Source of the DNA: a virus | Direction: 5' to 3' (one strand) | Length of the DNA stretch: 64,000 bases | Virus record (IMG/VR): IMGVR_UViG_3300045988_127310 | In this document: positions 1 through 64,000 of the stretch, piece by piece | How positions within the stretch are numbered: position 1 is the stretch's first letter | Layout: each line of letters starts with the position of its first letter | Made by a program: the position numbers and the translations under genes | Notes under the pieces: generated by a model | What the model saw: only the letters and a program-made list of their open reading frames with translations | The model's database searches: none | Told to the model about the DNA's origin: nothing

Positions 1-760
1 CGGAGATAAGTTCTCTGATATTTCCGAAGTTACTTTATGGCTACTTAGAAGGGCTGCCGGCACAACTTCTATCCCGGAAGGAGAAGAGGTTTATGTAGAG
101 GGAGATGAGGTTAATAGTATTATGACCGATATGGAATCAAGGTACGGGATAGACACCATCAACCACTCACATACGACTAAGGCTATAAGGGATCTTGACG
201 GCGTGTCAGGTTATAAAGTAGAATACGGCTTAACCTTTTTGACATACGATCCTTTTATTAGAATATCCAATCCAAGGAAAGAATCTAAGGCCGCAAAAGA
301 CGAGCCTCGTATATCCGAAGAACCGCTTACTCACATATCAAGGGTGACAACCCCTTATTTCCTGTATGGTGGTGACGAAGCATATACATCTGTTCCGGCT
401 AAGGTAGAACCTATACCGGAGAAGATAATGGGTCGTAATGGTATTAAATTTGGTATGAGTGTAGTCGAGCTAACCAAATTAGGGTACAAAAAAGCTGGTG
501 GAAACTGGATATATAAATTCTATATGAACTCAGGTGTGTATGATTTGTATAATATCAGTACCGGTGAAGCGTTTAGGGCAAAACCGGATCTTGGAGTTAA
601 GATAAGTTCCAGTGCATTCATCCGTTCTTTATCTCAATCTGGTAGAAAAATACAAAATATGATGAGTAACATGAGCCAGGAAGAGATAGATAGGAATAAG
701 AATCTTGTAGAAGGTTCTGATAATTCGGATTCGATAAATGAGTTAAACAAGGAGTGTTGA
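1..760 (+). CDS. hypothetical protein, 5'-partial (frame stays open to the window edge; first ATG at 122)
   Basis: Frame 2 has no stop from position 2 to the stop at 758-760, and its third codon positions are A/T-rich like the rest of the genome. The other frames carry early stops. No recognisable motif. Confidence 0.5.
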   Translation, partial: GDKFSDISEVTLWLLRRAAGTTSIPEGEEVYVEGDEVNSIMTDMESRYGIDTINHSHTTKAIRDLDGVSGYKVEYGLTFLTYDPFIRISNPRKESKAAKDEPRISEEPLTHISRVTTPYFLYGGDEAYTSVPAKVEPIPEKIMGRNGIKFGMSVVELTKLGYKKAGGNWIYKFYMNSGVYDLYNISTGEAFRAKPDLGVKISSSAFIRSLSQSGRKIQNMMSNMSQEEIDRNKNLVEGSDNSDSINELNKEC

Positions 761-762
761 GT

Positions 763-1293
763 ATGAGAAGGAGATTTTTTAATGCTGCGGATAATTTCGT
801 GGGAGGATGTTATAATAAGTTATCCAATGAAGATATAAAAAGGCTTGGAGGGAAAAGACCTTATGTATGTCAGTTTAATAAAATTCATATACATATAGGA
901 CCTGTATTAAAAGATCATGATTCTGATGTTAGTTACATAATGTTTAATAGTGATTGGAATTATGGTGGTTATGATTCTATGGTTTATAATCATAGCAATA
1001 ATGGTATTTTTATATTAGGCGAAAATAAAATTGGTAATATAGAAAATCATATACAGGATCTAACATATTGGTACGAATATGATCCAAACATTAATGAAAA
1101 TTATTGTTATTATTATTATGAAGCTGATAATAGTGGAAATGCTATTAAGTTGAATGGTGAGTTTAGTGATGTTAGCACTGTTTTTAACATTCCCAGTTTG
1201 AAGGTTACCACTCTTCGTGATGGCAGTTTGAGTTTTCCAGAGATTTATATAGAAGGAGTTTGGGATCCGTCATTGTATAAGTCGATTTTATAG
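763..1293 (+). CDS. hypothetical N/Y-rich protein beginning MRRRF
   Basis: The ATG at 763 follows an AAGGAG-like element; the track's upstream start is GTG at 754. The N-terminus MRRRFF is shared with the ORFs at 16681 and 17303. Confidence 0.55.
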   Translation: MRRRFFNAADNFVGGCYNKLSNEDIKRLGGKRPYVCQFNKIHIHIGPVLKDHDSDVSYIMFNSDWNYGGYDSMVYNHSNNGIFILGENKIGNIENHIQDLTYWYEYDPNINENYCYYYYEADNSGNAIKLNGEFSDVSTVFNIPSLKVTTLRDGSLSFPEIYIEGVWDPSLYKSIL

Positions 1294-1318
1294 TTAATTT
1301 TGAAAAAAGTCAATTATT

Positions 1319-3577
1319 ATGGGTGTCAAATGTCAGATAGAAAAAAAGGAAAATGAAATAAAACGGGTTAAGGCTCCTAACGGGGAGCCTTCCGTCCTTT
1401 ACGAAAGTGCTTTAAAAGTATTAGGAAACAGCGAGCGGGCTCTTCAGGTATGGGCTAAGGCTTACACTCCTGGTTTTTTGTCGTATTACGGTCATTGGAA
1501 TAACCCGGCTCCAGGGGAGATGTTTAACACCGATCCCAATGACGAACCTCTTTTAGAAGATGTGCTGTCGTATATGAAGCGTCAGACTTATTTTGCTGAT
1601 CCTTTAACGGCTCAGGATGTTAAGGATGTAAGGGATTTCCTTTTGTCTACTCATTATTTTTTCAATGCGTCTTCATTGTCTAATGCTATTCTCTTCGATT
1701 TTTATGTAGATGGCAGTTTGATACTGAATGAGCAGAAATTAAGGAGATCCGGTTTGTATGATGAAACAGAAATAAGTCGTATTTTATCCGATCCTTCTGT
1801 TTTAAACGAGGTTTCGACTTCCATGAGAAAGTTAATAGATTCTTCTATTAACGAACATGATAGGGAAAAGGATAATTATTTTATGTCTGTTGACTATCAG
1901 TATGGTCCTGTTGTTTACAAGGAGGGAGTGTTTAACCAATTTGGTAAAAAAGTACCATATAATCCTTCTGAGCTTTATTGGGCTATGGGCAAAACAGTAG
2001 CCGGCATAAAAAACTTTTCTGAATTTTCATCTGCTTTTGAATCGTTGAGAAATTCATATCCTGAACTGGTTGAGAAATTCGTTTCTGATAAAGAATTTGC
2101 CGAATCTATGTTTGATGAGTTCTCATCTACGAATAAGATTCCGGTAATAAACATAGAAGGGGATGATGTGGTAGAAGGCAAGAGAAGATCCTTGTCTAAG
2201 CTACAAGATCTGTCTTATTACAATCCTGGCAAAATAGAGTTCCTAAGAGCTCGTATATCGGCTTATTTACATAGGGCTAATGCCGACACCGAATCCGATT
2301 TAAGAAGCATGATATGGGATATAGAAGAGGCTTGTACGTGGTTTGGCATAGATATAATAGGGACATCGGAAACTTATGATGGCACAGAAGAATCTTTGAA
2401 TAAGATAGATAATTTGATGCTGGATCTTGATATTTATGTGGCCAGGCATAATGATGTAAATTATGCTCCAACGCTGGCATCTTCTATAGATGATGTTCTT
2501 GGTGATAGCACAGATTATTATTCTGAATTATTGCCGGAGTATATGGATAATTTGAATATCGTTTATTCTGAATCCGATATAGACCCAGTAGAGGCATTTG
2601 AGAAACATTCATTGCTTAAGGTAGGAGATAATCTATATCAAAGGATCAGCAAAGATGATATTAACGAGATGTATCAAATATCAACAGTGTTAGCCAAGCA
2701 CAACCTAACTCATTTTTCTACTAAAATATATCCTGAATCTTGTTTTAAGAACGGCGTTTTGGATAAAGAGAAAGTACGGAACGTAGATAATAATACGCTC
2801 ATGGATTCCATTAAAAAATACGTCAGATCGTTCATGGATTCTCAGAACACGGAGGACATGATAATGACCAGGATGGCGTTTGGTCACCCGGCGGTACTTG
2901 ACGTTCCTTACGTGGATGTGGATCGGGAGTATAGTCGATACATGAACAAAAAACAAGATAGCGAAAACCCATTATCCTTATTCGATTTATACCAATCTTA
3001 CCTTGACAACAAACTCCATAAAACAAAATTATATGATAATGCCCATAAGTATCTTGACTTCAAACCTGGTCCATCTTTGGGCCTTATTTCTGATGATCCT
3101 GATATTTTGAAATCAATAGAATTATCTTTATCTGGAAAAGACAGGTTGATGTTGTTTGATTATAGCATGACCAGTACCGACCCTTCTTTATCAGAATTGT
3201 TTTATTTGGAGAAGTATGACCCTTCGTATGCCGGGAATGATTTTGAACACTATTTTTACACCAGGCACCCGTATTTGTTAAAAGAAAAATCGGGCCCTAA
3301 TATCGTAGAGCAAGATGGTGTTATAACAGCCGAAGGTATTTATGATAATTTTATAAGAGTAGGTAATAAGATATGGTCTAAAGTAAGCGAGAGTAGTTCC
3401 GGCTCTATCTACCAAAATCTGACAGGAACCGAATCAGAGGTGAAATACGATTCTACTCAGAAGGCTAAGACGGTAGAAACCGATTACGCTCCATACCAAA
3501 ACAGATCTGGCTTGACGCAAGACATGACCGTAAGCAAGCCTGAATTGGATGATCTTAATAAATTGGAATGTAGGTAA
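1319..3577 (+). CDS. large hypothetical protein (752 aa), possibly virion-associated
   Basis: Long uninterrupted ORF followed by the hairpin terminator at 3623-3653. No catalytic motif recognised. Confidence 0.6.
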   Translation: MGVKCQIEKKENEIKRVKAPNGEPSVLYESALKVLGNSERALQVWAKAYTPGFLSYYGHWNNPAPGEMFNTDPNDEPLLEDVLSYMKRQTYFADPLTAQDVKDVRDFLLSTHYFFNASSLSNAILFDFYVDGSLILNEQKLRRSGLYDETEISRILSDPSVLNEVSTSMRKLIDSSINEHDREKDNYFMSVDYQYGPVVYKEGVFNQFGKKVPYNPSELYWAMGKTVAGIKNFSEFSSAFESLRNSYPELVEKFVSDKEFAESMFDEFSSTNKIPVINIEGDDVVEGKRRSLSKLQDLSYYNPGKIEFLRARISAYLHRANADTESDLRSMIWDIEEACTWFGIDIIGTSETYDGTEESLNKIDNLMLDLDIYVARHNDVNYAPTLASSIDDVLGDSTDYYSELLPEYMDNLNIVYSESDIDPVEAFEKHSLLKVGDNLYQRISKDDINEMYQISTVLAKHNLTHFSTKIYPESCFKNGVLDKEKVRNVDNNTLMDSIKKYVRSFMDSQNTEDMIMTRMAFGHPAVLDVPYVDVDREYSRYMNKKQDSENPLSLFDLYQSYLDNKLHKTKLYDNAHKYLDFKPGPSLGLISDDPDILKSIELSLSGKDRLMLFDYSMTSTDPSLSELFYLEKYDPSYAGNDFEHYFYTRHPYLLKEKSGPNIVEQDGVITAEGIYDNFIRVGNKIWSKVSESSSGSIYQNLTGTESEVKYDSTQKAKTVETDYAPYQNRSGLTQDMTVSKPELDDLNKLECR

Positions 3578-3622
3578 TTTTTGTGTACATATATATAGTC
3601 TTTTCATAGTTATAATTTGGGA

Positions 3623-3653
3623 AGTGAGGCTTGTGAAAGTCTCACTTTTCTCA
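3623..3653 (+). terminator. rho-independent terminator-like hairpin (AGTGAG/CTCACT stem plus T-run)
   Basis: 6-bp perfect stem with 12-nt loop, followed by TTTTCTC, 46 nt after the stop of the 752-aa ORF. Confidence 0.5.
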
Positions 3654-4285
3654 TATATGCACGTATATCAATAACATACAAGAAAAGTTAGATTTTCATT
3701 GTTTATGAATTATTTTTATTAAGTTTGCAATATTAGTTTCAGGAAGGGATTATAGAAATAGGAAAAAGTAAGAACCGGACGTAACTAATAACAGTAGGAA
3801 ATGAGAATCAGTACCATCAAACGTAATAACAGCATTCATCTTATGTATAAAAACATTATGAATGATTTAGGTCAATTAAGAACTGTAGTTTCAAAATCCT
3901 ATATTTATAATCTGATACAAAATCAAACCGGATTAAGTATCAGAACTATATCCCATGTCTTGAATCATACAAAAGAACAGGATACAGATTCTTTGCGAAA
4001 GGCATACATTTTCATATATTTGTGTGTTCTTTAGTTTTTAGATTTAAGTTTTTCATGGTATTAGTTTAGATTAGTATAGATCAGGGTTCGCAGTGATGCG
4101 GGCCCTGGTTTGATTTAAAAAGTATTAAAATATTTGCTATTTAAAATCCTGTTCCTATCTTTGCTCCAGAAACAATGAACAACGAGATCCCACCTCTGGT
4201 TGTTTGATGTTGAAAGATATTTTTGGCTCATTAGGGTTTGTCATAGTGGGATCTGACATTCTCTTTTGGGCCTATTTTTTTTATC

Positions 4286-4852
4286 ATGGATAAAGTTTCT
4301 GTTTTTGAAAGTTCGGATTTTGGAGAGCTTAGAATTATTGTAGATCCAAAAGGAGATGTTTGGTTTGTGGCGTCAGATGTGGCTAAATCTCTTGGATATA
4401 TAAATGCTAAAGATGCGGTAAAAAGACATGTAGATGATGATGATTCTATGCTTTTGCAAGTATCTGATAATCAATGGGGCGTAAAACGATCTATATTGAA
4501 AACCAGATATATAGATAGTATAAGAATAATTAATGAATCTGGTTTATATTCTCTTATATTATCTTCAAAATTAGAGTCTGCTAAGAGATTTAAGAAATGG
4601 GTAACATCTGAGGTTCTTCCTTCTATTCGTAAAACAGGAGAATATAAAACAAGTTCCGGTGGAAAGGGAATTTTGGTCCCTGACTTTTCTAATCCGGCAG
4701 ATGCAGCAAGAGCCTGGGCTGATCAGTATGAAGCTGCTCAGAGAGCTATAGCCGAAAAGTCGCAGGCAGAGGCAGAAGCCGGCGTTCTGATGGGACGTAC
4801 ATGGGGTACGGTGGTGGTATTTACGACCATTACGGTATGCATGAGAAGATGA
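4286..4852 (+). CDS. Bro-N (BRO family N-terminal / KilA-N-like) domain protein, antirepressor-like
   Basis: The N-terminal ~110 aa (FxFxxxELRIIVDxxGxxWFVASDVAKSLGY...AVKRHVDDDD) match the Bro-N DNA-binding domain signature. The last ~20 codons look out of frame; see the collinear ORF at 4801. Confidence 0.7.
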   Translation: MDKVSVFESSDFGELRIIVDPKGDVWFVASDVAKSLGYINAKDAVKRHVDDDDSMLLQVSDNQWGVKRSILKTRYIDSIRIINESGLYSLILSSKLESAKRFKKWVTSEVLPSIRKTGEYKTSSGGKGILVPDFSNPADAARAWADQYEAAQRAIAEKSQAEAEAGVLMGRTWGTVVVFTTITVCMRR

Positions 4853-5058
4853 AGGAAATGGAAGAACGCGAAAACGAGCTGGAAGAAAGGGAAAGAAGGC
4901 TTGAAGAGCGCGAACGTCGTCATGAAATGGAGGACCGGGAATACCGGAGGATGGGTTACGAATCCTACCCGACCGATTACTATGGAGACGACAGATACTA
5001 CGGTGACGGACCTCAGATGCGTAGAGGTCGCGGACGTGGCAGAGGTCGTTCTTATTGA
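4801..5058 (+). CDS. highly charged Glu/Arg-rich segment ending in an (RG)4 repeat; possibly a frameshifted continuation of the Bro-N gene
   Basis: Strong triplet periodicity. The frame is open from 4732, overlaps the Bro-N ORF by 52 nt in another frame, and ends at a single TGA at 5056-5058. Confidence 0.35.
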   Translation: MGYGGGIYDHYGMHEKMKEMEERENELEERERRLEERERRHEMEDREYRRMGYESYPTDYYGDDRYYGDGPQMRRGRGRGRGRSY

Positions 5059-5151
5059 GGAGCAGACGCAGAGGATCCAGCTTATCAGAAATATGTAGAT
5101 ACTTACGGCTACCATTTTTCTAATGCTCTCGCTGATGAGGCGGTAAAGAAG

Positions 5152-5445
5152 ATGGTCAACGTCGATGGATCCAAGAGGATCTGGAAGCAGCCGGAAATAA
5201 AAGATATTTTTGAAAAGTGCGGAGCGAAGAAGCCGGATAAAGCGACATGGGGCGATGTCCAATATGTCTTTGCAATGTACTATTCGGATGGTTTTCCGAA
5301 GGTCTTCAAATGTGAGAACGAGTTGGTGAAAGCTACGTTAATGTATTTGGATGATCCGGATGCTCCCGAAGGAGTAGCCTTTATAAGATGGCTTGCCGTG
5401 CAAGATTACCTCGGCGAAAAAATAAACTGGAAGGATCTGACCTGA
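5152..5445 (+). CDS. hypothetical protein; same frame as 4801..5058, separated from it only by one TGA
   Basis: Frame 1 is open from 5059 to 5445 with no stops between the TGA and the ATG at 5152. Followed by an imperfect GC hairpin plus T-run at about 5550-5590. Confidence 0.4.
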   Translation: MVNVDGSKRIWKQPEIKDIFEKCGAKKPDKATWGDVQYVFAMYYSDGFPKVFKCENELVKATLMYLDDPDAPEGVAFIRWLAVQDYLGEKINWKDLT

Positions 5446-5880
5446 GATCCAGACCCAGGTCCTTCCGGTGGTGCGGGAGCCATAGTAAAAAAAATATGAT
5501 TCCCGCATTCCCGTTTTTCCCGTTTGGAAAAAAAAGGAATAAAAATATTATACCGGTCGGCGGGCAATAGAATACCCGTGGCCGGTTTGTTTCACATAAC
5601 TTTTTTTTGACATGAATATAGCACACGAATCTAAATCGAATAAAACCCCATTGTATTTAATAGGAGAGTTGATTGGCGTACCGAATACGGTTATGGACTC
5701 AGCATTGCATGAACTGAAAGATAGAATAGACAAAGACCCTAAATATAAAGATGTTAAAAATTGGCTCGAATCTTTACCCAAGATCTGAACCTATTTTTCC
5801 CAATACCAGGCCCGATGCGATTTTAACGTATCGGGTTTTTATTTTAATTCATATTGTTTTATTTTAAATCTAATTAATTT

Positions 5881-6144
5881 ATGAATGTCGTACTTTTGTT
5901 GAAAAAGTATTTTTTTATGGAAAATAAGGAAGATTACGTTGGTTACGAAGATCAAGAACTGTGTAACCGGTATTACAAAGAGGCTGAAGCCATGAGGCAA
6001 AAGCAGGACTGGTCTCGGCTTAGGGCTGCCCCTGCTCCGGCTAAGGGAACGCCATCGCCCGGCTGGGGTCAGCTTGGACGTGGAAATGAAGTTCGTGTCA
6101 AGTACGTTAGCATCAATTCAGGATTGGGAGGGGATAGGTTATGA
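5881..6144 (+). CDS. hypothetical small protein (early-type cluster)
   Basis: First of a run of ten short rightward ORFs with 4-nt ATGA start/stop overlaps. A second in-frame ATG lies at 5917. The middle section is GC-rich. Confidence 0.4.
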   Translation: MNVVLLLKKYFFMENKEDYVGYEDQELCNRYYKEAEAMRQKQDWSRLRAAPAPAKGTPSPGWGQLGRGNEVRVKYVSINSGLGGDRL

Positions 6145-6359
6145 CTGTAGAAGAATTAGCTAATAAAAGATACGGTGGCGAATTTGTTTTCATGCTTGGT
6201 TATTTGGAAGGTGTAACAAGATTCGTTTTTGAATGTTTCGATCCCAGACCTGATCACGAAGGTAAAAATACTTATATGGCTTCCTATTTTGATAAGCGCA
6301 TCCGTAGAAGAGATGTGGTGGATGTACCGTATTATATGAATGTTTCAACGAAATCATGA
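6141..6359 (+). CDS. hypothetical small protein
   Basis: ATGA overlap with the upstream ORF (translational coupling). Confidence 0.45.
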   Translation: MTVEELANKRYGGEFVFMLGYLEGVTRFVFECFDPRPDHEGKNTYMASYFDKRIRRRDVVDVPYYMNVSTKS

Positions 6360-6559
6360 AAACACTACTTTTTAACATACCTTCTTTCTCTGGTAAGATA
6401 GTTTCTCCTACCTGGATTAAGGCCGTAAGATATTTTCAATCCAGATCGAAGGCAGAAAGAGATTCGTATTGTTCGGTTTGTGGATGTACGGGAGGGTGTA
6501 ACCTGTGCGATGATATAAGTAAATATAGGATTTCAGAACAACTAAAATATTATATATAA
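6356..6559 (+). CDS. hypothetical Cys-rich small protein
   Basis: ATGA overlap with the upstream ORF. Carries a CSVCGCTGGCNLCDD cysteine cluster. Confidence 0.45.
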   Translation: MKTLLFNIPSFSGKIVSPTWIKAVRYFQSRSKAERDSYCSVCGCTGGCNLCDDISKYRISEQLKYYI

Positions 6560-6560
6560 T

Positions 6561-7193
6561 ATGGTTAGAATCGCATATTTCGGAACCGATGGCTGCCCCG
6601 GTCATCACGTTATTCCAATACGAGGTAGATTCACAGAAGAGGATATTAAGGTAATAGAATCTGTAGATTGTGATGATTTCTATAAGGTGTTTGACGTCAT
6701 GCGTTTTAAGATAGCTGAGTTTAAAGGATGGACGATATTGGGAATCCCGGCAAGCTTAGACGATCATAGACCTGGAAGCAAAACCGTTATCTTCATAGAG
6801 GGTAAAGCTAACGAAGCTGATTTTATGGAAGTCATACAAGAGTATTCTTTTCTTAAAAATAATGTAAAGAAACTTGCCGAATTGTATCATGATGGAGAAT
6901 GGTTTGCTACTGGTAAATTGAATCAAGATCCGCCTAATAAGGAACAGTTTCAATTTGCGTTAGACAAGGATGATATTATTAACATGATTAGGGGAGTCGA
7001 TTTAGATCCTTATTCTGATGTGGCGAATGAAATGGAGAAAATCGGATTGGGATCATCATCTGATTCTTCATATGAGGGTCCCATATGGTCTTGGTTTGTT
7101 AACAAAGTAGAACTTTGGCAGAAGAATAATGTATGGGATAGTTTCTCCGCTGAGTTTTTGTGGGGTTTGTATTGTAAGATAAAGAAAGTATAA
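6561..7193 (+). CDS. hypothetical protein (210 aa)
   Basis: Starts 2 nt after the previous stop. No recognisable motif. Confidence 0.55.
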   Translation: MVRIAYFGTDGCPGHHVIPIRGRFTEEDIKVIESVDCDDFYKVFDVMRFKIAEFKGWTILGIPASLDDHRPGSKTVIFIEGKANEADFMEVIQEYSFLKNNVKKLAELYHDGEWFATGKLNQDPPNKEQFQFALDKDDIINMIRGVDLDPYSDVANEMEKIGLGSSSDSSYEGPIWSWFVNKVELWQKNNVWDSFSAEFLWGLYCKIKKV

Positions 7194-7216
7194 TAACAAC
7201 TAATTTAAAATAAATC

Positions 7217-8080
7217 ATGGAATTAAAGGATTTTAAAGATGTAATTAGAGTGATGACAAAAGAAGAGTTCGAATCAGCAATCAACGAAGATATTAAATTC
7301 GTTGAAATATTTAAGCATTTTTTTAAACATGATGATGATGCGAGGATAATAGAACACGTAAAGTCAGTGTTAGAAGCATCAGTAGATTACTTCTATCCTA
7401 ATCATCCTGAAGTAGAATTTGAAAAAGATTTTAATATACAATACGATGTCAATAAGATCTTGAACAAATACGGCCACACCGAAATGGGTCTGTATAAAAT
7501 ACAGCTCTATGTAGAGAAGATTTTGGGTAGTATTCAAAACAAGAAGCCTGTAGACGTGGGAGAAGTCTCTGACGGATACCACACTTTCAATGAATTGTAT
7601 CGGTATCGCATGTTGTATAACGCTGCCTTCTTTAATCTATTAGCCAGAAGCGGACAGGTTGAAGTTTGCAAATCAAGGAGACACAGCGACGGAGAAAAAT
7701 GCTTCGGTTCTGATGATTGGTTTATTGTGATGGCGATCCTACCTACCGGTCAGGTATCTAATCACTATGAAAGCAAATACTGGGATTTGTTTGATGTTCC
7801 TGAAAGAGAGACCGCTTTCGAATACGATGGCCATACATCAAATGAAGCTGCCGACAGACTTAAAAAGTATCTCAAACTGCCTCGTCGTGGCATGACATTC
7901 GAACAGGCTTTAGAACGGCTTAAATTAGGTAGTAAGATAAAAAGAATCGATTGGGGTAAAAAGTATATCTGTATATTTGACGTAAATATATTGATGGTAG
8001 ATACAGGTCAAAAAGTAGCATCAAATTGGAATCCAACCGAACATGATATTATGTCTAATGACTGGGAGATTGCGGGATGA
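7217..8080 (+). CDS. fusion protein with a C-terminal DUF2829/Tad2-like domain (candidate anti-Thoeris signal sponge) and an uncharacterised ~225-aa N-terminal region
   Basis: The C-terminal ~60 aa (MTFEQALERLKLGSKIKRIDWGKK...WNPTEHDIMSNDWEI) fit the M-x-F-x-E-A-L...K-x-G-x-K-[VI]-x-R-x-x-W ... W-x-P/S-x-x-D-x-x-x-x-D-W pattern I associate with DUF2829/Tad2. This is recall only, not a database hit. Confidence 0.5.
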   Translation: MELKDFKDVIRVMTKEEFESAINEDIKFVEIFKHFFKHDDDARIIEHVKSVLEASVDYFYPNHPEVEFEKDFNIQYDVNKILNKYGHTEMGLYKIQLYVEKILGSIQNKKPVDVGEVSDGYHTFNELYRYRMLYNAAFFNLLARSGQVEVCKSRRHSDGEKCFGSDDWFIVMAILPTGQVSNHYESKYWDLFDVPERETAFEYDGHTSNEAADRLKKYLKLPRRGMTFEQALERLKLGSKIKRIDWGKKYICIFDVNILMVDTGQKVASNWNPTEHDIMSNDWEIAG

Positions 8081-8352
8081 GTTTGTTTGTATGTTCAAAA
8101 TGTGGCTGTATAGATAATACAGCCACATCATATTACTGGGCTCTTATAAGACCTTGTAAGAATCGTATTTACGATAAGTCGCTAAAGGGATATGAAGGCA
8201 AGCCTCTTTGTTCTGAATGTGCCGCTATTGAATATAGTAAGGGAGGCGAAGTGGTGGTAGTTCCTGGAACGTGGCACGGTAAGTTCAAGAAAGAATGGCC
8301 TACTGAAGAAGAAAAGAAGCATATTGGTAAAAACGGTATTTTAAATTATTGA
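8077..8352 (+). CDS. zinc-ribbon small protein
   Basis: Two CxxC pairs (CSKCGC...CSEC). ATGA overlap with the upstream gene. Confidence 0.5.
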   Translation: MSLFVCSKCGCIDNTATSYYWALIRPCKNRIYDKSLKGYEGKPLCSECAAIEYSKGGEVVVVPGTWHGKFKKEWPTEEEKKHIGKNGILNY

Positions 8353-8355
8353 TTT

Positions 8356-8661
8356 ATGTGTGATAAGGAAATTGTTGTATGTGCAGCTATATGGGTTCAA
8401 GATCACAAGAACAAGCCTCACGGTCCAGTAAATATACCATCTGGAACCGTATTTTGTGGATTGAGACACTGTTCCATAATATCGCAACTTGCGGCATACG
8501 GAATAGCTCATAAAAACCGCAGTGTTCAAGGATTTTTGACAAGCAAGAATCGGTTTTTAACAAGAGAGGAAGCGTCTGAACTTGTTAGAAACAATAATCA
8601 GGAGATGGTGGTAGATAGAAATGCCATTAGAGAACAGTTGTATTCAGAAGATTTGTATTAA
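8356..8661 (+). CDS. hypothetical small protein
   Basis: Colinear ORF with no overlapping competitor. Confidence 0.5.
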   Translation: MCDKEIVVCAAIWVQDHKNKPHGPVNIPSGTVFCGLRHCSIISQLAAYGIAHKNRSVQGFLTSKNRFLTREEASELVRNNNQEMVVDRNAIREQLYSEDLY

Positions 8662-8678
8662 CTAAAAAATAAAACAAT

Positions 8679-9029
8679 ATGGGATTTATAATCAAAAAGT
8701 CAATATTTTATGATATGATGGACGGCAATCAATTAAAGTATGAATTTGACAACAGGGATTTAGATCATATCACATTTAAAGGTGATGGTAAAGAATCTTT
8801 TTCATTTAACAGAGCACTTGTTGAAAATTTAATTGAGACATTTGAAACCATGCATGATATATATTCCGATAATTACAAGCTTAAGGTTTATACTGGTAAT
8901 TGCATAATTCAATTGAGCGAAGATTCAAAGGACTTAAGTAAATCCTTTTTTGACGTATATGATAAAGATGAAATGAAAATGATATACGCAATAAATATCA
9001 GTATCTTGAAAGAAATGTTTGTCATATGA
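8679..9029 (+). CDS. hypothetical small protein
   Basis: Colinear ORF. Confidence 0.5.
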   Translation: MGFIIKKSIFYDMMDGNQLKYEFDNRDLDHITFKGDGKESFSFNRALVENLIETFETMHDIYSDNYKLKVYTGNCIIQLSEDSKDLSKSFFDVYDKDEMKMIYAINISILKEMFVI

Positions 9030-9223
9030 TCACCAAGCAAGATATACAAGCAGCAACATCGTATATTTTCCGAAGCAGTTTTGTCTCGGAGGACCAGGCA
9101 AGGAAAGCAATGGTAAGAGCCGGCAATAACGCTACCAAGAACCTCGTCAAGACCTTTAGAGGCAAGTTGTTCAAGAAAGCTTTTGAAAGAGCCCGTAGAG
9201 GAAAGGATATCAGTTTTTTTTGA
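9026..9223 (+). CDS. hypothetical basic small protein
   Basis: ATGA overlap with the upstream ORF. Lys/Arg-rich. Confidence 0.4.
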   Translation: MITKQDIQAATSYIFRSSFVSEDQARKAMVRAGNNATKNLVKTFRGKLFKKAFERARRGKDISFF

Positions 9224-9332
9224 AAGACAGGAAAAAGAAAGTGGTTTCAACTTTCTTTACAATCCTAATAATGGTCGTATGCAAAGCGGTCATATTATAA
9301 TAGATGGAATTGATCTGTTTAAACAAATAATT

Positions 9333-9503
9333 CATGAAAGGTAAAAAAGTTGATATTCGTTTAGGTAGAGGTCTGGCGAATCAGATTAAGATAAACAAAA
9401 CCATTCCAGTGTCTCATAAACCAAAAGAAGAACGTCGAATGATGTTTATTTGTGGTGATGATATTGCTTCTCTTATAAAGCGGTTTGAAAATGAATCAAA
9501 GTA
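9333..9503 (+). CDS. possible 56-aa ORF below the ORF-track size cut-off
   Basis: Runs from the ATG at 9333 to the TAA at 9501-9503. A hairpin with T-run follows at about 9508-9540. Confidence 0.25.
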
Positions 9504-9553
9504 ATATAAAGTCGGGCATGTGTCTTGTCTGACTTTTTTTATATATTTGTGGC

Positions 9554-9877
9554 ATGGCAAGAGGTTATTATTGGATACCGCAGACAGATGAAACGTTAAA
9601 TGGCAGAAGCTATTACGTGGCTAAGATAGTAGGGGATATCACGTTTGATACTAAACGAAAAAGAATCGTATTTCAAGCTGATAGGTATTTCCCTGTAGGA
9701 TCTGTTTTCCATTTTACGCACAATTGCTTCAATTATATCATAACTTGCCGACTTCGTAAGCCGGGGCTTTGGTTTGAAGCCAGGAGAGAGGATTCGGGCC
9801 CTATTTGCCCTGAAGATATTGAGCGCTTTGAATCGGGAAGGTTTATACACCGAGATGGGTACATGCATTACATATAA
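9554..9877 (+). CDS. hypothetical protein (107 aa)
   Basis: ORF followed by a strong terminator. Confidence 0.5.
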   Translation: MARGYYWIPQTDETLNGRSYYVAKIVGDITFDTKRKRIVFQADRYFPVGSVFHFTHNCFNYIITCRLRKPGLWFEARREDSGPICPEDIERFESGRFIHRDGYMHYI

Positions 9878-9929
9878 GCTGAACTTGACGATTTTTCGTC
9901 AGATTATAATTTTTTTTCATATCATTTTT

Positions 9930-9968
9930 AAGCCATCAGACTTAGGAGTTAGATGGCTTTATTTTTTA
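9930..9968 (+). terminator. rho-independent terminator (AAGCCATC/GATGGCTT stem plus T-run)
   Basis: 8-bp perfect stem and 14-nt loop, followed by TTTATTTTTTAT. Confidence 0.6.
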
Positions 9969-9988
9969 TGATATGCTTGATTTTTAAC

Positions 9989-9996
9989 TACCTTTG
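9989..9996 (+). promoter_or_regulatory. Bacteroidetes-type -7 promoter element TAccTTTG upstream of the giant ORF
   Basis: Matches the TAnnTTTG -7 consensus of Bacteroides sigma-AB promoters, 24 nt before the ATG at 10020. No exact TTTG -33 partner was seen. Confidence 0.25.
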
Positions 9997-10019
9997 TCTC
10001 ATAACAAAAATGTTTTATC

Positions 10020-13000
10020 ATGGTATCAACGTGTATTATTAAAAGAGATAATAAAAAGAAAGTTGTTTCTGTCTCTACCAGATCAGGGGACAGGTCTATG
10101 TTGTTTGATAAAATAGCATCTGTTCCTCTTATGGAGAACAGGGAGCGGGCTACTACTGTTTTTAAAACCGTATTTTCCAACAAGTTCTTAAAGGCTTTTG
10201 GCGACTGGAGAAAGAGAGTGCCTATCAACAAACAGGCTTATAATAAGGTAAAATCCAACATCGATCTTATCCCAGAAGCCTATAGAGAAAGGGTGCTGGA
10301 TAAGGCTTCTAAGATGAGTAATCCTGTTCTTGTATCAAAATCAGATGCAACTTATGGGATTCAAGAATCAGGCTTCGGATTCTATAGCCAAGATCTGGGT
10401 GATAATATTATGTTGGTGGATGCTATGATCCCATCAAGTATTTCCGTACCGGAAGAACCAGGAATAGACGCCGGGCAGTATTTACAAGATGCTATATTTT
10501 CGGACTTCACTCCCGTATCTGTGGTACAGGATAAGGGTGTTAATTATATGGTTATAAAAGACGGTCTTAAGATATTTAGCCCAGAAGAGCTACCAGAAAC
10601 AGATTCTAATCCTGTGGGTGTAACGTATCAGACTGGAGAGCCTCGTTTGTTTTTCATGAACGATCGTAGTCAATTATTTGAAGATTACGGAGAAGCTCTT
10701 CGCTCTGGCGGGAATGATATCAGAATAGGGTTCTTATCAGGCACCGTTCAAGAATCTACCGTGGATGGCGTGGCAGACATTACTTACAAAGCTGGAAAGT
10801 ATGTTCTTAATAATCCCAAATCTTTTATACCGGTCATGACCGCTTCTGCTTCTACTTCTTTATCAACAAAAGGTGGTATAATTAACTACCTTATAAAGAA
10901 AGGTCTTTTGTCCGGATCTAAGATATTCGATCCTGAAACAAGAAGCTATTATCTTACAGGAGAAGGTCATACAGGACAAATTAGACTTTTCAATTCAGCC
11001 TTATCATACACCGAGCTCCGTAATCATTTTGGTTCCGATGTTTCCATGAACGACCAAGGTATGATAACCATAAGCTCGTTGGATAACAGTAAGGTAACTA
11101 TGAGACTCGCCACCGGAGGAACGGAAAGGATTAGTAGGGAACAGATAAAGAACGATCTTAAGTCAGGAAGATACAATGAATTGGACGCCAAGTACGATCA
11201 TTTTGATGCGCTTGTAGTTTCATTCATATTAGAAGATAACGATCTTTATGCTGATACTAAAGCTAAGATCGTATCAGATTATAGCAGGCAGGAACGTGAC
11301 CAACGAAATTCTATTGTCGAGATACTGAAAACGCTTGGCGTTAGTGTCATAGGTATGACCGACTATATAGAGAAGTACCAAACCAAATACGGGCACGAAC
11401 CTTCTGCTAAGGCATTGGCGGATATTGCTAATAACGTAATAGCAGTTGGTGAAGATGCTACTTTATCTGATTTAGTAGAAGAAACAGCCCACTTTCTTGT
11501 AGAGGCATACAGAGATCAGAATGCTGTTGAGGCTGTTCTGCAAGATGTAGAAGGTACGGAAGAGTGGAACCAGTATGCAGGTCAGTATTATAATACATAC
11601 GGTAAAGCGTATGAAGGAGCTGAGCTTGATAATGCTGTTAGGAGAGAAATTCTTGGAAAGATCCTCGCCAGGGAGATGCAGGCCGGCACAGCACAGGCGC
11701 CGGTAGAGCCCACCTCCTTCCTGGGGCGCGTCCGGCAGCTTTTCTCTGGAATCGTAAGCTGGCTTAAATCAGCTTTATCAACCCAAAGACAAGATTTGAA
11801 TAACGTTATTAAAAACATTCGTGATCTTGCCATTACTGACATAGATAAAGGATTTGACACCTCTCTGTTAAAGGATAATGACTTTACATTATACTCCCTT
11901 TCTTCTATGAACAAGAACAAGTTTCTTGAGTCTAAGATCAGATCACTAAGAAAAACATTAAGAGACTTACGTCAGATAAGCTCTGATAGGGCTGTAACTA
12001 CGTCTATGACCCTTGCGCAGCTTAAGACCATAGAAGATAAGATAAATAAGGTAGAGACCGAAATAGACAAGAATGAGATGGCGGCTGCCATGAACAGCAT
12101 GATCTCCACAGCCGAAGCTCAGGTCAGATACTTAAGCAATGTGGTGAACACCATCCTTCATGGTGATACCAAAGACGGCAAGCTTCACTTCAACACCAAT
12201 GATCGAAAGAACGTAGATATTATCAACAATCAGGTTCTTCCGATCATGAACGATCTTCGAGGATATATCCGTAACAGAAGTACCGAATTTGATGAACGTG
12301 AAAAGCAGGATTATACAAATAGGATCAACACCGTCATTGCCGACATCAATGGTATTCAGTCTGATATTAAATCAGTACAAGACCTTGATGAAAGTACGTT
12401 GCTTGATAAGTTAATGAACGAACTTCATGTGCCGGCAGATAAGGTAAAGAGAGTAAAAGAATTTTTCGACAAGGTTCAACACGATGTTTCTTGGATAAGT
12501 AGGTGGTTTGGTATATTAGAGCATTCTTCCAGTCCGTTCAATAACGCTCTTGGAGCTATGATTGCCAAAGACAATTACAATGCGATGGTGAATGCCCAGC
12601 CCGCCATATCCGATTTCCTGGCATATGCGAAAAAGCATGGTTTTAACAAATCTGAATTTGAAAAACTGCTTCAGAAAGTAGACGGCAAAACTTCTAATTA
12701 CCTTCGTAGTGCTCTTGATATGGCTAAATACGATCGTAATAAGAAGCTGGCGCAGATGCGAGCGTTTGCGACTGCCATGAACATAGAGATATCAGAAGAA
12801 GAAATTGGTGATGTGGTTGACAATAACCGTAATTACGTATTTAAAAGAGAAGTAGTTGACAAGGATGGAAATACGGTTACTGAAAACGCTAAATTCAAAC
12901 CATCGTCTGATAGGGTTAATACCGATATTTTTACCATCGAGCAGGAAAAGATCTATACGGAACAGATGGAAAAGTGGGATGCTGAAAATTCGGAACTGGA

Positions 13001-16000
13001 ATTTAGTGAAAGTTATGCCACAAGAATGGAATCCATATACAAAAAGGCTGAAGAAGAATTAGGGCATCCAGTTTCTCAAACAACCAAAGAATACCTTAAT
13101 GCTCTATCCAGGCAAAAACGGATACTGAGGCAGCCTTTTATTGATAGCGGTGGTAATTTTGATGAAGTTGCCTATTTTAAAAGCAGCAATTACGAAGAAG
13201 AAGGACTGCTTCGTAAACAACGTAAAGAAGCAGCTTCAGAATACATATATGTAGGAACCAGGAGAGTGGAAAAAACCGGCGACCAACTTAAGATGGCCAA
13301 AGAAATACAAGCTATAAATGAAGTTTGGAGAAAGGAATCAAATAATGTTACTAATGCCGTATCAGAATCGTTTTTGCAAAAATTGAGAGCGATTCAGAGC
13401 GAATCAGGAGGGGAAGCTGCATTGAGAACGCTTATGTTGGGTGGTCACCTGTCATTCAACGATCGGTTTTGGAATGATATAGAATCGGAACAGTCAGCGC
13501 GCACCGAATCAAATAACAAGGCTTCGTATCTCAAAATGGCGCATGATATCATTAGTTCTACGACAAGCGATAGAGATGCGACTGACGTGGATTCTATTGT
13601 GAAAGATATAGAAAAAAATAAGGCTATTATCAAGGAAATAATCGGAAACAATCGCGATGTGGCTGATATCGGAGAAATTAACGAAGCAACATTTACCTCA
13701 TCCGAAAGAGATGCTTTTAGGGCCGCATCTGAAGCTATTGAAGCCGATTACGCTATTTTGATAGATTATGCTAAGATGGTGGGTCTTGAAGATATTGATA
13801 AGTACCTTACTAAAAGCAATAAGGCTGAAAACGAAGTAAATCAGTCTTATTTAAATGCTCTTGCTGACTCCAAGGAAGTGGAATGGAAGTTCGTACAACG
13901 TCATACTACGGCGAAGAAAGCAAAAAGGATTCAGGCTTTAAGGGATAAGCTGTTTAAGGCTGCTGATAACCGATATCTGTTTACCGTATCTGAAACCAAC
14001 TACCTGTCAGAAAAGCTTGGTATAAGCAAAGAATTAGACGGTAGAGATTTTAGGAATGCTGTTAATGCTAAGATGGCCAGCTTGTTTTTAAATAATACAA
14101 GAGAAGAGGGTATAGAAGCTGACATAAAAGCGGGCATAGAAGAGGCCAATGCTATTGTTAATGAATTTGCCAGGAGCCAGGTCTTTTCGTACTATAAACG
14201 CATGGCGCCTACTGGATATGCGGCTATGATCGACAAAATCGGTCGAGGTGAGATAGATGTGGCGCAGATGGTTAAGGACGTACAAAACGGTACATCCACC
14301 CAAGATTATGGCATGGATATATCGTACCTTTCTTTCGATCCTGCAAGGGCATGGGTGGCTGAATCTGAAGCCGAAAATAGCGGCCGTAATCCTGATTATG
14401 TAAAAGATCATGGGTATGGTCATCGAATGCCTAAGAAAAGCCTGTATCGTGATGAATCGTATTTCAATGACTTTGGCATCAAGTATGATGTTGACGGTAA
14501 TGAGGTTGCTACTAAAAATGTAGAGCAGTGGAATATGATTCAAAAACTCAAGGAAATAAAAAGACAATCCCTTGATCTATACAAAGAGCAGAGCCCGAAC
14601 CTGTATGCTATTCCACAGATATCAAAACAAGACATAGAACGTATAGAAGGATTGGGTATTAACTTCAAAAATACGGTTCGTAATTTTGTATCAGATCTGT
14701 GCCTGGACAGAGTAGACGATTCTCTATATGGTAAGACCAGGCAAGGAGAAGTGTATGACCCGGAAGACAGACTTAGGTCTATACCTAAATACTACATATA
14801 TGAGTTGGAGAACCAAGATGATGTATCTCACGATTTTGGCTACTCTTATTCGATGCTTATGATGCAGTCATCGTTATACAACGAAAAGCAGAAGTCTATA
14901 GAGCTCGCTCAAGGACTGGAACAGATGTTACTGAACAAGCAATTTGAAGGCGGTAAGAAGGCTGAAGCAACCCAAGCATATCAGATGTTCAGAGACTTCT
15001 TCAACGATCATTATTATGGCATTAGGATGAACACCAAAAGACTTACGGTGAACATCGGAGGATATACGGTAGACCTTACAAGAATTATGATGGCTGTTGA
15101 AAGATTTATGTCGGTCATGAACTTGGCACTGTCTCCGTTTGTGGCAGCTACCGGCGCCTTAACAGGTCATATCAACCTCATCATGGAATCTGCCGTAGGA
15201 CAGTATATAAGCAAAGACTCCCTTAAATACGCATCGGCTGAATTTTCACGCCTTGCTCCATCTTGTATAGCAGAAACCGGAGACATAGATAGGAAAAGTA
15301 AATTATATGTCATAGGTGAGAGAATGGGGATATTCAATATCCGAAATCGTATGTATGGTGCCGGATACAATAGAGCGGCCAGGACCTTAATGCGTTCGCC
15401 TATGTATGCTTTTATGGAAATCCTGAACTACCCTCTTGATCCGCAGGTTATGATTGCTACTATGGACAATGTTCGTTATTACAAAGGCCGGTTCTACACG
15501 CTCCAAGATTTCAAGATGGAAAAAGAACGCAATAAAGAACAGAGTACCATAAAAAGAGAATGGAACGCATTAAAAGATCGTACTTTATGGAGTATGGTAG
15601 ACGTCGTGGATGGGAAGGTGGTTGTAAAGCCCGGATCAGGTGTTACTGTTGAGGAAGTTGAAACCCAGATGGCTATAACCAGGAATCAAGTCCGTAGCTT
15701 GTCGCAGATATGTAACGGATCTTTGAATGAAGAAAACCGAACTGCTGCATCGCGCAACTGGATAGCCAGGTTCATGACCGCCCACCGAGGATGGTTGGTG
15801 CTGGCGGCTCAACGTCTGTGGAAAAGACGTGGCTTCAATTTCCAGACAATGCAAGAAGAGGAAGGGTTGTCAATTACGTTAAAGAATATGATAGCCAAAA
15901 CATTTAGCCTGGCTTCCGAGTCTGGTATGAAAAACATCATAGATGCCTGGAATGAAAATAAAGACAATATGAATGAGGTAGAAAAAACCAATCTCAAACG

Positions 16001-16466
16001 TCTCAGTGTCTATGCCGGCACGTTCCTTATCATGCAGGCCGTATCTATGCTTCTTGCCGGATGGCGTGATGATGATGAAAACGAAGAAAGTTGGCTTACT
16101 CAATTCGGATCCTATGTCGGATTCAGAACCATAAACGAAATAGCTTCACAGATGCCGTTTATTATGGAGCTTAACGTGGTAGATATCATTAACGATCCGT
16201 TTGTTATGGGGCGGAAACTGAAGGATCTTACCGATCTTAGGAATTATTCACTTGATAAAGTAACATCCGGCACATACAAAGGAGAGTCTAAGTTATTTAG
16301 GCAACTCGCCAAACAGACGTTTATCAAACAATGGTATAATATCAAGACGCCGGAAGACGTAGCGTGCGCTTATAATTGGTGGCAGCAGACGAACAACAAG
16401 TCAATGATGTTCTTCATCGGCGCCACTCCTGATTCGGAAGGTGATGAGGATACAAGCTACAAATAG
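10020..16466 (+). CDS. giant protein (2148 aa) with long coiled-coil stretches and a C-terminal hydrophobic helix; tape-measure-like or ejected-cargo-like; function unassigned
   Basis: Single uninterrupted ORF bracketed by terminators. It has coiled-coil-like heptad segments and a C-terminal hydrophobic helix (VYAGTFLIMQAVSMLLAGW). No polymerase, terminase or portal motif was recognised. Confidence 0.75.
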   Translation: MVSTCIIKRDNKKKVVSVSTRSGDRSMLFDKIASVPLMENRERATTVFKTVFSNKFLKAFGDWRKRVPINKQAYNKVKSNIDLIPEAYRERVLDKASKMSNPVLVSKSDATYGIQESGFGFYSQDLGDNIMLVDAMIPSSISVPEEPGIDAGQYLQDAIFSDFTPVSVVQDKGVNYMVIKDGLKIFSPEELPETDSNPVGVTYQTGEPRLFFMNDRSQLFEDYGEALRSGGNDIRIGFLSGTVQESTVDGVADITYKAGKYVLNNPKSFIPVMTASASTSLSTKGGIINYLIKKGLLSGSKIFDPETRSYYLTGEGHTGQIRLFNSALSYTELRNHFGSDVSMNDQGMITISSLDNSKVTMRLATGGTERISREQIKNDLKSGRYNELDAKYDHFDALVVSFILEDNDLYADTKAKIVSDYSRQERDQRNSIVEILKTLGVSVIGMTDYIEKYQTKYGHEPSAKALADIANNVIAVGEDATLSDLVEETAHFLVEAYRDQNAVEAVLQDVEGTEEWNQYAGQYYNTYGKAYEGAELDNAVRREILGKILAREMQAGTAQAPVEPTSFLGRVRQLFSGIVSWLKSALSTQRQDLNNVIKNIRDLAITDIDKGFDTSLLKDNDFTLYSLSSMNKNKFLESKIRSLRKTLRDLRQISSDRAVTTSMTLAQLKTIEDKINKVETEIDKNEMAAAMNSMISTAEAQVRYLSNVVNTILHGDTKDGKLHFNTNDRKNVDIINNQVLPIMNDLRGYIRNRSTEFDEREKQDYTNRINTVIADINGIQSDIKSVQDLDESTLLDKLMNELHVPADKVKRVKEFFDKVQHDVSWISRWFGILEHSSSPFNNALGAMIAKDNYNAMVNAQPAISDFLAYAKKHGFNKSEFEKLLQKVDGKTSNYLRSALDMAKYDRNKKLAQMRAFATAMNIEISEEEIGDVVDNNRNYVFKREVVDKDGNTVTENAKFKPSSDRVNTDIFTIEQEKIYTEQMEKWDAENSELEFSESYATRMESIYKKAEEELGHPVSQTTKEYLNALSRQKRILRQPFIDSGGNFDEVAYFKSSNYEEEGLLRKQRKEAASEYIYVGTRRVEKTGDQLKMAKEIQAINEVWRKESNNVTNAVSESFLQKLRAIQSESGGEAALRTLMLGGHLSFNDRFWNDIESEQSARTESNNKASYLKMAHDIISSTTSDRDATDVDSIVKDIEKNKAIIKEIIGNNRDVADIGEINEATFTSSERDAFRAASEAIEADYAILIDYAKMVGLEDIDKYLTKSNKAENEVNQSYLNALADSKEVEWKFVQRHTTAKKAKRIQALRDKLFKAADNRYLFTVSETNYLSEKLGISKELDGRDFRNAVNAKMASLFLNNTREEGIEADIKAGIEEANAIVNEFARSQVFSYYKRMAPTGYAAMIDKIGRGEIDVAQMVKDVQNGTSTQDYGMDISYLSFDPARAWVAESEAENSGRNPDYVKDHGYGHRMPKKSLYRDESYFNDFGIKYDVDGNEVATKNVEQWNMIQKLKEIKRQSLDLYKEQSPNLYAIPQISKQDIERIEGLGINFKNTVRNFVSDLCLDRVDDSLYGKTRQGEVYDPEDRLRSIPKYYIYELENQDDVSHDFGYSYSMLMMQSSLYNEKQKSIELAQGLEQMLLNKQFEGGKKAEATQAYQMFRDFFNDHYYGIRMNTKRLTVNIGGYTVDLTRIMMAVERFMSVMNLALSPFVAATGALTGHINLIMESAVGQYISKDSLKYASAEFSRLAPSCIAETGDIDRKSKLYVIGERMGIFNIRNRMYGAGYNRAARTLMRSPMYAFMEILNYPLDPQVMIATMDNVRYYKGRFYTLQDFKMEKERNKEQSTIKREWNALKDRTLWSMVDVVDGKVVVKPGSGVTVEEVETQMAITRNQVRSLSQICNGSLNEENRTAASRNWIARFMTAHRGWLVLAAQRLWKRRGFNFQTMQEEEGLSITLKNMIAKTFSLASESGMKNIIDAWNENKDNMNEVEKTNLKRLSVYAGTFLIMQAVSMLLAGWRDDDENEESWLTQFGSYVGFRTINEIASQMPFIMELNVVDIINDPFVMGRKLKDLTDLRNYSLDKVTSGTYKGESKLFRQLAKQTFIKQWYNIKTPEDVACAYNWWQQTNNKSMMFFIGATPDSEGDEDTSYK

Positions 16467-16591
16467 ACGAAAAATATCAGACTTGCATTGTTTTTGTATG
16501 ATTCCAATATGCTATATTAGCATCGTCAAAGAGTAGATTGTACGTTTTTTGTTCTTACTTGAAAGGTTATGTAGGTTTATTTTTTCTGAAA

Positions 16592-16634
16592 TTGTTTTCT
16601 TACCGGTTCTCAGTCAGAGATGATAGGGAACCGG
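16592..16634 (+). terminator. rho-independent terminator (ACCGGTTC/GAACCGGT stem plus T-run)
   Basis: 8-bp perfect stem followed by TTTCTTTTAT, 126 nt after the giant ORF stop. It overlaps the track's nominal start (16620) of the next ORF. Confidence 0.6.
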
Positions 16635-16680
16635 TTTCTTTTATGTTGTCAATTATTGCTATCTTGCAAACAAAAAATCA

Positions 16681-17111
16681 TGAGACGAAGATTTCAAATA
16701 GGGATGGGGGTAAATCCCTCGCTTATAATCAATAAAGGCATATACATCCAACATGTAGATGGAGGATTATATACAAAAGAAAATTGGTCTAATAAAGGAT
16801 ATTCCAATGATCTATGCAATGGAATAGCTCTTGTAGATAAAGTGTGTTTTGTTATAGCCACCGAATATATTGGCACATTTCGTTGGGGTAAGAATGGAGA
16901 AATAGACAATATATTTGCACAAGATAGTTCTCATATTGGAACTATTAAAAAGGATTATTGGGGGCGTGAAAATCAGAATGCGTATCTTGAATATGATACC
17001 AGTAATACAGATTACGCTTTTAATAAAGCTAATAGCTATTTATTTAAAAATGGTCAAAATGGATATGTAGGTGGCGCCGGAGAGTTTTTTTTTGATATCA
17101 TTGTATGCTAA
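16681..17111 (+). CDS. hypothetical protein beginning MRRRF
   Basis: The ATG at 16681 lies after the terminator. The N-terminus is MRRRFQ. Gly/Asn/Tyr-rich, with a possible beta-rich binding module. Confidence 0.5.
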
Positions 17112-17302
17112 TGAAATAAACGAATGTCTTTTAATGGTAGGAGGTACGATAATGAGTAATAAAATGTGGACATCCACTCAATCTACACAATTTACCTATT
17201 CGTGGTATTATGATATAAACATCCAAGGAGATCATTTGGATACAAGTACAAGGAGTAATCCACGTTATGTCCGCCCCTTTACCGAATTAATTTTATGAAA
17301 TT

Positions 17303-18040
17303 ATGAGAAGAAGATTTGAAAATAATGCTAAACTATATGAGTATAAGATAGTTAGCAATTGTATAGGGGGGGGGGTAATCGTAGAGGGAAAGAAAGTAGG
17401 CACCATTCCACAGGGCGGGCAATTTATCTTTCTGTCTAAAAAAGAACGGCTGGATTCCATAAGTGTCCAAGGCGGTGTTCCAATGGAAGATAGGCGAGAG
17501 ATCGATAGTCAGGTTGATACGACAGAGAAATTGCTTGAACAGGATTCGGTGGTTCTTGCTATTGCTTTAGCAACCTCTTCTTATTATGGATTTAGAGTAA
17601 GTGTGATAGCACCTGATGAGTTTACGCTAAGAACAACCAATAGGATTAATAGAACCTTTTTAATAACAAGCTTTACTCCACCTGCTGCTATATACGGTGT
17701 AAACTTTGGTGATCCTATTGTCCTTAATTATGATAGTTACCAATATGAGATGCCAGATCTTGTAATTGATGGACCTCATGATAGAATAGTTAGGGCAGAT
17801 CCTAATCTTACTTGGGTTGTAGAATGTACAGACGCCGACTTTAAACCTTTGCCATATCCAAAATCATGGTCTGGCCAAGGTTTAAATTCTATGTTCTTAC
17901 CAGAAATGAAACGTCTTGCTCCTGGTGATCATCATGTATCATATACAGCTTATATTAATTTGGACTTGATAGATGATGGCGGAAGTAAAGTTCATACTGA
18001 ATATCTGATATTAAAAAAAACACTTAATTTTACGATATGA
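17303..18040 (+). CDS. hypothetical protein (245 aa) beginning MRRRF
   Basis: N-terminus MRRRFENN. Last rightward gene before the strand switch. Confidence 0.55.
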   Translation: MRRRFENNAKLYEYKIVSNCIGGGVIVEGKKVGTIPQGGQFIFLSKKERLDSISVQGGVPMEDRREIDSQVDTTEKLLEQDSVVLAIALATSSYYGFRVSVIAPDEFTLRTTNRINRTFLITSFTPPAAIYGVNFGDPIVLNYDSYQYEMPDLVIDGPHDRIVRADPNLTWVVECTDADFKPLPYPKSWSGQGLNSMFLPEMKRLAPGDHHVSYTAYINLDLIDDGGSKVHTEYLILKKTLNFTI

Positions 18041-18129
18041 CAACAATCCCCAACCGTACGCCTATTGTATGGTTGGGGATTGTTGTAGTTACCATCTTTT
18101 CTTATATAAGCAGAACATGAAATAAGTTT

Positions 18130-18618
18130 CTAAGCATTAACTTCATGACCTTCCCTATCTGTGAAAACTAAACCAATACCTTCTATGATATGTCCTACTA
18201 CAGGAGCTTTGTCAAATTCCTCCTTCGTAGCCCAAGTAGCATTATCAGGCATCAGATCCTTGAATGCGTCCGAAACATCACCTTGACACCAGCAGTTATT
18301 TGATGTAACAACGCCTTTCCCTTCGATATTGATATACATTTTTCTTCCATCACATCCAAGGCTGTTCCATCCGCTCGGTACGTTTTCCACCATAGGCTTA
18401 AGCACCCAGCTTACACCGTCTATCCTAACCCATCCAGGATCGTCTTTGTGCTTGTCGTACAAGTTTTGCCAAAAAGAGCATTCGTAGCACCATCCCCTGT
18501 CTTCCATGACAGTTCTTATCTCACTCCTTTCAAATCCATCTGCATCCATCGTGTGCGGAGAATGAGGCTGGTGAGGGGTGCCACATTTTGGACATACGAG
18601 TTTTAAATTATTTTTCAT
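18130..18618 (-). CDS. hypothetical protein with N-terminal zinc ribbon (CPKCG)
   Basis: ORF convergent with the rightward block. Confidence 0.5.
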   Translation of the reverse strand: MKNNLKLVCPKCGTPHQPHSPHTMDADGFERSEIRTVMEDRGWCYECSFWQNLYDKHKDDPGWVRIDGVSWVLKPMVENVPSGWNSLGCDGRKMYINIEGKGVVTSNNCWCQGDVSDAFKDLMPDNATWATKEEFDKAPVVGHIIEGIGLVFTDREGHEVNA

Positions 18619-18750
18619 ATTATTTCACTTTTACGATTTTAATAGAATCTCCGATATTGTATTCTCCTTGGTATCCAACGAATTTTATGATTCTATTATG
18701 TTTAAATATTGAAGGTGATTATATACAACTTTGCACCATCTATATAAAAC

Positions 18751-18795
18751 AGAAGCCGGATAATGATTAACGTATATCCGGCTTCTGTTTTATAT
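18751..18795. terminator. bidirectional terminator hairpin (AGAAGCCGGATA/TATCCGGCTTCT)
   Basis: 12-bp perfect stem flanked by A-run and T-run on both sides. Confidence 0.6.
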
Positions 18796-18797
18796 GG

Positions 18798-18986
18798 TTA
18801 AAATTCTTTTTCGTTACCACCTTTTTTAGAGGTGGTTTTATCAAAAAGAGGGTCGTTAGGATCTGTTTTGGGATTATAGCTAAATACACCTTTAGCTATT
18901 CTCTTCATATCCTTCTCTAATTTTCCACTTTTACTACTTCTGATCGTAGTAGTGGTTGATATTGTGAATTTCTTATTTTTTTTCAT
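18798..18986 (-). CDS. small basic ORF downstream of the transposase
   Basis: 62 aa; overlaps the transposase stop by 4 nt. Weak. Confidence 0.3.
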   Translation of the reverse strand: MKKNKKFTISTTTTIRSSKSGKLEKDMKRIAKGVFSYNPKTDPNDPLFDKTTSKKGGNEKEF

Positions 18987-19906
18987 GCCGTAATTTTCTT
19001 TAGTTGTGAATACCTTAATCGTCGTTTGGTATTCTGCAAAAATACATCGAATCTTTCAGATTCCGATAGATGTTTCGTGTTATATCTGAAAGATTCGCAA
19101 TCTACATATCTTTGAAGATGTTTTCTCGACACCCAGAAATGGGTTCCAGAAATCATTTTCTTCAAATGGCTCCAATATCCTTCGATTGTGTTTGTTGATC
19201 TTCTGCCTATTACATACGCTCCCTTTTTGTGATATACTTTTTGATGATCAAACTTTTCTTTGTCGATCCCGTTATACGCATACCATTCGTCAGAATATAT
19301 GGTAGAATTAGGATGAACGGTATTGTATATCAAAGGAAGTAAGGTTTTACCTTTTGTGTCTGTAACGACATAAGTGACAACAAATCCTTCTCGTTGGAGT
19401 GTCCCAAACACAGGGGTTTTATCTTTTAAAGATCTCCCCTGTGCATCTTTAACTTTATCCTTACTATGTCTATTCTTGTTTTTGCCACCAATATAAGTTT
19501 CATCCACTTCAATCTCGCCTTTCAAACACGGCTCTTTTATTTCAATACTAAAACAATTGTGAATACGTTGAAGCATAAACCAAGCCGTTTTCTGTGTTAC
19601 TCCCACGATTTTAGACAACTGTAAAGATGATACTCCTCTTTTCATTTCAACAACAAAATAACAAGCCAGCATCCATTTTCGTAATGAAACCTTTGAATTT
19701 TCAAAAATCGTTCCTGTACGAACATTGAAGTATTTACCCGTGTTTTTACACTTGTACCTATTTCCTTTGCATTTATACACCTTAGATTCCGGATCAAAAG
19801 GAGAAACAACGTGATCTCCCCACCTTTCTTTTTCAAGAAAGGTTATACACGCTTGCTCATCAGGGAACAATTTTGAAAATTCAGGAAGTGATTTAAAATC
19901 GAACAT
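18983..19906 (-). CDS. IS1595-family (ISXO2-like) DDE transposase
   Basis: 307 aa. It has an N-terminal zinc-ribbon region, then a DDE-type core with the ISXO2-like pattern (GEIEVDETYIGGK ... YSDEWYAYNG ... TNTIEGYWSHLKK). Size and motifs fit IS1595-family transposases, which are common in Bacteroides. Confidence 0.7.
   Translation of the reverse strand: MFDFKSLPEFSKLFPDEQACITFLEKERWGDHVVSPFDPESKVYKCKGNRYKCKNTGKYFNVRTGTIFENSKVSLRKWMLACYFVVEMKRGVSSLQLSKIVGVTQKTAWFMLQRIHNCFSIEIKEPCLKGEIEVDETYIGGKNKNRHSKDKVKDAQGRSLKDKTPVFGTLQREGFVVTYVVTDTKGKTLLPLIYNTVHPNSTIYSDEWYAYNGIDKEKFDHQKVYHKKGAYVIGRRSTNTIEGYWSHLKKMISGTHFWVSRKHLQRYVDCESFRYNTKHLSESERFDVFLQNTKRRLRYSQLKKITA
18983..19906 (-). mobile_element. 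IS1595-family insertion sequence core; terminal inverted repeats not delimited
   Basis: Transposase gene only. Flanking AT-rich DNA gave no clear inverted repeats or target-site duplication. Confidence 0.4.
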
Positions 19907-20075
19907 ACTTCTTATCTTTATATTGGATTATAAAAATACAAAAATATATTCATATAACCAACTAAAAATCAATTAAATTCATCGAATATCTGATTTTGAA
20001 TTATTTTTTTTTTGTTGTTAAATTTCTAATTCTTTTCTATTTTTGAGGATTGTCTAACTTTATAATACTAATATC

Positions 20076-20471
20076 ATGTACAAGGAAACTGTCAAAATTG
20101 ATTCTATAGAGTGTACCATATTTTATGATCAAGATATTAATCTACCTCAAAAACAAGAAATAGATTTTGAATTTAAAATTGAAGACGTGCCCTCATACCA
20201 ATTTAAAAATGGACAAATCAATTCTTATGTTTCGGGTAAGATTTTTGAGATCAAGTCTATTTTACCTATAGAAGGCAATATTTCAAAATCTTCTTCTTTT
20301 GCTGAAATTCCTAAATTTAATATTACTTTTGATTTTCTATATAAATTATCTCTATTTCATTTGGAAAATCACTTGAAAACGTTAGAACTTGTATATAATC
20401 ATAAATTGGATAAAGATTCAATAACCAATATTCTTAAAAAGAAATTGGATGATTTTTTTTATCATAAATAA
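20076..20471 (+). CDS. hypothetical protein (131 aa)
   Basis: ORF in the cargo islet. Overlaps the 3' end of the leftward ORF 20434..20682. Confidence 0.4.
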   Translation: MYKETVKIDSIECTIFYDQDINLPQKQEIDFEFKIEDVPSYQFKNGQINSYVSGKIFEIKSILPIEGNISKSSSFAEIPKFNITFDFLYKLSLFHLENHLKTLELVYNHKLDKDSITNILKKKLDDFFYHK

Positions 20472-20682
20472 ATTTATCATACTCTTCTTTCGATATTCTT
20501 ATGCCATCTTTAAAATAGATGGCATAAGGCGTTTTTTCTGGTATAACTACAGAAATATATCCTTTTGAATGTAATATTTTCTGAAATTTATCATTGTCAA
20601 AAAAATAATAACTTTCAAGTAAATGGATATATTCTTTATCTGTTAACCCCCAAAGACTTTGATAATCTTCTAAATGTTTCAT
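20434..20682 (-). CDS. hypothetical small protein
   Basis: Its ATG directly abuts the conserved 38-nt element at 20681-20718. Confidence 0.45.
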   Translation of the reverse strand: MKHLEDYQSLWGLTDKEYIHLLESYYFFDNDKFQKILHSKGYISVVIPEKTPYAIYFKDGIRISKEEYDKFIYDKKNHPISF

Positions 20683-20718
20683 AACTGTAATTTTTAAAAG
20701 TGAATAATTAATTGATTT
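20681..20718 (-). promoter_or_regulatory. conserved 38-nt promoter/leader element, copy A (ATAACTnTAAnTTTTAAAAnTGAATAATTAATTGA)
   Basis: 35 of 38 nt identical to 43481-43518. Both copies end exactly at a leftward ATG. Confidence 0.45.
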
Positions 20719-20720
20719 AT

Positions 20721-20760
20721 AAAAAGAAAGCGGTGATAAACTAAGTTACCACCGCTTTTA
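20721..20760 (-). terminator. rho-independent terminator for the lipoprotein/OMP transcript (AAGCGGTG/CACCGCTT)
   Basis: 8-bp stem; a T-run on the minus strand follows the lipoprotein stop. Confidence 0.55.
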
Positions 20761-20778
20761 CTATCATATTGTTTCGTA

Positions 20779-21174
20779 TTACTTTATTTTGTACATTGAG
20801 AAATCTTCAAAATCACCAGATATACAATCAAGTTTCAGCCAACCTTCTGACACCTTTACATCATAAACAATAGGTGGCTCAGGGTCACTATCAAATACAA
20901 TGACTAATCTCATTGTATTTTTATCAAAAGAGTATGTGAAAGGATCTGGGCTTTTCTTTTTGCCTTCATTGTAATATACAGTCATTACGCCTGTATCGTC
21001 ATTATAAAATGTGAGTTCGAAAAATTCATCTGCGGGGAATTGCTCTCCCCATGAACCTATTAATATGCTGTTATTGTCATTATTCACATTATCGTCGTTA
21101 CACGAAAATGTGAATAAAAGTAGCAAGGTTAATAATATATGTAGTACTTGTTTCATGTTATTGTTAAAATTCAT
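20779..21174 (-). CDS. lipoprotein (signal peptide plus lipobox FSC)
   Basis: The N-terminus MKQVLHILLTLLLLFTFSCNDD is a type II signal peptide with a lipobox cysteine. Confidence 0.65.
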   Translation of the reverse strand: MNFNNNMKQVLHILLTLLLLFTFSCNDDNVNNDNNSILIGSWGEQFPADEFFELTFYNDDTGVMTVYYNEGKKKSPDPFTYSFDKNTMRLVIVFDSDPEPPIVYDVKVSEGWLKLDCISGDFEDFSMYKIK

Positions 21175-21868
21175 ATCCTACCTTTATACTAAATCCGTTC
21201 ATGTCACCACTTCCATCTCCCCATTCTTCATCAAATGATACCTTTTGTATAGAATATCCTATACCTAAATTAACAGCTTGTTTTTTAGTAGTCATAAACC
21301 GTACACCAATAAAAGGGTTACAATACAATCCACCTTTTTTTGCATGTCTTGGTGCTTCTTTAGTATTGAACTTATACCCTATTCTTAATGCAATAAAAGG
21401 TGATATTGGACCATTTAAGGCATATCCTCTCACATCAGCAAATATAGGTATGCTTACTGTTGAATAATCGGTCATATAGTGTATGCCGGTTCCACCTCCT
21501 ACAAATAAATACTGATTGATTTGGCTTCCATACGTGAAATATAATTCTGGACCTTTGTATCCACCTGCCCAGTATCCAAGATCAATCATAAATCTACTCC
21601 CTGTCAAATCGTACTTTTCATTGGATATCTTAAATGGAATTTTAGATTCTTTCTCTTCTTTGGTTATTTTACTGATATCTTCCATAGGGTACACAAACGT
21701 ACTACCATCAGAAGTGCGAATAGTAATTTGCTTGTCTGGTATCTGCTCGATAATAACCCCTTTTATAACACTTCCATTTTTTAAATGAATAGCTTCAACC
21801 ATTTTGTTCTGTGAGTAAGCGCATACACTACCCAATAGAACAACTAACAATAATAGATACTTTTTCAT
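21164..21868 (-). CDS. outer-membrane beta-barrel protein (Bacteroidetes OMP, porin-like)
   Basis: Signal peptide MKKYLLLLVVLLGSVCAYSQ; alternating amphipathic strands; C-terminal VGYEF aromatic terminus typical of beta-barrel OMPs. Confidence 0.65.
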   Translation of the reverse strand: MKKYLLLLVVLLGSVCAYSQNKMVEAIHLKNGSVIKGVIIEQIPDKQITIRTSDGSTFVYPMEDISKITKEEKESKIPFKISNEKYDLTGSRFMIDLGYWAGGYKGPELYFTYGSQINQYLFVGGGTGIHYMTDYSTVSIPIFADVRGYALNGPISPFIALRIGYKFNTKEAPRHAKKGGLYCNPFIGVRFMTTKKQAVNLGIGYSIQKVSFDEEWGDGSGDMNGFSIKVGYEF

Positions 21869-22363
21869 ATGAAATAATTTTGCTCTTTCTGCCTCCTTCG
21901 AAAGATTAACAAAAAAAAGAAGCGTGGAGACTATTGGATACTACCGCATTGAGGTCTTGGACTACCCTTCGCACAATAGTAAACAATAGCCCCACGCCTT
22001 ATGTCAGTATACTATTATCCCTCTTGTATAATCAGAATGCGTATACAACAACATAGGCGTAGGAGCTGTATGTCTATTATCTTGTGCGAATGAAAGTGTC
22101 CAAGTTTCAATGCAAGATAATATCTTAACGCTTCTACGTCTTTATTCTAATACGTGAGGGCAAAGATAGTTATTCTATCTAATATTTTAAAACGGCTTAA
22201 AAGGATTTAATTTGATGTAAAATGAATATTGGGAATTTTAACAGTTCGTGTTTTTGCATAAACAACAAAATATCTAAGATCATGAACAAATGCAAAAAGC
22301 CATCAAGAGAAACAGCCAGTAAAGCAGGCAAGTTATTAAGAAAGAAGATATCTTCCAAAGATG

Positions 22364-22708
22364 TTAAAACTCTTGCAGGTTACACTTTACAAGCCGCTTC
22401 CCGTCGTGGAAAAAGTAAGAGTGGTTGCCAAAAGAAAGGAAAATAAGTTCTTTAATACAAGCTTTTGGTATGGTCATTATACCAGAAGCTTGTTCTAATG
22501 TATTGGAATTACCAACAGCATAATGACCAGCTACAGATATAGATCTCTCATTTTCATGTACAACAATACCATAGCTCTCTATTTCTGATATATCTGTTTC
22601 GTAATCCTCCAGATCTACCCATGTTCTTTCTGATAGGTTGGAATCTATCCACTTAACTAATACCCGCTTGTTTAAAAGCGATTCTTTTTTATGTCTATTC
22701 TTTTTCAT
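22364..22708 (-). CDS. hypothetical protein (114 aa)
   Basis: Leftward ORF, preferred over the overlapping rightward 74-aa ORF. Confidence 0.45.
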   Translation of the reverse strand: MKKNRHKKESLLNKRVLVKWIDSNLSERTWVDLEDYETDISEIESYGIVVHENERSISVAGHYAVGNSNTLEQASGIMTIPKACIKELIFLSFGNHSYFFHDGKRLVKCNLQEF

Positions 22709-22817
22709 AACTTGTTATATTGATTTTTTAATAAACGAAAAGAGATTGTGCCAGCATTTTGACACAATCTCAATTATATGGGAATAATACTAAGGAAAGG
22801 TGTAAAGTGGTATATAA

Positions 22818-23006
22818 TTACCAAAATTTGTAACCTGGTTTTACAGCTTCCGCTTCTTCTCTCGTATCAAACATTAAGGTAGTGACAGCTCCTATGCCTT
22901 CGCAAATGTAAGACACTTTCACCCACCACCTAAAAATACCAGAACCGTAATCATCATAGTACGGCTCGGAAAGAATCTCTTCTACATACCCATCTAAATA
23001 ATTCAC
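22818..23006 (-). CDS. hypothetical small protein
   Basis: 4-nt overlap with the upstream gene. Confidence 0.35.
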   Translation of the reverse strand: MNYLDGYVEEILSEPYYDDYGSGIFRWWVKVSYICEGIGAVTTLMFDTREEAEAVKPGYKFW

Positions 23007-23725
23007 GATCTCTCCTCCTTGTTTTTAGATTCTGCCTCTTCGAGTATGCTGATCACCTTATCAACAATATCTGAATCGGATATTTTCTCAATAAAAACAT
23101 CCATTGCCTTAGTTATGTCATTGGCTTCTTTTTCTTCAAGAGCTATTTCTCCACCGGTAATAGCATCAGATAATGATGTAGATAAGTGTCTTATCTTATC
23201 AATGCTCATAAACGTAAATGGATTACCACCCCAGCCACCACCCATTTCTTTCATGATCTGATATCCACCTGAAATAAGTCTGCCTGATGTCATGGCCAAG
23301 AAGGATACGATTAGGGACAGTACCGCCGCTTCCGTCCGCTCCTCGGACGCGCCCCTCGACCACACGGCTGCCCTTATAGCGCCGGCCAGGTTGTCTATGT
23401 ATGGCATGAGGCAATCTTCCATCGCTTGTGTTATATCAGCTATAACCTCACTACGCTCTTTATTTATGTAGTAGATAGAAGCATTGTACCTCTTTATCTC
23501 TTTGTCCATATCATTTAAAAGACGCTTGATATTGTGCTTATACATAGGACTGGTTTTAATTACTTCCTTTAGCTTAAGAATGTAATTATAAGCCTGGTCG
23601 TTTACGAACAACGTCATGGTATCAACCGTAGAATGAAGCGTGTTGAGACTGTTAAGAATCTTATCGAAATTGTTTATCAAATAAGCTTTTCTGGCTTTTG
23701 CTGCATAGTTAATCATCGCATTCAA
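23003..23725 (-). CDS. hypothetical protein (240 aa)
   Basis: Colinear ORF; contains a GC-rich island at about 23290-23400. Confidence 0.55.
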   Translation of the reverse strand: MNAMINYAAKARKAYLINNFDKILNSLNTLHSTVDTMTLFVNDQAYNYILKLKEVIKTSPMYKHNIKRLLNDMDKEIKRYNASIYYINKERSEVIADITQAMEDCLMPYIDNLAGAIRAAVWSRGASEERTEAAVLSLIVSFLAMTSGRLISGGYQIMKEMGGGWGGNPFTFMSIDKIRHLSTSLSDAITGGEIALEEKEANDITKAMDVFIEKISDSDIVDKVISILEEAESKNKEERS

Positions 23726-24251
23726 ATTTTAGATTTTCAAGTTCGTGTATTTGTAACTTAAGAGACTTAATTAAATCCGTTCTCTGCTCCTCTGCATGTT
23801 TTAAAGCCTCTTCCTTGCTTTCAAAAGCACAATCCCCTATCTGATAAGGGGTGTAACGACCAGGAGTGTCGGCTAATAAAAGACCACCACAATCTTCTAT
23901 TCTGGCTTTTACCTTTCTTATTTTCCCATCTTTTAGACACATGTCCGTAACCCATACGAATTTACCATATAATTTATCATACTCTTCTAATCTCTCTTCT
24001 TGCAATTCATACCATTTAGGCTTAGGAAATCTTAATGTGAATTTAATTTCGGTATCTTTCTCTAAGACATTAATATCATACGCCTCCGGCCACAGTTCTT
24101 TTATGCTGTCTTCATCTTCAGCATACGCCACCAATACAAATGAATTATCGGATTCTGCACTACACCAATATGGATATTTTATAGGCCATTTGACTGGACG
24201 GTAGTCGTTGTCGCAGTCGGATTTTTTAATGTAAAATCTTGCTCTAATCAT
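23709..24251 (-). CDS. hypothetical protein (180 aa)
   Basis: Colinear ORF. Confidence 0.55.
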   Translation of the reverse strand: MIRARFYIKKSDCDNDYRPVKWPIKYPYWCSAESDNSFVLVAYAEDEDSIKELWPEAYDINVLEKDTEIKFTLRFPKPKWYELQEERLEEYDKLYGKFVWVTDMCLKDGKIRKVKARIEDCGGLLLADTPGRYTPYQIGDCAFESKEEALKHAEEQRTDLIKSLKLQIHELENLKFECDD

Positions 24252-25449
24252 GATTCTTTTATTCTTTTAAGTATATGTTCAATAACTTTAATAGTCCACC
24301 CGTTTCCCAACATCTTGTACTGTTGGGTTTCGCTGCATTCCCATTTATACCAATCTGGTACAGTCTGTAACCTGGAGCACTCTGTAGGGGTTAATCTTCT
24401 TATTCTGAAATCGCCATGTAATGTTCTCTGTATGATAAAATTGTTTCTATCATATGAATTACAAGATAATGTTGGAGTCTTATCTTCATGAAATCCACCT
24501 TTGTTAAATCCTCTTGGTATTTGGAAAATAAGATTATCTTTCTGAACTGTTGTGAGACAATTGGATTTTCCATCGTTTTTAAATTCAATCATCTGAACTG
24601 TTTTAAGACCAGATTCTCTACATGTAGGTTTTTCTGGATTCCTACCTCTCATTGCTACACAAATAAGATCGTACGTGTATTTACCCTTTACGGTAACAGT
24701 ATTGGATTTTTCATCTTTTGTTTTAATATTAGCTCCATAATAATTCCCCTTGTCGTGATTTCTTTTCAAGTGAAAAGCTAAATTGTTTAAAACTTTTTCA
24801 GATAAGTAATATTTTTCATCTACTTCATATTCCTCTATATCACTTATGGTCAAACCCTCGTCTTTAGGCTGAGGGATAATGCCGCCTTGAATATTAGTCC
24901 AATAAATACGTTTCCTGGTTTGAGCGGAAACAAGTGCTGAATTAATATGATTGCCTTTACACCCTATAGCATCATCGAATACCGGCTCCCATTTCTTTCC
25001 CATCTTAACGTTCTCAAGAAGAAACAACACATCAGGATTAGTTTTTCTTACATCATTCAAAATACGAATAAACTCCCAGAATAAGTAAGACTGACCGGCA
25101 AATTCAAATCCTTGTTTTTTTTTAATTCAAGATACTCATCAAGTGATTTGATTTCTATTCCTTCTACGGTAGACAACCCTTTTCTTTTTCCAGAAAAGGA
25201 CATATCTGTACATGGGCTGCCGGCTAAAATAAGATCTATGTGTCCAAGATCTTCTACATTCAAATCCCTTACATCTCCTACTTGTATCGTATTAGGGAAA
25301 TTTAATTGCGTTCGTTTAATAGCAAACTTATCTATTTCTGATGCATAATATACTTCAGGTGTGATCCCTACTTCTTTTAACGCTATTTGACCACATGACA
25401 TTCCGTCAAATAAACTTAACACTCTCATGGCATTATACACATTTTTCAA
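24248..25449 (-). pseudogene. Dcm-type DNA (cytosine-5) methyltransferase, split into two ORFs by a -1 frameshift within an A9 tract (phase-variable OFF, pseudogene, or homopolymer sequencing error)
   Basis: The N-terminal ORF carries motif I (LFDGMSCG) and the PC motif (GSPCTDMS). The C-terminal frame carries ENV (FLLENVKM), QTRKRIYW and the C-terminal RRLTPTECSRLQTVPDWY...LGNGW motifs. The frames join perfectly if the A9 run at 25115-25123 were A10. Confidence 0.8.
25115..25123 (-). repeat. homopolymeric A9 (T9 on the plus strand) tract at the methyltransferase frameshift point
   Basis: Encodes KKN in the N-terminal frame; one extra A restores a KKKQGFEFAGQSYLFWEF reading. Confidence 0.8.
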
Positions 25450-25741
25450 TTTTAATTAATTTTGATGATAGATACATATTCCATTTTCCTCTGCCTCTAT
25501 CACCTTTTTCGTTTTGTTTTTGGATTGTCAAGTACAGATCTCCGTCTTCACATACTTCAACTTTTTTCAAGAAGCCTATCATTTCATCTCCTGTTTCGTG
25601 TAAAATACGGATCTTATCTCCTTCTTTTAACCCATAATTGGAATCAAAGTATTCTTTTTTGATTCTATCAATATTGTCTTTATGTTTTTTTATAGCATAA
25701 AGCTCTTTTCTTAATAAATAATTTAGTTGTTCTATTGTCAT
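25433..25741 (-). CDS. hypothetical protein (102 aa)
   Basis: Colinear ORF. Confidence 0.5.
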   Translation of the reverse strand: MTIEQLNYLLRKELYAIKKHKDNIDRIKKEYFDSNYGLKEGDKIRILHETGDEMIGFLKKVEVCEDGDLYLTIQKQNEKGDRGRGKWNMYLSSKLIKIEKCV

Positions 25742-26295
25742 TTCTTCTCCTCCTTATTTAATGGTATTAATCCTTTCCCGTGCTTATCATACCACAGCAT
25801 AGCTATACAATTCCATGCACATTGTGCAAGATGAAAACATCCTGTATCAGAATCCACTCTTTCTCCTTTCATGTATTCTATCAGGTGTCTAAACATTGCC
25901 GCGCGATACCGTTCAAAGCCGTTGTCAAGATTCTGCCAATTATTAGGCCCATATTTCTTGGCTCCAGCATGATAGACTTTTACAATGTCCTCAATTTCTT
26001 CCATCGGAAGCAAATCCCATCGTAGTTTATCGTCAATGATGTCATTTTTCACCGATTTGTTTTCTCTGGATACTTTGACAGGAATAATACCCATAATGTC
26101 CGTTCCTATGATAAACGTCTCTCCATTGCAACAAACCTCAGCATATTCATCATCTACCTCTATGTCTGATACTGCCTCCACTATAGCTCCTCTGGCTATT
26201 TCTAATTCGGAACTGATTACATCACTTTCCAACATGCGAAAAATAGATCCTTTTGGATAAAGGATGTTTTTAGTATTATTGTCCATCTTTTCCAT
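25738..26295 (-). CDS. hypothetical protein; C-terminal half resembles an all-alpha NTP-pyrophosphohydrolase (MazG-like) domain
   Basis: C-terminal pattern RWDLLP..E...KYG.NNW...GFERYRAAMFRHL...GE..DSDTG..HLA. Assignment is tentative. Confidence 0.4.
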   Translation of the reverse strand: MEKMDNNTKNILYPKGSIFRMLESDVISSELEIARGAIVEAVSDIEVDDEYAEVCCNGETFIIGTDIMGIIPVKVSRENKSVKNDIIDDKLRWDLLPMEEIEDIVKVYHAGAKKYGPNNWQNLDNGFERYRAAMFRHLIEYMKGERVDSDTGCFHLAQCAWNCIAMLWYDKHGKGLIPLNKEEKK

Positions 26296-26339
26296 TGTTT
26301 TATCGTTGTTTTAATCGCTTGATATAATAATATAATCCA

Positions 26340-26678
26340 TCATTCTCCTGTAAAGCGGTCAAATTCTTCTCCGCTCATGACAATGCGGTTAATGATAATT
26401 ATGCCGTTATTGCTATAATTATCACTTTTAACTCCCATATCATCAAGCTCCTTCTTTAAGTCTTCAAATGTGGGACCTTTCTTGTCTTTGAAAAATAAAG
26501 TAGCATGTACAACCTTTCCATTGTTTAGTTTTACTCTCACGGTATAGACATACCCTTTTTCATCTTCATCCTTTTTATTGATATCATCAAGGATGCTATT
26601 TATCATATCCTTGTCCTCACGTGATAGGTTGGATATGGCTATTCTGCCCTTTAATCTAAATACTTCATTTTCGTTCAT
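26340..26678 (-). CDS. hypothetical protein (112 aa)
   Basis: Colinear ORF. Confidence 0.5.
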   Translation of the reverse strand: MNENEVFRLKGRIAISNLSREDKDMINSILDDINKKDEDEKGYVYTVRVKLNNGKVVHATLFFKDKKGPTFEDLKKELDDMGVKSDNYSNNGIIIINRIVMSGEEFDRFTGE

Positions 26679-26962
26679 GACTTTCTGTTTTTGTTGTTTT
26701 CAAAATATTGTCTTACGGCTTCTATGGCTTTATCATCATCAAAAGCTTCTTCAAACTCCGTGTAGAACCTATCTCGCTCCATGCAGAATGTGTTTTTTCC
26801 TTCCGGTATAGGACGGAACACAACCACCCTCTCTTTGTCGTGATTGGTTCCTATTATGTTATTGTCTAAGATAATAGAATACCTTCTTGAACTTTTGTTG
26901 ATAACAACATCATGTTGAAGACCATACAATTTAAGTATTTCCCTTAATTGATTTGTTTCCAT
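26675..26962 (-). CDS. hypothetical protein (95 aa)
   Basis: 4-nt overlap with the downstream gene. Confidence 0.5.
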   Translation of the reverse strand: METNQLREILKLYGLQHDVVINKSSRRYSIILDNNIIGTNHDKERVVVFRPIPEGKNTFCMERDRFYTEFEEAFDDDKAIEAVRQYFENNKNRKS

Positions 26963-27319
26963 TTATATTATTCCTTCCAAATTTACTTTAATAGAACCAT
27001 TTATGGTTTTAATGCTCCCATCTATGGTCGAAATCACATCATCTATATCATTTATAATACTTTCCATGTCATCAACCACCTCCTCCATATCAGTTACAGC
27101 CTGATCTGACTCCCAATATCTTTCTGAGTCTTGTAACGATTCCGGTATATTATCTCTCGCCTCAGTCTCTTCGTCTAAAATCATATCAACATCATCTTTG
27201 GCTGAATTTATGTTGCACTTCAACTCCGACAACTTTGATTTGATGTATTCAAAATCCGTTTTATACTTATTTACGTTGTTAATAACATCCAATATTTTTT
27301 TTCTTCTCTTGTTGTTCAT
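26963..27319 (-). CDS. hypothetical acidic protein (118 aa)
   Basis: Colinear ORF; Asp/Glu-rich. Confidence 0.5.
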   Translation of the reverse strand: MNNKRRKKILDVINNVNKYKTDFEYIKSKLSELKCNINSAKDDVDMILDEETEARDNIPESLQDSERYWESDQAVTDMEEVVDDMESIINDIDDVISTIDGSIKTINGSIKVNLEGII

Positions 27320-28740
27320 GCCTTTATCCTATTATAATATTCGATAATCTTTTCTTTTCTATCTCCTGGTTTTACTGCCATATTCTCAGCCAAGAACCTA
27401 AAATAAGACACCGGTATGTCCTTGAATCTAATTCCTTCATATTTTCCAAACCACATTATTATACTGTCAAGATCGTCTTCTCTCCTACCATCTCCATTCA
27501 CAGATTTAAGCGAGGCTGCCCGGCGAAGGATCTCGTCTTTGGTAATAATATCACCCATCCTTATATTGGACAGAAGTTGATCGCCGGCAAACATACACCA
27601 GCCCTTAGAAGGGAATTGTTCGATTGTCAGGTCTTCTATCCGACCAAAGCGTCTCATGTTGTCGCAGCAATCAACTATCAGCGCCTCTTTCTTGTCAGGA
27701 TGGATGCGTACGGCGCGGCCTAATATTTGGTAATAAGTTGAATATGAGAAAGTTGGGCGACCAAATATCACACAATCAAGTTCAGGAAAATCAAATCCGG
27801 TAGCAAGCGTTGAATAATTAAAAACCACCTTCAACTTACCTTCTTTGAAATCGGATATAATTTGTTCTCTTTTCTTTTTGGTTGTTAGCGATGTTACGAC
27901 ACCGGTTATGGCTCCCATCCTGGCATTCATGAACTCTGATATTCTATTACATGATTCGATAGAATCCATGCAAACCAAAATGGCTTTACGCTCGTTCATA
28001 AGTTGAAGAAGGCGCTTGTAGATAGAGTTGTTTAAGCCGTTTCGTACAATACTTTCTTTAATAGATTCGTTGGTGTATTCAGCTCCGGTACTGTTTAACA
28101 TCAGAGCCGATTCATCAAAAGACCATCGTTCGTACTTAAGTGGACACCAAAACCCTTGAGAAGTTAGTTCTTGTATTTGAGTCACATGAACTATTTTCTT
28201 GAAGAAGTTATGCTCGTCTTTCGTCAACATATTGAGCTTGCTGTAGTTTCCTTCCAGCATGGAACTGTAGGTTCGGAGGCGGCAGGGAGTGGCGGTGAAG
28301 CCCAGCACCTTCGCCTCTGGAAACCCGTTCATAAACTCCATAAATTCAGAACCTTCTTCAGGAGAATATCCTGAATGACATTCGTCTATCAATAAGGTAT
28401 CTATCCCTATATCCTTCAACCTCGCTACATCTTTCTTTATGCTCTTTAATGTTGCATAAGTCATAGCCGACAGCTCCTTTATACCACATGAAGCAGAATA
28501 TATAGTAGGTTCAGAACCGAATGATACGGCCTTCGCATAATTCTGCTCCAGAATCTCTTTTGAGGGCTGTAATACTAATGTCGGTCTATTTATTTCATGT
28601 GCTATCTTGGATATCAGAAGGCTCTTTCCACATCCGCATGGGGCTACGATTATGCCAGGCTTCTTAGATCTTCCTGTAAGAAACTTAAGCCCGGCATCTA
28701 CTGCCTCTTTTTGGTAAGGTCTAAGTTCAAAGCCCATCAC
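27316..28740 (-). CDS. SF2 DEAD/DEAH-type DNA helicase (DECH box)
   Basis: LRPYQ motif, Walker A (APCGCGKS), motif II (LIDECH), motif III (FTATP) and motif VI (QILGRAVR). Confidence 0.8.
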   Translation of the reverse strand: MMGFELRPYQKEAVDAGLKFLTGRSKKPGIIVAPCGCGKSLLISKIAHEINRPTLVLQPSKEILEQNYAKAVSFGSEPTIYSASCGIKELSAMTYATLKSIKKDVARLKDIGIDTLLIDECHSGYSPEEGSEFMEFMNGFPEAKVLGFTATPCRLRTYSSMLEGNYSKLNMLTKDEHNFFKKIVHVTQIQELTSQGFWCPLKYERWSFDESALMLNSTGAEYTNESIKESIVRNGLNNSIYKRLLQLMNERKAILVCMDSIESCNRISEFMNARMGAITGVVTSLTTKKKREQIISDFKEGKLKVVFNYSTLATGFDFPELDCVIFGRPTFSYSTYYQILGRAVRIHPDKKEALIVDCCDNMRRFGRIEDLTIEQFPSKGWCMFAGDQLLSNIRMGDIITKDEILRRAASLKSVNGDGRREDDLDSIIMWFGKYEGIRFKDIPVSYFRFLAENMAVKPGDRKEKIIEYYNRIKA

Positions 28741-29104
28741 AATCTATTATATTATTTTTTGAAAGTTCTATTATCGCCTCTTTCAACATCTCCCTTGCTT
28801 TATCTTCGTTATCTTCAAGCAAGCATACACTGCACGATATGCCCATACGATCTCCATAAGCCTCGGCATTACCTAATGTGAATGCGCAGCAGTAATCATA
28901 ATCCATGTTTTTTGCTACGGTAATAAACTGATTATCTTCTATCAGTACAGCATATTCAGCATTGGTTTCACACATGATAATGGCTTTATCTTTTTTTATA
29001 GACAATACCTTGTTTCTGAAAAGTCCGTTATAAATCCATAGTTCCTTTCCTGCATTTTTATAAAACGCAGCCATATCTTCCTTGATTGTAACTTCTTTTT
29101 TCAT
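28727..29104 (-). CDS. hypothetical protein (125 aa)
   Basis: Colinear ORF. Confidence 0.5.
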   Translation of the reverse strand: MKKEVTIKEDMAAFYKNAGKELWIYNGLFRNKVLSIKKDKAIIMCETNAEYAVLIEDNQFITVAKNMDYDYCCAFTLGNAEAYGDRMGISCSVCLLEDNEDKAREMLKEAIIELSKNNIIDCDGL

Positions 29105-29107
29105 GAC

Positions 29108-29464
29108 TTACTTGTGTTTAACATCAGTAATTAAAACATATCTTTTAACAATATCTTCAAGACTCACAGAAGAACGTATATATAGTTTTTCTTCGTACTC
29201 ATATAGAGCGTACCCTTCTTTTATGTCTAATATCTTAATCACATGCTTGCCTCTTTCAAATGGATCCTCAAAGTAGCTCTTATGTTCGTATCTTTGACCG
29301 ACTTTTATTTTGTCAGTTTTCTTCTTCATCTTATAACGATCTATTGCTCTACCTGTTTTTATGAAAGCTGTCGTGAGTAAGTATAATAAAACTAAATACA
29401 AAAGGATCGCTACTCCACATATTAGATCTTCTTTCATTACACTCCTTTTAAATAGTTGAACCAT
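29108..29464 (-). CDS. membrane-anchored hypothetical protein (N-terminal TM helix)
   Basis: Hydrophobic segment ICGVAILLYLVLLYLLTTAFI near the N-terminus. Confidence 0.5.
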   Translation of the reverse strand: MVQLFKRSVMKEDLICGVAILLYLVLLYLLTTAFIKTGRAIDRYKMKKKTDKIKVGQRYEHKSYFEDPFERGKHVIKILDIKEGYALYEYEEKLYIRSSVSLEDIVKRYVLITDVKHK

Positions 29465-29603
29465 ATATCCTCCAGCTTCTCCTGAAGCTCAAACGCTTTC
29501 TTGAAATTCCCGCATCGTTCAGCAACGTCTCTCATGTATGTCAAGTTTATAACTTCCGGATCTTGCCGGTATTTTGTTCTTAACTTTTGAACATCCTCAT
29601 ATT

Positions 29604-30623
29604 TCATCGTTTTATCTTTTTAGACGGATCCCAATCCGAAGAGAAAGGGCATTCGTTTTTGTTATGTAATCCAAAGTCACAATAATAACACAGTGCTGAC
29701 GGGCAGGGCAGCTTGTTTTGCGGAACAGGCTGACTTAGGGTGGCGCGCCGCTTGCTATACCTGGCTCCTTCTGCTCCCTGGATGTACGCTTGAAATGTTT
29801 TTACACTATTATCTTCAAAATCATACATTTTGGATAAAGTGTCATTTAGCATTTCTATAGATTTTGTTTTACGTTCCTCATCAACTTTAACCTTTTGGTA
29901 TTGTCTGGTCCTGGTAAAGAAATAGATGTTCATATCCGGCAGAACCCCACCATATTTTCTATAGATGTAAAATGAATATATAGGATGCTGTAAATTCGTT
30001 TCCAACTTCTTAGAATCAAAAACCTTATTCCCTGATTTCCAATCTATGACATAATGGTGAACTACGTTCTTGCTTTTTATAGCCAGATGAAGGTCTACTG
30101 ATCCTACTATGTACACATGTGTATGAACGTCACCATTTATATCAACAGGCTTAGGAAGACGATACGGCAGCACAAAATCTTCTTCTACTCCAACTATAGC
30201 ACCGTGTCTGATAAGTTTCTCACAGGGATTAAGATCACTATCAGCTATCATAAACCTATTGCCGTCTTTTTTGAACAGATCCACAATCCAAGCAAGAAGC
30301 TCCCCAGATTGTTTCATGGCTATCATCATATTTTCTGGTGATTGCCAAGGTATGTCTTCTTGATAGGAATAGTAACTTATCGCTTCTCCAAGGTCTTTAC
30401 CAGAAGGCTGTCTTCCGTTCTTAAAGAAGTATTCCAGTGTTTTATGGATAACCGTACCATAAGATGTAGCTTCTTGTTTTTCTGTAGACCTTTTACCCTC
30501 TACGTAAGTCTTATACCATTTCATTGGACAAGTAAGAAACGTATCTATCTGGGAATAAGATATGGCAAGACGTTTCACACCATTAAACTCCTTATATAGC
30601 AAATGTGTTTCCGGGACCATCAT
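29604..30623 (-). CDS. Cas4/RecB-family PD-(D/E)xK exonuclease with Fe-S cluster cysteines
   Basis: Motif II (GSVDLHL), motif III (VIDWKSGNK), a QhxxY-like motif (QHPIYSFYIY), one N-terminal Cys (TCPMKWY) and a C-terminal CPSALCYYC...C cluster. Confidence 0.7.
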   Translation of the reverse strand: MMVPETHLLYKEFNGVKRLAISYSQIDTFLTCPMKWYKTYVEGKRSTEKQEATSYGTVIHKTLEYFFKNGRQPSGKDLGEAISYYSYQEDIPWQSPENMMIAMKQSGELLAWIVDLFKKDGNRFMIADSDLNPCEKLIRHGAIVGVEEDFVLPYRLPKPVDINGDVHTHVYIVGSVDLHLAIKSKNVVHHYVIDWKSGNKVFDSKKLETNLQHPIYSFYIYRKYGGVLPDMNIYFFTRTRQYQKVKVDEERKTKSIEMLNDTLSKMYDFEDNSVKTFQAYIQGAEGARYSKRRATLSQPVPQNKLPCPSALCYYCDFGLHNKNECPFSSDWDPSKKIKR

Positions 30624-30979
30624 AAGTCATTGTCTTTAAATCCTTCCGGGTAATATACGACATACTTCTTACCGTCTTCTGGTGTCATGGCAAACTGCAT
30701 GTAGTTATCGCGATTACGATGCTTACCATCTAATCCTCGCTTCCAATACAGAATCCCGTCTATATCCACATAAGACCGTCCGCGTTCGGCTCTAACTACG
30801 TCCGTGTGCAGCAGATACCCGTCGGAAGACACAATCCATACTTTATCTCCTTTGTTTAAATAAGATATTCTTTTTCTTACAACAACCTTTTTCTTATTAT
30901 CCAATACAAATTCCTCGTCAGTCATACTCTTCATCCTCCTCTTCTTCTGTTTCAAAATCAATTCCATAACACTGATCAT
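30620..30979 (-). CDS. hypothetical protein (119 aa)
   Basis: 4-nt overlap with the nuclease gene. Confidence 0.5.
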   Translation of the reverse strand: MISVMELILKQKKRRMKSMTDEEFVLDNKKKVVVRKRISYLNKGDKVWIVSSDGYLLHTDVVRAERGRSYVDIDGILYWKRGLDGKHRNRDNYMQFAMTPEDGKKYVVYYPEGFKDNDL

Positions 30980-31142
30980 AATGCTTGGTCAGTTCTTCTG
31001 GTTCTAAATCTTGTCCAAAATCCATGTTAAAAATATCGTAATTAGTAAAGCACTTAAAATCACTGTCCCTGCCGGCATGAAATCTATGAATGCTGCTTTT
31101 GCTTCTTCAATTAGGCCCAAGTGTAACCTTGGGCCATTGTAT

Positions 31143-32843
31143 TTATTTTTTGTCATCTCCTTTTAACTTCTTTAAAGTATCTGCAATCGGAAGCTGATCA
31201 ATGACTCCCAATGCCGGAGCGACGGTCTTGACAACATTATTAAGGAAATTACCGGTACTGTTCTGACCGCCGTCAAATACCGTGATATTTCCGAGGTTAA
31301 TGTGCTCAAATGCTTTAACCTGTTCTCCAGCAATTTCTTTCCACTGATTAACCATCTTGTACTGGATGGCGATCTGAGGATTGGATTCTGCTGCTTCCAC
31401 CATAGCCTTAAATCCGTCGGCTTCTGCCATTAACGACTTTTTCTTACCTTCGGCTTCTGCCCCCAGTTTCATCTGAATAGCTTTTGCCTCTGCCTCAGCT
31501 TTTGCCAAATGTGCTGATGCCTCAGCCTCAGCCCGGCGTTTGATCTTCTCGGCCTCGGCATCAGCTTGCAAGATAGCCTCTTCCTTTTGGGTTTCAGCCG
31601 GCACAATCTTTTCAGCCTTAAGCGCAGCCTGAACTTTCTTAGCCTTAGCTTCTTCCACTTCTTTGTCGGCAAGCTCTTTTGCTGTTTTTACAGCCGCTTC
31701 CGATTTAACTTTTTCTTCTCCGGCCTTCTTTTCTGATTGAGCTTTGATGATCTGTAGTTCTGATACTGACACAGCAACCTCCTTCTGGGCATTGTTGTAT
31801 CCTATAGACGCATTTTTCTCAGCCTCAGCCTTCTTAATCTGAGCTTCAGAGTCTTGTATTGCTATAGCCGCTTCCTTGTCAGCTTCAGCCTTATTCTTTC
31901 CGACTTCTTCCATCCTTTCAGCCTCGGCTTTATTTACTTCAAGTTCTGCCTTAGATCTTACGATCGCCGATTCCTTGTCGGTTAAAGTTTTTGCGATAAC
32001 CGCAGCCCTGTCTCTATCTGCTTGAGCTACACCGATCTGTTTCTCTTTATCGGTTAAAGCCAAGGCTATTTCTTTTTCTTTTTTCGTTTCAGCTACTATC
32101 GTTTCCTTTTCTTTTTCAGTACAAGCAATTTGAATCTCTTGTTCTTTTTTGGTATTAGCCACAGCCGTTTCTTTCTCCTTCTGCTGTACAGCAATCTTAA
32201 TAGCACCCAGCTTCTCCTGCTCTTCGATATTAGCCTGTGCTTCGTTCAGAGCCCTACTTTCAGCCTCCTTACCAAGGTTCATAATATAACCGGCTTCGTC
32301 TCTGATGTCACTGATGTTGATGTTCAGGAGGTAAAGACCTAACTTATTAAGCTCGTTATCAATGTTCTTTCTTGCCTTATCCAAAAACTCATCCCTGTCA
32401 GAATTAAGTTTTTCGATTGTCATTTCAGCAATAATCAAACGCATCTGACCGTAAACGATGTCCGTAATAAGATTTTCAGTAGATTCGGTATCCATCCCCA
32501 AAAGTCTTTCTGCCGCATTTTGCATGATTTCGGGATTTGTACTGATAGCTACTGTAATGGTCGTAGGTACATCTACTCTAATATTCTGAGATGACAAAGC
32601 ACCGGTAAGCTTGCAATCTATTTGCATAGGCTCCATTGACAAAACATCATAGCTTTGAATAATAGGCAAGACAAATGCCGCTCCACCATGATATAATTTC
32701 GCCGATTTCTTTTCCCCACCTGTCTTACCATAAACGACCAAGACCTGATTAGGCTTACATCTACGATACCTTGATAAGACTCCGATGATTGTCAAAATAA
32801 TCACTACAGCTAAGATAGCTGACACGTACATGATTGTTGTCAT
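31143..32843 (-). CDS. flotillin-like SPFH/band-7 membrane scaffold protein (FloT/YqiK type)
   Basis: N-terminal TM helix and an SPFH-like domain, then a ~250-aa Ala/Glu/Lys-rich coiled-coil (EA-repeat) region and a conserved C-terminal tail. The overall architecture is that of bacterial flotillins. Confidence 0.8.
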   Translation of the reverse strand: MTTIMYVSAILAVVIILTIIGVLSRYRRCKPNQVLVVYGKTGGEKKSAKLYHGGAAFVLPIIQSYDVLSMEPMQIDCKLTGALSSQNIRVDVPTTITVAISTNPEIMQNAAERLLGMDTESTENLITDIVYGQMRLIIAEMTIEKLNSDRDEFLDKARKNIDNELNKLGLYLLNINISDIRDEAGYIMNLGKEAESRALNEAQANIEEQEKLGAIKIAVQQKEKETAVANTKKEQEIQIACTEKEKETIVAETKKEKEIALALTDKEKQIGVAQADRDRAAVIAKTLTDKESAIVRSKAELEVNKAEAERMEEVGKNKAEADKEAAIAIQDSEAQIKKAEAEKNASIGYNNAQKEVAVSVSELQIIKAQSEKKAGEEKVKSEAAVKTAKELADKEVEEAKAKKVQAALKAEKIVPAETQKEEAILQADAEAEKIKRRAEAEASAHLAKAEAEAKAIQMKLGAEAEGKKKSLMAEADGFKAMVEAAESNPQIAIQYKMVNQWKEIAGEQVKAFEHINLGNITVFDGGQNSTGNFLNNVVKTVAPALGVIDQLPIADTLKKLKGDDKK

Positions 32844-32874
32844 AACTTTTAAAATTTAATTGTTGATAAAAAAA

Positions 32875-33363
32875 TTAGATACTTAATTCTCCTTCTTCAT
32901 ATTTTATATTCGCCTTGTCGCCGTTTTTGTAGGTTTTTCCAGACAAGCATCTTACTCTCATTTGCTCTTGTCTTCCATTTTTCGAAATATTTACCATATA
33001 ATGATTCTTCCCTGATCTAAATACTATCTCCACTTCTCTTCCGTTTAAATCTTCCGGACATTCGTACACCATTTCTTGCTTTAACTTAAGAAGTAACTTA
33101 TATACGTAAAACAAAACGATAAAGAAAAACGACCCTATCACAACCCCTACTAAATGAGAACCCGAAAAGTAGGTAGTCCAGCTATATCCAAGAATAAAAT
33201 GTGTTATACCCTTAAATGATATGATGTCTGATAAAGACATGCTTAAATCAGAAGCATTGTCAATATCCGTATCCAGATCAGATCCTAATATCGACAACAA
33301 AAACTGTATAACAAAAGCAAATGATGCTATTAAAGCCATGCATAAAATTATATCACTTTCCAT
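32875..33363 (-). CDS. NfeD-like membrane protein (short form: N-terminal TM helices plus C-terminal OB-fold)
   Basis: Two N-terminal hydrophobic helices and a C-terminal beta-rich ~60 aa (VEIVFRSGKNHYMVNISKNGRQEQMRVRCLSGK...). Sits immediately upstream of flotillin, as in yuaF-floT and yqeZ-floA operons. Confidence 0.65.
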   Translation of the reverse strand: MESDIILCMALIASFAFVIQFLLSILGSDLDTDIDNASDLSMSLSDIISFKGITHFILGYSWTTYFSGSHLVGVVIGSFFFIVLFYVYKLLLKLKQEMVYECPEDLNGREVEIVFRSGKNHYMVNISKNGRQEQMRVRCLSGKTYKNGDKANIKYEEGELSI

Positions 33364-33604
33364 ACCCTTCTGTTATTATTTTGTAAACAAGATCAGTCAT
33401 ATCTTTGATGGTCTCCATATCATAATCAATAATAACAATATTGAATTTTTGTTCCACCATCACTTCCAGTTCAATTTGATCAACAGAATCTAATCCAAGT
33501 TCTTTAAACGTCACATCTTCTTCATGAACTATATCTATTTCCGAATTAAGAAACTGAGTAATAATTATATCCTCTATTATCTTTCTGATTCTTACTTTTT
33601 CCAT
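33353..33604 (-). CDS. acyl-carrier-protein-like protein (phosphopantetheine attachment motif)
   Basis: 83 aa, acidic. ELGLDSVDQIEL matches the LGxDS[LV] Ser-attachment motif of ACP/PCP domains. Overlaps the NfeD start by 11 nt. Confidence 0.55.
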   Translation of the reverse strand: MEKVRIRKIIEDIIITQFLNSEIDIVHEEDVTFKELGLDSVDQIELEVMVEQKFNIVIIDYDMETIKDMTDLVYKIITEGYGK

Positions 33605-34305
33605 TGCTTTCTAATTTTGTTAAATAAATACGTTTTTATGTTTTTCAATCGCTCTTTGTCTGTTTCAGAACTTCCGGTAAACAAATAATCCGGATTGCCT
33701 TTAGCTGGCGGCGTAGGCAATTTAGATACGGCAAACAACCAATCCATTTCCTTATTCTTCTTAGACTCCAAATAAGGCTCGGTAGCGATCTTAAATTTTT
33801 CAGCTATTAAGTCAAAGAGCTTTGAATTTTTAAGGTTCATATGAACTGAAAAAGCCTGAGAAGGCGGTTTCCATATGAAGTTGCATAAGCTCATTGTATA
33901 ATCTCCTGACTCTGCTATATAAGATTCCGTTACCTGAAGTATGACCTCTTTCTTGAATGAGGTGTTACCCATAAACCAACACAATCTGGATTCCGCTTCT
34001 TTTCTGCTGACACCTATGTCTTTTGAATATGATTCGTACATTCCTATCATAATCTTCAACGTTTCCAGAACCTCGTCTGTCATCTCCGGTGTCTCTATAT
34101 AATTCACAAAAGACGTTCCTTTGTTGGTCAATCTCATCACGCCTGATTTTAATTTCTCAACCAGGCCAAGCTCTATATACCTCCCAGCATCTTCTTCCGG
34201 CATGGCTTCGATCATAACCGTATCCTTCTGTCTTATGGCAAGAAGATTAGCAAGATCATTAGGAGTCATGTCTGATGCTGCAAGTTGTCTGAAATTGATG
34301 TACAT
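33592..34305 (-). CDS. hypothetical protein (237 aa)
   Basis: Overlaps the ACP start; colinear. Confidence 0.55.
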   Translation of the reverse strand: MYINFRQLAASDMTPNDLANLLAIRQKDTVMIEAMPEEDAGRYIELGLVEKLKSGVMRLTNKGTSFVNYIETPEMTDEVLETLKIMIGMYESYSKDIGVSRKEAESRLCWFMGNTSFKKEVILQVTESYIAESGDYTMSLCNFIWKPPSQAFSVHMNLKNSKLFDLIAEKFKIATEPYLESKKNKEMDWLFAVSKLPTPPAKGNPDYLFTGSSETDKERLKNIKTYLFNKIRKQWKK

Positions 34306-34307
34306 AC

Positions 34308-34505
34308 CTAATCAGCTTTAATGAAAATAACATCCTTGTTATCTTGTTTATCAATATGTTCACATGGACCAATAATCATGTCTGTACATGAACAATAATT
34401 GTATTTTTCAAATATACACCTATCGCATGTATCACCTTCCACACATTTTAATCTTACAAGTCCGGCAGTAAACACTTCTCCTACTTTAAATTCCTTCTTT
34501 TCCAT
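34308..34505 (-). CDS. small Cys-rich zinc-ribbon protein
   Basis: CVEGDTCDRC...CSC...CEH cysteine pattern. Confidence 0.4.
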   Translation of the reverse strand: MEKKEFKVGEVFTAGLVRLKCVEGDTCDRCIFEKYNYCSCTDMIIGPCEHIDKQDNKDVIFIKAD

Positions 34506-34520
34506 ATTCCCTCCTTGTTT

Positions 34521-35123
34521 TTAACTGTTGTACCCTTCTTTAATAATCGAATTTCTACCGGTAGATACCGACTGTCGAAGATCGTCATGTACAGAATCTA
34601 CCGTAGAATACTTGTTTCTGGTTGTAAAAATCACTTCCAGCATCTCCTTGTAATCACCTAAAGCTACTTCGTATCTCGGATCTACTTTGGCTTTTCTTTC
34701 AGCCTCGGCATTACTTTTAGCCAGTTCTCGATCAAGAAGATCTTCTTTGATTCGGTCAGCAATCATATCAAGTTCTTTTTTAATAACTTCTCCTGCTGCC
34801 CGAAGTTGACCTTCTACGTCACCAAGCTGGTCTTGGACGGTTCCTATTTCTTTCTTTAGACGATCGTATTCGTTAATCATACCCATATCACCAGCATAGC
34901 CAGAAAAGTCCTTGATTATTCTGGTTCCTTCTTTAAGGAGCTCAATAACTCGTCTTTTACGTTCTCTGCTTATTAAAGACGGAAGACGATAATTCATATC
35001 CGCCACCGCCTTATCATGTATGGAGTTGATTAAAAACATCTCTCTTTCATCCCCTGCAAACTCAGTAAGAACCAAAAGGAACTTACTTATCAGGTATTCG
35101 TTTTCTTCTACCGTTAGTCTCAT
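34521..35123 (-). CDS. hypothetical coiled-coil protein (200 aa)
   Basis: Colinear ORF; heptad-like charged stretches. Confidence 0.55.
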   Translation of the reverse strand: MRLTVEENEYLISKFLLVLTEFAGDEREMFLINSIHDKAVADMNYRLPSLISRERKRRVIELLKEGTRIIKDFSGYAGDMGMINEYDRLKKEIGTVQDQLGDVEGQLRAAGEVIKKELDMIADRIKEDLLDRELAKSNAEAERKAKVDPRYEVALGDYKEMLEVIFTTRNKYSTVDSVHDDLRQSVSTGRNSIIKEGYNS

Positions 35124-35137
35124 GGTTCTTATTTTTT

Positions 35138-36256
35138 TTAATACAATGACTGTTCTTCTTTTGTCTCTTGTTCCTGATTGTCCGTAACGTCTTCCACAGT
35201 ATAGAGCTTAGGCGGCGTCGGCGGCTGGTTGGGGTTCACGAACTTCGTCCCGCCCTCCCCGTACATCCATCCATGTCCCGGCAGTATCTCTGGGTGGATT
35301 GTATTAGTAAGCTCTTCCATACTAACTTGCCTTACCTTCAGTATATGATGAAACACAAGTCCGGCTGTCCTGAATGATGTTTTGTTTTCAGTTTTAAACC
35401 TATCAAGAGTCTGATACCAATCTTTCCCAAATATCATATACTTATCCAGCCCGTACCTACGAGGATTGTGCAAACCTATCATTAACGTACATAACTGACC
35501 CAGCGTATCAGATTGGTAAAAATCAGAAAGACGCGGAGGTTGCTCTTGTGGGCTTTTTATCCTTCCTTCTATCTCTCTGTTGAATTGGGATATGATGAGG
35601 AAAAATATGTTTTTATATACTAATTTAGCTTCGTTCATAACCGCCACCAAATCATCTATAGCCGACTTAGGATCTAACCCCATTCTTTTTATCAAAGCAA
35701 TATGATCGACTTTAAATATTATAAGACGTTTGTCTTTGTGTTTGGTAGCTATATGATACACAGCCGCCTCAAACTCTTTTACCGTACACGGAGCATCGAT
35801 GTATATTATATTATTCCTGATTTCACCTTGAAGGATTTCAAACATCCTCATCTCTTCTACTGTATTAGAATCTTGCCTTCTTAATATTTCAGGAGCTCGC
35901 TTTTTCATATCCTGGCTCATTCTACGAAGAAGAAGATCTTGAGGATTCATTTCGAACTCGCAATTAACAAGAAAATAATCTTCTGCTTGCGGGTTGATCA
36001 TCGGATTCATCACATTTTCCAATATCTTTTGGGCCACATACGATTTACCTACAGATGGCCGGGCTCCTATGGCAATAGCGTGCTGAGGAAAAATACCTCC
36101 AAGCAAAGCCTCATCAATATAATCGTATCCGGTTTTAGCGGGGATAAGCTCTCCCCGCCTGTATTTCAAGATATTCTCATACGCCTCTTCCATAACCTGT
36201 TTAGAGGTCTTGAATATCCTTCTTATATCTATCCTATTTGCTATCTCCTCTTGCAT
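35138..36256 (-). CDS. DnaB-like replicative helicase (RecA-fold C-terminal domain)
   Basis: Walker A (GARPSVGKS), a Walker B/H2-like LIIFKVDHIALI, and an H3 SQFNR match to the DnaB SQLNR motif. Confidence 0.7.
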   Translation of the reverse strand: MQEEIANRIDIRRIFKTSKQVMEEAYENILKYRRGELIPAKTGYDYIDEALLGGIFPQHAIAIGARPSVGKSYVAQKILENVMNPMINPQAEDYFLVNCEFEMNPQDLLLRRMSQDMKKRAPEILRRQDSNTVEEMRMFEILQGEIRNNIIYIDAPCTVKEFEAAVYHIATKHKDKRLIIFKVDHIALIKRMGLDPKSAIDDLVAVMNEAKLVYKNIFFLIISQFNREIEGRIKSPQEQPPRLSDFYQSDTLGQLCTLMIGLHNPRRYGLDKYMIFGKDWYQTLDRFKTENKTSFRTAGLVFHHILKVRQVSMEELTNTIHPEILPGHGWMYGEGGTKFVNPNQPPTPPKLYTVEDVTDNQEQETKEEQSLY

Positions 36257-36512
36257 TTTTGTCGCCTTTCGTATCCGACTTGGATCCCCTATTAGCTTTT
36301 ACTGATTTATACCTAAGACCGTTCTTGGTATGAGAACAATCCTTGCCTTTCCTCCAGCCCTTGCCCTTCTTCTTGTCCGTTTCGTAGTTTTTACGACCAA
36401 GCTCCCGGCGTTTGGCTTTCTGTTCCGGTCTGGCATTTATCTCCTTGTCCTTTTTAGCCTTTTTCTTCCTGGCTTCTGGATGAGTCCTGTAGTACTCTGT
36501 TGATCTGCCCAT
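36234..36512 (-). CDS. highly basic Lys/Arg-rich small protein (possible DNA-binding)
   Basis: 92 aa with more than 35% K+R. Overlaps the DnaB-like start by 23 nt. Confidence 0.45.
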   Translation of the reverse strand: MGRSTEYYRTHPEARKKKAKKDKEINARPEQKAKRRELGRKNYETDKKKGKGWRKGKDCSHTKNGLRYKSVKANRGSKSDTKGDKNARGDSK

Positions 36513-36564
36513 GTGCTTATATTTTTTTTGATTAATAATAGCACAAAGATAGGCAATTCGCGCC

Positions 36565-37131
36565 CTATTTCAACCTGCCGTAGCTCATATCAGGATCACA
36601 CCAGACATACCCATCTTTCTCATCATGGAGATACTCAGGACATCCTCTACATGCGCTACTTCCTGACACTATTTGATTGTTTTTATTAGGGCACTTATCT
36701 CCAGGTTTATGCCATTCTATTCTCGAACCTGATCGCTCTTTGTTTACATGACAGAATTGAAAGACTTTTCCCATCGTCTTCTCGCCAAACATACCTATAT
36801 GTGTGTACTCTTCCGGTATAGATAGAAATTCAGATAAATCTTTATACATCCCTTCCCGTTCCTCCGGCGTAGACCATAATCTGTCAAGTTCGGCATGGAC
36901 TCTTATCTTAAGAGACCTCAGTGATGGCCCCGCAAGCCGGCCTTTAGCTTTTCCCTTATTCGGCCCTGATTCATGAACACCGACATAAGCGTTGCATGGT
37001 TTGCACATCATAACCATCCCTAAGTCTTTTCTGCTATATATTTTATCGGCATTTACCAGCTCAGTTTCTCTTCCGCAATAAGGACAAATTTCGCCTCTTA
37101 AAACCCGTTGTTGGCGCTCATTAAGTTCCAT
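36565..37131 (-). CDS. multi-zinc-ribbon protein (188 aa)
   Basis: CPYCG...CKPC and CPNK...CRGC clusters. An HNH-like function is possible but not established. Confidence 0.5.
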   Translation of the reverse strand: MELNERQQRVLRGEICPYCGRETELVNADKIYSRKDLGMVMMCKPCNAYVGVHESGPNKGKAKGRLAGPSLRSLKIRVHAELDRLWSTPEEREGMYKDLSEFLSIPEEYTHIGMFGEKTMGKVFQFCHVNKERSGSRIEWHKPGDKCPNKNNQIVSGSSACRGCPEYLHDEKDGYVWCDPDMSYGRLK

Positions 37132-37373
37132 ACCCTATTCTTTTGTTTTTCTTTAAACTTTTCATACAAACTGCTTTCAGTTTCCATTTCTGAGATCTCT
37201 ACCTCTACGTCCTCTCTTTTGAAAATTACTTTCTTGGCTGTCGGATACGCACATTTAGAGATACGAATAGCATTACGAATAGCGTAAACAAAATACGTTT
37301 CTGGCGACGATTCAATCACCACTACCTCGTTTAAAGTGTTTTTGTAATTTTCCATATTATCTACTTGCTTCAA
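37098..37373 (-). CDS. hypothetical protein (91 aa)
   Basis: Colinear ORF. Confidence 0.45.
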   Translation of the reverse strand: MKQVDNMENYKNTLNEVVVIESSPETYFVYAIRNAIRISKCAYPTAKKVIFKREDVEVEISEMETESSLYEKFKEKQKNRVWNLMSANNGF

Positions 37374-37707
37374 TTATATAACCCGGATGATCTTCACACG
37401 CCTCTTTATATTCGATAAGAAACTTAAGAAATGAATCATAAGACCCCCATCCGTTTTCCGGCTCGTATCTCAAAAGACTTTTTCTCTTAGAGATCATAAT
37501 ACATATGCCTTTTGTAAGTACATTCTTCATCTCATCGGTATCTATTTCCCTACCCAATTCTTCTGGTCTCCAAACATAATCGTACAGCGTTTCTTTATTT
37601 TCTGATACGAATATTCTTTGTGCCATCTTGTTCATGTTGTGGGTGATGTTCGCAACCCATTCACGATCTTCTTTCTTCTTGTTCTTAATATAAACATCCA
37701 GGCTCAT
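37357..37707 (-). CDS. hypothetical protein (116 aa)
   Basis: Colinear ORF. Confidence 0.5.
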   Translation of the reverse strand: MSLDVYIKNKKKEDREWVANITHNMNKMAQRIFVSENKETLYDYVWRPEELGREIDTDEMKNVLTKGICIMISKRKSLLRYEPENGWGSYDSFLKFLIEYKEACEDHPGYIIEASR

Positions 37708-38698
37708 GATATTTTTCTTTTACCTTGTTATTGATTATCAAATCTGCCACATCATCTCCGTCTCCTACATTTTCAACATTTTGAAGATAGTCCGATACTT
37801 TTATCCTTGACTTCATCATCATCCCATCTATCTTTTTACTCCATGTCTCAAATGCTTGTCCTTTGTCCGGAAAAGCTACGGTCTTTCTATCTTTTAAAAC
37901 ATCTATCACTTCCGGTCTTAGATTCTGCAACCCACCGGTAGCTACAAATAACTCATCCGGTTTATTCACAGCGCATATAATAGCCGTCTTTTCTGATTCC
38001 ACCAAATTAACCACCTTATCCGGATATTGGCTTAGAAGATGTTCTCCGAACAGGCATTGTCTAAACAAGAAGTCTCTTGCATGCAACGAGTGATAAAACA
38101 TAACATGAGGCCGCTCATTGTCACCGTCTTTTTCTTTCACTCTTTTTACATCAATCTCATTCCCCTGGCTGTCGGTCTTTATATAAAAGTCCATGATCTT
38201 GCCGGTTCTACATACAAAATCTTTGTCTATCTGCCAGAATATACAACACCCTTTCCATCCCCATAAGTCCATTGTTCCGACATGATACCTTCTGAACACA
38301 TCAGATACCCTTTCTTTTCCCCATAGAGACGATAAAAATCTAAATACGGTGTTTCTATCGTCTGGAACCACAGTCCTCTCAAACTCGCTAAAAGGTATGT
38401 AATTTACAACGTCAGGATTTACAGGAGGACGATAAGCTCTTATGCACTTGTTTCCCGAGATCCAAAGATCTTTGTCACCTACATCCTTACCAGTAGGTCG
38501 TTTATCGTAACCGCAAGTCCGTTCATGATCGCATCTTCCGAACTCGTTGCCGACAACCTGGCCTGTTGCCACATCAATATAAGGGGTGAGACACCGGCTT
38601 TTCCCGCAAGCTGGGCAGGTTAGCTTCAGTCGGCTCCTGCCCGGCCTGCGGTCAAGTTGAAACCGAGGTACGTTTTCGTATTTTCTAAAATCAAGCAT
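37685..38698 (-). CDS. DnaG-like DNA primase (N-terminal zinc-binding domain plus degenerate TOPRIM)
   Basis: Zinc-binding CPACGKSRC...GRCDHERTCGYD at the N-terminus and a TOPRIM-like VNLVESEKTAIICA ... VAFPDKGQA at the C-terminus. Two genes away from the DnaB-like helicase. Confidence 0.55.
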   Translation of the reverse strand: MLDFRKYENVPRFQLDRRPGRSRLKLTCPACGKSRCLTPYIDVATGQVVGNEFGRCDHERTCGYDKRPTGKDVGDKDLWISGNKCIRAYRPPVNPDVVNYIPFSEFERTVVPDDRNTVFRFLSSLWGKERVSDVFRRYHVGTMDLWGWKGCCIFWQIDKDFVCRTGKIMDFYIKTDSQGNEIDVKRVKEKDGDNERPHVMFYHSLHARDFLFRQCLFGEHLLSQYPDKVVNLVESEKTAIICAVNKPDELFVATGGLQNLRPEVIDVLKDRKTVAFPDKGQAFETWSKKIDGMMMKSRIKVSDYLQNVENVGDGDDVADLIINNKVKEKYHEPGCLY

Positions 38699-39041
38699 TT
38701 TTAACTCCTCTCATCGCCTCTATGATTCTATCTGCTATAGTTATAGACCATGACACCACATCTGGTATATATACTCCGCAATCTATTTCTCCTTTTCTAT
38801 CTTGCATTTTAATGAACTCAATAGAATAAGCCTTAACAAGATCGAATCTACGTTGTTCCCAATCTACGTCTTTGTTTTTATCATCCACAGGAAGGGTATC
38901 GAGATAATAATTTAAACTCTCATTTATCACACTTCCGTTGCTGTCATAGAATTGTATTTGGTCATAGTCGCTTCTTATAGTTGAACCACTGAAGGTGATT
39001 ACGTCTATTATCTCCCCGGTTCTTCTAATTTTTCTTTTCAT
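38691..39041 (-). CDS. hypothetical protein (116 aa)
   Basis: Colinear ORF. Confidence 0.5.
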   Translation of the reverse strand: MKRKIRRTGEIIDVITFSGSTIRSDYDQIQFYDSNGSVINESLNYYLDTLPVDDKNKDVDWEQRRFDLVKAYSIEFIKMQDRKGEIDCGVYIPDVVSWSITIADRIIEAMRGVKNA

Positions 39042-39238
39042 ACTCTTCTTGTGTTTCTAACCAGTATAGGCATTGTCACATTAACAGTCTTGCCATATTT
39101 CTCGTAAGATGTGAGTATGCATATTGCATACTTATCCCCTATTTTCAAATCTTTCGATAATCTTAATCTTGAACCCCTTTTGATGTTAATAAAATAATCA
39201 CCAAAAGGATTGATACATATCGGTTTTACGATTTCCAC
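39038..39238 (-). CDS. hypothetical small protein
   Basis: 4-nt overlap with the upstream gene. Confidence 0.4.
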   Translation of the reverse strand: MEIVKPICINPFGDYFINIKRGSRLRLSKDLKIGDKYAICILTSYEKYGKTVNVTMPILVRNTRRV

Positions 39239-39266
39239 ATAATCTCCTTAGGAATAACAATATCAC

Positions 39267-40583
39267 TCATATTACGAATCTTTTAGACATTTCCTCAGCA
39301 ATATCATATACGACAATATGATCCTCTTCATTGTACGGCTTATTGATATTCAGCACTCCTTTTCTCACTTTAAACCTCTTATCTTTTCTGATATGATTCA
39401 ACATCCCTTGTTGGAATACACAGTCTGCCTTCTCCATAGCAGCATTTTTATCAGACCATTCCTTTAGCGTATAACCTTTACTGTTCGTGCTTTTTGGAGA
39501 AAAATTCATAATACGTGCATCAATTCCGTACCAGTTTTTAACCATTCTCCTTTCAGCCTCCAATTGAAAAGCATGTTCATTTCGTATGTCACCTGATTTA
39601 AAATCTAAGATAACAATCTCTTCTTTCTCCACTTCTCTCACTTCCTTCTTCGGATCTCCTTTTTTGAACTGCCCCGTAGCCCTTTGATACACGGCTCCAA
39701 AATAACCTTCTTCTTTGTATTTGAATGTCATTTTAACCATCGCATCTATCGGCGTAGCTACCAAATAATCTTCTAATGACAATATTCTTTCAATCATCAT
39801 CGGCTTAACCTTATACTCTGAACAAAATTTAGCAAACTTCATAACTCTGACAATCATATCGTCAAGATCATCTATGCTACCAAAGAATTTGTCAAGATTC
39901 TTTTTTGATATTTTAAGCTTGCCTTCTTGCACTGTCTTAACTATAAAACTTCGATTTAAGACCATATCTCTACCCGTCAAGTACAATCCGTATAGGTAGT
40001 GCATGATCGTTCCTTTATCTGCATCATATTCTGATACTTCTTCCGGATTGCGACCAATCATCCTCATCTCCTGTCTCCATTCTTGAAGAGCCGTCTTGTC
40101 ATCTACGAATCCGTCTCTGATCATGGTTGTTACCGAAGCATATATCTTGGCTGTCCCATCGTCCATCTTTCTTACATAAAAACGATTACCGTCTAATGTC
40201 AATCTTACGAATTTGGGAGTCTCGATCTTCTTTAACTCATCACAGATATAAAACGGCTCTAACGTTTCCTGATTTTCTGTAAACGGATTCGAATCCTCTT
40301 CTCCAGGGTTAGGAGCGGCTTCCTCCGCCGGAGCTTCCGGTTCCTCCTTCTGGGCCTGCTCTGGCTCAGGCGCCGGCTCTTCAACTACTGGAACCTGTCC
40401 ACCTCTTTCCGCTATGTCTCTGTTCTTTATTAAAGACATAACCTCCTTCTTCAACTGCTCTGGTGTTTGGTTAGGATCTGACACCGACATCACAACATCG
40501 TTCATTCTAAACAACGTATTTCCTTCTCCTTCTACCATAGGCGCAAACCCTAAATCTGTCAATATTTTTATTTTCTCTTTCAT
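39267..40583 (-). CDS. PD-(D/E)xK nuclease of the RecB/YqaJ family with an N-terminal Pro/Glu/Ala-rich linker
   Basis: PIDAMV motif, then IVILDFKSGD (the hhDxK[ST]G nuclease motif) and QLEAE; the catalytic spacing is unusually long. An acidic low-complexity segment lies at residues 55-100. Confidence 0.5.
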   Translation of the reverse strand: MKEKIKILTDLGFAPMVEGEGNTLFRMNDVVMSVSDPNQTPEQLKKEVMSLIKNRDIAERGGQVPVVEEPAPEPEQAQKEEPEAPAEEAAPNPGEEDSNPFTENQETLEPFYICDELKKIETPKFVRLTLDGNRFYVRKMDDGTAKIYASVTTMIRDGFVDDKTALQEWRQEMRMIGRNPEEVSEYDADKGTIMHYLYGLYLTGRDMVLNRSFIVKTVQEGKLKISKKNLDKFFGSIDDLDDMIVRVMKFAKFCSEYKVKPMMIERILSLEDYLVATPIDAMVKMTFKYKEEGYFGAVYQRATGQFKKGDPKKEVREVEKEEIVILDFKSGDIRNEHAFQLEAERRMVKNWYGIDARIMNFSPKSTNSKGYTLKEWSDKNAAMEKADCVFQQGMLNHIRKDKRFKVRKGVLNINKPYNEEDHIVVYDIAEEMSKRFVI

Positions 40584-40741
40584 GATCTTCCTCTAATCAA
40601 TTCTTCTTTAATACAATGTAACACTGTTTCCACTTCATCTTTATCTCTATCTTTCACTGCGATAGCTATATCCTTGCCATAACTCTCTCTCTTCGTATGT
40701 GAGCATAAAAGATAGTTTCATCGTCAGCTTCTATTCTTATT

Positions 40742-41257
40742 TTATAAAGTTTTCTCATATCTGTCAATTATTTCAATAATTAATCTACCTCTTTCTTTAA
40801 TCATTCCCCTGCTTTCCATATCCAGTACCTTCTTTACCGCATACTTCCACACAAAAGGAAATTCTGTTTCAAGTTTATCAAATTCCATCCGGTCAAGATA
40901 CATGTCGAATACCGTATGCTCCGATTCATGAAGGAAAACTATATTATCCCTGCAAGTAGCAACCGACTTATATATCCTTTTCGGAAGTATGTGACATACG
41001 TTACATACTGTAGGAAAATGAATAGCCTTACCGGTCATAGACATTCGAATAGTACTCAACTCCTCCAACATAAGACGAAAAAACCCGGATAAATCCGGGT
41101 TCTCTAACTTTTTCTTCTTGCTGCTGTTTTTAATGGATGTAATTCTGTCTTTTTTCTTCGGAGTCAACTCTTTGCTCCTGCAAGCCTGGCATAAGCCATG
41201 ACTTCTTATCATTACTTTTCGTCCGCATTTTTCGCAGACGTACAATTTCTTTTCCAC
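40742..41257 (-). CDS. zinc-ribbon protein (171 aa)
   Basis: N-terminal CEKCGRK...CQAC. Confidence 0.5.
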   Translation of the reverse strand: MEKKLYVCEKCGRKVMIRSHGLCQACRSKELTPKKKDRITSIKNSSKKKKLENPDLSGFFRLMLEELSTIRMSMTGKAIHFPTVCNVCHILPKRIYKSVATCRDNIVFLHESEHTVFDMYLDRMEFDKLETEFPFVWKYAVKKVLDMESRGMIKERGRLIIEIIDRYEKTL

Positions 41258-41463
41258 TTTTTATATTTCGATACAAGCGATATGTATTTAGATATAAGCG
41301 ATATACTTGAAAAAGATAACGCCGTTAAAGACAGCGTATATGGTAAGTTCATTAACCATCTTGGCACTTCTTCTGTCTTAATCACTATCAGTAAAGTAGC
41401 ACCTGCCACTACCAATAATACAATTGCTGTCGCAAGTGCTACACGGGAAACAACATCACTCAT
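41212..41463 (-). CDS. small 2-TM membrane protein with a charged C-terminus (holin-like topology)
   Basis: Two hydrophobic helices and a KYKKWKRN tail. Overlaps the downstream gene by 46 nt, so it is uncertain. Confidence 0.3.
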   Translation of the reverse strand: MSDVVSRVALATAIVLLVVAGATLLIVIKTEEVPRWLMNLPYTLSLTALSFSSISLISKYISLVSKYKKWKRNCTSAKNADEK

Positions 41464-41926
41464 CAGTTTTCTTTTCTCCCAATTTTTCTACGCCTTTTTG
41501 CAGATCGTATTTAAACACTTCAATGATTTTCGTTTCCACAATAGACTCGCAATTCCAGTCTCCTAACGTACCCTGCATACCTTTAGTCAACACAGCTTCG
41601 GCATCCTTAGGATTGCCGGCCTGGATATACATATAGCATGGAGTTTTCTTTTCTTTACCTTTCTTTTCATCCAGTGTAATGTAATTCACCTTACACTTAT
41701 ACCAGTACTCAGCTTCTCCGTTGAAGAAGATTTCCGACACTTTAATAGGATTAATTTTTACAACCTCGAAAGATTTGTACAAATCCTTGAAGATCTCCAA
41801 CGATCTTGATTCTGCCTCTGTGTAAGACAAGGCATCCACCAAATACTTTTCAGTTACTTTCTTTTTTTTGCCGTTCTCGATATTATCAATCTCGGCTTTT
41901 ACCGTAATTTCAAACCAGCGATTCAT
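41456..41926 (-). CDS. hypothetical protein (156 aa)
   Basis: Colinear ORF. Confidence 0.55.
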   Translation of the reverse strand: MNRWFEITVKAEIDNIENGKKKKVTEKYLVDALSYTEAESRSLEIFKDLYKSFEVVKINPIKVSEIFFNGEAEYWYKCKVNYITLDEKKGKEKKTPCYMYIQAGNPKDAEAVLTKGMQGTLGDWNCESIVETKIIEVFKYDLQKGVEKLGEKKTDE

Positions 41927-41937
41927 TGTATTAATAT

Positions 41938-42192
41938 TTAATTAGTTGATTTCTTTCCTTTCTCTATACTATTTTTAAGTCTTTCAGAACACCACTGCAA
42001 AACGTCCATCATCATCATCTCATTGTTGGATAAGATACCTTTTATAATTAACGCCAATTGATGCTGTGACATTCTTAGGCTCATATCAAATCTTCTTTCC
42101 TCTTCATTTACTATCGTGGCTACGAAATACTTACACCCCTCTAAGTGCGTCAGGGCTTCAATCATAGCTTCTTTTATCTCTTTTTCTTCCAT
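41938..42192 (-). CDS. hypothetical protein (84 aa)
   Basis: Colinear ORF. Confidence 0.45.
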   Translation of the reverse strand: MEEKEIKEAMIEALTHLEGCKYFVATIVNEEERRFDMSLRMSQHQLALIIKGILSNNEMMMMDVLQWCSERLKNSIEKGKKSTN

Positions 42193-42267
42193 TCTGTTTG
42201 TTTTTTTTGGACAAAGATACGTCTTTTGATAATAAAAAAAAATTCAAAATGATTTAATTTAGCCTAA

Positions 42268-42936
42268 TTACGGCTCTTTTGATTCGTCCGGTATAGGCAT
42301 GTCAAACTTTTTTCTGATAAACGACTCTGTTTCTTCATTGAATGGATAGGCCTCCTTAATAAAATTCATAGCTACCTCCATATCACCGTCTGCTATATCT
42401 TTATACCTTTCAAAGATACCAATCAGGTCATTGTTATATGAACGCTCTTGTTTTATGTTGTACACGTATTTCAACACCCTGTCTTTAATTTCATTGGCTT
42501 TTTTCACAGTATCATTGAAGGAATTTATACTTTCCAATTCTGGATCTTTGTTTTCCTTGTTTACCTTATCAAACTCTTCCTTGCTATATCCTGCTTCTCC
42601 TGTAATGGCTGGGCAAACACTTCCATTTATGATCCAAAACTGTTCATACGATCCTATCAGAAACTTTGATTCCATTTTAAATGCATTATATTTAATAAGC
42701 AAATTAGCCACCTCTGTTGCACCTTCTATGGTTCTAAAACCGATACCGATATCTTTTAACATAAATACTGGAACTCCAGTTCTTGGATACACGACTTCTT
42801 TTTTGTTCTTTATATTCCAGTTTTTAGCTTCAATTGGAATACCTTTACCAGCAAGCTCTTTGTCTATATACAGATATATCTCTTTGCATGTCAATGACAC
42901 GATCTCATCTCTGCTTAAATCAAAAACTGTTTTCAT
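42268..42936 (-). CDS. hypothetical protein (222 aa)
   Basis: Colinear ORF. Confidence 0.55.
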   Translation of the reverse strand: MKTVFDLSRDEIVSLTCKEIYLYIDKELAGKGIPIEAKNWNIKNKKEVVYPRTGVPVFMLKDIGIGFRTIEGATEVANLLIKYNAFKMESKFLIGSYEQFWIINGSVCPAITGEAGYSKEEFDKVNKENKDPELESINSFNDTVKKANEIKDRVLKYVYNIKQERSYNNDLIGIFERYKDIADGDMEVAMNFIKEAYPFNEETESFIRKKFDMPIPDESKEP

Positions 42937-43136
42937 TTATTTTTATTTATTAAATTAAACAATCTACCTCTTTGTTCAGGCTCCGTATATTCTACCCATA
43001 TATCGGCTGCCACATTTCTAAGAAATTCCATAAAGTCATGATGATCCCTGTATTCAACAGAATCGACTTTTCTCACAAAACTTAGGATTTCCTTTAACAT
43101 CTTATTGTTTTCTTCAAGAAGCTCTCTGTCGGTCAT
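42933..43136 (-). CDS. hypothetical small protein
   Basis: 4-nt overlap. Confidence 0.4.
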   Translation of the reverse strand: MTDRELLEENNKMLKEILSFVRKVDSVEYRDHHDFMEFLRNVAADIWVEYTEPEQRGRLFNLINKNK

Positions 43137-43321
43137 AACCTTTCAAATTTTCTTCTTAATTTATTCATTCTTCTATTTTCTTTAAAACAAGGAAATGGCT
43201 TATCTTTTACCGATAAATAACCATCTTGAATACAGTCGCTTATAGCTTTAGAGGATAGTATTTTTACTAATTTTGTACCCGATCTATCATTAGGATCGTC
43301 AAGTCCTAAAACGTTTTGCAT
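43133..43321 (-). CDS. hypothetical small protein
   Basis: 4-nt overlap. Confidence 0.4.
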   Translation of the reverse strand: MQNVLGLDDPNDRSGTKLVKILSSKAISDCIQDGYLSVKDKPFPCFKENRRMNKLRRKFERL

Positions 43322-43480
43322 TCCGGTATTAGACCTCGCCTCTACGAATTAAATAACATTCTCCTTTTTTATTAGGATGCTTCTTAAACGGATCTTTTGG
43401 CAAATATATGTATTCATACTTATCAGTACATTTTTTTTGTTTCTCCAAATTGGATGAAGTGTTTTTCCTTTTTTTGTCTC

Positions 43481-43518
43481 ATAACTCTAACTTTTAAAAA
43501 TGAATAATTAATTGAGTA
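43481..43518 (-). promoter_or_regulatory. conserved 38-nt promoter/leader element, copy B
   Basis: 35 of 38 nt identical to 20681-20718. Abuts the ATG at 43472 of a 19-codon ORF. Confidence 0.45.
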
Positions 43519-43527
43519 TATAATTAC

Positions 43528-43794
43528 CTAAGGTAATAGATCATCCAAATAAGCCCATGATTCCATTTCATCTAATCTGCATAAAATACATCCTGGACGG
43601 CTGGATATAAAAGTTCTGTTCTCTTCCAATATACCCATAATTGGATTCTTTGATCCTATTGTTGATTTCTTAGGGAGAAACACAATAAAACGGTGGCAAT
43701 CTGGAATTACTGTTATAGAATGCCACACGCTGTTAATGCGCCACTCTGCACCAGCTTTAAAAAGAGGAACAGCATATTCTATATCTTGTTTCAT
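43528..43794 (-). CDS. hypothetical protein (88 aa)
   Basis: Colinear ORF. Confidence 0.45.
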   Translation of the reverse strand: MKQDIEYAVPLFKAGAEWRINSVWHSITVIPDCHRFIVFLPKKSTIGSKNPIMGILEENRTFISSRPGCILCRLDEMESWAYLDDLLP

Positions 43795-44092
43795 GTCTTA
43801 TTATTGTTTAATTAATTTAAATATTTTTAGTTTTGAAATTATTTAATATGCTTATCGGCTGGATTGATTATCAATCCATCGTCACATGAAGGGAATGATA
43901 TGTTAGATTCTCCATTATCAAGATTAGTCAGTTTAACCGTTCCAGCATATTCATCATCCACAAAAAAACAATTGACCCGAAGAAACCACAAACCTGCATT
44001 GATATGTATTCATCATTGCTCCAAGTTGTCTAATCTTAGTTTTAATCTCTAAAAGTTGAGCGTTGTTGATTATATTCTTATTCATATTTTTT

Positions 44093-44548
44093 TTAGTTTT
44101 GAATTAATGTGAAAAGGGCAATTATAGTCGCAACTGATATAATAGATAAAATAACATTTGCCAATGTATGCCTTAAAAGGCGTCTTTCGAGATTTGCGAT
44201 ATGCTTTCTTAGTCCTTCGCAATGTTTTTTTGTAGACCTGGATTCTTTGAGTTCTTTGTTGTATTTTATCATATTTTTGTCACACCATTTCATTATATCA
44301 GCACTTGCTTTGTTAAGCATATCTCTGATTTTTTCATCATCATAGAATGGTATTTCAACATCAACACAAGTATTTGGCCTGTATAATAATCCGTATGTAT
44401 CAAAGCACACTTTCAATGTGACAACTTCAGGCTTAGCCATTTCTTCGGCTTGTTTCTTTATCTGCTCATCTGTTGCTTCGGCTTTAGCTTTAAGCTCATT
44501 GTAGTCTTCTATATTCAGCAAAGCCATGTTTTCAAATTTTGTATTCAT
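44093..44548 (-). CDS. tail-anchored membrane protein (C-terminal TM helix)
   Basis: C-terminal hydrophobic helix NVILSIISVATIIALFTLI. Confidence 0.5.
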   Translation of the reverse strand: MNTKFENMALLNIEDYNELKAKAEATDEQIKKQAEEMAKPEVVTLKVCFDTYGLLYRPNTCVDVEIPFYDDEKIRDMLNKASADIMKWCDKNMIKYNKELKESRSTKKHCEGLRKHIANLERRLLRHTLANVILSIISVATIIALFTLIQN

Positions 44549-44734
44549 ATCTACTATTTCTTATTTAGAGTGAATGTTTGCCAAATGCTTTATCCCAACG
44601 CCTGTTTGTTATCTGTACACGTACTACCAACGCATCACGATATTTACGGGATTATATGGTTCTTATGTGGCGGATGTTGATAATCCTAACAACGCATTCG
44701 TACTGATTTTTGCAAACTGTTCACTCAATTATTT

Positions 44735-44986
44735 TTAATTTTTAATTAATTCAACTCCTATAATATCTTCGTAATCAATATAGTGCATCATTGAAACACC
44801 GTTGTCATCATTAGCCATTATTTCAACACAAGCAGAACATCTATTGAATGCACCTTCGATTGTTATACCCGTTAATTGCCTAAAGAATCCTAAAAATTTC
44901 TTTGGCCTGATAATCCTAATACGGACAAGATCATTCCAAGTTATTCCTTTATATTCACAAATAGATTTAAACTTCTCGGCTGTCAT
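44735..44986 (-). CDS. hypothetical protein (83 aa)
   Basis: Colinear ORF. Confidence 0.45.
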   Translation of the reverse strand: MTAEKFKSICEYKGITWNDLVRIRIIRPKKFLGFFRQLTGITIEGAFNRCSACVEIMANDDNGVSMMHYIDYEDIIGVELIKN

Positions 44987-45005
44987 AATTCGATTATTTT
45001 AGCTG

Positions 45006-45260
45006 TTAGTCATTTTTTGGAATCCAGTTATCCGTATCACAGTGAAAGCAATATCCGGTTTTAGGATGCTCCGCACCGTCTTTAGCTCCGCAGGTTCCGC
45101 AATAATATTCCTTATCATATTCTGGGGAAAGACCTTTATTTCGTTCTTTGATAACAGCTTTTCTTTCTTCGAGCATCATCATTTTATCAGGATTACGACT
45201 CAAATAAAACTTTCTGACTTTATGTATTTGCTTATCAAAGCAGATCATCGGACTCGGCAA
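45006..45260 (-). CDS. zinc-ribbon small protein
   Basis: CGTCG...CFHC. Confidence 0.45.
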   Translation of the reverse strand: MPSPMICFDKQIHKVRKFYLSRNPDKMMMLEERKAVIKERNKGLSPEYDKEYYCGTCGAKDGAEHPKTGYCFHCDTDNWIPKND

Positions 45261-45444
45261 TTTGTTTTGCTGTATATTTACTCATGCTCAATTATTTTTA
45301 AAGTTTATCTATTATTTTGTCACCCATTTCCTGCCATTCATCACTCACGCTTATAACCAATCCTATGATAGTGAATGATAATAACAACGTAAAAATAAGT
45401 CATAACAGAAAGCAGATAAAAACACATACATACCTCATGATTTT

Positions 45445-46191
45445 TTAGTTGTTAGATAAAAGCAAAATCGGTTCATTTGACTCCGCAATTGCTTTTATTT
45501 GTTCTGGATTGATAAAACTCTTAACTTGTTCGCTTATATTACAAATGGACTTGATCATATCAACGAATAATTTCGAGGTACATTCGTTACACTCCACTTC
45601 CATTACCTGTTTATATCTATTGTATGATATGCCCGTTACACAATTCAGCCAGTGCGCATAGGTTCCTTTTTCTGTATTTAACCTGCTGTATTCTACTTTT
45701 GTCTCTCCATTTCCATATTCAATTACTCTTTTTAGAAATGGTTTTGCATAAACACTAAAACCGAAAGGTTGGGTGTTTAAGGCATCTAAACGGGAAGTTC
45801 CATCCCTCCATTCTCCATTTTCATCGCCTCCTGTCCATTCCTTAGAGGTGTTAGGGACAATATTTCCGTTTTTGTCATATGAAAACAGGCAATTCGTTTC
45901 CAGTTGATACTTAATAACAGGCACTTCTTCTACTATTTTATAACTCAAACATCTCTTCAGAACTTTCCTGATTTGACTCACTAGATCAGAAAATGATGTG
46001 CTATTGAAATATCCTTCGTTACCTAATCTGTTTGTAGGTAATTTGATCCCATAAGAACGAATCTTATCCACATCTTCTTTTGATAAAGTAGTGGTAAACA
46101 CTCCTTTTTGGGTGATATTCACTTTAACAGTTACAGATAAACTGTTGTTATCATTCTTTTCCGTTATATTTAGTGTTGTTAATACTGCCAT
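45445..46191 (-). CDS. hypothetical protein (248 aa)
   Basis: Colinear ORF. Confidence 0.55.
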   Translation of the reverse strand: MAVLTTLNITEKNDNNSLSVTVKVNITQKGVFTTTLSKEDVDKIRSYGIKLPTNRLGNEGYFNSTSFSDLVSQIRKVLKRCLSYKIVEEVPVIKYQLETNCLFSYDKNGNIVPNTSKEWTGGDENGEWRDGTSRLDALNTQPFGFSVYAKPFLKRVIEYGNGETKVEYSRLNTEKGTYAHWLNCVTGISYNRYKQVMEVECNECTSKLFVDMIKSICNISEQVKSFINPEQIKAIAESNEPILLLSNN

Positions 46192-46209
46192 AATCAGATC
46201 TTTTTAAAA

Positions 46210-46461
46210 TCAATTTGAATAAATATAATGCATTCCTGCTTCATATACCTTATGTACATCAGGGTCATTCTTGTCTTCCGGTTCCAATTCACTCTCTTCA
46301 CAAGTATAATCCCATTCAGAGTTGTAGTACATATCCTCGTCTGTTTTCTCCAAGGAACAATCTTTCATTAGATTCATATTTTCTCCCCATACTGCAACTT
46401 CTTGCTGTTGCTCTTCTTCTGTCATAAGGGATATTTTGTCTTTCAATTCTTTCCAGGTCAT
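46210..46461 (-). CDS. hypothetical acidic protein (83 aa)
   Basis: Colinear ORF. Confidence 0.45.
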   Translation of the reverse strand: MTWKELKDKISLMTEEEQQQEVAVWGENMNLMKDCSLEKTDEDMYYNSEWDYTCEESELEPEDKNDPDVHKVYEAGMHYIYSN

Positions 46462-46485
46462 GATTTCTAAAATATGATCAATAAT

Positions 46486-46869
46486 TCATTCTACATCAAA
46501 AAGTTGATCTAACACCAATAATTCGGCATCCATATCTTCATCTTTCGGGAAACGAACTTTTATGTTTCCGAACTTAGATGTCTTAAACAAGATGTAGGGG
46601 TTCATGTCTTCGGCAGTCACCGGCTTATATTCCTTAACTTCCGACATCTTGAGATACCAGTCGCCTATTTTTACAAATCTGGAGAAGACAGAACATAGAT
46701 GCGCTTTTACAGACTGTATCTCCTTTTTATCTTTGAAAGATATAATTTCGTCCTTTCCCCTTATCCTGATTGACAGAAAAGGGCGAATGTTATCTGTTTC
46801 ATTTTGAAATTTGAAGCCTGTTATGGCCTGCTTTGGGATTCTTCTCCCCGTTAATATAAAATAGCTCAT
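46486..46869 (-). CDS. hypothetical protein (127 aa)
   Basis: Colinear ORF. Confidence 0.5.
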   Translation of the reverse strand: MSYFILTGRRIPKQAITGFKFQNETDNIRPFLSIRIRGKDEIISFKDKKEIQSVKAHLCSVFSRFVKIGDWYLKMSEVKEYKPVTAEDMNPYILFKTSKFGNIKVRFPKDEDMDAELLVLDQLFDVE

Positions 46870-46881
46870 TGTTGAAAATAT

Positions 46882-47679
46882 TTAATTGGACATAAATATA
46901 CGAGTTTTACTAAGATATCCTTCTGTCATCTCTATGAAATTCACACAATCTAATTTGCTTAACTTGTAAATCAATGCCGGATTGTGTACTATGGCTATAA
47001 TCTGTGTTTGTGGTTTATGGAATGACAATACATTATAAATTTGCATTATGTTGTCAATGTCAAGATTCCTATCTGGCTCATCCATGAGAACCGTGTATTC
47101 AAAACTGCTTTTTGTTAATGTTATGCGGTTTCTTTCATAATACTTCAACAGGTTATCAATTCTTTTAATCCAAAACGCATTTGATTTTTTCTTGTATTCT
47201 ACAAGATCTTGTATTGGAAATGTATAATCCTTTTGACCGAACATTAAATTGAAAAGTGATTCCAATGATAACACCACTTTCTCTCCATAAGATCTTCGAA
47301 TATTATTCACATACAAATCTAAGTTGCTGATGTTTTTCAATACGCTATCTCGATTCATCTCCGCCGATGGCAATAAACGGAATACTTTCCCTGCATAATC
47401 GGATGATATGTCAATCCCATCAAGAACCTTGTCATCATCATCAAATATAGGTGGAAAATCCAGTGCCTCGATCGGTATTTCAGAGCACATGGACTTCTCG
47501 CATAACGCATACATTGATATGATGTTAAGCAAGGTTGATTTTCCACTACCGTTTTTCCCTATAATCACATTCACTCCTGGCTTGAAAATAAATTCTCTGC
47601 CATTTTCAAATGCTTCTATATCCGAAACATATTCAAATGGAGTTTTTGTATTGTCTTTTATTTTTACTGATGTTATCAT
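46882..47679 (-). CDS. minimal ABC-type (AAA_21-like) ATPase
   Basis: Walker A (GKNGSGKST), a signature-like SYGEK motif, Walker B plus D-loop (TVLMDEPDRNLD) and an H-loop (IAIVHN). There is no coiled-coil or nuclease domain. Confidence 0.7.
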   Translation of the reverse strand: MITSVKIKDNTKTPFEYVSDIEAFENGREFIFKPGVNVIIGKNGSGKSTLLNIISMYALCEKSMCSEIPIEALDFPPIFDDDDKVLDGIDISSDYAGKVFRLLPSAEMNRDSVLKNISNLDLYVNNIRRSYGEKVVLSLESLFNLMFGQKDYTFPIQDLVEYKKKSNAFWIKRIDNLLKYYERNRITLTKSSFEYTVLMDEPDRNLDIDNIMQIYNVLSFHKPQTQIIAIVHNPALIYKLSKLDCVNFIEMTEGYLSKTRIFMSN

Positions 47680-47690
47680 TGTAATCCTTT

Positions 47691-48545
47691 TTAAAAATCA
47701 ATTACCGCCCGAACCATGTCTCCGATGTGCTTGTTGCCGGTGCCCGTGAGGCCACTGGAGAAGACCACGTACCACGCGACGGCCTGGCTGCTCTCAGTAC
47801 TGGACCAATACCACGTCGAGGAGAGGGGAGATGCCGAAACATAAGTGAATGCTTTGTTTAGTTCGTCCATATAATGGGCCATTAAATTTAATTGACCAAG
47901 AGATGGTATATACTCGCCATCTTCCAGCAGATTTCTCAATTTTGGATTTCTGGTTACAAGGCGTTCCGTATTGCCGCGTCCGTCAATGTCAAACAGCGCA
48001 TCACATTCACGTTCGTAATATGTCCCACTTCCGGATTCTTCACGGCTATCATCGTCAAGCAATTGTATGATATCATGCTCCGTCAGTGAGATTGCAAATG
48101 ACATGTATCTGTGCTTCAACCCAATGTATCGTACACAATCTTTGGAGTTATCGCCGGTAAACGGCTCTGCATGTCCGTCTTTGTAGATTATATACAGTCC
48201 GTCAGTTGACTCTTTCTTATCCTCTTCGGATGGTACTCTGTTTTCACATGTACATTTCTCACTTTTGGATCTTACGATTATATTCAACTCATTTAATACA
48301 TGATCCCTGATGACGCTCTCGCACGCTTCTCTTACAAAATCATGATCTCTTCGTTTGAGTTCATCATTCACCATGCATCTGATCCAGTTTTCTATCTGGT
48401 TGTCACCTCCATATGTATTAACCATGTACCGTTTTACGTGTTTCTCCAATAACGGCTCTATGTTTTTGATTATATCTTCTTTGGTAAGGTGAAGTTCATT
48501 TAATATACAGCTCCTTACTGCCTTGCATTCTTTACTTGTGCTCAT
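47691..48545 (-). CDS. hypothetical protein (284 aa), immediately upstream partner of the ABC ATPase
   Basis: Its stop lies 12 nt before the ATPase start. Cys/His-containing, with a GC-rich island at its 3' end. No motif recognised. Confidence 0.55.
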   Translation of the reverse strand: MSTSKECKAVRSCILNELHLTKEDIIKNIEPLLEKHVKRYMVNTYGGDNQIENWIRCMVNDELKRRDHDFVREACESVIRDHVLNELNIIVRSKSEKCTCENRVPSEEDKKESTDGLYIIYKDGHAEPFTGDNSKDCVRYIGLKHRYMSFAISLTEHDIIQLLDDDSREESGSGTYYERECDALFDIDGRGNTERLVTRNPKLRNLLEDGEYIPSLGQLNLMAHYMDELNKAFTYVSASPLSSTWYWSSTESSQAVAWYVVFSSGLTGTGNKHIGDMVRAVIDF

Positions 48546-48556
48546 GATATGCCCAT

Positions 48557-49024
48557 TTAATACTGTGAATCATATTTTCTTTCTCTCCCGCTGTCTTCCC
48601 CTATAGGATTATCCCATCCGTATTTTACAGCCGTAGCTTTAAATAGAGGTAGCCCGTAAAATCCATAATCATCCTCATCCCAGTCTTCAAGACCTTCTTC
48701 CAGGATGTAGTTCCACATCATTACACATTCAAACATTAAACTGGCTGATATTCCTCTCTGATTTAATGCCTTTTCAAAACCGAATCTTACATCTTCCTCA
48801 AGCTGTTTCAAAACATTCTCCCTGGTAAATTCAACTACAGTACTGTTCCACCTTTCTTCGTTATTGTATTCTTCGTTCGGCTTCATACCGAAATCCTTTA
48901 TCATGTTATATGGGATAAATTTAGCCAGTCTGTTAAAATCTCTACCGTCTAAACATCTTGATGTTAATTCTTTAAGTTGTTCTAATGTTTTCATAAGCAA
49001 TTTTGTTTTATAGGTTAATCCCAT
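48557..49024 (-). CDS. hypothetical acidic helical protein (155 aa) translationally coupled to the nucleotidyltransferase
   Basis: Overlaps the upstream nucleotidyltransferase gene by 10 nt. Contains no histidine at all, so it is not a HEPN domain. Confidence 0.5.
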   Translation of the reverse strand: MGLTYKTKLLMKTLEQLKELTSRCLDGRDFNRLAKFIPYNMIKDFGMKPNEEYNNEERWNSTVVEFTRENVLKQLEEDVRFGFEKALNQRGISASLMFECVMMWNYILEEGLEDWDEDDYGFYGLPLFKATAVKYGWDNPIGEDSGRERKYDSQY

Positions 49025-49677
49025 CCTCCAGTAGTGTACAAAGATATATCTTCCTCCTCTACGTTTACACCTTTAATAGCCTGTAGAAGTTTTTTCTTTG
49101 TCTCCCGGCACATATTGTAACCATATCCTTTATACCGATATGAGCGCTCCCATGTACTTACTGGAAAAGGGATATTTTCGTCAATAACCAGCCTCTTCAT
49201 ATGAAGATGTTCGAAGAATTTCTCATGATAGAGTAGTTTGTACTCGTATGCTACTATACTTGCAGATGAGAATGGAAAATAATCATCTTCTTTTTCTTCG
49301 TATTTGGGCTCCTTATAGTAAGCCATTTTTGTCACAGTAAAATCGAAGCTCCTAAGAATCTCTTTCGGCTTTCCAAACTCTGACTCTATGAACTCTATCC
49401 ATACCTTTTCTCCCTCTTTCTGGAACGCACATACCTTCTCATTTCTGTACTTAAATTTCCATCCTTCTTTCTGATGTTTTTCATCATTGAACAAATCAAC
49501 AGCTTCCTGAAAATCGCTTTCACTTTCAAAGAAAATATCAATATCTTTCACTTTTTCTCCGGAAAGGATATTCTTAAAACATCCACCAGCTATGAACCCT
49601 TTGTGACCTTCCATATACTTGTCAAGCCATCTTATTTGCCAGAAATTATCTGGAGTATCTATTACAAAATTGTTCAT
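49015..49677 (-). CDS. nucleotidyltransferase with a PolyA-polymerase/CCA-adding-enzyme head-domain motif (Pol-beta superfamily)
   Basis: FIAGGCFKNILSGEKVKDIDIFF matches the GGxVRDxLLGxxxKDxDh head-domain signature of class-II tRNA nucleotidyltransferases and poly(A) polymerases. It is only 220 aa, lacking the usual body and tail domains. Confidence 0.6.
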   Translation of the reverse strand: MNNFVIDTPDNFWQIRWLDKYMEGHKGFIAGGCFKNILSGEKVKDIDIFFESESDFQEAVDLFNDEKHQKEGWKFKYRNEKVCAFQKEGEKVWIEFIESEFGKPKEILRSFDFTVTKMAYYKEPKYEEKEDDYFPFSSASIVAYEYKLLYHEKFFEHLHMKRLVIDENIPFPVSTWERSYRYKGYGYNMCRETKKKLLQAIKGVNVEEEDISLYTTGGWD

Positions 49678-49695
49678 ATCGTTTGTATTTTGCTG

Positions 49696-49950
49696 TTACC
49701 AAGCGAGATAAAAATTCCGCTTCACAATAATACAGTGAGTGTAATTGCTTAGGTCGATTCCATTGTCCGTAAATGTATCCAGGACCCGTTTTTCCACGTA
49801 TTTGAGTTTTACTGTTATCCCCTTCTTAAACACTTCTATTAACTTCTCATTGCACTCAATAGGTCCAATAAAACAGTACCTATTTGAAGGACTGTCTGAT
49901 ATACAATATGTCTGACATCCTAACATGTTGCTTAAAATATTCTCATACAT
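49696..49950 (-). CDS. hypothetical protein (84 aa)
   Basis: Colinear ORF. Confidence 0.4.
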   Translation of the reverse strand: MYENILSNMLGCQTYCISDSPSNRYCFIGPIECNEKLIEVFKKGITVKLKYVEKRVLDTFTDNGIDLSNYTHCIIVKRNFYLAW

Positions 49951-50075
49951 ATTTTCTATATTTTACAATTTTTAGCTATGTTACTTAATTCAGCAGTCAT
50001 TATCAAATCTGATAGTGATCGCCCCGCATGCACATTTTTGAATAAATTTTATCTTTAATAATTTTCTCATTAGAG

Positions 50076-50549
50076 TTATCCTCTATTTACTTTTTTCTTT
50101 ATTTCTTCCGCGATCTCTTCTAATGTTGTTGGAGATAAATAATCATCTATCCTCAACTCTCTTACATAATCTAAGCAATCCAGACCCTTAGCATCTATTT
50201 CCTGCCTCTCTTCGTCGACCCACCTTAAAGTGCCATTTTCTCCACATTCCGGGCATTTGTCAGCTCCACATGGAAGAAGCATTTGTGCTCCACATAAGAC
50301 ACATCTTACCCAGTCTCCGTGCTGCACCCCTTCGTATGTTCTTGTTTTCATATTTGTCATTTTATCATTTACAACTTTCACTTCTTCGCTCCACAAACGT
50401 ATCTTATATATCGGAGTGATGCCGATCAGAATACCACTATCTTCACCCCAATACTGAAGTGTTTTGGACTCGATTTTATGATGCAATTCCTGTATTCCTC
50501 CTTTGTTTCTGTCATAAGGATAAAAATCAGATAACTTTATCGTTTTCAT
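50076..50549 (-). CDS. zinc-ribbon protein (157 aa)
   Basis: CVLCG...CPECG. Confidence 0.5.
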   Translation of the reverse strand: MKTIKLSDFYPYDRNKGGIQELHHKIESKTLQYWGEDSGILIGITPIYKIRLWSEEVKVVNDKMTNMKTRTYEGVQHGDWVRCVLCGAQMLLPCGADKCPECGENGTLRWVDEERQEIDAKGLDCLDYVRELRIDDYLSPTTLEEIAEEIKKKVNRG

Positions 50550-51283
50550 TTTTCTGGATTTTCAGCAGTTTCTAAAAGACATCCATTGCCCTCAAAAGGA
50601 ATGCAATAATCCCATAATGTTCCATTGAAACATTCATACTTATAAGGCAATCCATTATAATCGTCCACAATTTCCCTTGCAAACAAACTGATATTCCATT
50701 TTTTATTTCCTTCTTTTCTTACCAGCACTTTGTCAAACGGCTTAAAATCATATTTCGGTTTTTCTTCAATTCCGAAGAAGCGTTTCAGATATTCTTTTGC
50801 TTTAGGATTTTCGCTTTTCTTTAACGCTTTAATCATCTTCTGTTTTTCCGAATCTGTTGCAAGTCTATAACATTCTATGTGGTTTTCGTGTGCAGCAATA
50901 TTATCCGATATATTAAGACTTGTTCCCGCTGCAAGACTCGCATACAAAGATGTTAAATATTTCCCATGCATATTTAAAATAAAAATATAACTTCCATCTT
51001 TGTTGCTTAACACATCTCCATCTTTAAATGTAGTATATTCCGGGACTTCAAGAAGGAGGCGATTTTCGCTGCTAAATGCTTTTCCTGTAGCAGAAAACCA
51101 ATCTGCCGATACAGAAATAGAATGAATTACAACCAATAACGGACAAATTGACGAATTGTCTTCATATACTATTTCTGCTCTATTTCGTCCTTTCTCTGTC
51201 ACAATCTGACCTACTCTTTCCCCTATGTTTATTTTTTTCGCCGTTTCTAAATCAAACGGGATTGTTACCATTTTATATTCCAT
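50546..51283 (-). CDS. hypothetical protein, tandem paralog A (245 aa)
   Basis: Shares VPFDL.TA.KI, FK.GDVL...G..FI and DFKPF..VLVR...W...LF...CIP[FY]EGN..LL with 51288..52025. Confidence 0.6.
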   Translation of the reverse strand: MEYKMVTIPFDLETAKKINIGERVGQIVTEKGRNRAEIVYEDNSSICPLLVVIHSISVSADWFSATGKAFSSENRLLLEVPEYTTFKDGDVLSNKDGSYIFILNMHGKYLTSLYASLAAGTSLNISDNIAAHENHIECYRLATDSEKQKMIKALKKSENPKAKEYLKRFFGIEEKPKYDFKPFDKVLVRKEGNKKWNISLFAREIVDDYNGLPYKYECFNGTLWDYCIPFEGNGCLLETAENPEK

Positions 51284-51287
51284 AATC

Positions 51288-52025
51288 TTATTTGTTTTTA
51301 TTGGTTCCTAAAAGATGTTCGTTCCCTTCGTATGGGATACACTGACTAAATCCTACCCCTCCTAAGCATTCGTATTTATTATCTCCTACTGATTCTCTGG
51401 AAAATAGATGCAATTTCCACCTCTCTTGGTTAGTTCTTCTTACCAGCACTCGTTCAAATGGTTTGAAGTCACGTTTCGGCATCTCATCTAATAGATACTC
51501 ATATTCACTTAAATATCGTTTTATTATATCTATTTTTCTACTGTCTTCGGCTTTTATAATCTTTTCTGCTAAAAATTTCTTCTCTTCCTCTATAGCCTTT
51601 CTTACATGCCGTTTTCTATATTCGTCATACACATCAGTCCATGATTTGTAATCAAACCCAATATCTCCAAATGATGCCATTCCGCATATACATCCCATTA
51701 CCCCTTTGGTAATAATTCCATCATATATGAATTGATATCCATTAGTGCTTGTTAATACATCTCCTTTCTTAAAATACGCTCCAGCCTCTACTTTCAATTC
51801 CAGAGTGGTGCCGCCAATAGTACAACCTTCCGTGTTGGCATATATAGCACTTACCCCATATCCATCTTTTTTTACAAAAAGCAAATTATAAGGACCTGCA
51901 CAGTCTTTCGACTCATATACAAATTCTATTTCAATATTATCAATTAATACCGAACCTTCTATTTCTCCGCTTTTAATTTTTCTCGCCGTATTTAAATCAA
52001 ACGGAACAATAATTGGATTTTCCAT
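51288..52025 (-). CDS. hypothetical protein, tandem paralog B (245 aa)
   Basis: Same length and conserved blocks as 50546..51283. Confidence 0.6.
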   Translation of the reverse strand: MENPIIVPFDLNTARKIKSGEIEGSVLIDNIEIEFVYESKDCAGPYNLLFVKKDGYGVSAIYANTEGCTIGGTTLELKVEAGAYFKKGDVLTSTNGYQFIYDGIITKGVMGCICGMASFGDIGFDYKSWTDVYDEYRKRHVRKAIEEEKKFLAEKIIKAEDSRKIDIIKRYLSEYEYLLDEMPKRDFKPFERVLVRRTNQERWKLHLFSRESVGDNKYECLGGVGFSQCIPYEGNEHLLGTNKNK

Positions 52026-52065
52026 ATCTTTTCGTTTTTAATTGTTATAAAACAGGATGGGTTAC

Positions 52066-53127
52066 TTACGCCCATCCCAGTTGTTTTGCTATTCTCTCCA
52101 TTTCGTCATATGCTATCCTATGACATCCAGCGGTTAGCAAATCGTTTTCGTACCGATTTAGACTCCACTGGTGACCGGTGACGTCCTCCACCAGACCGTG
52201 CCGAAACTCGGCGCCCCGGTGCATTGCCGACACAGCCCGCCACAGTTTTCTGGCTTCTGCTACTCCAATCTTTATCTGTTTACTTGTCTCAATAATATTT
52301 CCTTTTATACGAATCCAGGCGTTAGGTTTTTCACCAGGAATATAGAAAGGTGTATTCAAGAAATTTATTTCTCCTGACTTCCACTCTTCCAGTTTTTCAT
52401 CAAAATCCTTGTAACGGGCTTCTTCTTCCTTTCTTAATCTCTCTAATTTTATTCTTTCTCTTTCTTCCTCACCCTTTCTCCATCTTTCAGATCTTTCTGA
52501 ATACTTAATCCATGTACCTTCCCCGCAAACTTCATCAACAATCACATTTACGGTCCCTAACACTTTTAATCCTTGATGATCTAATAAAATTTGAAAGATG
52601 CGTTTTAATTCATGTACGTGCTTACGCTTGATACTATCTCCGCTCTTGGATAATTCATGATTGGTTCCAAGCCAATCATTAGCACTCTTTTTAAGGATAC
52701 TCTTAGCAGTCCCCATGTTAAAGAACTGAATGTAATCCATCATATTCCCAAAAGCGCCCCAAATATCTGTATAAGATAATTCTGTTTTAGCTCTTTTGTA
52801 TTTTTCAATAGACTTCTTAATTGATTCCAGTTTGCTGGCAACAAACCCCATATTACCAGTATCCGATATATTATCCCCTACACTGAAAACCATTGCCCAA
52901 GTTGGTATCGCATTACGAACATAGCATTGATGTTTGTTCGTGGTAGCAGAATAATAATCTTCATTTATCAGGTATGCTTTCTTCCCTTGTTTGTTTTTTA
53001 CTATTCTCCCGACTTCAAAGTGATACCCATAAGAATAAATACTTGTACCTTCAAAGAAGAAATTGCTCCCTGATGCTGATTCTTCTTGTTCATGAGCCCA
53101 CAAGTGAGCGACCATTGAATTGTTCAT
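52066..53127 (-). CDS. hypothetical protein (353 aa) with a central charged coiled-coil
   Basis: Long ORF with a KGEEERERIKLERLRKEEEARYKDFDEKLEEW segment and a GC-rich island near its 3' end. Confidence 0.6.
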   Translation of the reverse strand: MNNSMVAHLWAHEQEESASGSNFFFEGTSIYSYGYHFEVGRIVKNKQGKKAYLINEDYYSATTNKHQCYVRNAIPTWAMVFSVGDNISDTGNMGFVASKLESIKKSIEKYKRAKTELSYTDIWGAFGNMMDYIQFFNMGTAKSILKKSANDWLGTNHELSKSGDSIKRKHVHELKRIFQILLDHQGLKVLGTVNVIVDEVCGEGTWIKYSERSERWRKGEEERERIKLERLRKEEEARYKDFDEKLEEWKSGEINFLNTPFYIPGEKPNAWIRIKGNIIETSKQIKIGVAEARKLWRAVSAMHRGAEFRHGLVEDVTGHQWSLNRYENDLLTAGCHRIAYDEMERIAKQLGWA

Positions 53128-53139
53128 ATAAATATCTTT

Positions 53140-53406
53140 TTAATTGTTTAACTTACCTTTATCATATGACATTCTCTTTTCGTATTTTTCAATACGTTCG
53201 GTTATCATATCGCAGAAGACTTGCCCCTCTTTTTCGGAACCTCTGAAGTAACCAACCATCTTCAGAATATTTCCGTCAAATTCATGGACAAACTTGTTAT
53301 AATAATGCTCACCCATTACCCGTCCGTATTTTTCTACGAACAAATCCTTGTCCAGTGATTCATCCTTAAAGCAACGATTGTAATCCCATCTTGCTTTTAT
53401 GCTCAT
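53140..53406 (-). CDS. hypothetical protein (88 aa)
   Basis: Colinear ORF. Confidence 0.45.
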   Translation of the reverse strand: MSIKARWDYNRCFKDESLDKDLFVEKYGRVMGEHYYNKFVHEFDGNILKMVGYFRGSEKEGQVFCDMITERIEKYEKRMSYDKGKLNN

Positions 53407-53795
53407 AGTTTTATTAATCTACAGTTACTATCTTCAAATACCGGAACCTTCCCTTGTTCTCTAAAATAAGCAGTGGCCACCTTGAAAGCATAAAGCGGAT
53501 TTACTTTCTGGATTTCTCGTTGTGATTTATAGAAAGATAACGGCTTACATACATAGAAATTTTCATTGCCAAGACTCCCAAAAAGCCAATCCATACTACC
53601 TTCATCACAATTAGTGCCACCCAGTATTATTAAATCACATCCGGTCTTTCGGGTTCCAAGAATAAACATCTTATTCTTGTTTTTCGGTTGCATAAATATT
53701 TCCTTGTCGATTTTAAACCAGTCACTCTGGCAACTCTCCACATCCCGGCGAACGATTTCGTCGATTTCATGGGCATATTCTTCTTGTGTTTTCAT
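53403..53795 (-). CDS. hypothetical protein (130 aa)
   Basis: 4-nt overlap with the downstream gene. Confidence 0.5.
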   Translation of the reverse strand: MKTQEEYAHEIDEIVRRDVESCQSDWFKIDKEIFMQPKNKNKMFILGTRKTGCDLIILGGTNCDEGSMDWLFGSLGNENFYVCKPLSFYKSQREIQKVNPLYAFKVATAYFREQGKVPVFEDSNCRLIKL

Positions 53796-53823
53796 AAGAT
53801 ATGTTATTAAAAATGATAACTAC

Positions 53824-54248
53824 ATATGTTTCTTAAAAGAAATTCCAACAACCTGTTACGATAAATTCTCCCATCCCGTATTCAGCAAGTTGCTTAAACG
53901 ATTCTATCCCATTGCAATAATAAAAAACATTATCATTATCATCATCGTTGATGCTCAATGATAGTTTTATTGTCGCTCTTTTATCGTCTCCTGTCTTCTT
54001 CCACACAATCTGACATTCTATGTATTCAGGCTCCTTACCTGTTTTTTCTACAAATTCATGAAATCTTAAATCAATTTCATGTTTGACTTCTTCAACGTTA
54101 GATATTATTACCTCGTTTTCACAATCCCCGCAAATAGCATGCGTGAAAGATTCATCAAAATAATCTATTATTTCTCTGGTATTCGGATTTACTATGGCTT
54201 CACAAGCAACCTTTGTTCCACCACATCTTGTACATATATATCCCGTAA
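53824..54248 (-). CDS. candidate zinc-ribbon CDS (~135 codons) with no ATG/GTG/TTG start; possible frameshifted continuation of 54249..54437
   Basis: A stop-free frame encodes ...YICTRCGG...CGDC... It exactly fills a 450-nt gap that has no other ORF. In-frame start candidates are only ATA/ATT. Confidence 0.3.
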
Positions 54249-54437
54249 TTATCTTCTTTTAAAATGTTGAATAATTTCATCTACTGTAGCCTTACGCCAT
54301 GTGATGCAGCTTGCGTCTCCCCTGAACCGGAGCTCTTCGCACTTTACCCACCTGTCTCCTATGGCGTCCGTCACTATCAGCCATTGACCTGAATCAGTAT
54401 TATTTGTAATTCTTTGGTGTTCTTTTTGATAATACAC
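54249..54437 (-). CDS. hypothetical small protein
   Basis: 62 aa; contains a GC-rich island. Confidence 0.35.
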   Translation of the reverse strand: MYYQKEHQRITNNTDSGQWLIVTDAIGDRWVKCEELRFRGDASCITWRKATVDEIIQHFKRR

Positions 54438-54458
54438 CCTCGTGATCTCCCCATCTCC

Positions 54459-55355
54459 TTATTCTTTCAGGTTATGTTCTTTCATTATTTCTTCTATCAA
54501 TTCGTCTGTTTCCATATAATAACCCCAACAGGAATCAACCTCTTCCCATCCTTCTCCCTCTTCATCCTCCCTGGATTCATCTTCGTATTTCTTGACAAAT
54601 TTCACTTTCTTTTCAAGCACGTACCCCTTTACATCTTCCCGCATCCACATACCTATGGATTTCACTTCATCATCAATCAATTTGTCAATTTGGGTTTTCC
54701 AATCGGAAGTATTATTACTAACTATTTTTGTGTACCTCTCCTTTGTACAGAAAGCTATACCTTTAACATAATCCTCTTGACTGTATCCTGTTGTGGACCA
54801 TTCTTTGACAAATATATCCTTGCCTAAGTCTGAAAGAATCTGAATCAATTCTTCACATCCTAAGTCTTCTATAAATTCATACGTATAATCATACGTGTAA
54901 AGATCTGATGGAGAAATGCTAAAAATTTCTTTATAATACCACATTTTATCATGGTTATCATATCTCAGTCGATAACCGTCAATCTTGCCTTTCTTAAAAT
55001 AATTCAGCAAGTCTTTCCATTTAACATATTCACTAATAAGTTTATGTAGTGCATCTATAAGTGAGTGCCGACTATCTCCGTATTTACCAAACACTTCTCT
55101 CCAATCGCACACATCTTGCAGTCGATGTAAATAGATACATTCCCATAAGAAACATGCTGCCATATCCCAACTTTCACAAGGACATGCACTGTCAGTATCA
55201 TAGTATATTTTTATACGATAATTCCCTACTTCTTTTGTTGTAATAAGTCCGTCTTCCATGTCTTTATATTTTACACAAAGTGAATAATATATATCTAACA
55301 CCATAACTGTTATGTTTATATGATACCGAGAAACCCTCAGAACGAGCAAAATCAA
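54459..55355 (-). CDS. hypothetical protein (298 aa)
   Basis: Colinear ORF. Confidence 0.55.
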   Translation of the reverse strand: MILLVLRVSRYHINITVMVLDIYYSLCVKYKDMEDGLITTKEVGNYRIKIYYDTDSACPCESWDMAACFLWECIYLHRLQDVCDWREVFGKYGDSRHSLIDALHKLISEYVKWKDLLNYFKKGKIDGYRLRYDNHDKMWYYKEIFSISPSDLYTYDYTYEFIEDLGCEELIQILSDLGKDIFVKEWSTTGYSQEDYVKGIAFCTKERYTKIVSNNTSDWKTQIDKLIDDEVKSIGMWMREDVKGYVLEKKVKFVKKYEDESREDEEGEGWEEVDSCWGYYMETDELIEEIMKEHNLKE

Positions 55356-55548
55356 TTGCTACCTGTTCATGTGCCATACGAATTGTGTTACCATTAGATG
55401 ATATATTAGTTTCTCGAATATGCTTGTCGCAAATAAAACTTGCATATCCATACGCCTTAATTAGACGAGAGATTTTACTAATAAATTCGTCTTTACTGAA
55501 TGGTGCTTCTTGCGCTATTTCCATACGCAATTTTTCTGCTGCTGTCAT
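55264..55548 (-). CDS. hypothetical small protein (true start probably an internal Met)
   Basis: Overlaps the downstream gene by 92 nt as called. Confidence 0.4.
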   Translation of the reverse strand: MTAAEKLRMEIAQEAPFSKDEFISKISRLIKAYGYASFICDKHIRETNISSNGNTIRMAHEQVAIDFARSEGFSVSYKHNSYGVRYILFTLCKI

Positions 55549-55552
55549 AATA

Positions 55553-55867
55553 TTAATCTGTTATTTTATAATAATAATCAAGTTCCTCTCCCTTAAAGTT
55601 GTTCATGGCATACTCGTCAGCTTCCCGCCACAACCGGTCATACAATGCGGCCAGTTCACGATTGCTTTCATAATGCTGCCAGATTTTATGATTCAATACG
55701 AGCGTTAATTCCGTGAAAAACTTATAATCATCTTCCCATTCACTGAATGCACGTTTGTAGGTATCTTTGACACCTGCTACACCATACTTGTCGGCTATGC
55801 TGAAATCTTCCCAAAAGGTAGTTATCAGGTCATAGCCGTTCTCCTGCATAAATTCTCGAAATGTCAT
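55553..55867 (-). CDS. hypothetical protein (104 aa)
   Basis: Colinear ORF. Confidence 0.5.
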   Translation of the reverse strand: MTFREFMQENGYDLITTFWEDFSIADKYGVAGVKDTYKRAFSEWEDDYKFFTELTLVLNHKIWQHYESNRELAALYDRLWREADEYAMNNFKGEELDYYYKITD

Positions 55868-56026
55868 AAGCTATTATTTTAATCTTCTTTTTACATTATG
55901 CTTACTTTTTCCAGCACCAAAAATTCACAGCATATTTCCCAGTAGTTATAAATATCTTATCCCCTCCTATCTCCGCAAGTATGTTCTTTCCAAATATCCT
56001 TGTAAGAAGCGGTATGTACTTTGCAT

Positions 56027-56422
56027 CTATAGGTAAATCCTGGGTTTTGTATTAAACAGCCTAACAGTGTGAAAATCTTCATTTAGCTCTACCCTGTTTT
56101 TATCCCAATACCCCAAATCGTTGATAGTTGCCGGGAATCCTCCTACGTCGTTATACTTATAGTAATCGTTTTGATTAAAAACGATTCCCTTTATTAAGAG
56201 GTTCCCGATGCTTTTCATGTTGAATCCGGACAACGCGATCTGCTCTGAGATATAACTAATCAAACAGTTATGATACGTGTTTGGCTTATCTCCTCTCTCG
56301 TTAATAATTTTCTTCCATTTCTTCGTTAATGGAACCCTAATATCCATATATGTACCAAATACGACTATGTTAGGACATTCTCCTTCAAACTTCGTTAAAT
56401 CTTCTACTCTCATAATCAACAA
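56027..56422 (-). CDS. hypothetical protein (131 aa)
   Basis: Colinear ORF. Confidence 0.5.
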   Translation of the reverse strand: MLIMRVEDLTKFEGECPNIVVFGTYMDIRVPLTKKWKKIINERGDKPNTYHNCLISYISEQIALSGFNMKSIGNLLIKGIVFNQNDYYKYNDVGGFPATINDLGYWDKNRVELNEDFHTVRLFNTKPRIYL

Positions 56423-56515
56423 ACATTTGTATTGTTTTCGTCGTTCACTATCTGACTAATGTACGGTCCTGGCCACAGACAGCCAGGCCGGCCTCATGGC
56501 AGGGCAGGCGCCGCC

Positions 56516-56704
56516 TTACTCTGGCTGTTCTACCCACTCCCTGTATCCTACATTAAAACCAATAGGATCATACCTTTTGATCATAGTGCCATAATTCTCT
56601 CTACCGCAATACCTGTTCTTTCCTCCAATGATCCATCTCTCATCGTCTCTATCTGGAGATATTGAGTTAAGATACTTCTCATAATCTTTTCTACTCTTTC
56701 CCAT
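56516..56704 (-). CDS. hypothetical small protein
   Basis: 62 aa; GC-rich 3' end. Confidence 0.35.
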   Translation of the reverse strand: MGKSRKDYEKYLNSISPDRDDERWIIGGKNRYCGRENYGTMIKRYDPIGFNVGYREWVEQPE

Positions 56705-57059
56705 CTTTGTCTTGATTTAAGCAATAGTTAATAAAATAAGCAACCTGTTCATTTTCCCCTGTATTATCATAATCACCTAAAGTCATATCATCATAATCCA
56801 GCAGAACTATACGAAAATCGTTTTTTTTGACATACACTTCCGTTAAATACATAGGAATCCCAGCAATTTCTATTATCACCGGAAACTGATCGTCAAAGTC
56901 AAATACATCATTAGTTTCTTTAAATTCTTTAAACTCTTTAAATTTTAGCTTTATAATTCCATTGTTTTCTGCTAATGCTTCTTTGATGTACTTTAATCTT
57001 TTTGCATTCAGATCAACCTCCGCTTTTTCTATTTCTTTGTACAATTCATTCAGATCCAT
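56691..57059 (-). CDS. hypothetical acidic protein (122 aa)
   Basis: Colinear ORF. Confidence 0.5.
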   Translation of the reverse strand: MDLNELYKEIEKAEVDLNAKRLKYIKEALAENNGIIKLKFKEFKEFKETNDVFDFDDQFPVIIEIAGIPMYLTEVYVKKNDFRIVLLDYDDMTLGDYDNTGENEQVAYFINYCLNQDKDGKE

Positions 57060-57561
57060 ATTCCACTATATTTATGTTGTCAAATTTTTCTTTTATAACA
57101 TCCAAGGCGCCACACTCGTTTGTTACCATAGCATACTTTCCTGGCTTCATTCTCCACAGATTGAAATACCTTGTCACATTTATAATGTTGTTAAATAATG
57201 ATATTTCGTATCTTGTATTCCCATTTACATCATGTCCAGCTTTTTTTAAATAACATAGGGTCGGCTTGTATTTGAAATAATTAAAAAGCCTATACCATCC
57301 CTTTCCGTTACATGTTTCACGATTCCATATTCCAGTAAGCTTCCTATATCCCCTTACCGGTATTTTCTCTATTTCTTTTGGTACAATCTTGACATACTCT
57401 CCTTCTCCGATTGGTATAGTCATATTACCTGCCTCTTCCGTGCAAAAGTATTCTATTTCAGATGCCATTCCTTTATACACATAGAACCGGTATGGGTTCC
57501 CGTCAGGGTCTACCCGATCCATATAGTATAATATCACTTTGTCTACTTTTATCTTTTTCAT
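57046..57561 (-). CDS. hypothetical protein (171 aa)
   Basis: Colinear ORF. Confidence 0.55.
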   Translation of the reverse strand: MKKIKVDKVILYYMDRVDPDGNPYRFYVYKGMASEIEYFCTEEAGNMTIPIGEGEYVKIVPKEIEKIPVRGYRKLTGIWNRETCNGKGWYRLFNYFKYKPTLCYLKKAGHDVNGNTRYEISLFNNIINVTRYFNLWRMKPGKYAMVTNECGALDVIKEKFDNINIVEYGSE

Positions 57562-57809
57562 TCCTTTATTCTCCTTATCTTTAAATCGTTATTCCCACAG
57601 TATTCCTTCAACCAACTATCCGTTAGATAACGATTAACTCTATCGTATTTCTTTTTCGGACCCTTGCTCCAGAATTTCCATTCGTTTGTGATATTGTACC
57701 CATATTTATCAAACCAATGGATATAATACACTACGTTACCGTACAAATCCACTCTTTTTCTTTCCTGTATGACTACCTCGTAAGGCATCTTCTTGCCTCT
57801 TTTCTCCAT
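57558..57809 (-). CDS. hypothetical protein (83 aa)
   Basis: 4-nt overlap. Confidence 0.45.
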   Translation of the reverse strand: MEKRGKKMPYEVVIQERKRVDLYGNVVYYIHWFDKYGYNITNEWKFWSKGPKKKYDRVNRYLTDSWLKEYCGNNDLKIRRIKE

Positions 57810-57887
57810 CTTTGTCCTCCTTTCTTGAATAAAAAAAACGGCACCTATCTTCGCAGACCAGTGCCGGTAACTAACTTACATGGAAAA

Positions 57888-58298
57888 CTATTTTACTTCA
57901 ACTAATTCTACAGAGCTGTAGAATTTAGTGAAGCTACCAACAAATTCTCTTATATTTTTATATTCTTCTGGTCGTTTTCTGTTATCGTCTTTTATATAAT
58001 TTACCCACAGTCTATCTTCTATGCTCTTAATCGCATTTTCTATAGTAAATTCGTCGCTGACACACATTAAACACGAAGATCCGGTTTTCTTATGTGGTTT
58101 ATACACCCTTGAAAAAGACCACATTTTTATCCTGTCGTATATATATCCGTTGTTTGGATAAACGAATCCTATCCGGCTGTCACCTTCTTTGGCATAAAAT
58201 ACACCTGGCTCCTTCCCGCCCTTTCTATATACTACGAATCCTTTTTCTTTTAGGATCTTAACCACTTTATTTAATTTATTTTCTACGTTCATTTTCAT
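57888..58298 (-). CDS. hypothetical protein (136 aa)
   Basis: Colinear ORF. Confidence 0.5.
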   Translation of the reverse strand: MKMNVENKLNKVVKILKEKGFVVYRKGGKEPGVFYAKEGDSRIGFVYPNNGYIYDRIKMWSFSRVYKPHKKTGSSCLMCVSDEFTIENAIKSIEDRLWVNYIKDDNRKRPEEYKNIREFVGSFTKFYSSVELVEVK

Positions 58299-58749
58299 GC
58301 AAAAATTTAAAAACGACCTTCATTACATTTCCAAAGTTCTCCACCTTAACCCACTCGTGAGCTACTGCTCTAAGTACGGATGTTTCGTATGTCGGAATAT
58401 TGTCTTCTTCAACCACCTTACAAGAAGCCAGAACTCCTTCAGTCGGCTTTAGTCCGAGGTCATGCAGCTCGCAGAGACCGCCCGGCTGGCGGAATGCGCA
58501 CCACCCGTCTTTCTCTGTTGGCTGGATCATCGCTATTGGTTTTTCTTTCACTGCAAGATACCCTACCATCCACATTGTTTCTTTTAACCTGTCAGCGTAT
58601 CCGGCATCTATGATAGCTTCTATGTCTTTTGGCGTACCAATACAAGGAACTTTACACATGTTTTTACATTTATCACATGTACAAGGTTGCTCCCATCTGT
58701 TATGATCTATGCCTACCAACTTCTTTATCCGTTCTACTTCTTCTTTCAT
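58276..58749 (-). CDS. Cys-rich protein (possible zinc/iron-chelating CxxCxxxC cluster)
   Basis: CTCDKCKNMCKVPC. Confidence 0.5.
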   Translation of the reverse strand: MKEEVERIKKLVGIDHNRWEQPCTCDKCKNMCKVPCIGTPKDIEAIIDAGYADRLKETMWMVGYLAVKEKPIAMIQPTEKDGWCAFRQPGGLCELHDLGLKPTEGVLASCKVVEEDNIPTYETSVLRAVAHEWVKVENFGNVMKVVFKFLHENERRK

Positions 58750-58750
58750 A

Positions 58751-59032
58751 TTATACTATCTCTGTTAGTTTTTCATAATACAACTTCATTTCCGGTGAAG
58801 CATATTCCATGAATGCTTCGAATAAGTAGGGTACCTCTATTATCATATTCACATTACAACCTTCTGCCTGTGAAAGAGATTCAAGATCATTGCTGTATGA
58901 ACACGTTACATGAGCTCCTACATTAAACACATGTAAATCTAATCTTACATATTCCATACATAAATCTAACGCTTTAAACAAGTTTTCTACCTCAATCTCC
59001 TGAAATAGGTCTATAAACATCCTTAAATCCAT
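58751..59032 (-). CDS. hypothetical protein (93 aa)
   Basis: Colinear ORF. Confidence 0.45.
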   Translation of the reverse strand: MDLRMFIDLFQEIEVENLFKALDLCMEYVRLDLHVFNVGAHVTCSYSNDLESLSQAEGCNVNMIIEVPYLFEAFMEYASPEMKLYYEKLTEIV

Positions 59033-59415
59033 TATTTTACTACCCTTTCTATGTGTTTAATTAATACTACTGCCATCCCCTTACCTGTTTTTATCGCACA
59101 TTCCGATCCTTTTATCCATTCTACACACCCTACATACTTTTCCGTAGCATGAAATCCGGGATTGTATTTTCCAGATGTACTGAACTCTACCGTATCCCCT
59201 ACCTTCAGATCATCAAAAGCAATAGACCATGTGGTCCAAATTCTATCATGTCTCCCAGGCTGAATAGCTCCGATTACGCCTTTTTTACGACCGTTTTTTA
59301 TCGCCCTTAGTATTATCTTCCTATCACCTTCGATAAGGCTGCAAAAGCGCCCGTAAAAGGTCAAATCAACCTGTTTTCCTCCTATTTCTTCTCTTATTTT
59401 TGTTATTCTGTTCAT
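59032..59415 (-). CDS. hypothetical protein (127 aa)
   Basis: Colinear ORF. Confidence 0.5.
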   Translation of the reverse strand: MNRITKIREEIGGKQVDLTFYGRFCSLIEGDRKIILRAIKNGRKKGVIGAIQPGRHDRIWTTWSIAFDDLKVGDTVEFSTSGKYNPGFHATEKYVGCVEWIKGSECAIKTGKGMAVVLIKHIERVVK

Positions 59416-59659
59416 TTTCTGATTTTGTTTTATTTTTTTCTTTGTTTTTTCTATCTTCTATAGAAGATGATAATAACATTATCTTTTCTATGTTACTTTT
59501 TGACTGTAAAAAAGAATCGCATTTCATTACTACTACCACCTTCTTAAGTTCCCCATTATCGTATAGCGATACACGCATCATGTTTTGCACCTCGTCCACT
59601 ATCAGACCTGGAGTAGTCTTAACCATTTTGCGTAGCTTATTATACTCCGGTCTTTCCAT
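59366..59659 (-). CDS. hypothetical protein with a basic C-terminal tail
   Basis: Overlaps the downstream gene by 50 nt, so it is uncertain. Confidence 0.35.
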   Translation of the reverse strand: MERPEYNKLRKMVKTTPGLIVDEVQNMMRVSLYDNGELKKVVVVMKCDSFLQSKSNIEKIMLLSSSIEDRKNKEKNKTKSENEQNNKNKRRNRRKTG

Positions 59660-59924
59660 TTCCTCTGTTTATTACTCTATAGTATTTATCCTTGTCCCCT
59701 TCTTTCAACTTCTCCAGATAGAAAATTCCATCATGTAAATGAGACAAACAAAACCTGTATCCGTATTTCTGTACTCTTCTTACATGATCCCGCAGTCTTA
59801 TCTCTTCACTTTTGTCTTGTACTTTGATCTTAATACTGTCTCCTTCTTTGATTGTGTATAAAATAGTTTGAATCTCTTCTTTTTTCATCTTATAAAATAT
59901 TTTAACGGCAGCACCTATACTCAC
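59640..59924 (-). CDS. hypothetical protein (94 aa)
   Basis: Colinear ORF. Confidence 0.45.
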   Translation of the reverse strand: MSIGAAVKIFYKMKKEEIQTILYTIKEGDSIKIKVQDKSEEIRLRDHVRRVQKYGYRFCLSHLHDGIFYLEKLKEGDKDKYYRVINRGNGKTGV

Positions 59925-59951
59925 GCACCACTACTGCCTTATGTTTAACAA

Positions 59952-60584
59952 TTAAATACTTAACTCTTCAATGGTCAAGCCTTTTTCTTTTGCCCATTTT
60001 AACATTGCGCATAATTCTGTTTCTGACTTATATTTCGGATCACGCCACGCCCATCCGAATTTATCCAGGACATGATGATATAATTCGTCGGCCTTTGCCG
60101 TGTAAATGTCTTTGAATAAATGCTCCGAACCTTCTGGTATAAGCATCTCTGTTGTTGCAAAATCAGAATACGACAAACATCCGTAAGCATATTCTGTTAT
60201 TTCACTCCATGCTTCTCCGGCTTTAAATCCAAATTCTTTTACAAAAGCCAAAGTTAGATACATGTTTAATAATATTGTTACATCATATCCAGAATCCGAC
60301 TTTCTTTCTATTATTTTCTTTTCAAATTCCTTTAAATCTTCAGGCCCTAAAAAGATGTATCCTGGTACCGACCGATAATTAGCCTCCGCATACTTCTTGC
60401 ATTTATCATCATTAACAATCTTACCAATGTTAGATAACATCTTTTGCCTCCATTCATCACAAAACTCTATCCTTACATCCATCCAATCAGTATCATAATT
60501 GTACTCTTTTGGATGTCCTACCGATATTACCTTTATGTTATTCACGCCATATTCATAAAGGCGTTCACCCACCTCATTCGCCAT
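59952..60584 (-). CDS. hypothetical protein (210 aa)
   Basis: Colinear ORF. Confidence 0.55.
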   Translation of the reverse strand: MANEVGERLYEYGVNNIKVISVGHPKEYNYDTDWMDVRIEFCDEWRQKMLSNIGKIVNDDKCKKYAEANYRSVPGYIFLGPEDLKEFEKKIIERKSDSGYDVTILLNMYLTLAFVKEFGFKAGEAWSEITEYAYGCLSYSDFATTEMLIPEGSEHLFKDIYTAKADELYHHVLDKFGWAWRDPKYKSETELCAMLKWAKEKGLTIEELSI

Positions 60585-60760
60585 TCCTGTACAAAAGGAA
60601 CAAACTTATTGCAATAAGAATCAAAATCAAAATCCGATTCTTCTTCATATTCCGGCATCTCATCATATTCCTGTGAAAAGAAATGACGCGGGTCTGCTAT
60701 TGTTTCATAAAAACTTACGTTAATGAAACAAAATTCGTTGGTTGTTGTTTTTAATATCAT
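60542..60760 (-). CDS. hypothetical small protein
   Basis: Overlaps the neighbouring gene by 43 nt. Confidence 0.35.
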   Translation of the reverse strand: MILKTTTNEFCFINVSFYETIADPRHFFSQEYDEMPEYEEESDFDFDSYCNKFVPFVQEWRMRWVNAFMNMA

Positions 60761-61011
60761 AGCTTTTTGTATTTACGTACATTTTTCTTGCCATAGAATC
60801 TACACATGGCACGAATCTGACTATAAAATACTTTTGTCCTCCTGGCCTCAAAGTATTTAAACATTTCTTCATTCTTTGTTTCCCACACGTAATCCGTTTG
60901 GGAACTCATGTGATTTTTGTCCTTGCGTGAATAATGGTAATATGATACCACAACACGTTTCGCGCCATTCTTTACAGGTACGATATTCACGTCTATGTTA
61001 TTATCTGTCAT
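60757..61011 (-). CDS. hypothetical protein (84 aa)
   Basis: 4-nt overlap. Confidence 0.45.
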   Translation of the reverse strand: MTDNNIDVNIVPVKNGAKRVVVSYYHYSRKDKNHMSSQTDYVWETKNEEMFKYFEARRTKVFYSQIRAMCRFYGKKNVRKYKKL

Positions 61012-61311
61012 ATTATTATTGTTTTATGTTATTTAATGGTAATACTGATCCCATTTATGTGTCAGATGATAATCAAACATTATATTTGCCCTGTCTTGCG
61101 ACCTCGGAAGGGCATTTCCGAGTTGGAAAGTGCGGGTGATTCCAACGATTGTAAAACCGGGGGTTCCGTACGTTTGTATCCAAGAATCCCGTTTGCTTTA
61201 GCGATGGGAGTATGTCAAGCATTATATAAATACAAAGAGCGCATACCTTCACAGGCCGGCGCTCCTTTCAATAAAAATGAAAAAACTAACATTAACATAA
61301 AAATCCGTTTT

Positions 61312-61539
61312 CTACTTCTTATGTTTTAATCTTTTAATGGCATCCTTTCTTGAGTATGCCATTACTTTAGTGCCATTAATATCAAATTCTTTTTCTGTTC
61401 TGACAATCTTTTCTCTTCTATATGTAGATTGCATTCCTTTTCCCCTTTTAGTATTTAGCACAAAGGCATCATCTCCGCACATTGCAGCTAATATCATAGG
61501 GAGCAACAGACCTCTGTATTTCATATTTTTCCTCCACAA
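61312..61539 (-). CDS. hypothetical basic small protein
   Basis: Colinear ORF. Confidence 0.4.
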   Translation of the reverse strand: MWRKNMKYRGLLLPMILAAMCGDDAFVLNTKRGKGMQSTYRREKIVRTEKEFDINGTKVMAYSRKDAIKRLKHKK

Positions 61540-61751
61540 TTATTATATCTGCCATATTCGTTTCTTCCATCATTCCGTATTTCAAAAATCATCTTCTTAT
61601 GATCTTTGCCTGGTAACTTATCCTTAACAGCCGATATTACGCCCGCTATAGACGTGAATCCCGAATCTGTTATTGAACACAGTAACACACCTCTGTCTGC
61701 GCCGGTGCTTATCGCTGACGCCTTTATAATATTATTTTTATATATTCTCAT
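61521..61751 (-). CDS. hypothetical small protein
   Basis: Colinear ORF. Confidence 0.4.
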   Translation of the reverse strand: MRIYKNNIIKASAISTGADRGVLLCSITDSGFTSIAGVISAVKDKLPGKDHKKMIFEIRNDGRNEYGRYNNCGGKI

Positions 61752-61929
61752 AATCTTTCGTTTTATTATCTACAAACTTATCTATATCGTCTCTTATTCT
61801 TTTTAGTACTCCGGCTATAATTTCCGGCATCCCTCCTTCGGTACGGTTCGGAGTTTCTATCACCCCATCAATCCTACCAATTTGACGCCATAAGAAATTG
61901 GCGTCTTTCGCATTAAATTCCCCCATCAT
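61738..61929 (-). CDS. hypothetical small protein
   Basis: Colinear ORF. Confidence 0.35.
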   Translation of the reverse strand: MMGEFNAKDANFLWRQIGRIDGVIETPNRTEGGMPEIIAGVLKRIRDDIDKFVDNKTKDYENI

Positions 61930-62161
61930 GTCTTATTTTACAGTAAACAACTTGCTTTTTTAAGCACCAGTCTTGCGATTCTGAGAGTGAACACCGTTCG
62001 GAGTTGTTAAAAAATATACAATCTTTGCAGAACATAAGAGGATCTTCGTCGTCACCAACTACTTTGACATCATACTCTATGCCATACAATTTTAATCTAA
62101 ATACATCCCCTGCTTCTTTAGAAGACAAATCCATGTTCGGACCGAATGTTATTACTTCCAT
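61913..62161 (-). CDS. hypothetical protein (82 aa)
   Basis: Its ATG lies 22 nt downstream of the conserved 25-nt element. Confidence 0.45.
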   Translation of the reverse strand: MEVITFGPNMDLSSKEAGDVFRLKLYGIEYDVKVVGDDEDPLMFCKDCIFFNNSERCSLSESQDWCLKKQVVYCKIRHDGGI

Positions 62162-62180
62162 ATAATTATGTTTTATTGTT

Positions 62181-62205
62181 TGTGAGATGCCCAGAATCGA
62201 ACCAG
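62181..62205 (-). promoter_or_regulatory. conserved 25-nt promoter-proximal element, copy 1 (tRNA T-arm-like: CTGGTTCGATTCTGGGCATCTCACA on the minus strand)
   Basis: 22 of 25 nt identical to 63429-63453. Both copies lie 22-24 nt upstream of a leftward ATG and follow a terminator hairpin. Confidence 0.45.
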
Positions 62206-62248
62206 GACCGGCACATACGCACCGGCACGCCGCGTCATCCCTCTATGA

Positions 62249-62288
62249 TACAGAAATAGGCATGTCTATCCTCACGAACCGACATGCC
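62249..62288 (-). terminator. rho-independent terminator (GGCATGTC/GACATGCC stem plus T-run on the minus strand)
   Basis: 8-bp perfect stem and 14-nt loop, followed by TATTTCTGTAT. Downstream of gene 62335..62649. Confidence 0.55.
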
Positions 62289-62334
62289 AAAACCCAAAAC
62301 TTAATTTGATGAATAAAATAGATTAACAAAAATA

Positions 62335-62649
62335 CTATTCTAATTCTTTTATAATATCTTTCACAATATTCAGCCTCACCTCCTTCGTTTTTGGACTAAG
62401 ACAACCAAACCACCCATAAAACGTTCTTGTTTCCTCTGGTTCTGTGGCCATACTTATCTTCTCCTCCAATTCCGGGAAATATATTCTCACCATTTCGTCT
62501 GAACAAAACTCATATATATTTTTATGTGTTTTGAGATACATAAACACTACATTTCTTAACGCAACACATATGTATTCCCCATCCTCTAACCTATCAATCA
62601 TCTCATATACCTTTTTCCATATGAATAATCGCTCTTCTTTTGTAAACAT
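62335..62649 (-). CDS. hypothetical protein (104 aa)
   Basis: Colinear ORF. Confidence 0.5.
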   Translation of the reverse strand: MFTKEERLFIWKKVYEMIDRLEDGEYICVALRNVVFMYLKTHKNIYEFCSDEMVRIYFPELEEKISMATEPEETRTFYGWFGCLSPKTKEVRLNIVKDIIKELE

Positions 62650-62663
62650 ATCCTTCTTTATTT

Positions 62664-63005
62664 TTATGGTATTATTTGACTGTATGCAGACTTTTCCATG
62701 TACACAACACTATGTTCCTGTCCAAGTATTTTCTTTGCTGCTTCTTTCTTTATCGCGCAATATCTCCCTGTACGATACGGATTCTTTTGATCTGATCCAT
62801 CCTCGACTTCGATAATAAAACAACCTCCGTCATCTATTATCTTTTTGCAATTGTCACATATTTCTCCCGTGCATATATGATGCGGCGCCTGCCCTTTGAT
62901 GTTATTCCCTAATAAAGCAATCCCCATCTCTTCGCCACATATCATGCAGACTTCTATAGACGGATTCAATCCGTGTTCTGGATGTAATGTAATACCATCT
63001 TTCAT
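62664..63005 (-). CDS. Cys/His-containing hypothetical protein (113 aa)
   Basis: CMICGEE...HHICTGEICDNC cysteine pattern. Confidence 0.5.
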   Translation of the reverse strand: MKDGITLHPEHGLNPSIEVCMICGEEMGIALLGNNIKGQAPHHICTGEICDNCKKIIDDGGCFIIEVEDGSDQKNPYRTGRYCAIKKEAAKKILGQEHSVVYMEKSAYSQIIP

Positions 63006-63406
63006 TTTCTTTCCTCCTTCATTAATTCTATTATAAACTTTTTATCTTGTTCCCACAATGGCAGCCCTTCTTTTACTGTGTATGCCACTGTTTCCCTCTC
63101 TCCTATTAATCGCACGGCAATCTCTCTTGCTTTCAAGTCATCCTCCTCATGCGATTTATTTATTAAATCATAGGCACATGATTCCACCTTTTGCCTTTCG
63201 ATTATTATCGAACCCATTAACTCGCTTATATACGATCCTAAAAACGATAAGACATTAATAGCTTTCCCAATATCATTTGAAATAGCACTTGCTAAATACA
63301 TCTTATCCATATACTCCGGCAAAGCCTCGTATGCCGTTTCTATGTTTTTATACTGATTTTCGTTTACCTCCCTTTTAATCAGTTCTTCAAATTCTTCTTT
63401 TAACAT
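63002..63406 (-). CDS. hypothetical protein (134 aa)
   Basis: Its ATG lies 24 nt downstream of the conserved 25-nt element, copy 2. Confidence 0.5.
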   Translation of the reverse strand: MLKEEFEELIKREVNENQYKNIETAYEALPEYMDKMYLASAISNDIGKAINVLSFLGSYISELMGSIIIERQKVESCAYDLINKSHEEDDLKAREIAVRLIGERETVAYTVKEGLPLWEQDKKFIIELMKEERK

Positions 63407-63428
63407 GTTCTTCCCTATTTTAATGTTG

Positions 63429-63453
63429 TGTGAGATCGCCGGAATCGAACCAG
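63429..63453 (-). promoter_or_regulatory. conserved 25-nt promoter-proximal element, copy 2 (CTGGTTCGATTCCGGCGATCTCACA on the minus strand)
   Basis: See copy 1. Confidence 0.45.
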
Positions 63454-63469
63454 CCTACCGCACCATGAA

Positions 63470-63511
63470 TCCCATAAAGCAAATGCTCCGATCTTCGCAG
63501 ACGGGAGCATT
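63470..63511 (-). terminator. rho-independent terminator (AATGCTCC/GGAGCATT stem plus T-run on the minus strand)
   Basis: 8-bp perfect stem followed by TTTGCTTTAT on the minus strand. Confidence 0.5.
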
Positions 63512-63630
63512 CTGTCTAAAGCATAAGAAAATTAATGAAGAAATTTTTCTCACTTACGCCATAGCATCTAAAATAGCTATCAGCACTATTTCTATGACAA
63601 ACATAATAGAAAATATCTTAAATGCCTTTT

Positions 63631-63915
63631 TCATATTATTTCCTCCTTCTTCTTTATGTTTATAGTTCTTCTATACAGGATCTCTCCGGTCGTAATATCC
63701 TGTGCGCTTACACTAATACGAACACAGTCCTTTAACCAACTCGGTCTGTGTTTAAGCAATTCTTTAGCACTCGTTCTTAATATCATCTCTTTGGCATCTG
63801 ATACCGGCATAGACCTGTTGCTTATTAGTCTACTACTTTTCGAACCTGTAGAAGATACCCAATTTATCCAAATATAATGTATTGTTCTTCCATCTTTTTT
63901 CTTTTTACGTTCCAC
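63631..63915 (-). CDS. hypothetical protein (94 aa)
   Basis: Colinear ORF near the window edge. Confidence 0.45.
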   Translation of the reverse strand: MERKKKKDGRTIHYIWINWVSSTGSKSSRLISNRSMPVSDAKEMILRTSAKELLKHRPSWLKDCVRISVSAQDITTGEILYRRTINIKKKEEII

Positions 63916-64000
63916 AATAAACTGTCCTGGCTCTGCTCCGACCTCCGTTCCACCTACAACCGCAGGCCTTAGCCCAAGGCGCCGCCTACTCCCCCTCTAT

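Follow-up and report, generated by a model that had tools for sequence, protein, structure and literature searches.

What kind of gene cluster occupies positions 5881-9877 of the 64-kb stretch of viral DNA analyzed here (the window), and does it act, as the original prediction held, as an early operon and hub for host takeover and anti-defence? The window belongs to a human-gut epsilon-type crAss-like phage with 96.6% identity to csAssE-Sib, and on the genome map the rightward structural arm runs from 17 to 111 kb and the cluster occupies 99.9-103 kb, about 80 kb into that arm, near its distal end and about 8 kb from the convergence of the two arms. It is flanked by giant genes whose 2208-aa and 2148-aa products are labeled "structural protein", the latter, directly downstream, matching phrog_37651, a virion structural protein. 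Ten rightward ORFs had been counted; their coordinates hold, and the ORF map contains eleven, o1-o11:

o1, 5881-6144, plus strand: 87 aa from 5881 or 75 aa from the ATG at 5917; basic, with a Pro/Gly-rich middle; pN/pS 0.14.
o2, 6141-6359, plus strand: 72 aa; ATGA overlap with o1; pN/pS 0.30.
o3, 6356-6559, plus strand: 67 aa; Cys-rich (CSVCGCTGGCNLC); ATGA overlap with o2; pN/pS 0.26.
o4, 6561-7193, plus strand: 210 aa; acidic, pI 4.8; pN/pS 0.65.
o5, 7217-8080, plus strand: 287 aa; variable helical N-terminus (1-110), WDGH domain (115-217) and minimal Tad2-like domain (226-285).
o6, 8077-8352, plus strand: 91 aa; four-Cys zinc ribbon (CxxC...CxxC), phrog_11861; ATGA overlap with o5; pN/pS 0.31.
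o7, 8356-8661, plus strand: 101 aa; T4_Y16D family, PF26092, phrog_839.
o8, 8679-9029, plus strand: 116 aa; acidic, pI 4.7; pN/pS 0.44.
o9, 9026-9344, plus strand: basic protein of 105 aa, pI 10.3 when repaired; ATGA overlap with o8.
o10, 9334-9504, plus strand: 56 aa; basic, pI 10.1; final gene of the first unit; pN/pS 0.11.
o11, 9554-9877, plus strand: 107 aa; separate, apparently monocistronic unit; pN/pS 0.14.

In the ten testable ORFs (the truncated o9 being excluded) pN/pS ranges from 0.11 to 0.65, the highest value, that of o4, being based on two comparison sequences only, and this purifying selection indicates that all ten are real genes. The start codon of o1 is most likely the ATG at 5917 (75 aa), as in 76 of 77 relatives and in the csAssE-Sib annotation. 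The "very basic 65-aa protein" reported earlier turned out to be the 5′ part of a frameshifted gene: in the window an extra T in a homopolymer (T8, 9214-9221) breaks o9 into a 65-aa ORF at 9026-9223 and a second ORF at 9183-9344, the homopolymer is T7 in nine relatives with identical flanking sequence, and full-length o9 (105-106 aa) is encoded in 63/71 relatives. Several products had been described as Cys-rich and zinc-ribbon-like, which is clearly true of o3 and o6 only. Among close relatives o8 is the most divergent member (64-99% identity), and o7 carries the strongly conserved motifs CAA, GxRH, QGFLTSKNRF and SEDLY. It had also been stated that no family could be named beyond a DUF2829-like domain; this is superseded by the assignments of o6 and o7 above and by the WDGH domain of o5 (PF25311). 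Family matches were absent for o1 (Pfam, PHROG, PADLOC and further family searches), o4 (Pfam, PHROG and PDB), o10 (Pfam and PHROG) and o11 (family and PDB searches).

The boundaries of the cluster and its subdivision are given by hairpins and promoter-like elements:

5808-5847, plus strand: left terminator; hairpin 5808-5838, 12-bp stem and U-run; dG -17.2 kcal/mol, z -4.3, 0/200 shuffles as good.
5891-5898, plus strand: -7-like element TACTTTTG, matching the Bacteroidetes-type -7 (TAnnTTTG), 19 nt 5′ of ATG 5917.
9508-9545, plus strand: internal terminator; hairpin 9508-9536, 11-bp stem and U7; dG -14.0, z -4.8, 0/200 shuffles.
9542-9549, plus strand: -7-like element TATATTTG ahead of o11.
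9885-9968, plus strand: right terminator region; weak hairpin 9885-9902 and hairpin 9930-9958 with U-run, dG -13.7, z -3.3.
9989-9996, plus strand: promoter-like element TACCTTTG of the 2148-aa virion protein gene.

Both terminators that had been proposed to bracket the cluster hold up as hairpins with a U-run behind them; the left one ends the upstream unit and is the island's left boundary, and the hairpins at 9885-9968 end the o11 unit and form the right boundary. Between o10 and o11, the terminator at 9508-9536 ends the o1-o10 unit, and the cluster is thereby divided into two transcription units. This third hairpin had been overlooked; it is as good as the two that were named. The element at 5891-5898 is a candidate promoter of the o1-o10 unit, a candidacy based on position alone, since TAnnTTTG is not enriched across the window (70 found vs. 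71 expected in a pattern search), and no -33 TTTG stands at the proper spacing to it. The o1-o10 and o11 units may thus each be self-contained, with a Bacteroidetes-type -7-like element at the front and an intrinsic terminator at the end.

Would such units be transcribed right after DNA entry, as an early host-takeover and anti-defence operon? The genes are small, packed and mostly ORFans, and all four predicted ATGA start/stop overlaps are present. This organization is only mildly unusual here and is not diagnostic of an early operon, because small packed genes are the norm across the whole genome: 4-nt overlaps make up 18 of the 107 same-strand junctions in the window (17%), and median gene length is 118 aa. 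The terminators of the island do allow its timing to be independent of the flanking giant genes, a sponge would be most useful when made early, and homologs of o5, o6 and o7 lie elsewhere in small-gene arrays beside replication and nucleotide-metabolism genes, or in the T4-like gp43-gp41 small-ORF region, surroundings that are typically early or middle. Against this, the cluster sits deep in the structural arm, upstream of the phrog_37651 gene and adjoining virion-protein genes, and in crAss001, alone among gut crAss-like phages in having time-resolved RNA-seq, a short block at one end of the genome makes up the early operon and the giant-protein surroundings are middle or late (PMC8375218). 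Moreover, nothing promoter-like beyond a host-type -7 element is present, whereas in phi14:2 the early transcripts made by the virion RNAP lack this motif and host RNAP drives the middle and late genes. Early transcription, as originally predicted, is accordingly an unlikely reading of the cluster.

Gene presence was counted in 68 near-identical loci anchored on o11 (99-100% identical), where o1 occurs in 68, o2 in 58, o3 in 17, o4 in 37, o5 in 46, o6 in 42, o7 in 58, o8 in 59, o9 in 57 and o10 in 49. No gene but o1 and o11 occurs in every locus (o11, itself the anchor in all 68, is found in 77/77 loci); each of o2-o10 is lost in some genomes, o3 being the rarest member. Thirty gene arrangements were observed, with an island length of 1.1-6.3 kb and a strictly collinear gene order throughout. 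In csAssE-Sib o3 and o4 are removed by one clean joint deletion that leaves a 10-codon remnant ORF, in loci without o3 the start codon of o4 is GTG, and metagenomes contain in-frame deletion chimeras between island genes. IscB/TnpB insertions occur at several positions in 16/77 loci and were seen again in a second locus set; they are the only extra cargo, and at the sampled depth no alternative cargo was exchanged into the island. Variation in the sampled loci thus consists of deletion and IS insertion within the same 11 families, which does not fit the predicted "hub", nor did PADLOC return any match for the ten ORFs scanned. The cluster does behave as an accessory small-gene block: content differs between near-identical phages, and the block has its own terminators.

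The insertions, the frequent deletions and chimeras and the o9 frameshift in the window could also be taken to mean that the region is a landing pad for selfish DNA, a stretch of decaying, tolerated junk shaped by IS200/IS605-type (TnpB, IscB) activity whose ORFs confer no benefit. We regard this as quite improbable given the purifying selection in all testable ORFs, the collinear order, the retention of o5, o6 and o7 homologs in distant phages and an o5-o6 translational coupling that is kept at 46-58% protein identity. The location between the 2208-aa and 2148-aa genes invites the view that these are small virion-associated or assembly accessories, such as chaperones or packaged cargo injected along with the giant proteins, and that a shared action explains why their genes stand beside those of the giant virion proteins; the small basic o9 and o10 could bind DNA, and packaged anti-defence proteins would, speculatively, act ahead of any transcription. 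However, each interior gene is lost in some near-identical genomes, the units have insulating terminators of their own and no structural or assembly family match was found for any product, so that this explanation is very improbable. The loss of o2-o10 in near-identical genomes argues for a dispensable accessory island rather than assembly machinery.

Our tentatively preferred reading is therefore a dispensable accessory-gene island between giant virion-protein genes, with the C-terminal domain of o4, o5 and o6 as its functional center and o5 as a sponge. The C-terminal ~76 aa of o4 (residues 134-209) resemble a stand-alone 72-aa protein (31-33% identity by tblastn; L087, L090, L106) whose gene lies immediately 5′ of WDGH genes in other phages. 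Homologs of o6 with 60-66% identity lie directly 3′ of WDGH-Tad2 genes and overlap them by the same ATGA (L087, L090, L105), and a 52% homolog lies directly 3′ of a Sequestin-Tad2 fusion (L094-096); the coupled o5-o6 pair thus recurs in unrelated phage contexts. The Tad2-like domain recognized earlier in o5 is supported by Pfam (PF11195, 42.5 bits vs. a cut-off of 25) and by fold, its model matching SPO1 Tad2 and ModTad2 with a Foldseek probability of 1.0 and a TM of 0.7-0.75. The pocket-forming alpha1, beta1-beta5 and alpha3 are all in the model, equivalents of W21, W87 and D93 are kept and S90 is replaced by T. In fold and structure searches the solved relatives of this domain are all immune-signal sponges; across PADLOC, Pfam, NCBIfam and PDB, only one of the 11 products has any link to a validated anti-defence family.

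The WDGH domain is harder to place. D119, G120, H122, K152, S153, H156, N182, H183 and Y184 are invariant, D204, G205 and H206 are invariant among closer homologs and at least 90% conserved in 148 diverse representatives, and its conservation (60-77% identity) is far above that of known sponges. Only 4/148 representatives are fused to a Tad2-like domain and 1/148 to Sequestin, and genes for DHH phosphoesterase, PNK 3′-phosphatase or dGTP diphosphohydrolase immediately precede the WDGH gene in four further phage contexts. These neighbors raise the alternative of an accessory cassette for regulation and for nucleotide or nucleic-acid metabolism instead of counter-defence, in which WDGH would serve phage replication as an enzyme or as a nucleotide or nucleic-acid binder and the Tad2-like fold would be reused as a generic domain for small ligands or oligomerization; the invariant residues resemble an active site or else a rigid site for binding, the majority of WDGH proteins lack a sponge domain, and the WNG phosphate motif is lost from o5. 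Such a cassette is rather unlikely, as no enzyme match to WDGH was found by fold or sequence, every solved relative of the C-terminal domain is an immune-signal sponge, WDGH-Sequestin-Tad2 triple fusions exist, and o5, missing from roughly one near-identical phage in three, looks more like a conditionally useful gene than like a core metabolic one. For the sponge reading there is also published precedent that domains fused to Tad2 can be immune-signal sponges themselves (10.1101/2025.07.12.664507).

For the accessory island we propose the following scenario. Its products would not be required for virion building, and any of o2-o10 can be missing from natural near-identical phages. Its center would be the module shared with unrelated phages, the o4 C-terminal domain followed by o5 and the o6 zinc ribbon. 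o5 is a candidate binder of TIR-type ADP-ribose-derived immune signals; most likely its minimal Tad2-like domain would oligomerize and sequester such a signal of TIR-domain (Thoeris-type) immunity, so that the host effector does not fire. An anti-defence role of o5 is plausible, WDGH and o6 may add a second activity, and o1-o3 and o7-o11 may be host-interaction or counter-defence accessory proteins.

Compared with canonical Tad2, o5 has G-K in place of the phosphate-binding N22-G23 (WNG motif) and H in place of T92, and it lacks the 32-72 insertion with its helix alpha2 dimer interface and cyclic-dinucleotide site. These differences make canonical tetramer formation and ligand binding uncertain; the specificity of o5 probably differs from that of canonical Tad2 and would not include cyclic dinucleotides. 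A precedent for the position comes from crAss001, in which gp48, founder of the Sequestin Pfam family, stands last in the giant RNAP-gene operon.

The small-gene cluster at 5881–9877 is a real feature, an accessory island that the phage can do without, organised as two insulated transcription units. Region 5500–10100 is 96.6% identical, across 79% of its length, to csAssE-Sib (OR575929.1, 151 kb, human gut), a crAss-like phage whose size of about 150 kb is that given by Yutin et al. for the Epsilon group (PMC7886860). The csAssE-Sib annotation is divided into a leftward replication arm and a rightward structural arm (about 17–111 kb), the latter carrying terminase, portal, capsid, tail fibres with a diversity-generating retroelement, ring and muzzle proteins, Ro60, a tail lysozyme and several "structural proteins" of 1900–2200 aa. 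On this map the island occupies 99.9–103 kb of 151 kb, towards the far end of the structural arm, flanked upstream by genes for a 2208-aa structural protein and a 752-aa protein and downstream by that for a 2148-aa protein. The 2148-aa ORF (10020–16466 in the window) matches phrog_37651 (virion structural protein) at 2e-77 and has no Pfam domain; it belongs to a group of several giant proteins that may be the Epsilon-group counterpart of the crAss "transcription block", which has been reported absent from Epsilon-group genomes (Yutin et al., PMC7886860).

The 752-aa protein (1319–3577) occurs as two allelic types, of about 67–72% and 94–100% identity, in relatives with near-identical flanking genes, which suggests recombinational replacement of a large gene adjoining the island. 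The accessory region also reaches upstream of 5881, over 3600–5800 of the window, and four additional csAssE-Sib genes (96.6–99.0 kb) are not in the window. Rfam and tRNA scans of the window gave no matches.

Genes of the upstream accessory region
4286–4852, Bro-N antirepressor-like gene, shorter than the 294-aa csAssE-Sib gene; missing or incomplete in roughly half of the relatives
4801–5058, Arg/Glu-rich ORF of 85 aa
5152–5445, DUF7841 protein
5612–5788, 58-aa ORF

Within the island eleven ORFs are counted, rather than the ten of the original prediction, and all four ATGA overlaps are confirmed.

Island ORFs (all rightward), with presence among the 68 o11-anchored loci that have both flanks
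o1, 5881–6144, 68/68
o2, 6141–6359, 58/68
o3, 6356–6559, 17/68
o4, 6561–7193, 37/68
o5, 7217–8080, WDGH (PF25311) plus Tad2-like (PF11195) domains, 46/68
o6, 8077–8352, zinc ribbon, 42/68
o7, 8356–8661, T4_Y16D (PF26092), 58/68
o8, 8679–9029, 59/68
o9, 9026–9344, split, 57/68
o10, 9334–9504, 49/68
o11, 9554–9877, 68/68, the anchor itself

The translational coupling that had been proposed is meaningful for o5–o6, where it is kept in other phages. Tight packing itself is nothing peculiar to the island: 4-nt overlaps make up 18 of the 107 same-strand junctions in the whole window, where genes have a median length of 118 aa. Two gene models are revised. As annotated in csAssE-Sib, and likewise in 76 of 77 relatives, o1 starts at the ATG at 5917 and encodes 75 aa. 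What had been described as a very basic 65-aa protein is only a fragment of o9, the full protein having 105–106 aa in 63 of 71 relatives: a run of T8 at 9214–9221, which is T7 in nine close relatives with identical flanking sequence, splits o9 into overlapping ORFs (9026–9223 and 9183–9344), and removal of one T restores a 105-aa ORF of pI 10.3 that overlaps o10 by 11 nt and matches the csAssE-Sib annotation. Either sequencing or assembly went wrong at this point, or the gene was inactivated recently.

Both terminators named earlier are borne out as GC-rich hairpins, more stable than shuffled sequence and followed by a U-run, and a further one as strong as these two lies between o10 and o11. 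A pattern search also located three TAnnTTTG elements.

Terminators and TAnnTTTG elements
5808–5838, terminator, dG -17.2, z -4.3
9508–9536, terminator between o10 and o11, dG -14.0, z -4.8, followed by U7
9930–9958, terminator, dG -13.7, z -3.3
5891–5898, TAnnTTTG element
9542–9549, TAnnTTTG element
9989–9996, TAnnTTTG element

Taking terminators and element positions together, the simplest reading is three successive units, namely o1–o10, o11 alone and the giant gene. Promoter assignment is positional only, because TAnnTTTG is not enriched across the window (70 found against 71 expected); the Bacteroidetes -7 motif was for this reason dropped as a statistical signal. The -7-like element TATATTTG (9542–9549) ends 4 nt upstream of the o11 ATG (9554); were it to act as a promoter, the o11 mRNA would have no leader or next to none.

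The cluster had further been read as an early operon, a label that the evidence does not support. The early genes of crAss001 are grouped in a short operon at one end of the genome, and of the giant RNAP genes gp49 and gp50 are middle and gp47 is late (PMC8375218); in phi14:2, virion-RNAP early transcripts share no common motifs, and middle and late genes are read by host RNAP from sigma-70-like promoters. Compared with these two phages only, the island is internal to the structural arm, between virion-protein genes, with a host-type -7-like element upstream, so that the analogy points away from early expression. Since the terminators are independent, island timing could differ from that of the flanking genes. 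A precedent exists in crAss001 gp48 (MH675552.1 53219–53410), a 63-aa product annotated "shock protein C" at the 3′ end of the gp50–gp49 operon, which is the founder of Pfam PF21825, now Sequestin, an anti-Thoeris sponge family. By analogy with gp48, a sponge-family gene beside giant virion genes would not be without parallel, and would be middle-class by position. No discussion of gp48 placement by the gp50–gp49 operon was found in the cited literature.

The accessory character of the island is carried by its variation among relatives. Two locus sets were used, 80 loci anchored on o5 and 80 more anchored on o11 (99–100% identity), the second added against bias. In the o5-anchored set the flanks are near-invariant (DUF7841 protein about 100%, N-terminus of the giant protein 94–99%) and the interior genes are variable, o8 identity ranging from 64% to 99%. 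Flanks are 94–100% identical, and among the 68 o11-anchored loci having both of them interior genes are present in 17 to 59 loci; 30 collinear arrangements were found, the smallest being o1–o10–o11, and island length ranges from 1.1 to 6.3 kb. In csAssE-Sib, o3 and o4 are cleanly deleted, leaving a 10-codon remnant ORF. Interior genes are lost, and therefore they are dispensable for phage production, which excludes an essential structural or assembly role for them. Singleton chimeras in the protein database (o5 N-terminus with o7 or o6, o4 with the o5 C-terminus, Bro-N with o5 or o7) were considered as evidence of functional linkage and rejected, because they are near-identical singletons whose junctions are in-frame deletions inside the island itself.

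Across about 150 loci, the only island genes without a counterpart in the window are those of IscB (about 406 aa) and of several TnpB elements, whose insertion points differ (for example within o4, replacing o6, between o7 and o8/o9); no alternative cargo besides these was found at the site. The term "hub" is thus too strong at the depth sampled, as a fixed set of eleven families is lost and invaded with no exchange of diverse cargo. The IscB carries RRXRR and HNH motifs and often replaces o6, at least three different TnpB-type genes occur, and the insertions are found in a minority of otherwise near-identical phages. The csAssE-Sib structural arm holds two further TnpB genes (58986–60125 and 64190–65413).

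Example insertions (coordinates of each related locus)
L062, 9046–10266, IscB
L075, 6757–7968, TnpB
L110, 4711–5943, insertion
L111, 3413–4636, insertion

The ten ORFs other than the truncated o9 are protein-coding and constrained, because pN/pS lies at 0.11–0.65 (o1 0.14, o2 0.30, o3 0.26, o4 0.65, o5 0.40, o6 0.31, o7 0.12, o8 0.44, o10 0.11, o11 0.14); 2–45 distinct same-length homologues were used per ORF, o4 being based on two sequences only. Stop-codon recoding in o4, whose ORF seemed to be 165 aa long in many loci, was ruled out, as a GTG start is used there. The statement that only a DUF2829-like domain could be assigned to a nameable family gives way for o5, o6 and o7, and holds for o1–o4 and o8–o11, which have no informative match: Pfam, PHROGs, NCBIfam and PADLOC scans returned matches for these three ORFs only, o10 and full-length o9 gave none when scanned separately, and PDB sequence and profile searches with o4, o6, o7, o8 and o11 gave nothing significant. 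PADLOC matched none of the ten ORFs scanned, and a single Tad2-like domain is the island's only tie to a validated anti-defence family. The o7 assignment to PF26092 comes from precomputed annotation of 84–100% identical cluster representatives and of the gene in L092 and L093, with an independent match to phrog_839 (1e-17). Invariant positions are C9, A11, N26, G30, G35, R37, H38, Q58-GFLTS, F67, R70, E72 and S97-E-D; the confidently predicted model (pLDDT 84.6) had no structural neighbour. In T4-like Acinetobacter phages, homologues of o7 lie in the array of small ORFs that separates gp43 from gp41, and in Pasteurella phage Pm86 close to the integrase; both are typical accessory regions. Homologues of about 32–35% identity, from T4-like Acinetobacter phages, jumbo phages and Pm86, always stand among small accessory ORFs. 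Adjacency of the Pm86 o7 homologue to the Acb4–Tad2 fusion was sought and not found within the 5.8 kb examined.

By sequence and predicted fold, o5 belongs to the Tad2 sponge family in a trimmed and altered form, fused to an uncharacterised WDGH domain. Residues 226–285 match PF11195 with 42.5 bits, above the gathering threshold of 25 (E 9.5e-11), and phmmer of this domain against the PDB recovers SPO1 Tad2 (3.5e-5) and HgmTad2 (5e-4). As in the known sponges (SPO1 gp34.65, HgmTad2/AcrIIA7, ModTad2), the C-terminal 62 residues match PF11195 and comprise an N-terminal helix, an antiparallel sheet and a short C-terminal helix, and alpha1, the beta-sheet and alpha3 of the gcADPR pocket are present; unlike them, the domain ends a 287-aa protein, whereas known Tad2 proteins are free-standing and about 90 aa long. 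In published structures the gcADPR pocket is formed by loops beta1–beta2 and beta3–beta4, strand beta4, the beta4–alpha3 loop and helix alpha3; HgmTad2 contacts gcADPR through W21, N22, G23, W87, L88, S90, T92 and D93, and the mutants W21A/N22A and S90A/T92A/D93A abolish binding.

HgmTad2 contact residues mapped onto o5 through the HMMER alignment
W21 to W246, kept
N22 to G247, lost
G23 to K248, lost
W87 to W271, kept
S90 to T274, conservative change
T92 to H276, changed
D93 to D277, kept

The equivalents of W21, W87 and D93 are conserved, S90 being T, while the phosphate-contacting N22-G23 is G-K and T92 is H, and the WNG motif of every solved Tad2 structure reads WGK. A further difference from the sponges is that the beta2–beta5 insertion (HgmTad2 32–72) is missing in both alignment and model, only a turn being present; this insertion carries the dimerising helix alpha2 with the V-dimer interface and, in HgmTad2, the cyclic-dinucleotide pocket, and it is retained by more distant WDGH–Tad2 proteins. 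Because N22-G23 is replaced and the insertion is gone, o5 keeps the core of Tad2 while its phosphate-binding motif is altered and the cyclic-dinucleotide site is missing; binding of an ADP-ribose-type signal is plausible, not assured. A separate canonical stand-alone Tad2 of 89 aa, with GWNGKG and GWLASQSD motifs, is encoded in the csAssE-Sib replication arm (13792–14061, outside the window); the lineage hence has two different Tad2-type domains, and o5 is probably not redundant with the canonical one.

The WDGH domain, at residues 115–217 of o5, matches PF25311 at 124.6 bits against a cut-off of 27 (2e-36). A full HMMER scan with the domain alone against 1.84 billion representatives yielded 3786 clusters, with 60–77% identity in proteins of 137–638 aa. 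D119, G120, H122, K152, S153, H156, N182, H183 and Y184 are invariant among 148 diverse representatives; D204, G205 and H206 are invariant in closer homologues and at least 90% conserved across the 148. No PDB match was obtained for the domain, and literature searches on "WDGH domain" and "csAssE-Sib" found no papers. The WDGH and Tad2-like architecture predominates among relatives of o5, in the majority of the 120 listed of 1586 matches, and a WDGH–Sequestin–Tad2 triple fusion exists. A 2025 preprint showed that the fusion partner of Tad2 or Acb4 can be a sponge in its own right, which is how Sequestin (PF21825) came to light (10.1101/2025.07.12.664507). WDGH is by analogy a candidate sponge, a weak one because fusion is rare and the conservation is enzyme-like: among the best 148 of the 3786 clusters, four representatives carry a Tad2-like domain and one carries Sequestin, and at four of 148 guilt by fusion is a weak argument. 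In contigs with distant o5 homologues (L087, L089, L090, L105, L106) a WDGH gene lies just downstream of DHH phosphoesterase, PNK 3′-phosphatase and dGTP diphosphohydrolase genes and heads a long array of 50–120-aa ORFs, which may be a conserved neighbourhood that ties WDGH to nucleotide metabolism.

In entirely different gene contexts (L087–089, L090–091 and L105) a WDGH–Tad2 gene with 46–58% identity to o5 is directly followed, with the same ATGA overlap, by an o6 homologue (60–66%). Because this pair recurs in unrelated contexts, o5–o6 coupling is a conserved feature and not an accident of the window genome. A 72-aa protein resembling the o4 C-terminus precedes the WDGH–Tad2 gene in L087, L090 and L106. 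The product of o6 is a zinc ribbon with four Cys in which a WHGKF motif is conserved. The gene of a widespread homologue with 52% identity (P0324, found in 222 blocks of the contig collection) directly follows that of a 275-aa Sequestin–Tad2 fusion in another phage; two other o6 homologues have no recognisable Tad2 neighbour. A counter-defence role of the o5–o6 module is the best-supported mechanism, with confidence in the statement as a whole a little short of the halfway mark; counter-defence for the other nine genes is no more than a reasonable guess. It is unlikely, taken as one joint claim, that o5 and o6, often following an o4-C-terminal-like gene, form an uncharacterised counter-defence module in which WDGH would be a new immune-signal-targeting domain (enzyme or sponge), the trimmed Tad2 domain would be specific for a TIR-derived signal unlike canonical Tad2 ligands, and placement among genes of ejected giant virion proteins would allow packaging and delivery with the DNA.

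The WDGH–Tad2–zinc-ribbon module is the part of the island worth experiment. Tractable candidates are the Tad2-like fusion with its altered ligand pocket, the zinc-ribbon protein found alongside Tad2 fusions in several phage lineages, and WDGH, an uncharacterised domain, widespread and highly conserved, whose homologues number in the thousands. Deletion variants that occur in nature already reveal which genes are dispensable, and isogenic comparisons are thus available in metagenomes. If o5 and o6 block a TIR-type system, sponge evasion would extend to gut crAss-like phages and PF25311 would gain a function; otherwise the region is an accessory block of the ordinary kind.

Compared with known fused phage sponges (Acb4–Tad2 and Sequestin–Tad2; 10.1101/2025.07.12.664507), o5 likewise joins a Tad2-like domain to a phage-specific domain in one polypeptide, and its relatives include WDGH–Sequestin–Tad2 triple fusions; it differs in that its partner is the uncharacterised WDGH, far more conserved than known sponges and joined to sponge domains in a small minority of its diversity. 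Likewise comparable is crAss001 gp48 (PF21825, "crAss001_48"), a small sponge-family gene directly beside the giant virion RNAP or cargo genes of a crAss-like phage, at the junction of the two genome arms; it differs in being a single 63-aa gene of another family at the 3′ end of the leftward gp50–gp49 operon; the window is without a Sequestin-family gene. Among accessory islands, anti-CRISPR loci, the SPbeta anti-Gabija locus and the T4 hyperplastic small-ORF regions are the nearest parallels. The island lacks a marker regulator of the Aca-like HTH kind, and it differs from these systems in lying inside the virion-protein arm of a crAss-like phage and in that the changes seen so far are losses and IS insertions within a fixed set of 11 families, with no exchange of diverse cargo. 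It resembles them in having co-directional small ORFans between conserved flanks, dispensable genes whose presence or absence varies among close relatives, and at least one member from a validated anti-defence family.

Follow-up and report, generated by a model that had tools for sequence, protein, structure and literature searches.

We analysed a 64,000-nt stretch of viral DNA (IMG/VR record IMGVR_UViG_3300045988_127310), referred to here as the window, and focused on one ORF in a run of small genes. The original prediction, made from the letters alone, had described this ORF as a 287-aa protein with a Tad2/DUF2829-like C-terminus, and this description held: residues 226-285 of the product of 7217..8080 read MTFEQALERLKLGSKIKRIDWGKKYICIF..WNPTEHDIMSNDWEI. 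The protein and its surroundings comprise the following features.

7217..8080, + strand: WDGH-Tad2 ORF (ATG start, 287 codons plus stop), encoding an N-terminal module, a WDGH domain and a minimal Tad2-like module
7217..7546, + strand: variable helical N-terminal module, aa 1-110, without a family match
7318..7324, + strand: T7 homopolymer, codons 34-36, at which variants of +/-1 nt truncate the ORF at codon 36
7559..7867, + strand: WDGH domain, aa 115-217, with the motif Y-D-G-H at aa 203-206
7892..8071, + strand: minimal Tad2-like module, aa 226-285, predicted as alpha1, beta1, beta2, a tight turn, beta3, beta4, alpha3, beta5
8077..8352, + strand: 91-aa gene downstream of WDGH-Tad2 (phrog_11861, no assigned function), whose start overlaps the WDGH-Tad2 stop (ATGA, 8077-8080)
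8356..8661, + strand: 101-aa gene (phrog_839) whose homologue is the T4_Y16D (PF26092) portion of the deletion-fusion proteins P0104 and P0075
5808..5838, + strand: terminator-like hairpin (stem of 12 bp) preceding the small-gene run
9508..9536, + strand: terminator-like hairpin (stem of 11 bp) at the end of the small-gene run 5881..9504
10020..16466, + strand: gene for a 2148-aa virion structural protein (phrog_37651, E=2e-77), given as context outside the protein

The small-gene run 5881..9504 is densely packed. In agreement with the predicted run of coupled genes, the stop/start overlap at 8077-8080 is accompanied by three other 4-nt ATGA overlaps in the same run (at 6141, 6356 and 9026). 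As the two hairpins bracket the run, it resembles a unit transcribed apart from the giant gene; this arrangement is compatible with such a unit and carries no information on timing. The cluster had also been called 'early', which the strand layout does not support. A + strand block (122..18040) contains WDGH-Tad2 along with numerous small genes and the gene for the giant virion protein, whereas the - strand block (18.1-63.4 kb) is the replication module, with helicases, a DnaB-like helicase and exonucleases at 27-41 kb. The WDGH-Tad2 gene and the replication module are thus on opposite strands, while the virion gene, 2 kb downstream, runs in the same direction as WDGH-Tad2. The virion/accessory block and the replication block converge at 18040-18130, with a gap of 89 nt.

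Several other ORFs of the + strand block deserve mention. Within the operon-like run, positions 6356-6559 encode a 67-aa Cys-rich ORF (CSVCGCTGGCNLCDD) that has no family match and is present in 20 of 75 related loci. A Bro-N/anti-repressor-like gene at 4286-4852 was found in only 25 of the 75, and is overlapped by an ORF at 4801-5058 whose highly charged peptide contains ERE repeats and is RG-rich. One relative (P0007) has a Bro-N domain joined directly to the entire N-module-WDGH-Tad2 protein.

The C-terminal module matched Pfam PF11195 (Tad2-like, formerly DUF2829) with a score of 42.5 bits (cut-off 25; E=9.5e-11), over profile positions 1-72 of 73 and residues 226-285. As this score is far above chance, the Tad2-like observation is real. 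The predicted structure of the module is confident (pLDDT about 90) and displays the Tad2 core fold, that is, an N-terminal helix, an antiparallel sheet and alpha3 before the last strand; it superposes on the Tad2 core at 1.3-1.4 Å. Compared with the known Tad2 proteins (SPO1 Gp34.65, ModTad2, HgmTad2/AcrIIA7 and SptTad2), it shares the profile, the core fold, the Trp pair, the W-x-P-[ST]-x-x-D motif and the C-terminal DW. The known proteins are free-standing and measure about 90-104 aa, whereas here Tad2 is the C-terminal module of a 287-aa protein.

We then compared the ligand pocket with the SPO1 Tad2-gcADPR structure, in which W25, N26, I63, T65, D67, H71, W73, S76, T78 and D79 contact the ligand. 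Four of these contacts are identical in the window protein (W25/W246, T65/T263, W73/W271 and D79/D277), two are conservative (I63/V261 and S76/T274) and four are changed (N26/G247, D67/Q265, H71/S269 and T78/H276). The pocket thus keeps its stacking Trp pair and its ribose-binding Asp but has lost the phosphate-binding Asn: all solved Tad2 proteins read GWNGK where the window protein reads DWGKK, so that W-N-G has become W-G-K. The phosphate contact is N26 in SPO1 Tad2 and N22 in HgmTad2, and the W21A/N22A mutant of HgmTad2 shows markedly lower binding. The beta2-beta3 insertion is absent as well, being replaced by a two-residue turn, with residues 254-257 forming a direct hairpin. Helix alpha2 of the V-shaped dimer of SPO1 Tad2 lies in this insertion (residues 36-59), and the cyclic-dinucleotide pocket of HgmTad2 and SptTad2 is built from it (residues 32-72); unlike these proteins, the window module has neither the alpha2 dimer interface nor that pocket. 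Tad2 specificity is known to vary, with gcADPR bound by SPO1 Tad2, His-ADPR by ModTad2 and cyclic dinucleotides, via the insertion, by HgmTad2.

WDGH-Tad2 proteins fall into classes that differ in this region. The canonical W-N-G class, with the long insertion, has 14 copies and a W-to-W spacing of 57, the W-K-N class has 25 copies with a spacing of 33, and the W-G-K class, to which the window belongs, has 31 copies with spacings of 22-26. Family-wide, the spacings are graded (57, 33, 28, 26 and 22), and the window, with 22, lies at the short end. W-x-P-[ST]-x-x-D and the terminal DW are kept by every class. The window module is therefore the most reduced variant of the series, down to a 62-residue C-terminal core.

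The remainder of the protein had been predicted as a single 225-aa N-terminal domain without a known family. This stood for residues 1-110, but residues 115-217 are a WDGH domain (PF25311), matched with E=2.1e-36 and 124.6 bits against a cut-off of 27, over profile positions 1-96 of 97. The same region matches PHROGs 3392, 3769 and 21846, none of which has an assigned function. An exhaustive HMMER search with residues 105-220 against 1.84 billion cluster representatives yielded 3799 clusters at E<=1e-3, 418 of them at E<=1e-30; the best matches were 60-77% identical and lay at variable positions in proteins of 137-638 aa. A profile search of a 5.8-billion-protein set returned at least 7996 proteins, and its top matches were stand-alone proteins of 116-203 aa with PF25311 alone. 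Since the domain occurs both at variable positions and by itself, it is autonomous; most family members stand alone, without a second domain, in contrast to the fusion described here. We also found WDGH in 198 annotated phage genomes, always as 'hypothetical protein', including Listeria A511/P100-like, Bacillus cereus group, Salmonella P22-like, Streptococcus, Lactococcus, Klebsiella and other phages.

Fifteen residues are invariant in the family (D119, G120, H122, F124, E126, R131, Y134, N140, K152, S153, H156, Q179, N182, H183 and Y184), and D204, G205 and H206 occur in at least 90% of WDGH proteins. The window protein has all family-invariant residues; its eponymous Trp is replaced by Tyr203. 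The four invariant His together with acidic residues could form a site for metal binding or catalysis, or else a tight pocket for a ligand. When the WDGH alignment was used in a PDB sequence-profile search, no match rose above noise (E of 6 or worse), and neither a solved structure nor a structural analogue of the family was found, the fold matches being non-significant. Assignment to the 2H-phosphoesterases, HD, HNH/His-Me, PD-(D/E)xK or H-Y-E ADP-ribosyltransferase families was considered and rejected, as motif spacing and secondary structure, compared by eye, did not fit and the searches gave no support. Our literature search on WDGH/PF25311 and its PHROGs returned nothing relevant on function.

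The genomic positions of WDGH genes are diverse. In the P22-like phages BTP1, epsilon34 and ST64T the gene lies between the coat and adaptor genes (in Salmonella phage BTP1, gp06 at L002 3821-4381, between the coat and head-tail adaptor genes), and in the pneumococcal Streptococcus phage phiARI0378_21 (L004 3426-3821) it is flanked by the genes for the portal and a minor capsid protein. The BTP1 and pneumococcal positions are moron-like slots in late morphogenesis operons, unlike the small accessory arrays found elsewhere, where WDGH sits beside dUTPase, YqaJ, YopX, Rep or methylase genes. No recurrent functional partner of stand-alone WDGH genes emerged from the gene neighbourhoods examined. 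In Bacillus phage vB_BanS_Nate (gp134/gp135, L003 2848-4048), a NADAR-family gene begins within a stand-alone WDGH gene. Members of this family are enzymes that process ADP-ribose, and the overlap may be either another tie to ADP-ribose biology or a coincidence. IS605 OrfB/TnpB-like genes (Cas12f1-like_TNB) were seen a few kb from WDGH in two unrelated phage contigs (L005 10994-12166 and L092 1662-2846).

The N-terminal module (aa 1-110) had no match in Pfam, NCBIfam or PADLOC. The whole WDGH-Tad2 gene likewise gave no NCBIfam or PADLOC match, and PADLOC gave none for five neighbours. The module was modelled as helices at low confidence (pLDDT 32-75), and aa ~70-110 are missing from a 246-aa class and from the homologue in phage csAssE-Sib. 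Its T7 run carries an indel in 12 of 80 related loci (L016, L021, L055-L057, L059, L060, L062-L065 and L074). An additional T yields CAT TTT TTT TAA and thus a stop after 36 aa; in these variants, gene callers start shorter proteins of about 200-224 aa just downstream. Because three contigs contain a compensating indel 8-11 nt downstream of the run, at least some of this variation is real. The run could be an on/off or N-terminus-switching site, or the variation could reflect sequencing noise.

With regard to the source, the region shares 95% identity with csAssE-Sib, a human-gut phage of 151 kb whose classification stops at Caudoviricetes and whose homologue is annotated only as 'protein of unknown function (DUF2829)'. 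The annotated relatives of the 2148-aa virion protein are limited to the ~145-kb Cellulophaga phages phi4:1/phi17:2 and, farther off, human-gut Crassvirales. The source is a gut phage of about 150 kb of the Bacteroidota-infecting type, to which the label 'crAss-like' would apply only as a loose relationship. A literature search for the csAssE phage found nothing on it, and one for Tad2 in the crAss context gave only fungal TAD2 papers and unrelated work.

The gene belongs to a variable part of these genomes. The giant virion gene lies about 2 kb downstream in all 75 related IMG/VR loci compared, and several of the small neighbour genes are kept in only 20-66 of them. In a 146-kb relative (L096), both WDGH-Tad2 and the following 91-aa gene are absent; at L096 5001-5579 the N-terminal module of about 110 aa is joined in frame to T4_Y16D (PF26092), the homologue of 8356..8661. 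This loss and fusion, together with the variable neighbours, mark the accessory region as a mosaic and WDGH-Tad2 as a cassette with which the phage can dispense. Different C-terminal cargoes may be exchanged on the N-terminal module, which would then serve as a common adaptor.

To assess selection on the gene, we retrieved 80 related IMG/VR loci, in 65 of which the ORF is open; 59 of these belong to the Tad2 class of the window and were used for a pooled Nei-Gojobori analysis. The N-terminal module showed a dN/dS of 0.29 (34 codons with amino acid changes and 15 with only synonymous ones) and WDGH one of 0.15 (12 and 14 codons, respectively), whereas the Tad2 module reached 2.07 (pN 0.0125, pS 0.0061; 15 codons and 1). 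The contrast between Tad2 and WDGH was significant (Fisher p=0.002), and the value for the Tad2 module on its own is compatible with neutrality (p=0.075). Purifying selection on this module was not detectable among the 59 close relatives. W246, W271, N272, P273, D277 and W283 never vary among the related-locus copies. In 6 of the 65 copies another Tad2 class is carried on the same WDGH, pointing to cassette swapping. These results hint that the mini-Tad2 is either relaxing or diversifying and that WDGH is the constrained core; since divergence is low, they are a hint rather than proof.

Taken with the loss of the insertion and the replacement of the Asn, the lack of detectable purifying selection makes sponge activity of the window module plausible but uncertain. 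The proposal of an immune-signal sponge with an extra module is partly supported.

We also asked how often WDGH and Tad2 are joined. Only 4 of 148 diverse WDGH representatives carried Tad2, so the fusion is a minority architecture and most WDGH proteins have no link to a sponge. Within this phage group the fusion is abundant: most of the 120 best matches have both domains, and some 90% clusters stand for hundreds to thousands of sequences. Several relatives of the window protein are WDGH-only, and others are triple fusions of WDGH, Sequestin and Tad2. In an unrelated phage of about 40 kb, WDGH, Sequestin (PF21825) and a canonical Tad2 occur in a single protein. WDGH is thus recurrently fused to two proven sponge families. 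Its other partners, mostly single cases, are Bro-N, sigma-70 region 4, Myb-like, FaeA-like, YccV-like and GNAT domains, and this assortment calls for caution on the sponge link.

These fusions resemble previously described fused viral sponges, namely Acb4-Tad2 of Pasteurella phage Pm86, Tad2-Sequestin and Sequestin-Acb4 (PMC12265669). Sequestin was found as a 3'cADPR sponge through its fusion to Tad2 and Acb4, and the Acb4-Tad2 fusion blocks both Thoeris and CBASS (PMC12265669). The likeness consists in Tad2 and another small phage domain sharing one polypeptide; the difference is that the partner in the window, WDGH, is only a candidate for ligand binding, and is larger and far more conserved than the known sponges. 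WDGH (PF25311) is not mentioned in that study (PMC12265669) or in the other literature searched. As WDGH is fused to Tad2 and Sequestin in the way that Sequestin is to Tad2 and Acb4, it is a candidate anti-signalling domain. An analogy can also be proposed between WDGH and Acb1 or Apyc1, which are small phage accessory proteins with invariant His/Asp acting on immune nucleotides. Acb1 is a 2H phosphoesterase and Apyc1 has a metallo-beta-lactamase fold; both destroy immune signals.

Our tentative preference, held with somewhat less than even confidence, is that the gene encodes a modular counter-defence protein directed against nucleotide immune signalling, in which the mini-Tad2 would trap an ADP-ribose-derived TIR signal and WDGH would add a second activity. 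In this scheme, copies of the minimal Tad2 would associate through helix alpha1, as in Tad2, creating pockets between subunits, with W246, W271, T274 and D277 as lining residues. The signal, of the gcADPR type or a relative, would be caught there, and K248/K249 might take the phosphate contact normally made by the lost Asn. The WDGH domain, with about 105 residues and its invariant His/Asp/Glu/Lys/Arg/Asn cluster, would act against the same kind of host process, either as a ligand pocket or as a hydrolase. Several lines of evidence speak against this scheme. The Asn is replaced by Gly247, the equivalents of D67, H71 and T78 are changed and the insertion is missing; the Tad2 module has 15 codons with amino acid changes against 1, Tad2 accompanies WDGH in few of its representatives, and WDGH genes occur in late morphogenesis operons. 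In addition, PADLOC gave no match, and the literature searched offers no support for a function of WDGH.

The main alternative is that WDGH would be the sole working part, with an activity unrelated to sequestration, and that the mini-Tad2 would be what is left of an ancestral fusion with a canonical Tad2, now decaying or put to another use and kept at most as an oligomerisation tail or binding a different ligand. The loss of both the W-N-G Asn and the entire beta2-beta3 insertion, the graded Tad2 lengths with the window at the short end, the WDGH-only relatives and a dN/dS of about 2 next to 0.15 in the same gene all point in this direction. We nevertheless regard this explanation as rather unlikely: in the 65 open copies the frame continues through the Tad2 module and all truncations fall at the N-terminal T7 run, the six residues listed above are invariant, the module is confidently modelled and superposes on Tad2 at 1.3 Å, and short-range dN/dS is noisy at pS=0.006. 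Alternatively, WDGH might be a nucleic-acid-binding, regulatory or host-takeover domain, with the fusion serving phage gene regulation or a housekeeping-like accessory role. This appears improbable to us, because the fold matches are non-significant and the DNA-binding partners are single cases, whereas the Tad2 and Sequestin fusions recur, in unrelated phages, and the dispensability and variability of the gene are typical of counter-defence cargo. That the Tad2-like module is an AcrIIA7-type anti-CRISPR against type II CRISPR-Cas is very improbable. The link to AcrIIA7 is shared DUF2829 membership only; Cas9 binding has never been demonstrated for the DUF2829 protein concerned, nor has its mechanism been determined, AcrIIA7 itself (HgmTad2) is a gcADPR/cyclic-dinucleotide sponge, and the window module has no counterpart of the insertion, which accounts for much of AcrIIA7.

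As to novelty, the Tad2 call is correct and was already implied by public annotation; since the closest GenBank record labels this half DUF2829, it adds little. In the literature searched, we found no description of WDGH combined with a minimal Tad2, of the stepwise Tad2 reduction or of WDGH as a candidate in counter-defence. The reduction of Tad2 to a 62-residue core could define a minimal sponge, or show decay or re-specialisation. WDGH is among the most conserved and abundant uncharacterised phage domains measured here, and its covalent link to two proven sponges offers a concrete, cheap hypothesis for its function. It is possible, if doubtful, that WDGH (PF25311) represents a new and very widespread counter-defence family with a fold absent among solved structures, which would neutralise nucleotide signalling as a sponge or, in view of the invariant His/Asp/Glu/Lys cluster, as a signal-degrading enzyme. 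If this were true, it would supply an annotation for thousands of phage genes in one step.

Follow-up and report, generated by a model that had tools for sequence, protein, structure and literature searches.

The locus studied here raises two questions: whether a transposase, an outer-membrane protein (OMP) and a lipoprotein that lie together in a phage genome arrived there as one unit, and whether the phage has any use for them. A preliminary description of the window (the whole stretch of 64,000 nucleotides of viral DNA that was analysed) had read them as a cargo islet, made of an IS insertion and a separate surface-remodelling moron. The parts that it named are all present: the IS1595-type DDE transposase, the lipoprotein with its lipobox, the OMP with its signal peptide and C-terminal aromatic residue, and a terminator-like hairpin right behind the lipoprotein gene (Table 1). 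It was also right in calling the islet cargo and not phage core, but the islet is larger than first given, further ORFs had gone unlisted (62 aa, 131 aa on the plus strand, 82 aa, 114 aa and possibly 74 aa), and all of them lie inside one unit bounded by inverted repeats (IRs). We conclude that the interval 18714-22822 is very probably a single intact IS1595-family cargo transposon, which reached the phage by transposition from a Parabacteroides host chromosome.

The ends of the element carry much of this argument. The search for inverted repeats that had been proposed returned a 24-nt pair, starting with 5'-GG (the IR begins GGTGATTAT), complementary at 21 of 24 positions and conserved across all copies, and the window contains this sequence only twice. 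No IRs were found immediately around the transposase; the sole pair encloses all genes, that is, the transposase, the OMP, the lipoprotein and their leader, within 4,109 bp. The comparison with related phages gives the same limits: the element is absent from csAssE-Sib, whose identity to our phage is 94-96% on either flank, and from 69 of the 80 IMG/VR relatives, and homology with all of these stops at 18713/18714 and 22822/22823, which are the repeat ends. On the right-hand side, the last bases of IR-R serve as stop codon for an upstream 62-aa phage ORF.

Table 1. Features of the element and of its left border (positions in the window)
Feature	Position	Strand	Remarks
Remnant of native 82-aa phage lipoprotein gene	18619..18713	-	C-terminal ~30 codons; gene destroyed by insertion
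Complete IS1595-family cargo transposon	18714..22822	-	Main genes all on minus strand; limits from homology breaks and bacterial copies
IR-L, GGTGATTATATACAACTTTGCACC	18714..18737	+	Transposase side; same sequence terminates the element in every bacterial copy
Perfect hairpin	18742..18795	.	21-bp stem, 12-nt loop; between 62-aa ORF and IR-L
Element 62-aa ORF	18798..18986	-	Overlaps transposase stop by 4 nt
IS1595-family DDE transposase, 307 aa	18983..19906	-	NF033547, PF12762
Cassette larger ORF, 131 aa	20076..20471	+	Divergent from transposase
Cassette smaller ORF, 82 aa	20434..20682	-	Convergent with 131-aa ORF, 38-nt overlap
Terminator-like hairpin after 131-aa cassette ORF	20497-20529	+	
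Intrinsic-terminator-like hairpin and T-run	20727..20758	-	13-pair stem, then CTTTTT; ends OMP-lipoprotein operon
Passenger lipoprotein, 131 aa	20779..21174	-	Lipobox ...LLLLFTFSC, then NDDN
Passenger OMP, 234 aa	21164..21868	-	Signal peptide, 5-strand N-terminal domain (residues 23-72), barrel (90-233)
Promoter and structured leader RNA	21889..22168	-	Folding z-score and covariation
Leader purine box GGAGGCAG	21896-21889	-	Pairs with internal loop GUCUCC (21931-21926)
Leader U-run	~21918-21910	-	
Leader imperfect hairpin, ~216 nt	22134-21919	-	
Leader -7 box TATCTTTG	22161-22168	-	Bacteroidota-type promoter, predicted
Optional module adjoining IR-R	22169..22798	-	Found in about half of bacterial copies
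Possible 74-aa ORF of optional module	22222-22446	+	Overlaps 114-aa ORF
114-aa ORF of optional module	22364-22708	-	
Terminator-like hairpin of optional module	22742-22771	-	Inward-facing
IR-R, reverse complement GGTAATTATATACCACTTTACACC	22799..22822	-	21/24 match to IR-L

Near-identical copies at many sites of Parabacteroides-type contigs show the same unit on the move. Perfect 8-bp target-site duplications (TSDs), 92% A+T, flank 23 of the 28 distinct non-phage insertions; one bacterial copy (L186) is 99.85% identical across all 4,109 bp and is bracketed by the duplication TTAAATAA. On contigs of 200-580 kb, 10 different chromosomal sites have the exact OMP within the same module; for the element as a whole, bacterial contigs give over 25 distinct flanking contexts, and related phages several different sites. 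Since the complete unit, TSDs included, is present at many places in bacterial chromosomes, we read the surface proteins as transposon passengers, acquired passively by the phage. The Gram-negative Bacteroidetes host that had been proposed is supported at the level of Bacteroidota, and because P. merdae and P. johnsonii have annotated proteins exactly matching those of the element it can be sharpened, on these source annotations, to Parabacteroides; in a scan of named genomes, all transposases recovered were distant ones.

These observations also bear on a history of two independent acquisitions, in which a short IS consisting of the transposase only would have landed beside an OMP-lipoprotein moron selected for superinfection exclusion. 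Such a moron is recognised by its absence from relatives and by its own promoter and terminator, and the operon has both of these as predicted elements; the same leader moreover heads other genes without a transposase, so that the operon could in principle be expressed on its own. However, the IRs surround the operon and the transposase together, the phage relatives lack everything at once, and it is the complete unit that travels in bacteria, which leads us to reject a free-standing moron and to hold two acquisitions extremely unlikely.

The single transposon has three parts: a transposition backbone (IRs, transposase and 62-aa ORF), a passenger operon and a two-gene cassette of ~590 bp. The transposase, which would bind the IRs and mobilise the whole unit, matches NCBIfam NF033547 'IS1595 family transposase' over positions 1-214 of 215 (192.8 bits, cut-off 75) and Pfam PF12762 (DDE_Tnp_IS1595) over positions 2-153 of 153 (144.2 bits, cut-off 27). 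The search for its homologs found 6,931, overwhelmingly bacterial and up to 99% identical, with one from Parabacteroides faecis (86%) as the nearest that has a named source. From the subgroup's IR ends, GGnnATTAT, with which the start of our IR agrees, the element may be ISNwi1-like in the ISfinder scheme; elements of this subgroup measure 1.7-4.8 kb owing to passenger genes, a size that also suits our copies, and ISfinder has 'ISNwi1+', 'ISPna2+' and 'ISNha5' as groups with passenger genes within IS1595. Our search of the literature found neither a paper nor a named ISfinder entry for the element. At the N-terminus, the Zn ribbon PF12760 (Zn_Tnp_IS1595) scores 20.2 bits, below its 25.4 cut-off, and a single CxnC pair is present (C46...C53), the first CxxC being missing; an N-terminal zinc finger is found in all IS1595 groups except IS1016 (PMC8101967). 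The 62-aa ORF gave no family match in profile searches and is kept (61-67 aa) in all family members, with some variants having a 344-aa P63C-domain ORF instead. The perfect hairpin that follows it is likely a bidirectional terminator insulating the end of the element.

Between the backbone and the operon lies the hypervariable cassette. The arms of the element are 98-99.4% identical between copies, and the centre (20091-20675) has no relationship from copy to copy; the cassette's coding sequence is different in each, while its promoters and start codons are retained. The 131-aa cassette ORF shares with other copies its promoter, its 5' UTR and the codons ATG-GAA-AA, the remainder being unrelated, and had no match in Pfam, PHROG, NCBIfam or PADLOC; the 82-aa ORF has weak similarity to its L002 counterpart only (E = 6e-7). 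Element lengths range from 2.8 to 5.0 kb across copies, and passengers vary within the family, examples being TRL, other lipoproteins and DUF5640 proteins.

How the element entered this phage is less direct to read. At the insertion site, csAssE-Sib and the 69 relatives have ~158 bp instead, and the loss of this phage DNA here took away most of the native 82-aa phage lipoprotein gene. The TSDs that had been proposed as a check, so regular in bacteria, have no equivalent at the phage copy, whose flanks are ATATTGAA and AAAATTTG; the mechanism of insertion is therefore deduced from how the element sits in bacteria, and a deletion next to it has to be assumed. Neither does the insertion lie at the junction of the rightward and leftward blocks, where it had been placed, but one gene inside the leftward block. 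Abundant repeats often break or mis-join assemblies, and this element is very abundant in gut metagenomes (the exact OMP sequence is present in 4,134 collection blocks), so a bacterial repeat of high copy number misjoined into a phage contig has to be weighed. Against this, the flanks on both sides are phage DNA, colinear with csAssE-Sib; other samples, assembled independently and with other assemblers, yielded identical junctions (phage contigs L180 and L181, 100% and 99.98% identical, and 10 more, similar places); and other related phages hold copies or relics of the element at other sites. An assembly artefact is, of all readings considered, the one to which we give least credit.

The direction of transfer can also be questioned, as the element, or part of it, might have been born in phages and spread to bacteria, the phage copy being ancestral. 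What speaks for this is the optional module: its 114-aa protein is annotated in P. johnsonii and also in 'Bacteriophage sp.' records. The module occurs on many contigs of ~140-160 kb, it matches PHROG families weakly, and a viral contig devoid of IRs encodes a homolog 49% identical to it. Yet the site is intact and empty in the 69 relatives, clean TSDs flank bacterial copies and are mostly missing from phage ones, and the kin of the transposase are overwhelmingly bacterial. A phage origin may hold for the 114-aa module only; for the element it is very unlikely, and transfer from host to phage is the reading that we retain.

The passengers of the operon are predicted envelope proteins. The OMP ends in ...GYEF, its final residue being F, and its reading frame overlaps that of the lipoprotein by 11 nt (21164-21174), as previously described. 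Its score against Pfam OMP_b-brl (19.1 bits) is under the 28.7 cut-off, but its AF2 model (pLDDT 86) folds into an 8-stranded β-barrel matched in Foldseek by OmpW, NspA, OmpA-TM, OprF and OmpX with probability 1.0, at TM scores of 0.58-0.72 normalised to the target for OmpW, NspA, OmpA and OprF; as modelled, it is a small outer-membrane β-barrel of the OmpW/OmpA-TM/OmpX/NspA class. The lipoprotein scores 27.6 bits against PF18692, slightly below the 28.5 cut-off, and homologs 60% identical to it have a precomputed PF18692 match and are named DUF5640 in P. merdae. Its model (pLDDT 79.9) is a small 8-strand β-barrel, with BT_0846 as best Foldseek match (TM 0.70), followed by potempin E, YedD and lipocalins, so that on structural prediction it is a lipocalin-like barrel of DUF5640 type. 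Both proteins would be exported to the outer membrane of the host, and the acidic residues that follow the lipid-anchored Cys suggest surface exposure of the lipoprotein.

Whether such proteins serve the phage is a separate matter from the anatomy of the element, which would be the same in either case. Phage OMPs and lipoproteins with roles in exclusion or masking include lambda Lom and Bor, T5 Llp and Cor. By analogy with these precedents, the surface proteins, the cassette or both could benefit the phage or the infected cell through receptor masking, exclusion of competitors or toxin immunity; the insertion is unchanged across several samples, the gene whose place it took was itself a small native lipoprotein gene of the phage, and phages of this group have taken up the element repeatedly. 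On the other hand, several phage copies are decayed relics, none of the passengers matches a PADLOC defence family, and identical copies exist in host chromosomes, often at many sites, so that the phage brings such hosts nothing new, which weakens a phage-specific conversion role. Adaptive retention thus seems to us unlikely, although it deserves more weight than the other alternatives discussed here. Most likely, the element is a tolerated hitch-hiker at a hotspot of recombination and insertion; the phage may serve as a vehicle spreading it, and a benefit to the phage from the surface proteins is possible.

The most novel part of the element is the leader RNA. A structured leader had been described at 21869-22221; the structure stands, the extent does not, as the conserved part covers ~21889-22168. 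The non-coding region in front of the OMP gene has a fold much more stable than those of shuffled sequences (MFE -95.3 kcal/mol, z = -7.06, 0 of 200 shuffles as good). Across 82 distinct homologs, 83% of cells are paired versus 39-44% in slid controls, 49 pairs show compensatory changes, the covariation score is 0.297 versus at most 0.098, and G·U cells number 234 against 36 A·C cells. The long hairpin combines an invariant internal-loop core (AAUCUGGACAAUUUC / GGGCAGUCCAGAGCCUCA) with variable, fully covarying helices and a terminator-like base, and a further covarying long-range helix reaches the purine box upstream of the start codon. The passengers would be transcribed from their own promoter, and because the leader ends in a stem and U-run and its internal loop is able to pair with the purine box, it is probably a cis-acting attenuator or stability element gating expression of the gene that follows. 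Rfam 15 returned no match in the whole window at gathering thresholds and chance-level matches only at E <= 5 (for instance mir-934, 25 bits versus an 80-bit threshold); FopS, considered as its identity, was rejected on comparison. The RNA is widespread in gut metagenomes, mostly without the transposase; transposons, integrative elements and phages all have it in front of accessory genes, dozens of them unrelated to one another and most coding for envelope proteins. We see about even chances that it is the first representative of a widespread kind of structured cis-regulatory RNA, not described before, in gut Bacteroidales. If so, the leader may be an attenuator responsive to a protein or ligand, a portable expression switch for horizontally acquired surface genes. 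Separately, the two-gene cassette may be a diversifying immunity or defence module.

Set beside known systems, the transposon is a further representative of an already known type. It shares with the passenger-carrying ISs of the IS1595 family (family definition in PMC8101967) the DDE_Tnp_IS1595 transposase, the terminal IRs in 5'-GG, the 8-bp duplications, the non-transposition genes between the IRs and the presence of several copies per genome. It differs from them in the conserved second ORF over the transposase stop, in the apparently degenerate Zn ribbon, in its modular interior (promoter and structured leader, exchangeable envelope passengers, hypervariable cassette) and in being repeatedly housed in large, virulent-type gut phage genomes. 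The passenger operon resembles Lom (an 8-strand OMP) and Bor, Llp and Cor in joining an 8-stranded OMP and a small lipoprotein in a unit that runs from promoter to terminator and is absent from close relatives, but in our phage it forms the passenger load of a transposon, and this transposon is present in the host chromosome as well; no resemblance in sequence to these four proteins was seen, and the best fold matches are instead OmpW/NspA and BT_0846 or lipocalin-like proteins.

The rAID-1 arrays (bioRxiv 10.1101/471110) are comparable in placing small, variable, low-GC accessory genes behind conserved non-coding sequence on mobile DNA of gut Bacteroidales. What defines them, however, is a XerD-type recombinase together with a repeat separating each gene of the array from the next (bioRxiv 10.1101/471110), whereas our loci have one hairpin each (115 of 116), rarely a tyrosine recombinase (6 of 120), and a DDE transposase instead. 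The last comparison is with palindromic, promoter-bearing intergenic repeats transcribed into long hairpins, namely the Correia elements of Neisseria and the enterobacterial ERIC, and with the known class of 5' leaders or attenuators containing terminators. Like these, the leader is a dispersed imperfect palindrome of ~220 nt between promoter and gene; its RNA forms a long hairpin that has a U-run, and it precedes many unrelated genes. Unlike Correia and ERIC, it has highly conserved core loops and helices that covary strand-specifically with conserved G·U pairs; a covarying long-range helix links it to a purine box further downstream, and its spacing from the start codon hardly varies. These are features of a functional RNA and not of a selfish DNA repeat.

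The islet carried by this phage is a single unit bounded by inverted repeats. The closest deposited genome, that of phage csAssE-Sib (OR575929.1, 151 kb, human gut; locus L001 in our comparison), is 94-96% identical on both sides of it: L001 9091-9691 is the counterpart of window 18113-18713, and L001 9850-13976 that of 22823-27000, so that 4,109 bp (18714-22822) occupy the place of 158 bp in csAssE-Sib. Independently, a search for repeats detected a pair of 24-nt inverted repeats, 21/24 complementary, whose arms (IR-L and IR-R) coincide exactly with both homology break points. We considered phage promoter repeats as an explanation of these arms, but their sequence has two copies only in the 64-kb window and also terminates the bacterial copies of the element. 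A short IS around the transposase alone was rejected too, as there is no IR pair there, and the 16 nt at 20386-20401 that resemble an IR (I25) were taken as chance because other copies do not conserve them. The preliminary description had seen mobile cargo here, and rightly so; it had divided it into an IS and a separate moron, and this division does not hold, since one IR-bounded unit contains everything. The anatomy of the element is established; the observation is confirmed and its interpretation was right in part.

All the ORFs previously named are present, as is a terminator-like hairpin where a dedicated terminator had been proposed. The 307-aa protein belongs to the IS1595 family according to NF033547 (192.8 bits, cut-off 75) and PF12762 (144 bits, cut-off 27); its Zn-ribbon scores 20.2 bits, under the 25.4 threshold, with one CxnC pair only. 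The OMP and lipoprotein ORFs overlap by 11 nt, and the element holds further ORFs of 62 aa, 131 aa (+), 82 aa, 114 aa and possibly 74 aa (+).

Features of the element and its surroundings (window coordinates)
Feature	Position	Strand	Remarks
245-aa ORF	17303-18040		last of the rightward (structural) block
Remnant of 82-aa lipoprotein gene	18619-18713		last ~30 codons
IR-L	18714-18737		24-nt terminal inverted repeat
Transposase arm to IR-L	20090-18714		98-99.4% identical between copies
Transposase ORF, 307 aa	18983-19906	-	IS1595-family by NF033547 and PF12762
Centre (cassette)	20091-20675		~590 bp, ~26% G+C
Terminator-like hairpin	20727-20758	-	3' of lipoprotein gene
Lipoprotein ORF, 131 aa	20779-21174	-	lipobox ...LLLLFTFSC
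OMP ORF, 234 aa	21164-21868	-	signal peptide, C-terminal ...GYEF
IR-R to just beyond lipoprotein terminator	22822-20675		98-99.4% identical between copies
Imperfect hairpin, ~216 nt	22134-21919	-	followed by the U-run that closes the conserved block
-7 box TATCTTTG	22161-22168	-	Bacteroidota-type, opens conserved block
IR-R	22799-22822		24-nt terminal inverted repeat
Split methyltransferase gene	24251-25428	-	phage cytosine-5 DNA methyltransferase

The OMP has few homologs (38). In its AF2 model (pLDDT 86) a signal helix precedes an N-terminal domain of five strands and eight long β-strands, and the barrel matches OmpW, NspA, OmpA-TM, OprF and OmpX in Foldseek (probability 1.0). The lipoprotein is modeled (pLDDT 79.9) as a tethered eight-strand barrel, nearest in fold to B. 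thetaiotaomicron BT_0846 (TM 0.70), then to potempin E, YedD and lipocalin-like proteins. By what is established on the export signals of Bacteroidota lipoproteins, the NDDN after the lipidated Cys suggests that this lipoprotein may be exposed at the surface. P. merdae has a paralog with 60% identity and the annotation DUF5640; it sits in another mobile element, which adjoins a tRNA gene, carries a tyrosine integrase with HTH_17 and Phage_CRI genes, and has neither transposase nor IRs. At locus L224 this paralogous lipoprotein is preceded by a 312-aa protein, which was discarded as an OMP counterpart, being no homolog of the OMP.

In bacteria, the element is mobile. The exact OMP sequence was found in 4,134 blocks of the searched collection. 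Ten contigs, 200-580 kb long, have it constantly within one identical module (114 aa - OMP - lipoprotein - small ORF - opposite-strand ORF - transposase - 62 aa), which is inserted between chromosomal genes unrelated to it, among them SusC/D, tRNA synthetases and genes of biosynthesis. The same IRs terminate all these copies, and a perfect 8-bp TSD flanks 23 of the 28 distinct non-phage insertions among all fetched loci; these TSDs are 92% A+T. The elements are 2.8-5.0 kb long. One copy (L186) is 99.85% identical to that of the phage across all 4,109 bp, with the TSD TTAAATAA. As for the host, the exact proteins are assigned to P. merdae and P. johnsonii in the annotations of their sources, and among named transposases that of P. 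faecis comes nearest, with 86% identity. Judging from these database annotations, the element would belong to Parabacteroides-type bacteria. A scan of named genomes with the transposase gave, among the matches listed, only ≤56% identity across many phyla and is uninformative on host and copies; PLSDB plasmids held no match to the element.

In the phage, the element is not flanked by a TSD (flanks ATATTGAA / AAAATTTG), and ~158 bp of phage DNA are missing at the insertion. What was lost comprises the greater part of an 82-aa csAssE-Sib gene (WOZ57328.1, L001 9586-9834) annotated 'cell adhesive protein', itself a small lipoprotein (MRYFVLLMALVLSSC..., ...LVLSSC...) kept by most relatives; the transposon destroyed it in this lineage, and the gene is thus dispensable. 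The 63-aa phage gene upstream now ends in ...KFW, with a stop codon from IR-R. Like csAssE-Sib, 69 of 80 IMG/VR relatives lack the element, and they have an intact 150-158-bp site with identical break points. The insertion is no assembly accident, because identical junctions are carried by L180 (132 kb, ERZ942406; 100%), L181 (95 kb, ERR4794739; 99.98%) and 10 similar places. The element is present in a circulating phage lineage. The exact phage-IS junction had no match in IMG/VR and was located through an exact-protein look-up; none of the deposited phage genomes has the element or the hairpin.

Other differences from csAssE-Sib lie nearby. An unrelated 150-aa gene (L001 8303-8752) takes the place of the 245-aa ORF in csAssE-Sib, between flanks that are 96% identical; this is a swapped module, with a possible relation to host range. 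Moreover, csAssE-Sib has an additional 82-aa gene (L001 8867-9115) missing from the window. A frameshift divides the methyltransferase gene, so that the csAssE-Sib protein is matched by one frame over its residues 1-116 and by another over 103-375; L180 and L181 have the identical split, with ORFs of 130 aa and 270 aa. A pseudogene, an error of sequencing and a site of recoding are all conceivable.

This locus is an insertion hotspot of the phage family. In other relatives (L038, L046, L049, L064, L086, L087, L096; also L063, L069, L070) the gap 18713/22823 holds 410-aa or 383-aa ORFs, sometimes decayed, whose sequence by itself suggests TnpB-like proteins, or a 164-aa ORF. Full copies, truncated copies and relics of the same IS family are found at other backbone positions of the phage group (window-equivalent positions near 27.0, 43.8, 45.4 and 52-57.3 kb, and again ~18.1-23.7 kb). 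Relics made of IR-R and the 114-aa ORF (99.5% identical), without transposase, occur in L060 (2844-3288, the same as L196), L197, L198, L200, L192 and L201, one of them at window-equivalent ~26.97 kb with a 238-aa ORF next to it downstream; the module of the 114-aa ORF may have come from phages. Another lineage of the transposase (~71% identical, with the same IRs and hairpin) is present in other IMG/VR contigs of ~80-155 kb that have only short stretches in common with the window (L352, L357, L360, L364, L372, L375, L379, L380, L391-L393). Large gut phages hence seem to be recurrent carriers of this IS family. Intact insertion sequences are considered to enter phage genomes rarely; here they have done so repeatedly, usually with adjacent deletions. 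A clean TSD is found in only 1/6 phage-contig insertions (L180, L190, L193, L194, L201) versus the 23/28 in bacteria, and the phage insertions often adjoin deletions of up to ~5 kb, several with losses on the kilobase scale. Limits on packaging, or deletions mediated by the IS, may be the cause.

Between the two conserved arms, the centre of the phage element matches no other copy. In the equivalent segments (L002, L009-L018, L204-L220) it is always a convergent pair of overlapping ORFs, one of 52-87 aa on the cargo strand and one of 113-157 aa on the opposite strand, with conservation in their promoters, 5' UTRs and first codons (ATG-GAA-AA...) and, beyond these, unrelated sequence in every copy. 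The cassette ORFs have no match in Pfam, PHROG, NCBIfam or PADLOC, and 10 cassette variants were also negative in Pfam; with zero PADLOC matches for passengers or cassette, a known defense system was rejected as their identity. Our guess is that the cassette might have a role in immunity, toxin-antitoxin or defense. This transposon-borne cassette is frequent in the human gut microbiome and directly testable. Variation extends to the passenger operon, with an OMP and a DUF5640 lipoprotein here, whereas other family members have TRL, different lipoproteins or a DUF5640 protein of 235 aa, and to a 630-bp module adjoining IR-R, containing the 114-aa ORF, which is optional among copies. Some copies (L010, L016, L182, L187; e.g. 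L010 10906-11940), ~4.8-5.0 kb long, have a 344-aa P63C-domain protein (PF10546) instead of the 62-aa ORF. Two variants (L017 6417-7550; L212-L219, e.g. L212 2611-3642) have a tyrosine integrase directly upstream of, and divergent from, a 5'-truncated hairpin, and miss IR-R; a different integrative element thus seems to have entered the leader region or recombined there.

The structured non-coding leader proposed upstream of the OMP is real: this stretch folds far better than shuffled sequence (z = -7.06). Over an 86-pair structure and 82 distinct sequences, with slid partners and 500 shuffles as controls, 83.2% of cells are paired (39-44% in slid controls), 49 pairs show compensatory changes (24-33 in slid controls) and the covariation score is 0.297 (0.07-0.10 in controls); 0/500 shuffles attain the observed value on any of five measures. 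Helix 6 covaries at 9/9 pairs and is 95% paired; a helix between GUCUCC (internal loop) and GGAGGC (downstream purine box) is 87% paired, with 3/6 pairs covarying. Two core segments, AAUCUGGACAAUUUC and GGGCAGUCCAGAGCCUCA, are almost invariant. The excess of G·U over A·C cells (234:36, cargo-sense strand) and the folding of the cargo-sense strand, 10-27 kcal/mol better than its complement in 14/17 variants, are evidence that the leader would work as RNA on that strand.

This RNA (window 21889-22168, minus strand; L224 3827-4100; L229-L398) is widespread in gut metagenomes, mostly without an IS1595 transposase, and is not specific to the transposon. A metagenome pattern scan gave at least 120 loci, 116 of them true homologs by profile search, and the leader is also in 50 IMG/VR contigs; among the hairpin matches listed, only ~14 loci have the transposase or IRs. 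It stands ahead of many unrelated accessory genes. Lipoproteins of surface type are numerous among their products, as are unknowns; others are Big_2/DUF6383 proteins, a trypsin-like lipoprotein and an SNF2 helicase. Among the matches listed, the distance from hairpin to ATG is 40-60 nt in 62 loci and 150-200 nt in 24. A part for the hairpin in the transposition machinery was rejected, as most metagenome copies listed lack transposase and IRs, and that of L224 lies in an integrase/Rep element. An integron or rAID-1-like cassette system was rejected, with a single copy per locus and recombinases rarely nearby, and so was FopS, whose architecture differs. We infer that the leader would be a cis-acting attenuator or stability element. 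It has no match in Rfam 15, and by this and a limited literature search the RNA would be new: a large RNA with very strong covariation, outside Rfam, common in the human gut microbiome and directly testable.

We propose that the DDE transposase would recognize the 24-nt IRs and move the whole unit into A+T-rich 8-bp targets, and that the insertion in the phage, or a later event, removed adjacent DNA. Putative inward-facing terminators, one near each end (22742-22771 and 18742-18795), would shield the element from phage transcription; the passengers would be expressed from their own promoter via the leader, and the OMP and lipoprotein delivered to the outer membrane. We favor the view that the element is a tolerated hitch-hiker in the phage, because host chromosomes have identical copies and sister phages have relics in decay. 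What appears to be a phage-encoded OMP and lipoprotein is thus the baggage of a host transposon, and its reading as an evolved lysogenic-conversion moron is wrong; similar OMP/lipoprotein calls in virome annotation merit the same transposon check. The element is a strong and independent link to Parabacteroides for an abundant group of ~150-kb gut phages, and phages could ferry cargo transposons between strains.

IS1595-family transposons with passenger genes are a known type. The present member is new and apparently unnamed: we found no account of it in the literature on csAssE, on IS1595 with Parabacteroides or with passenger genes, or on Bacteroides MITEs. The leader RNA and the hypervariable cassette are its new parts. 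In other respects it conforms to its family, which is defined by an 8-bp TSD and a DDE domain, TIRs starting with GG being stated for the related Merlin elements (PMC8101967): TSD length, DDE domain and GG-starting TIRs all agree.
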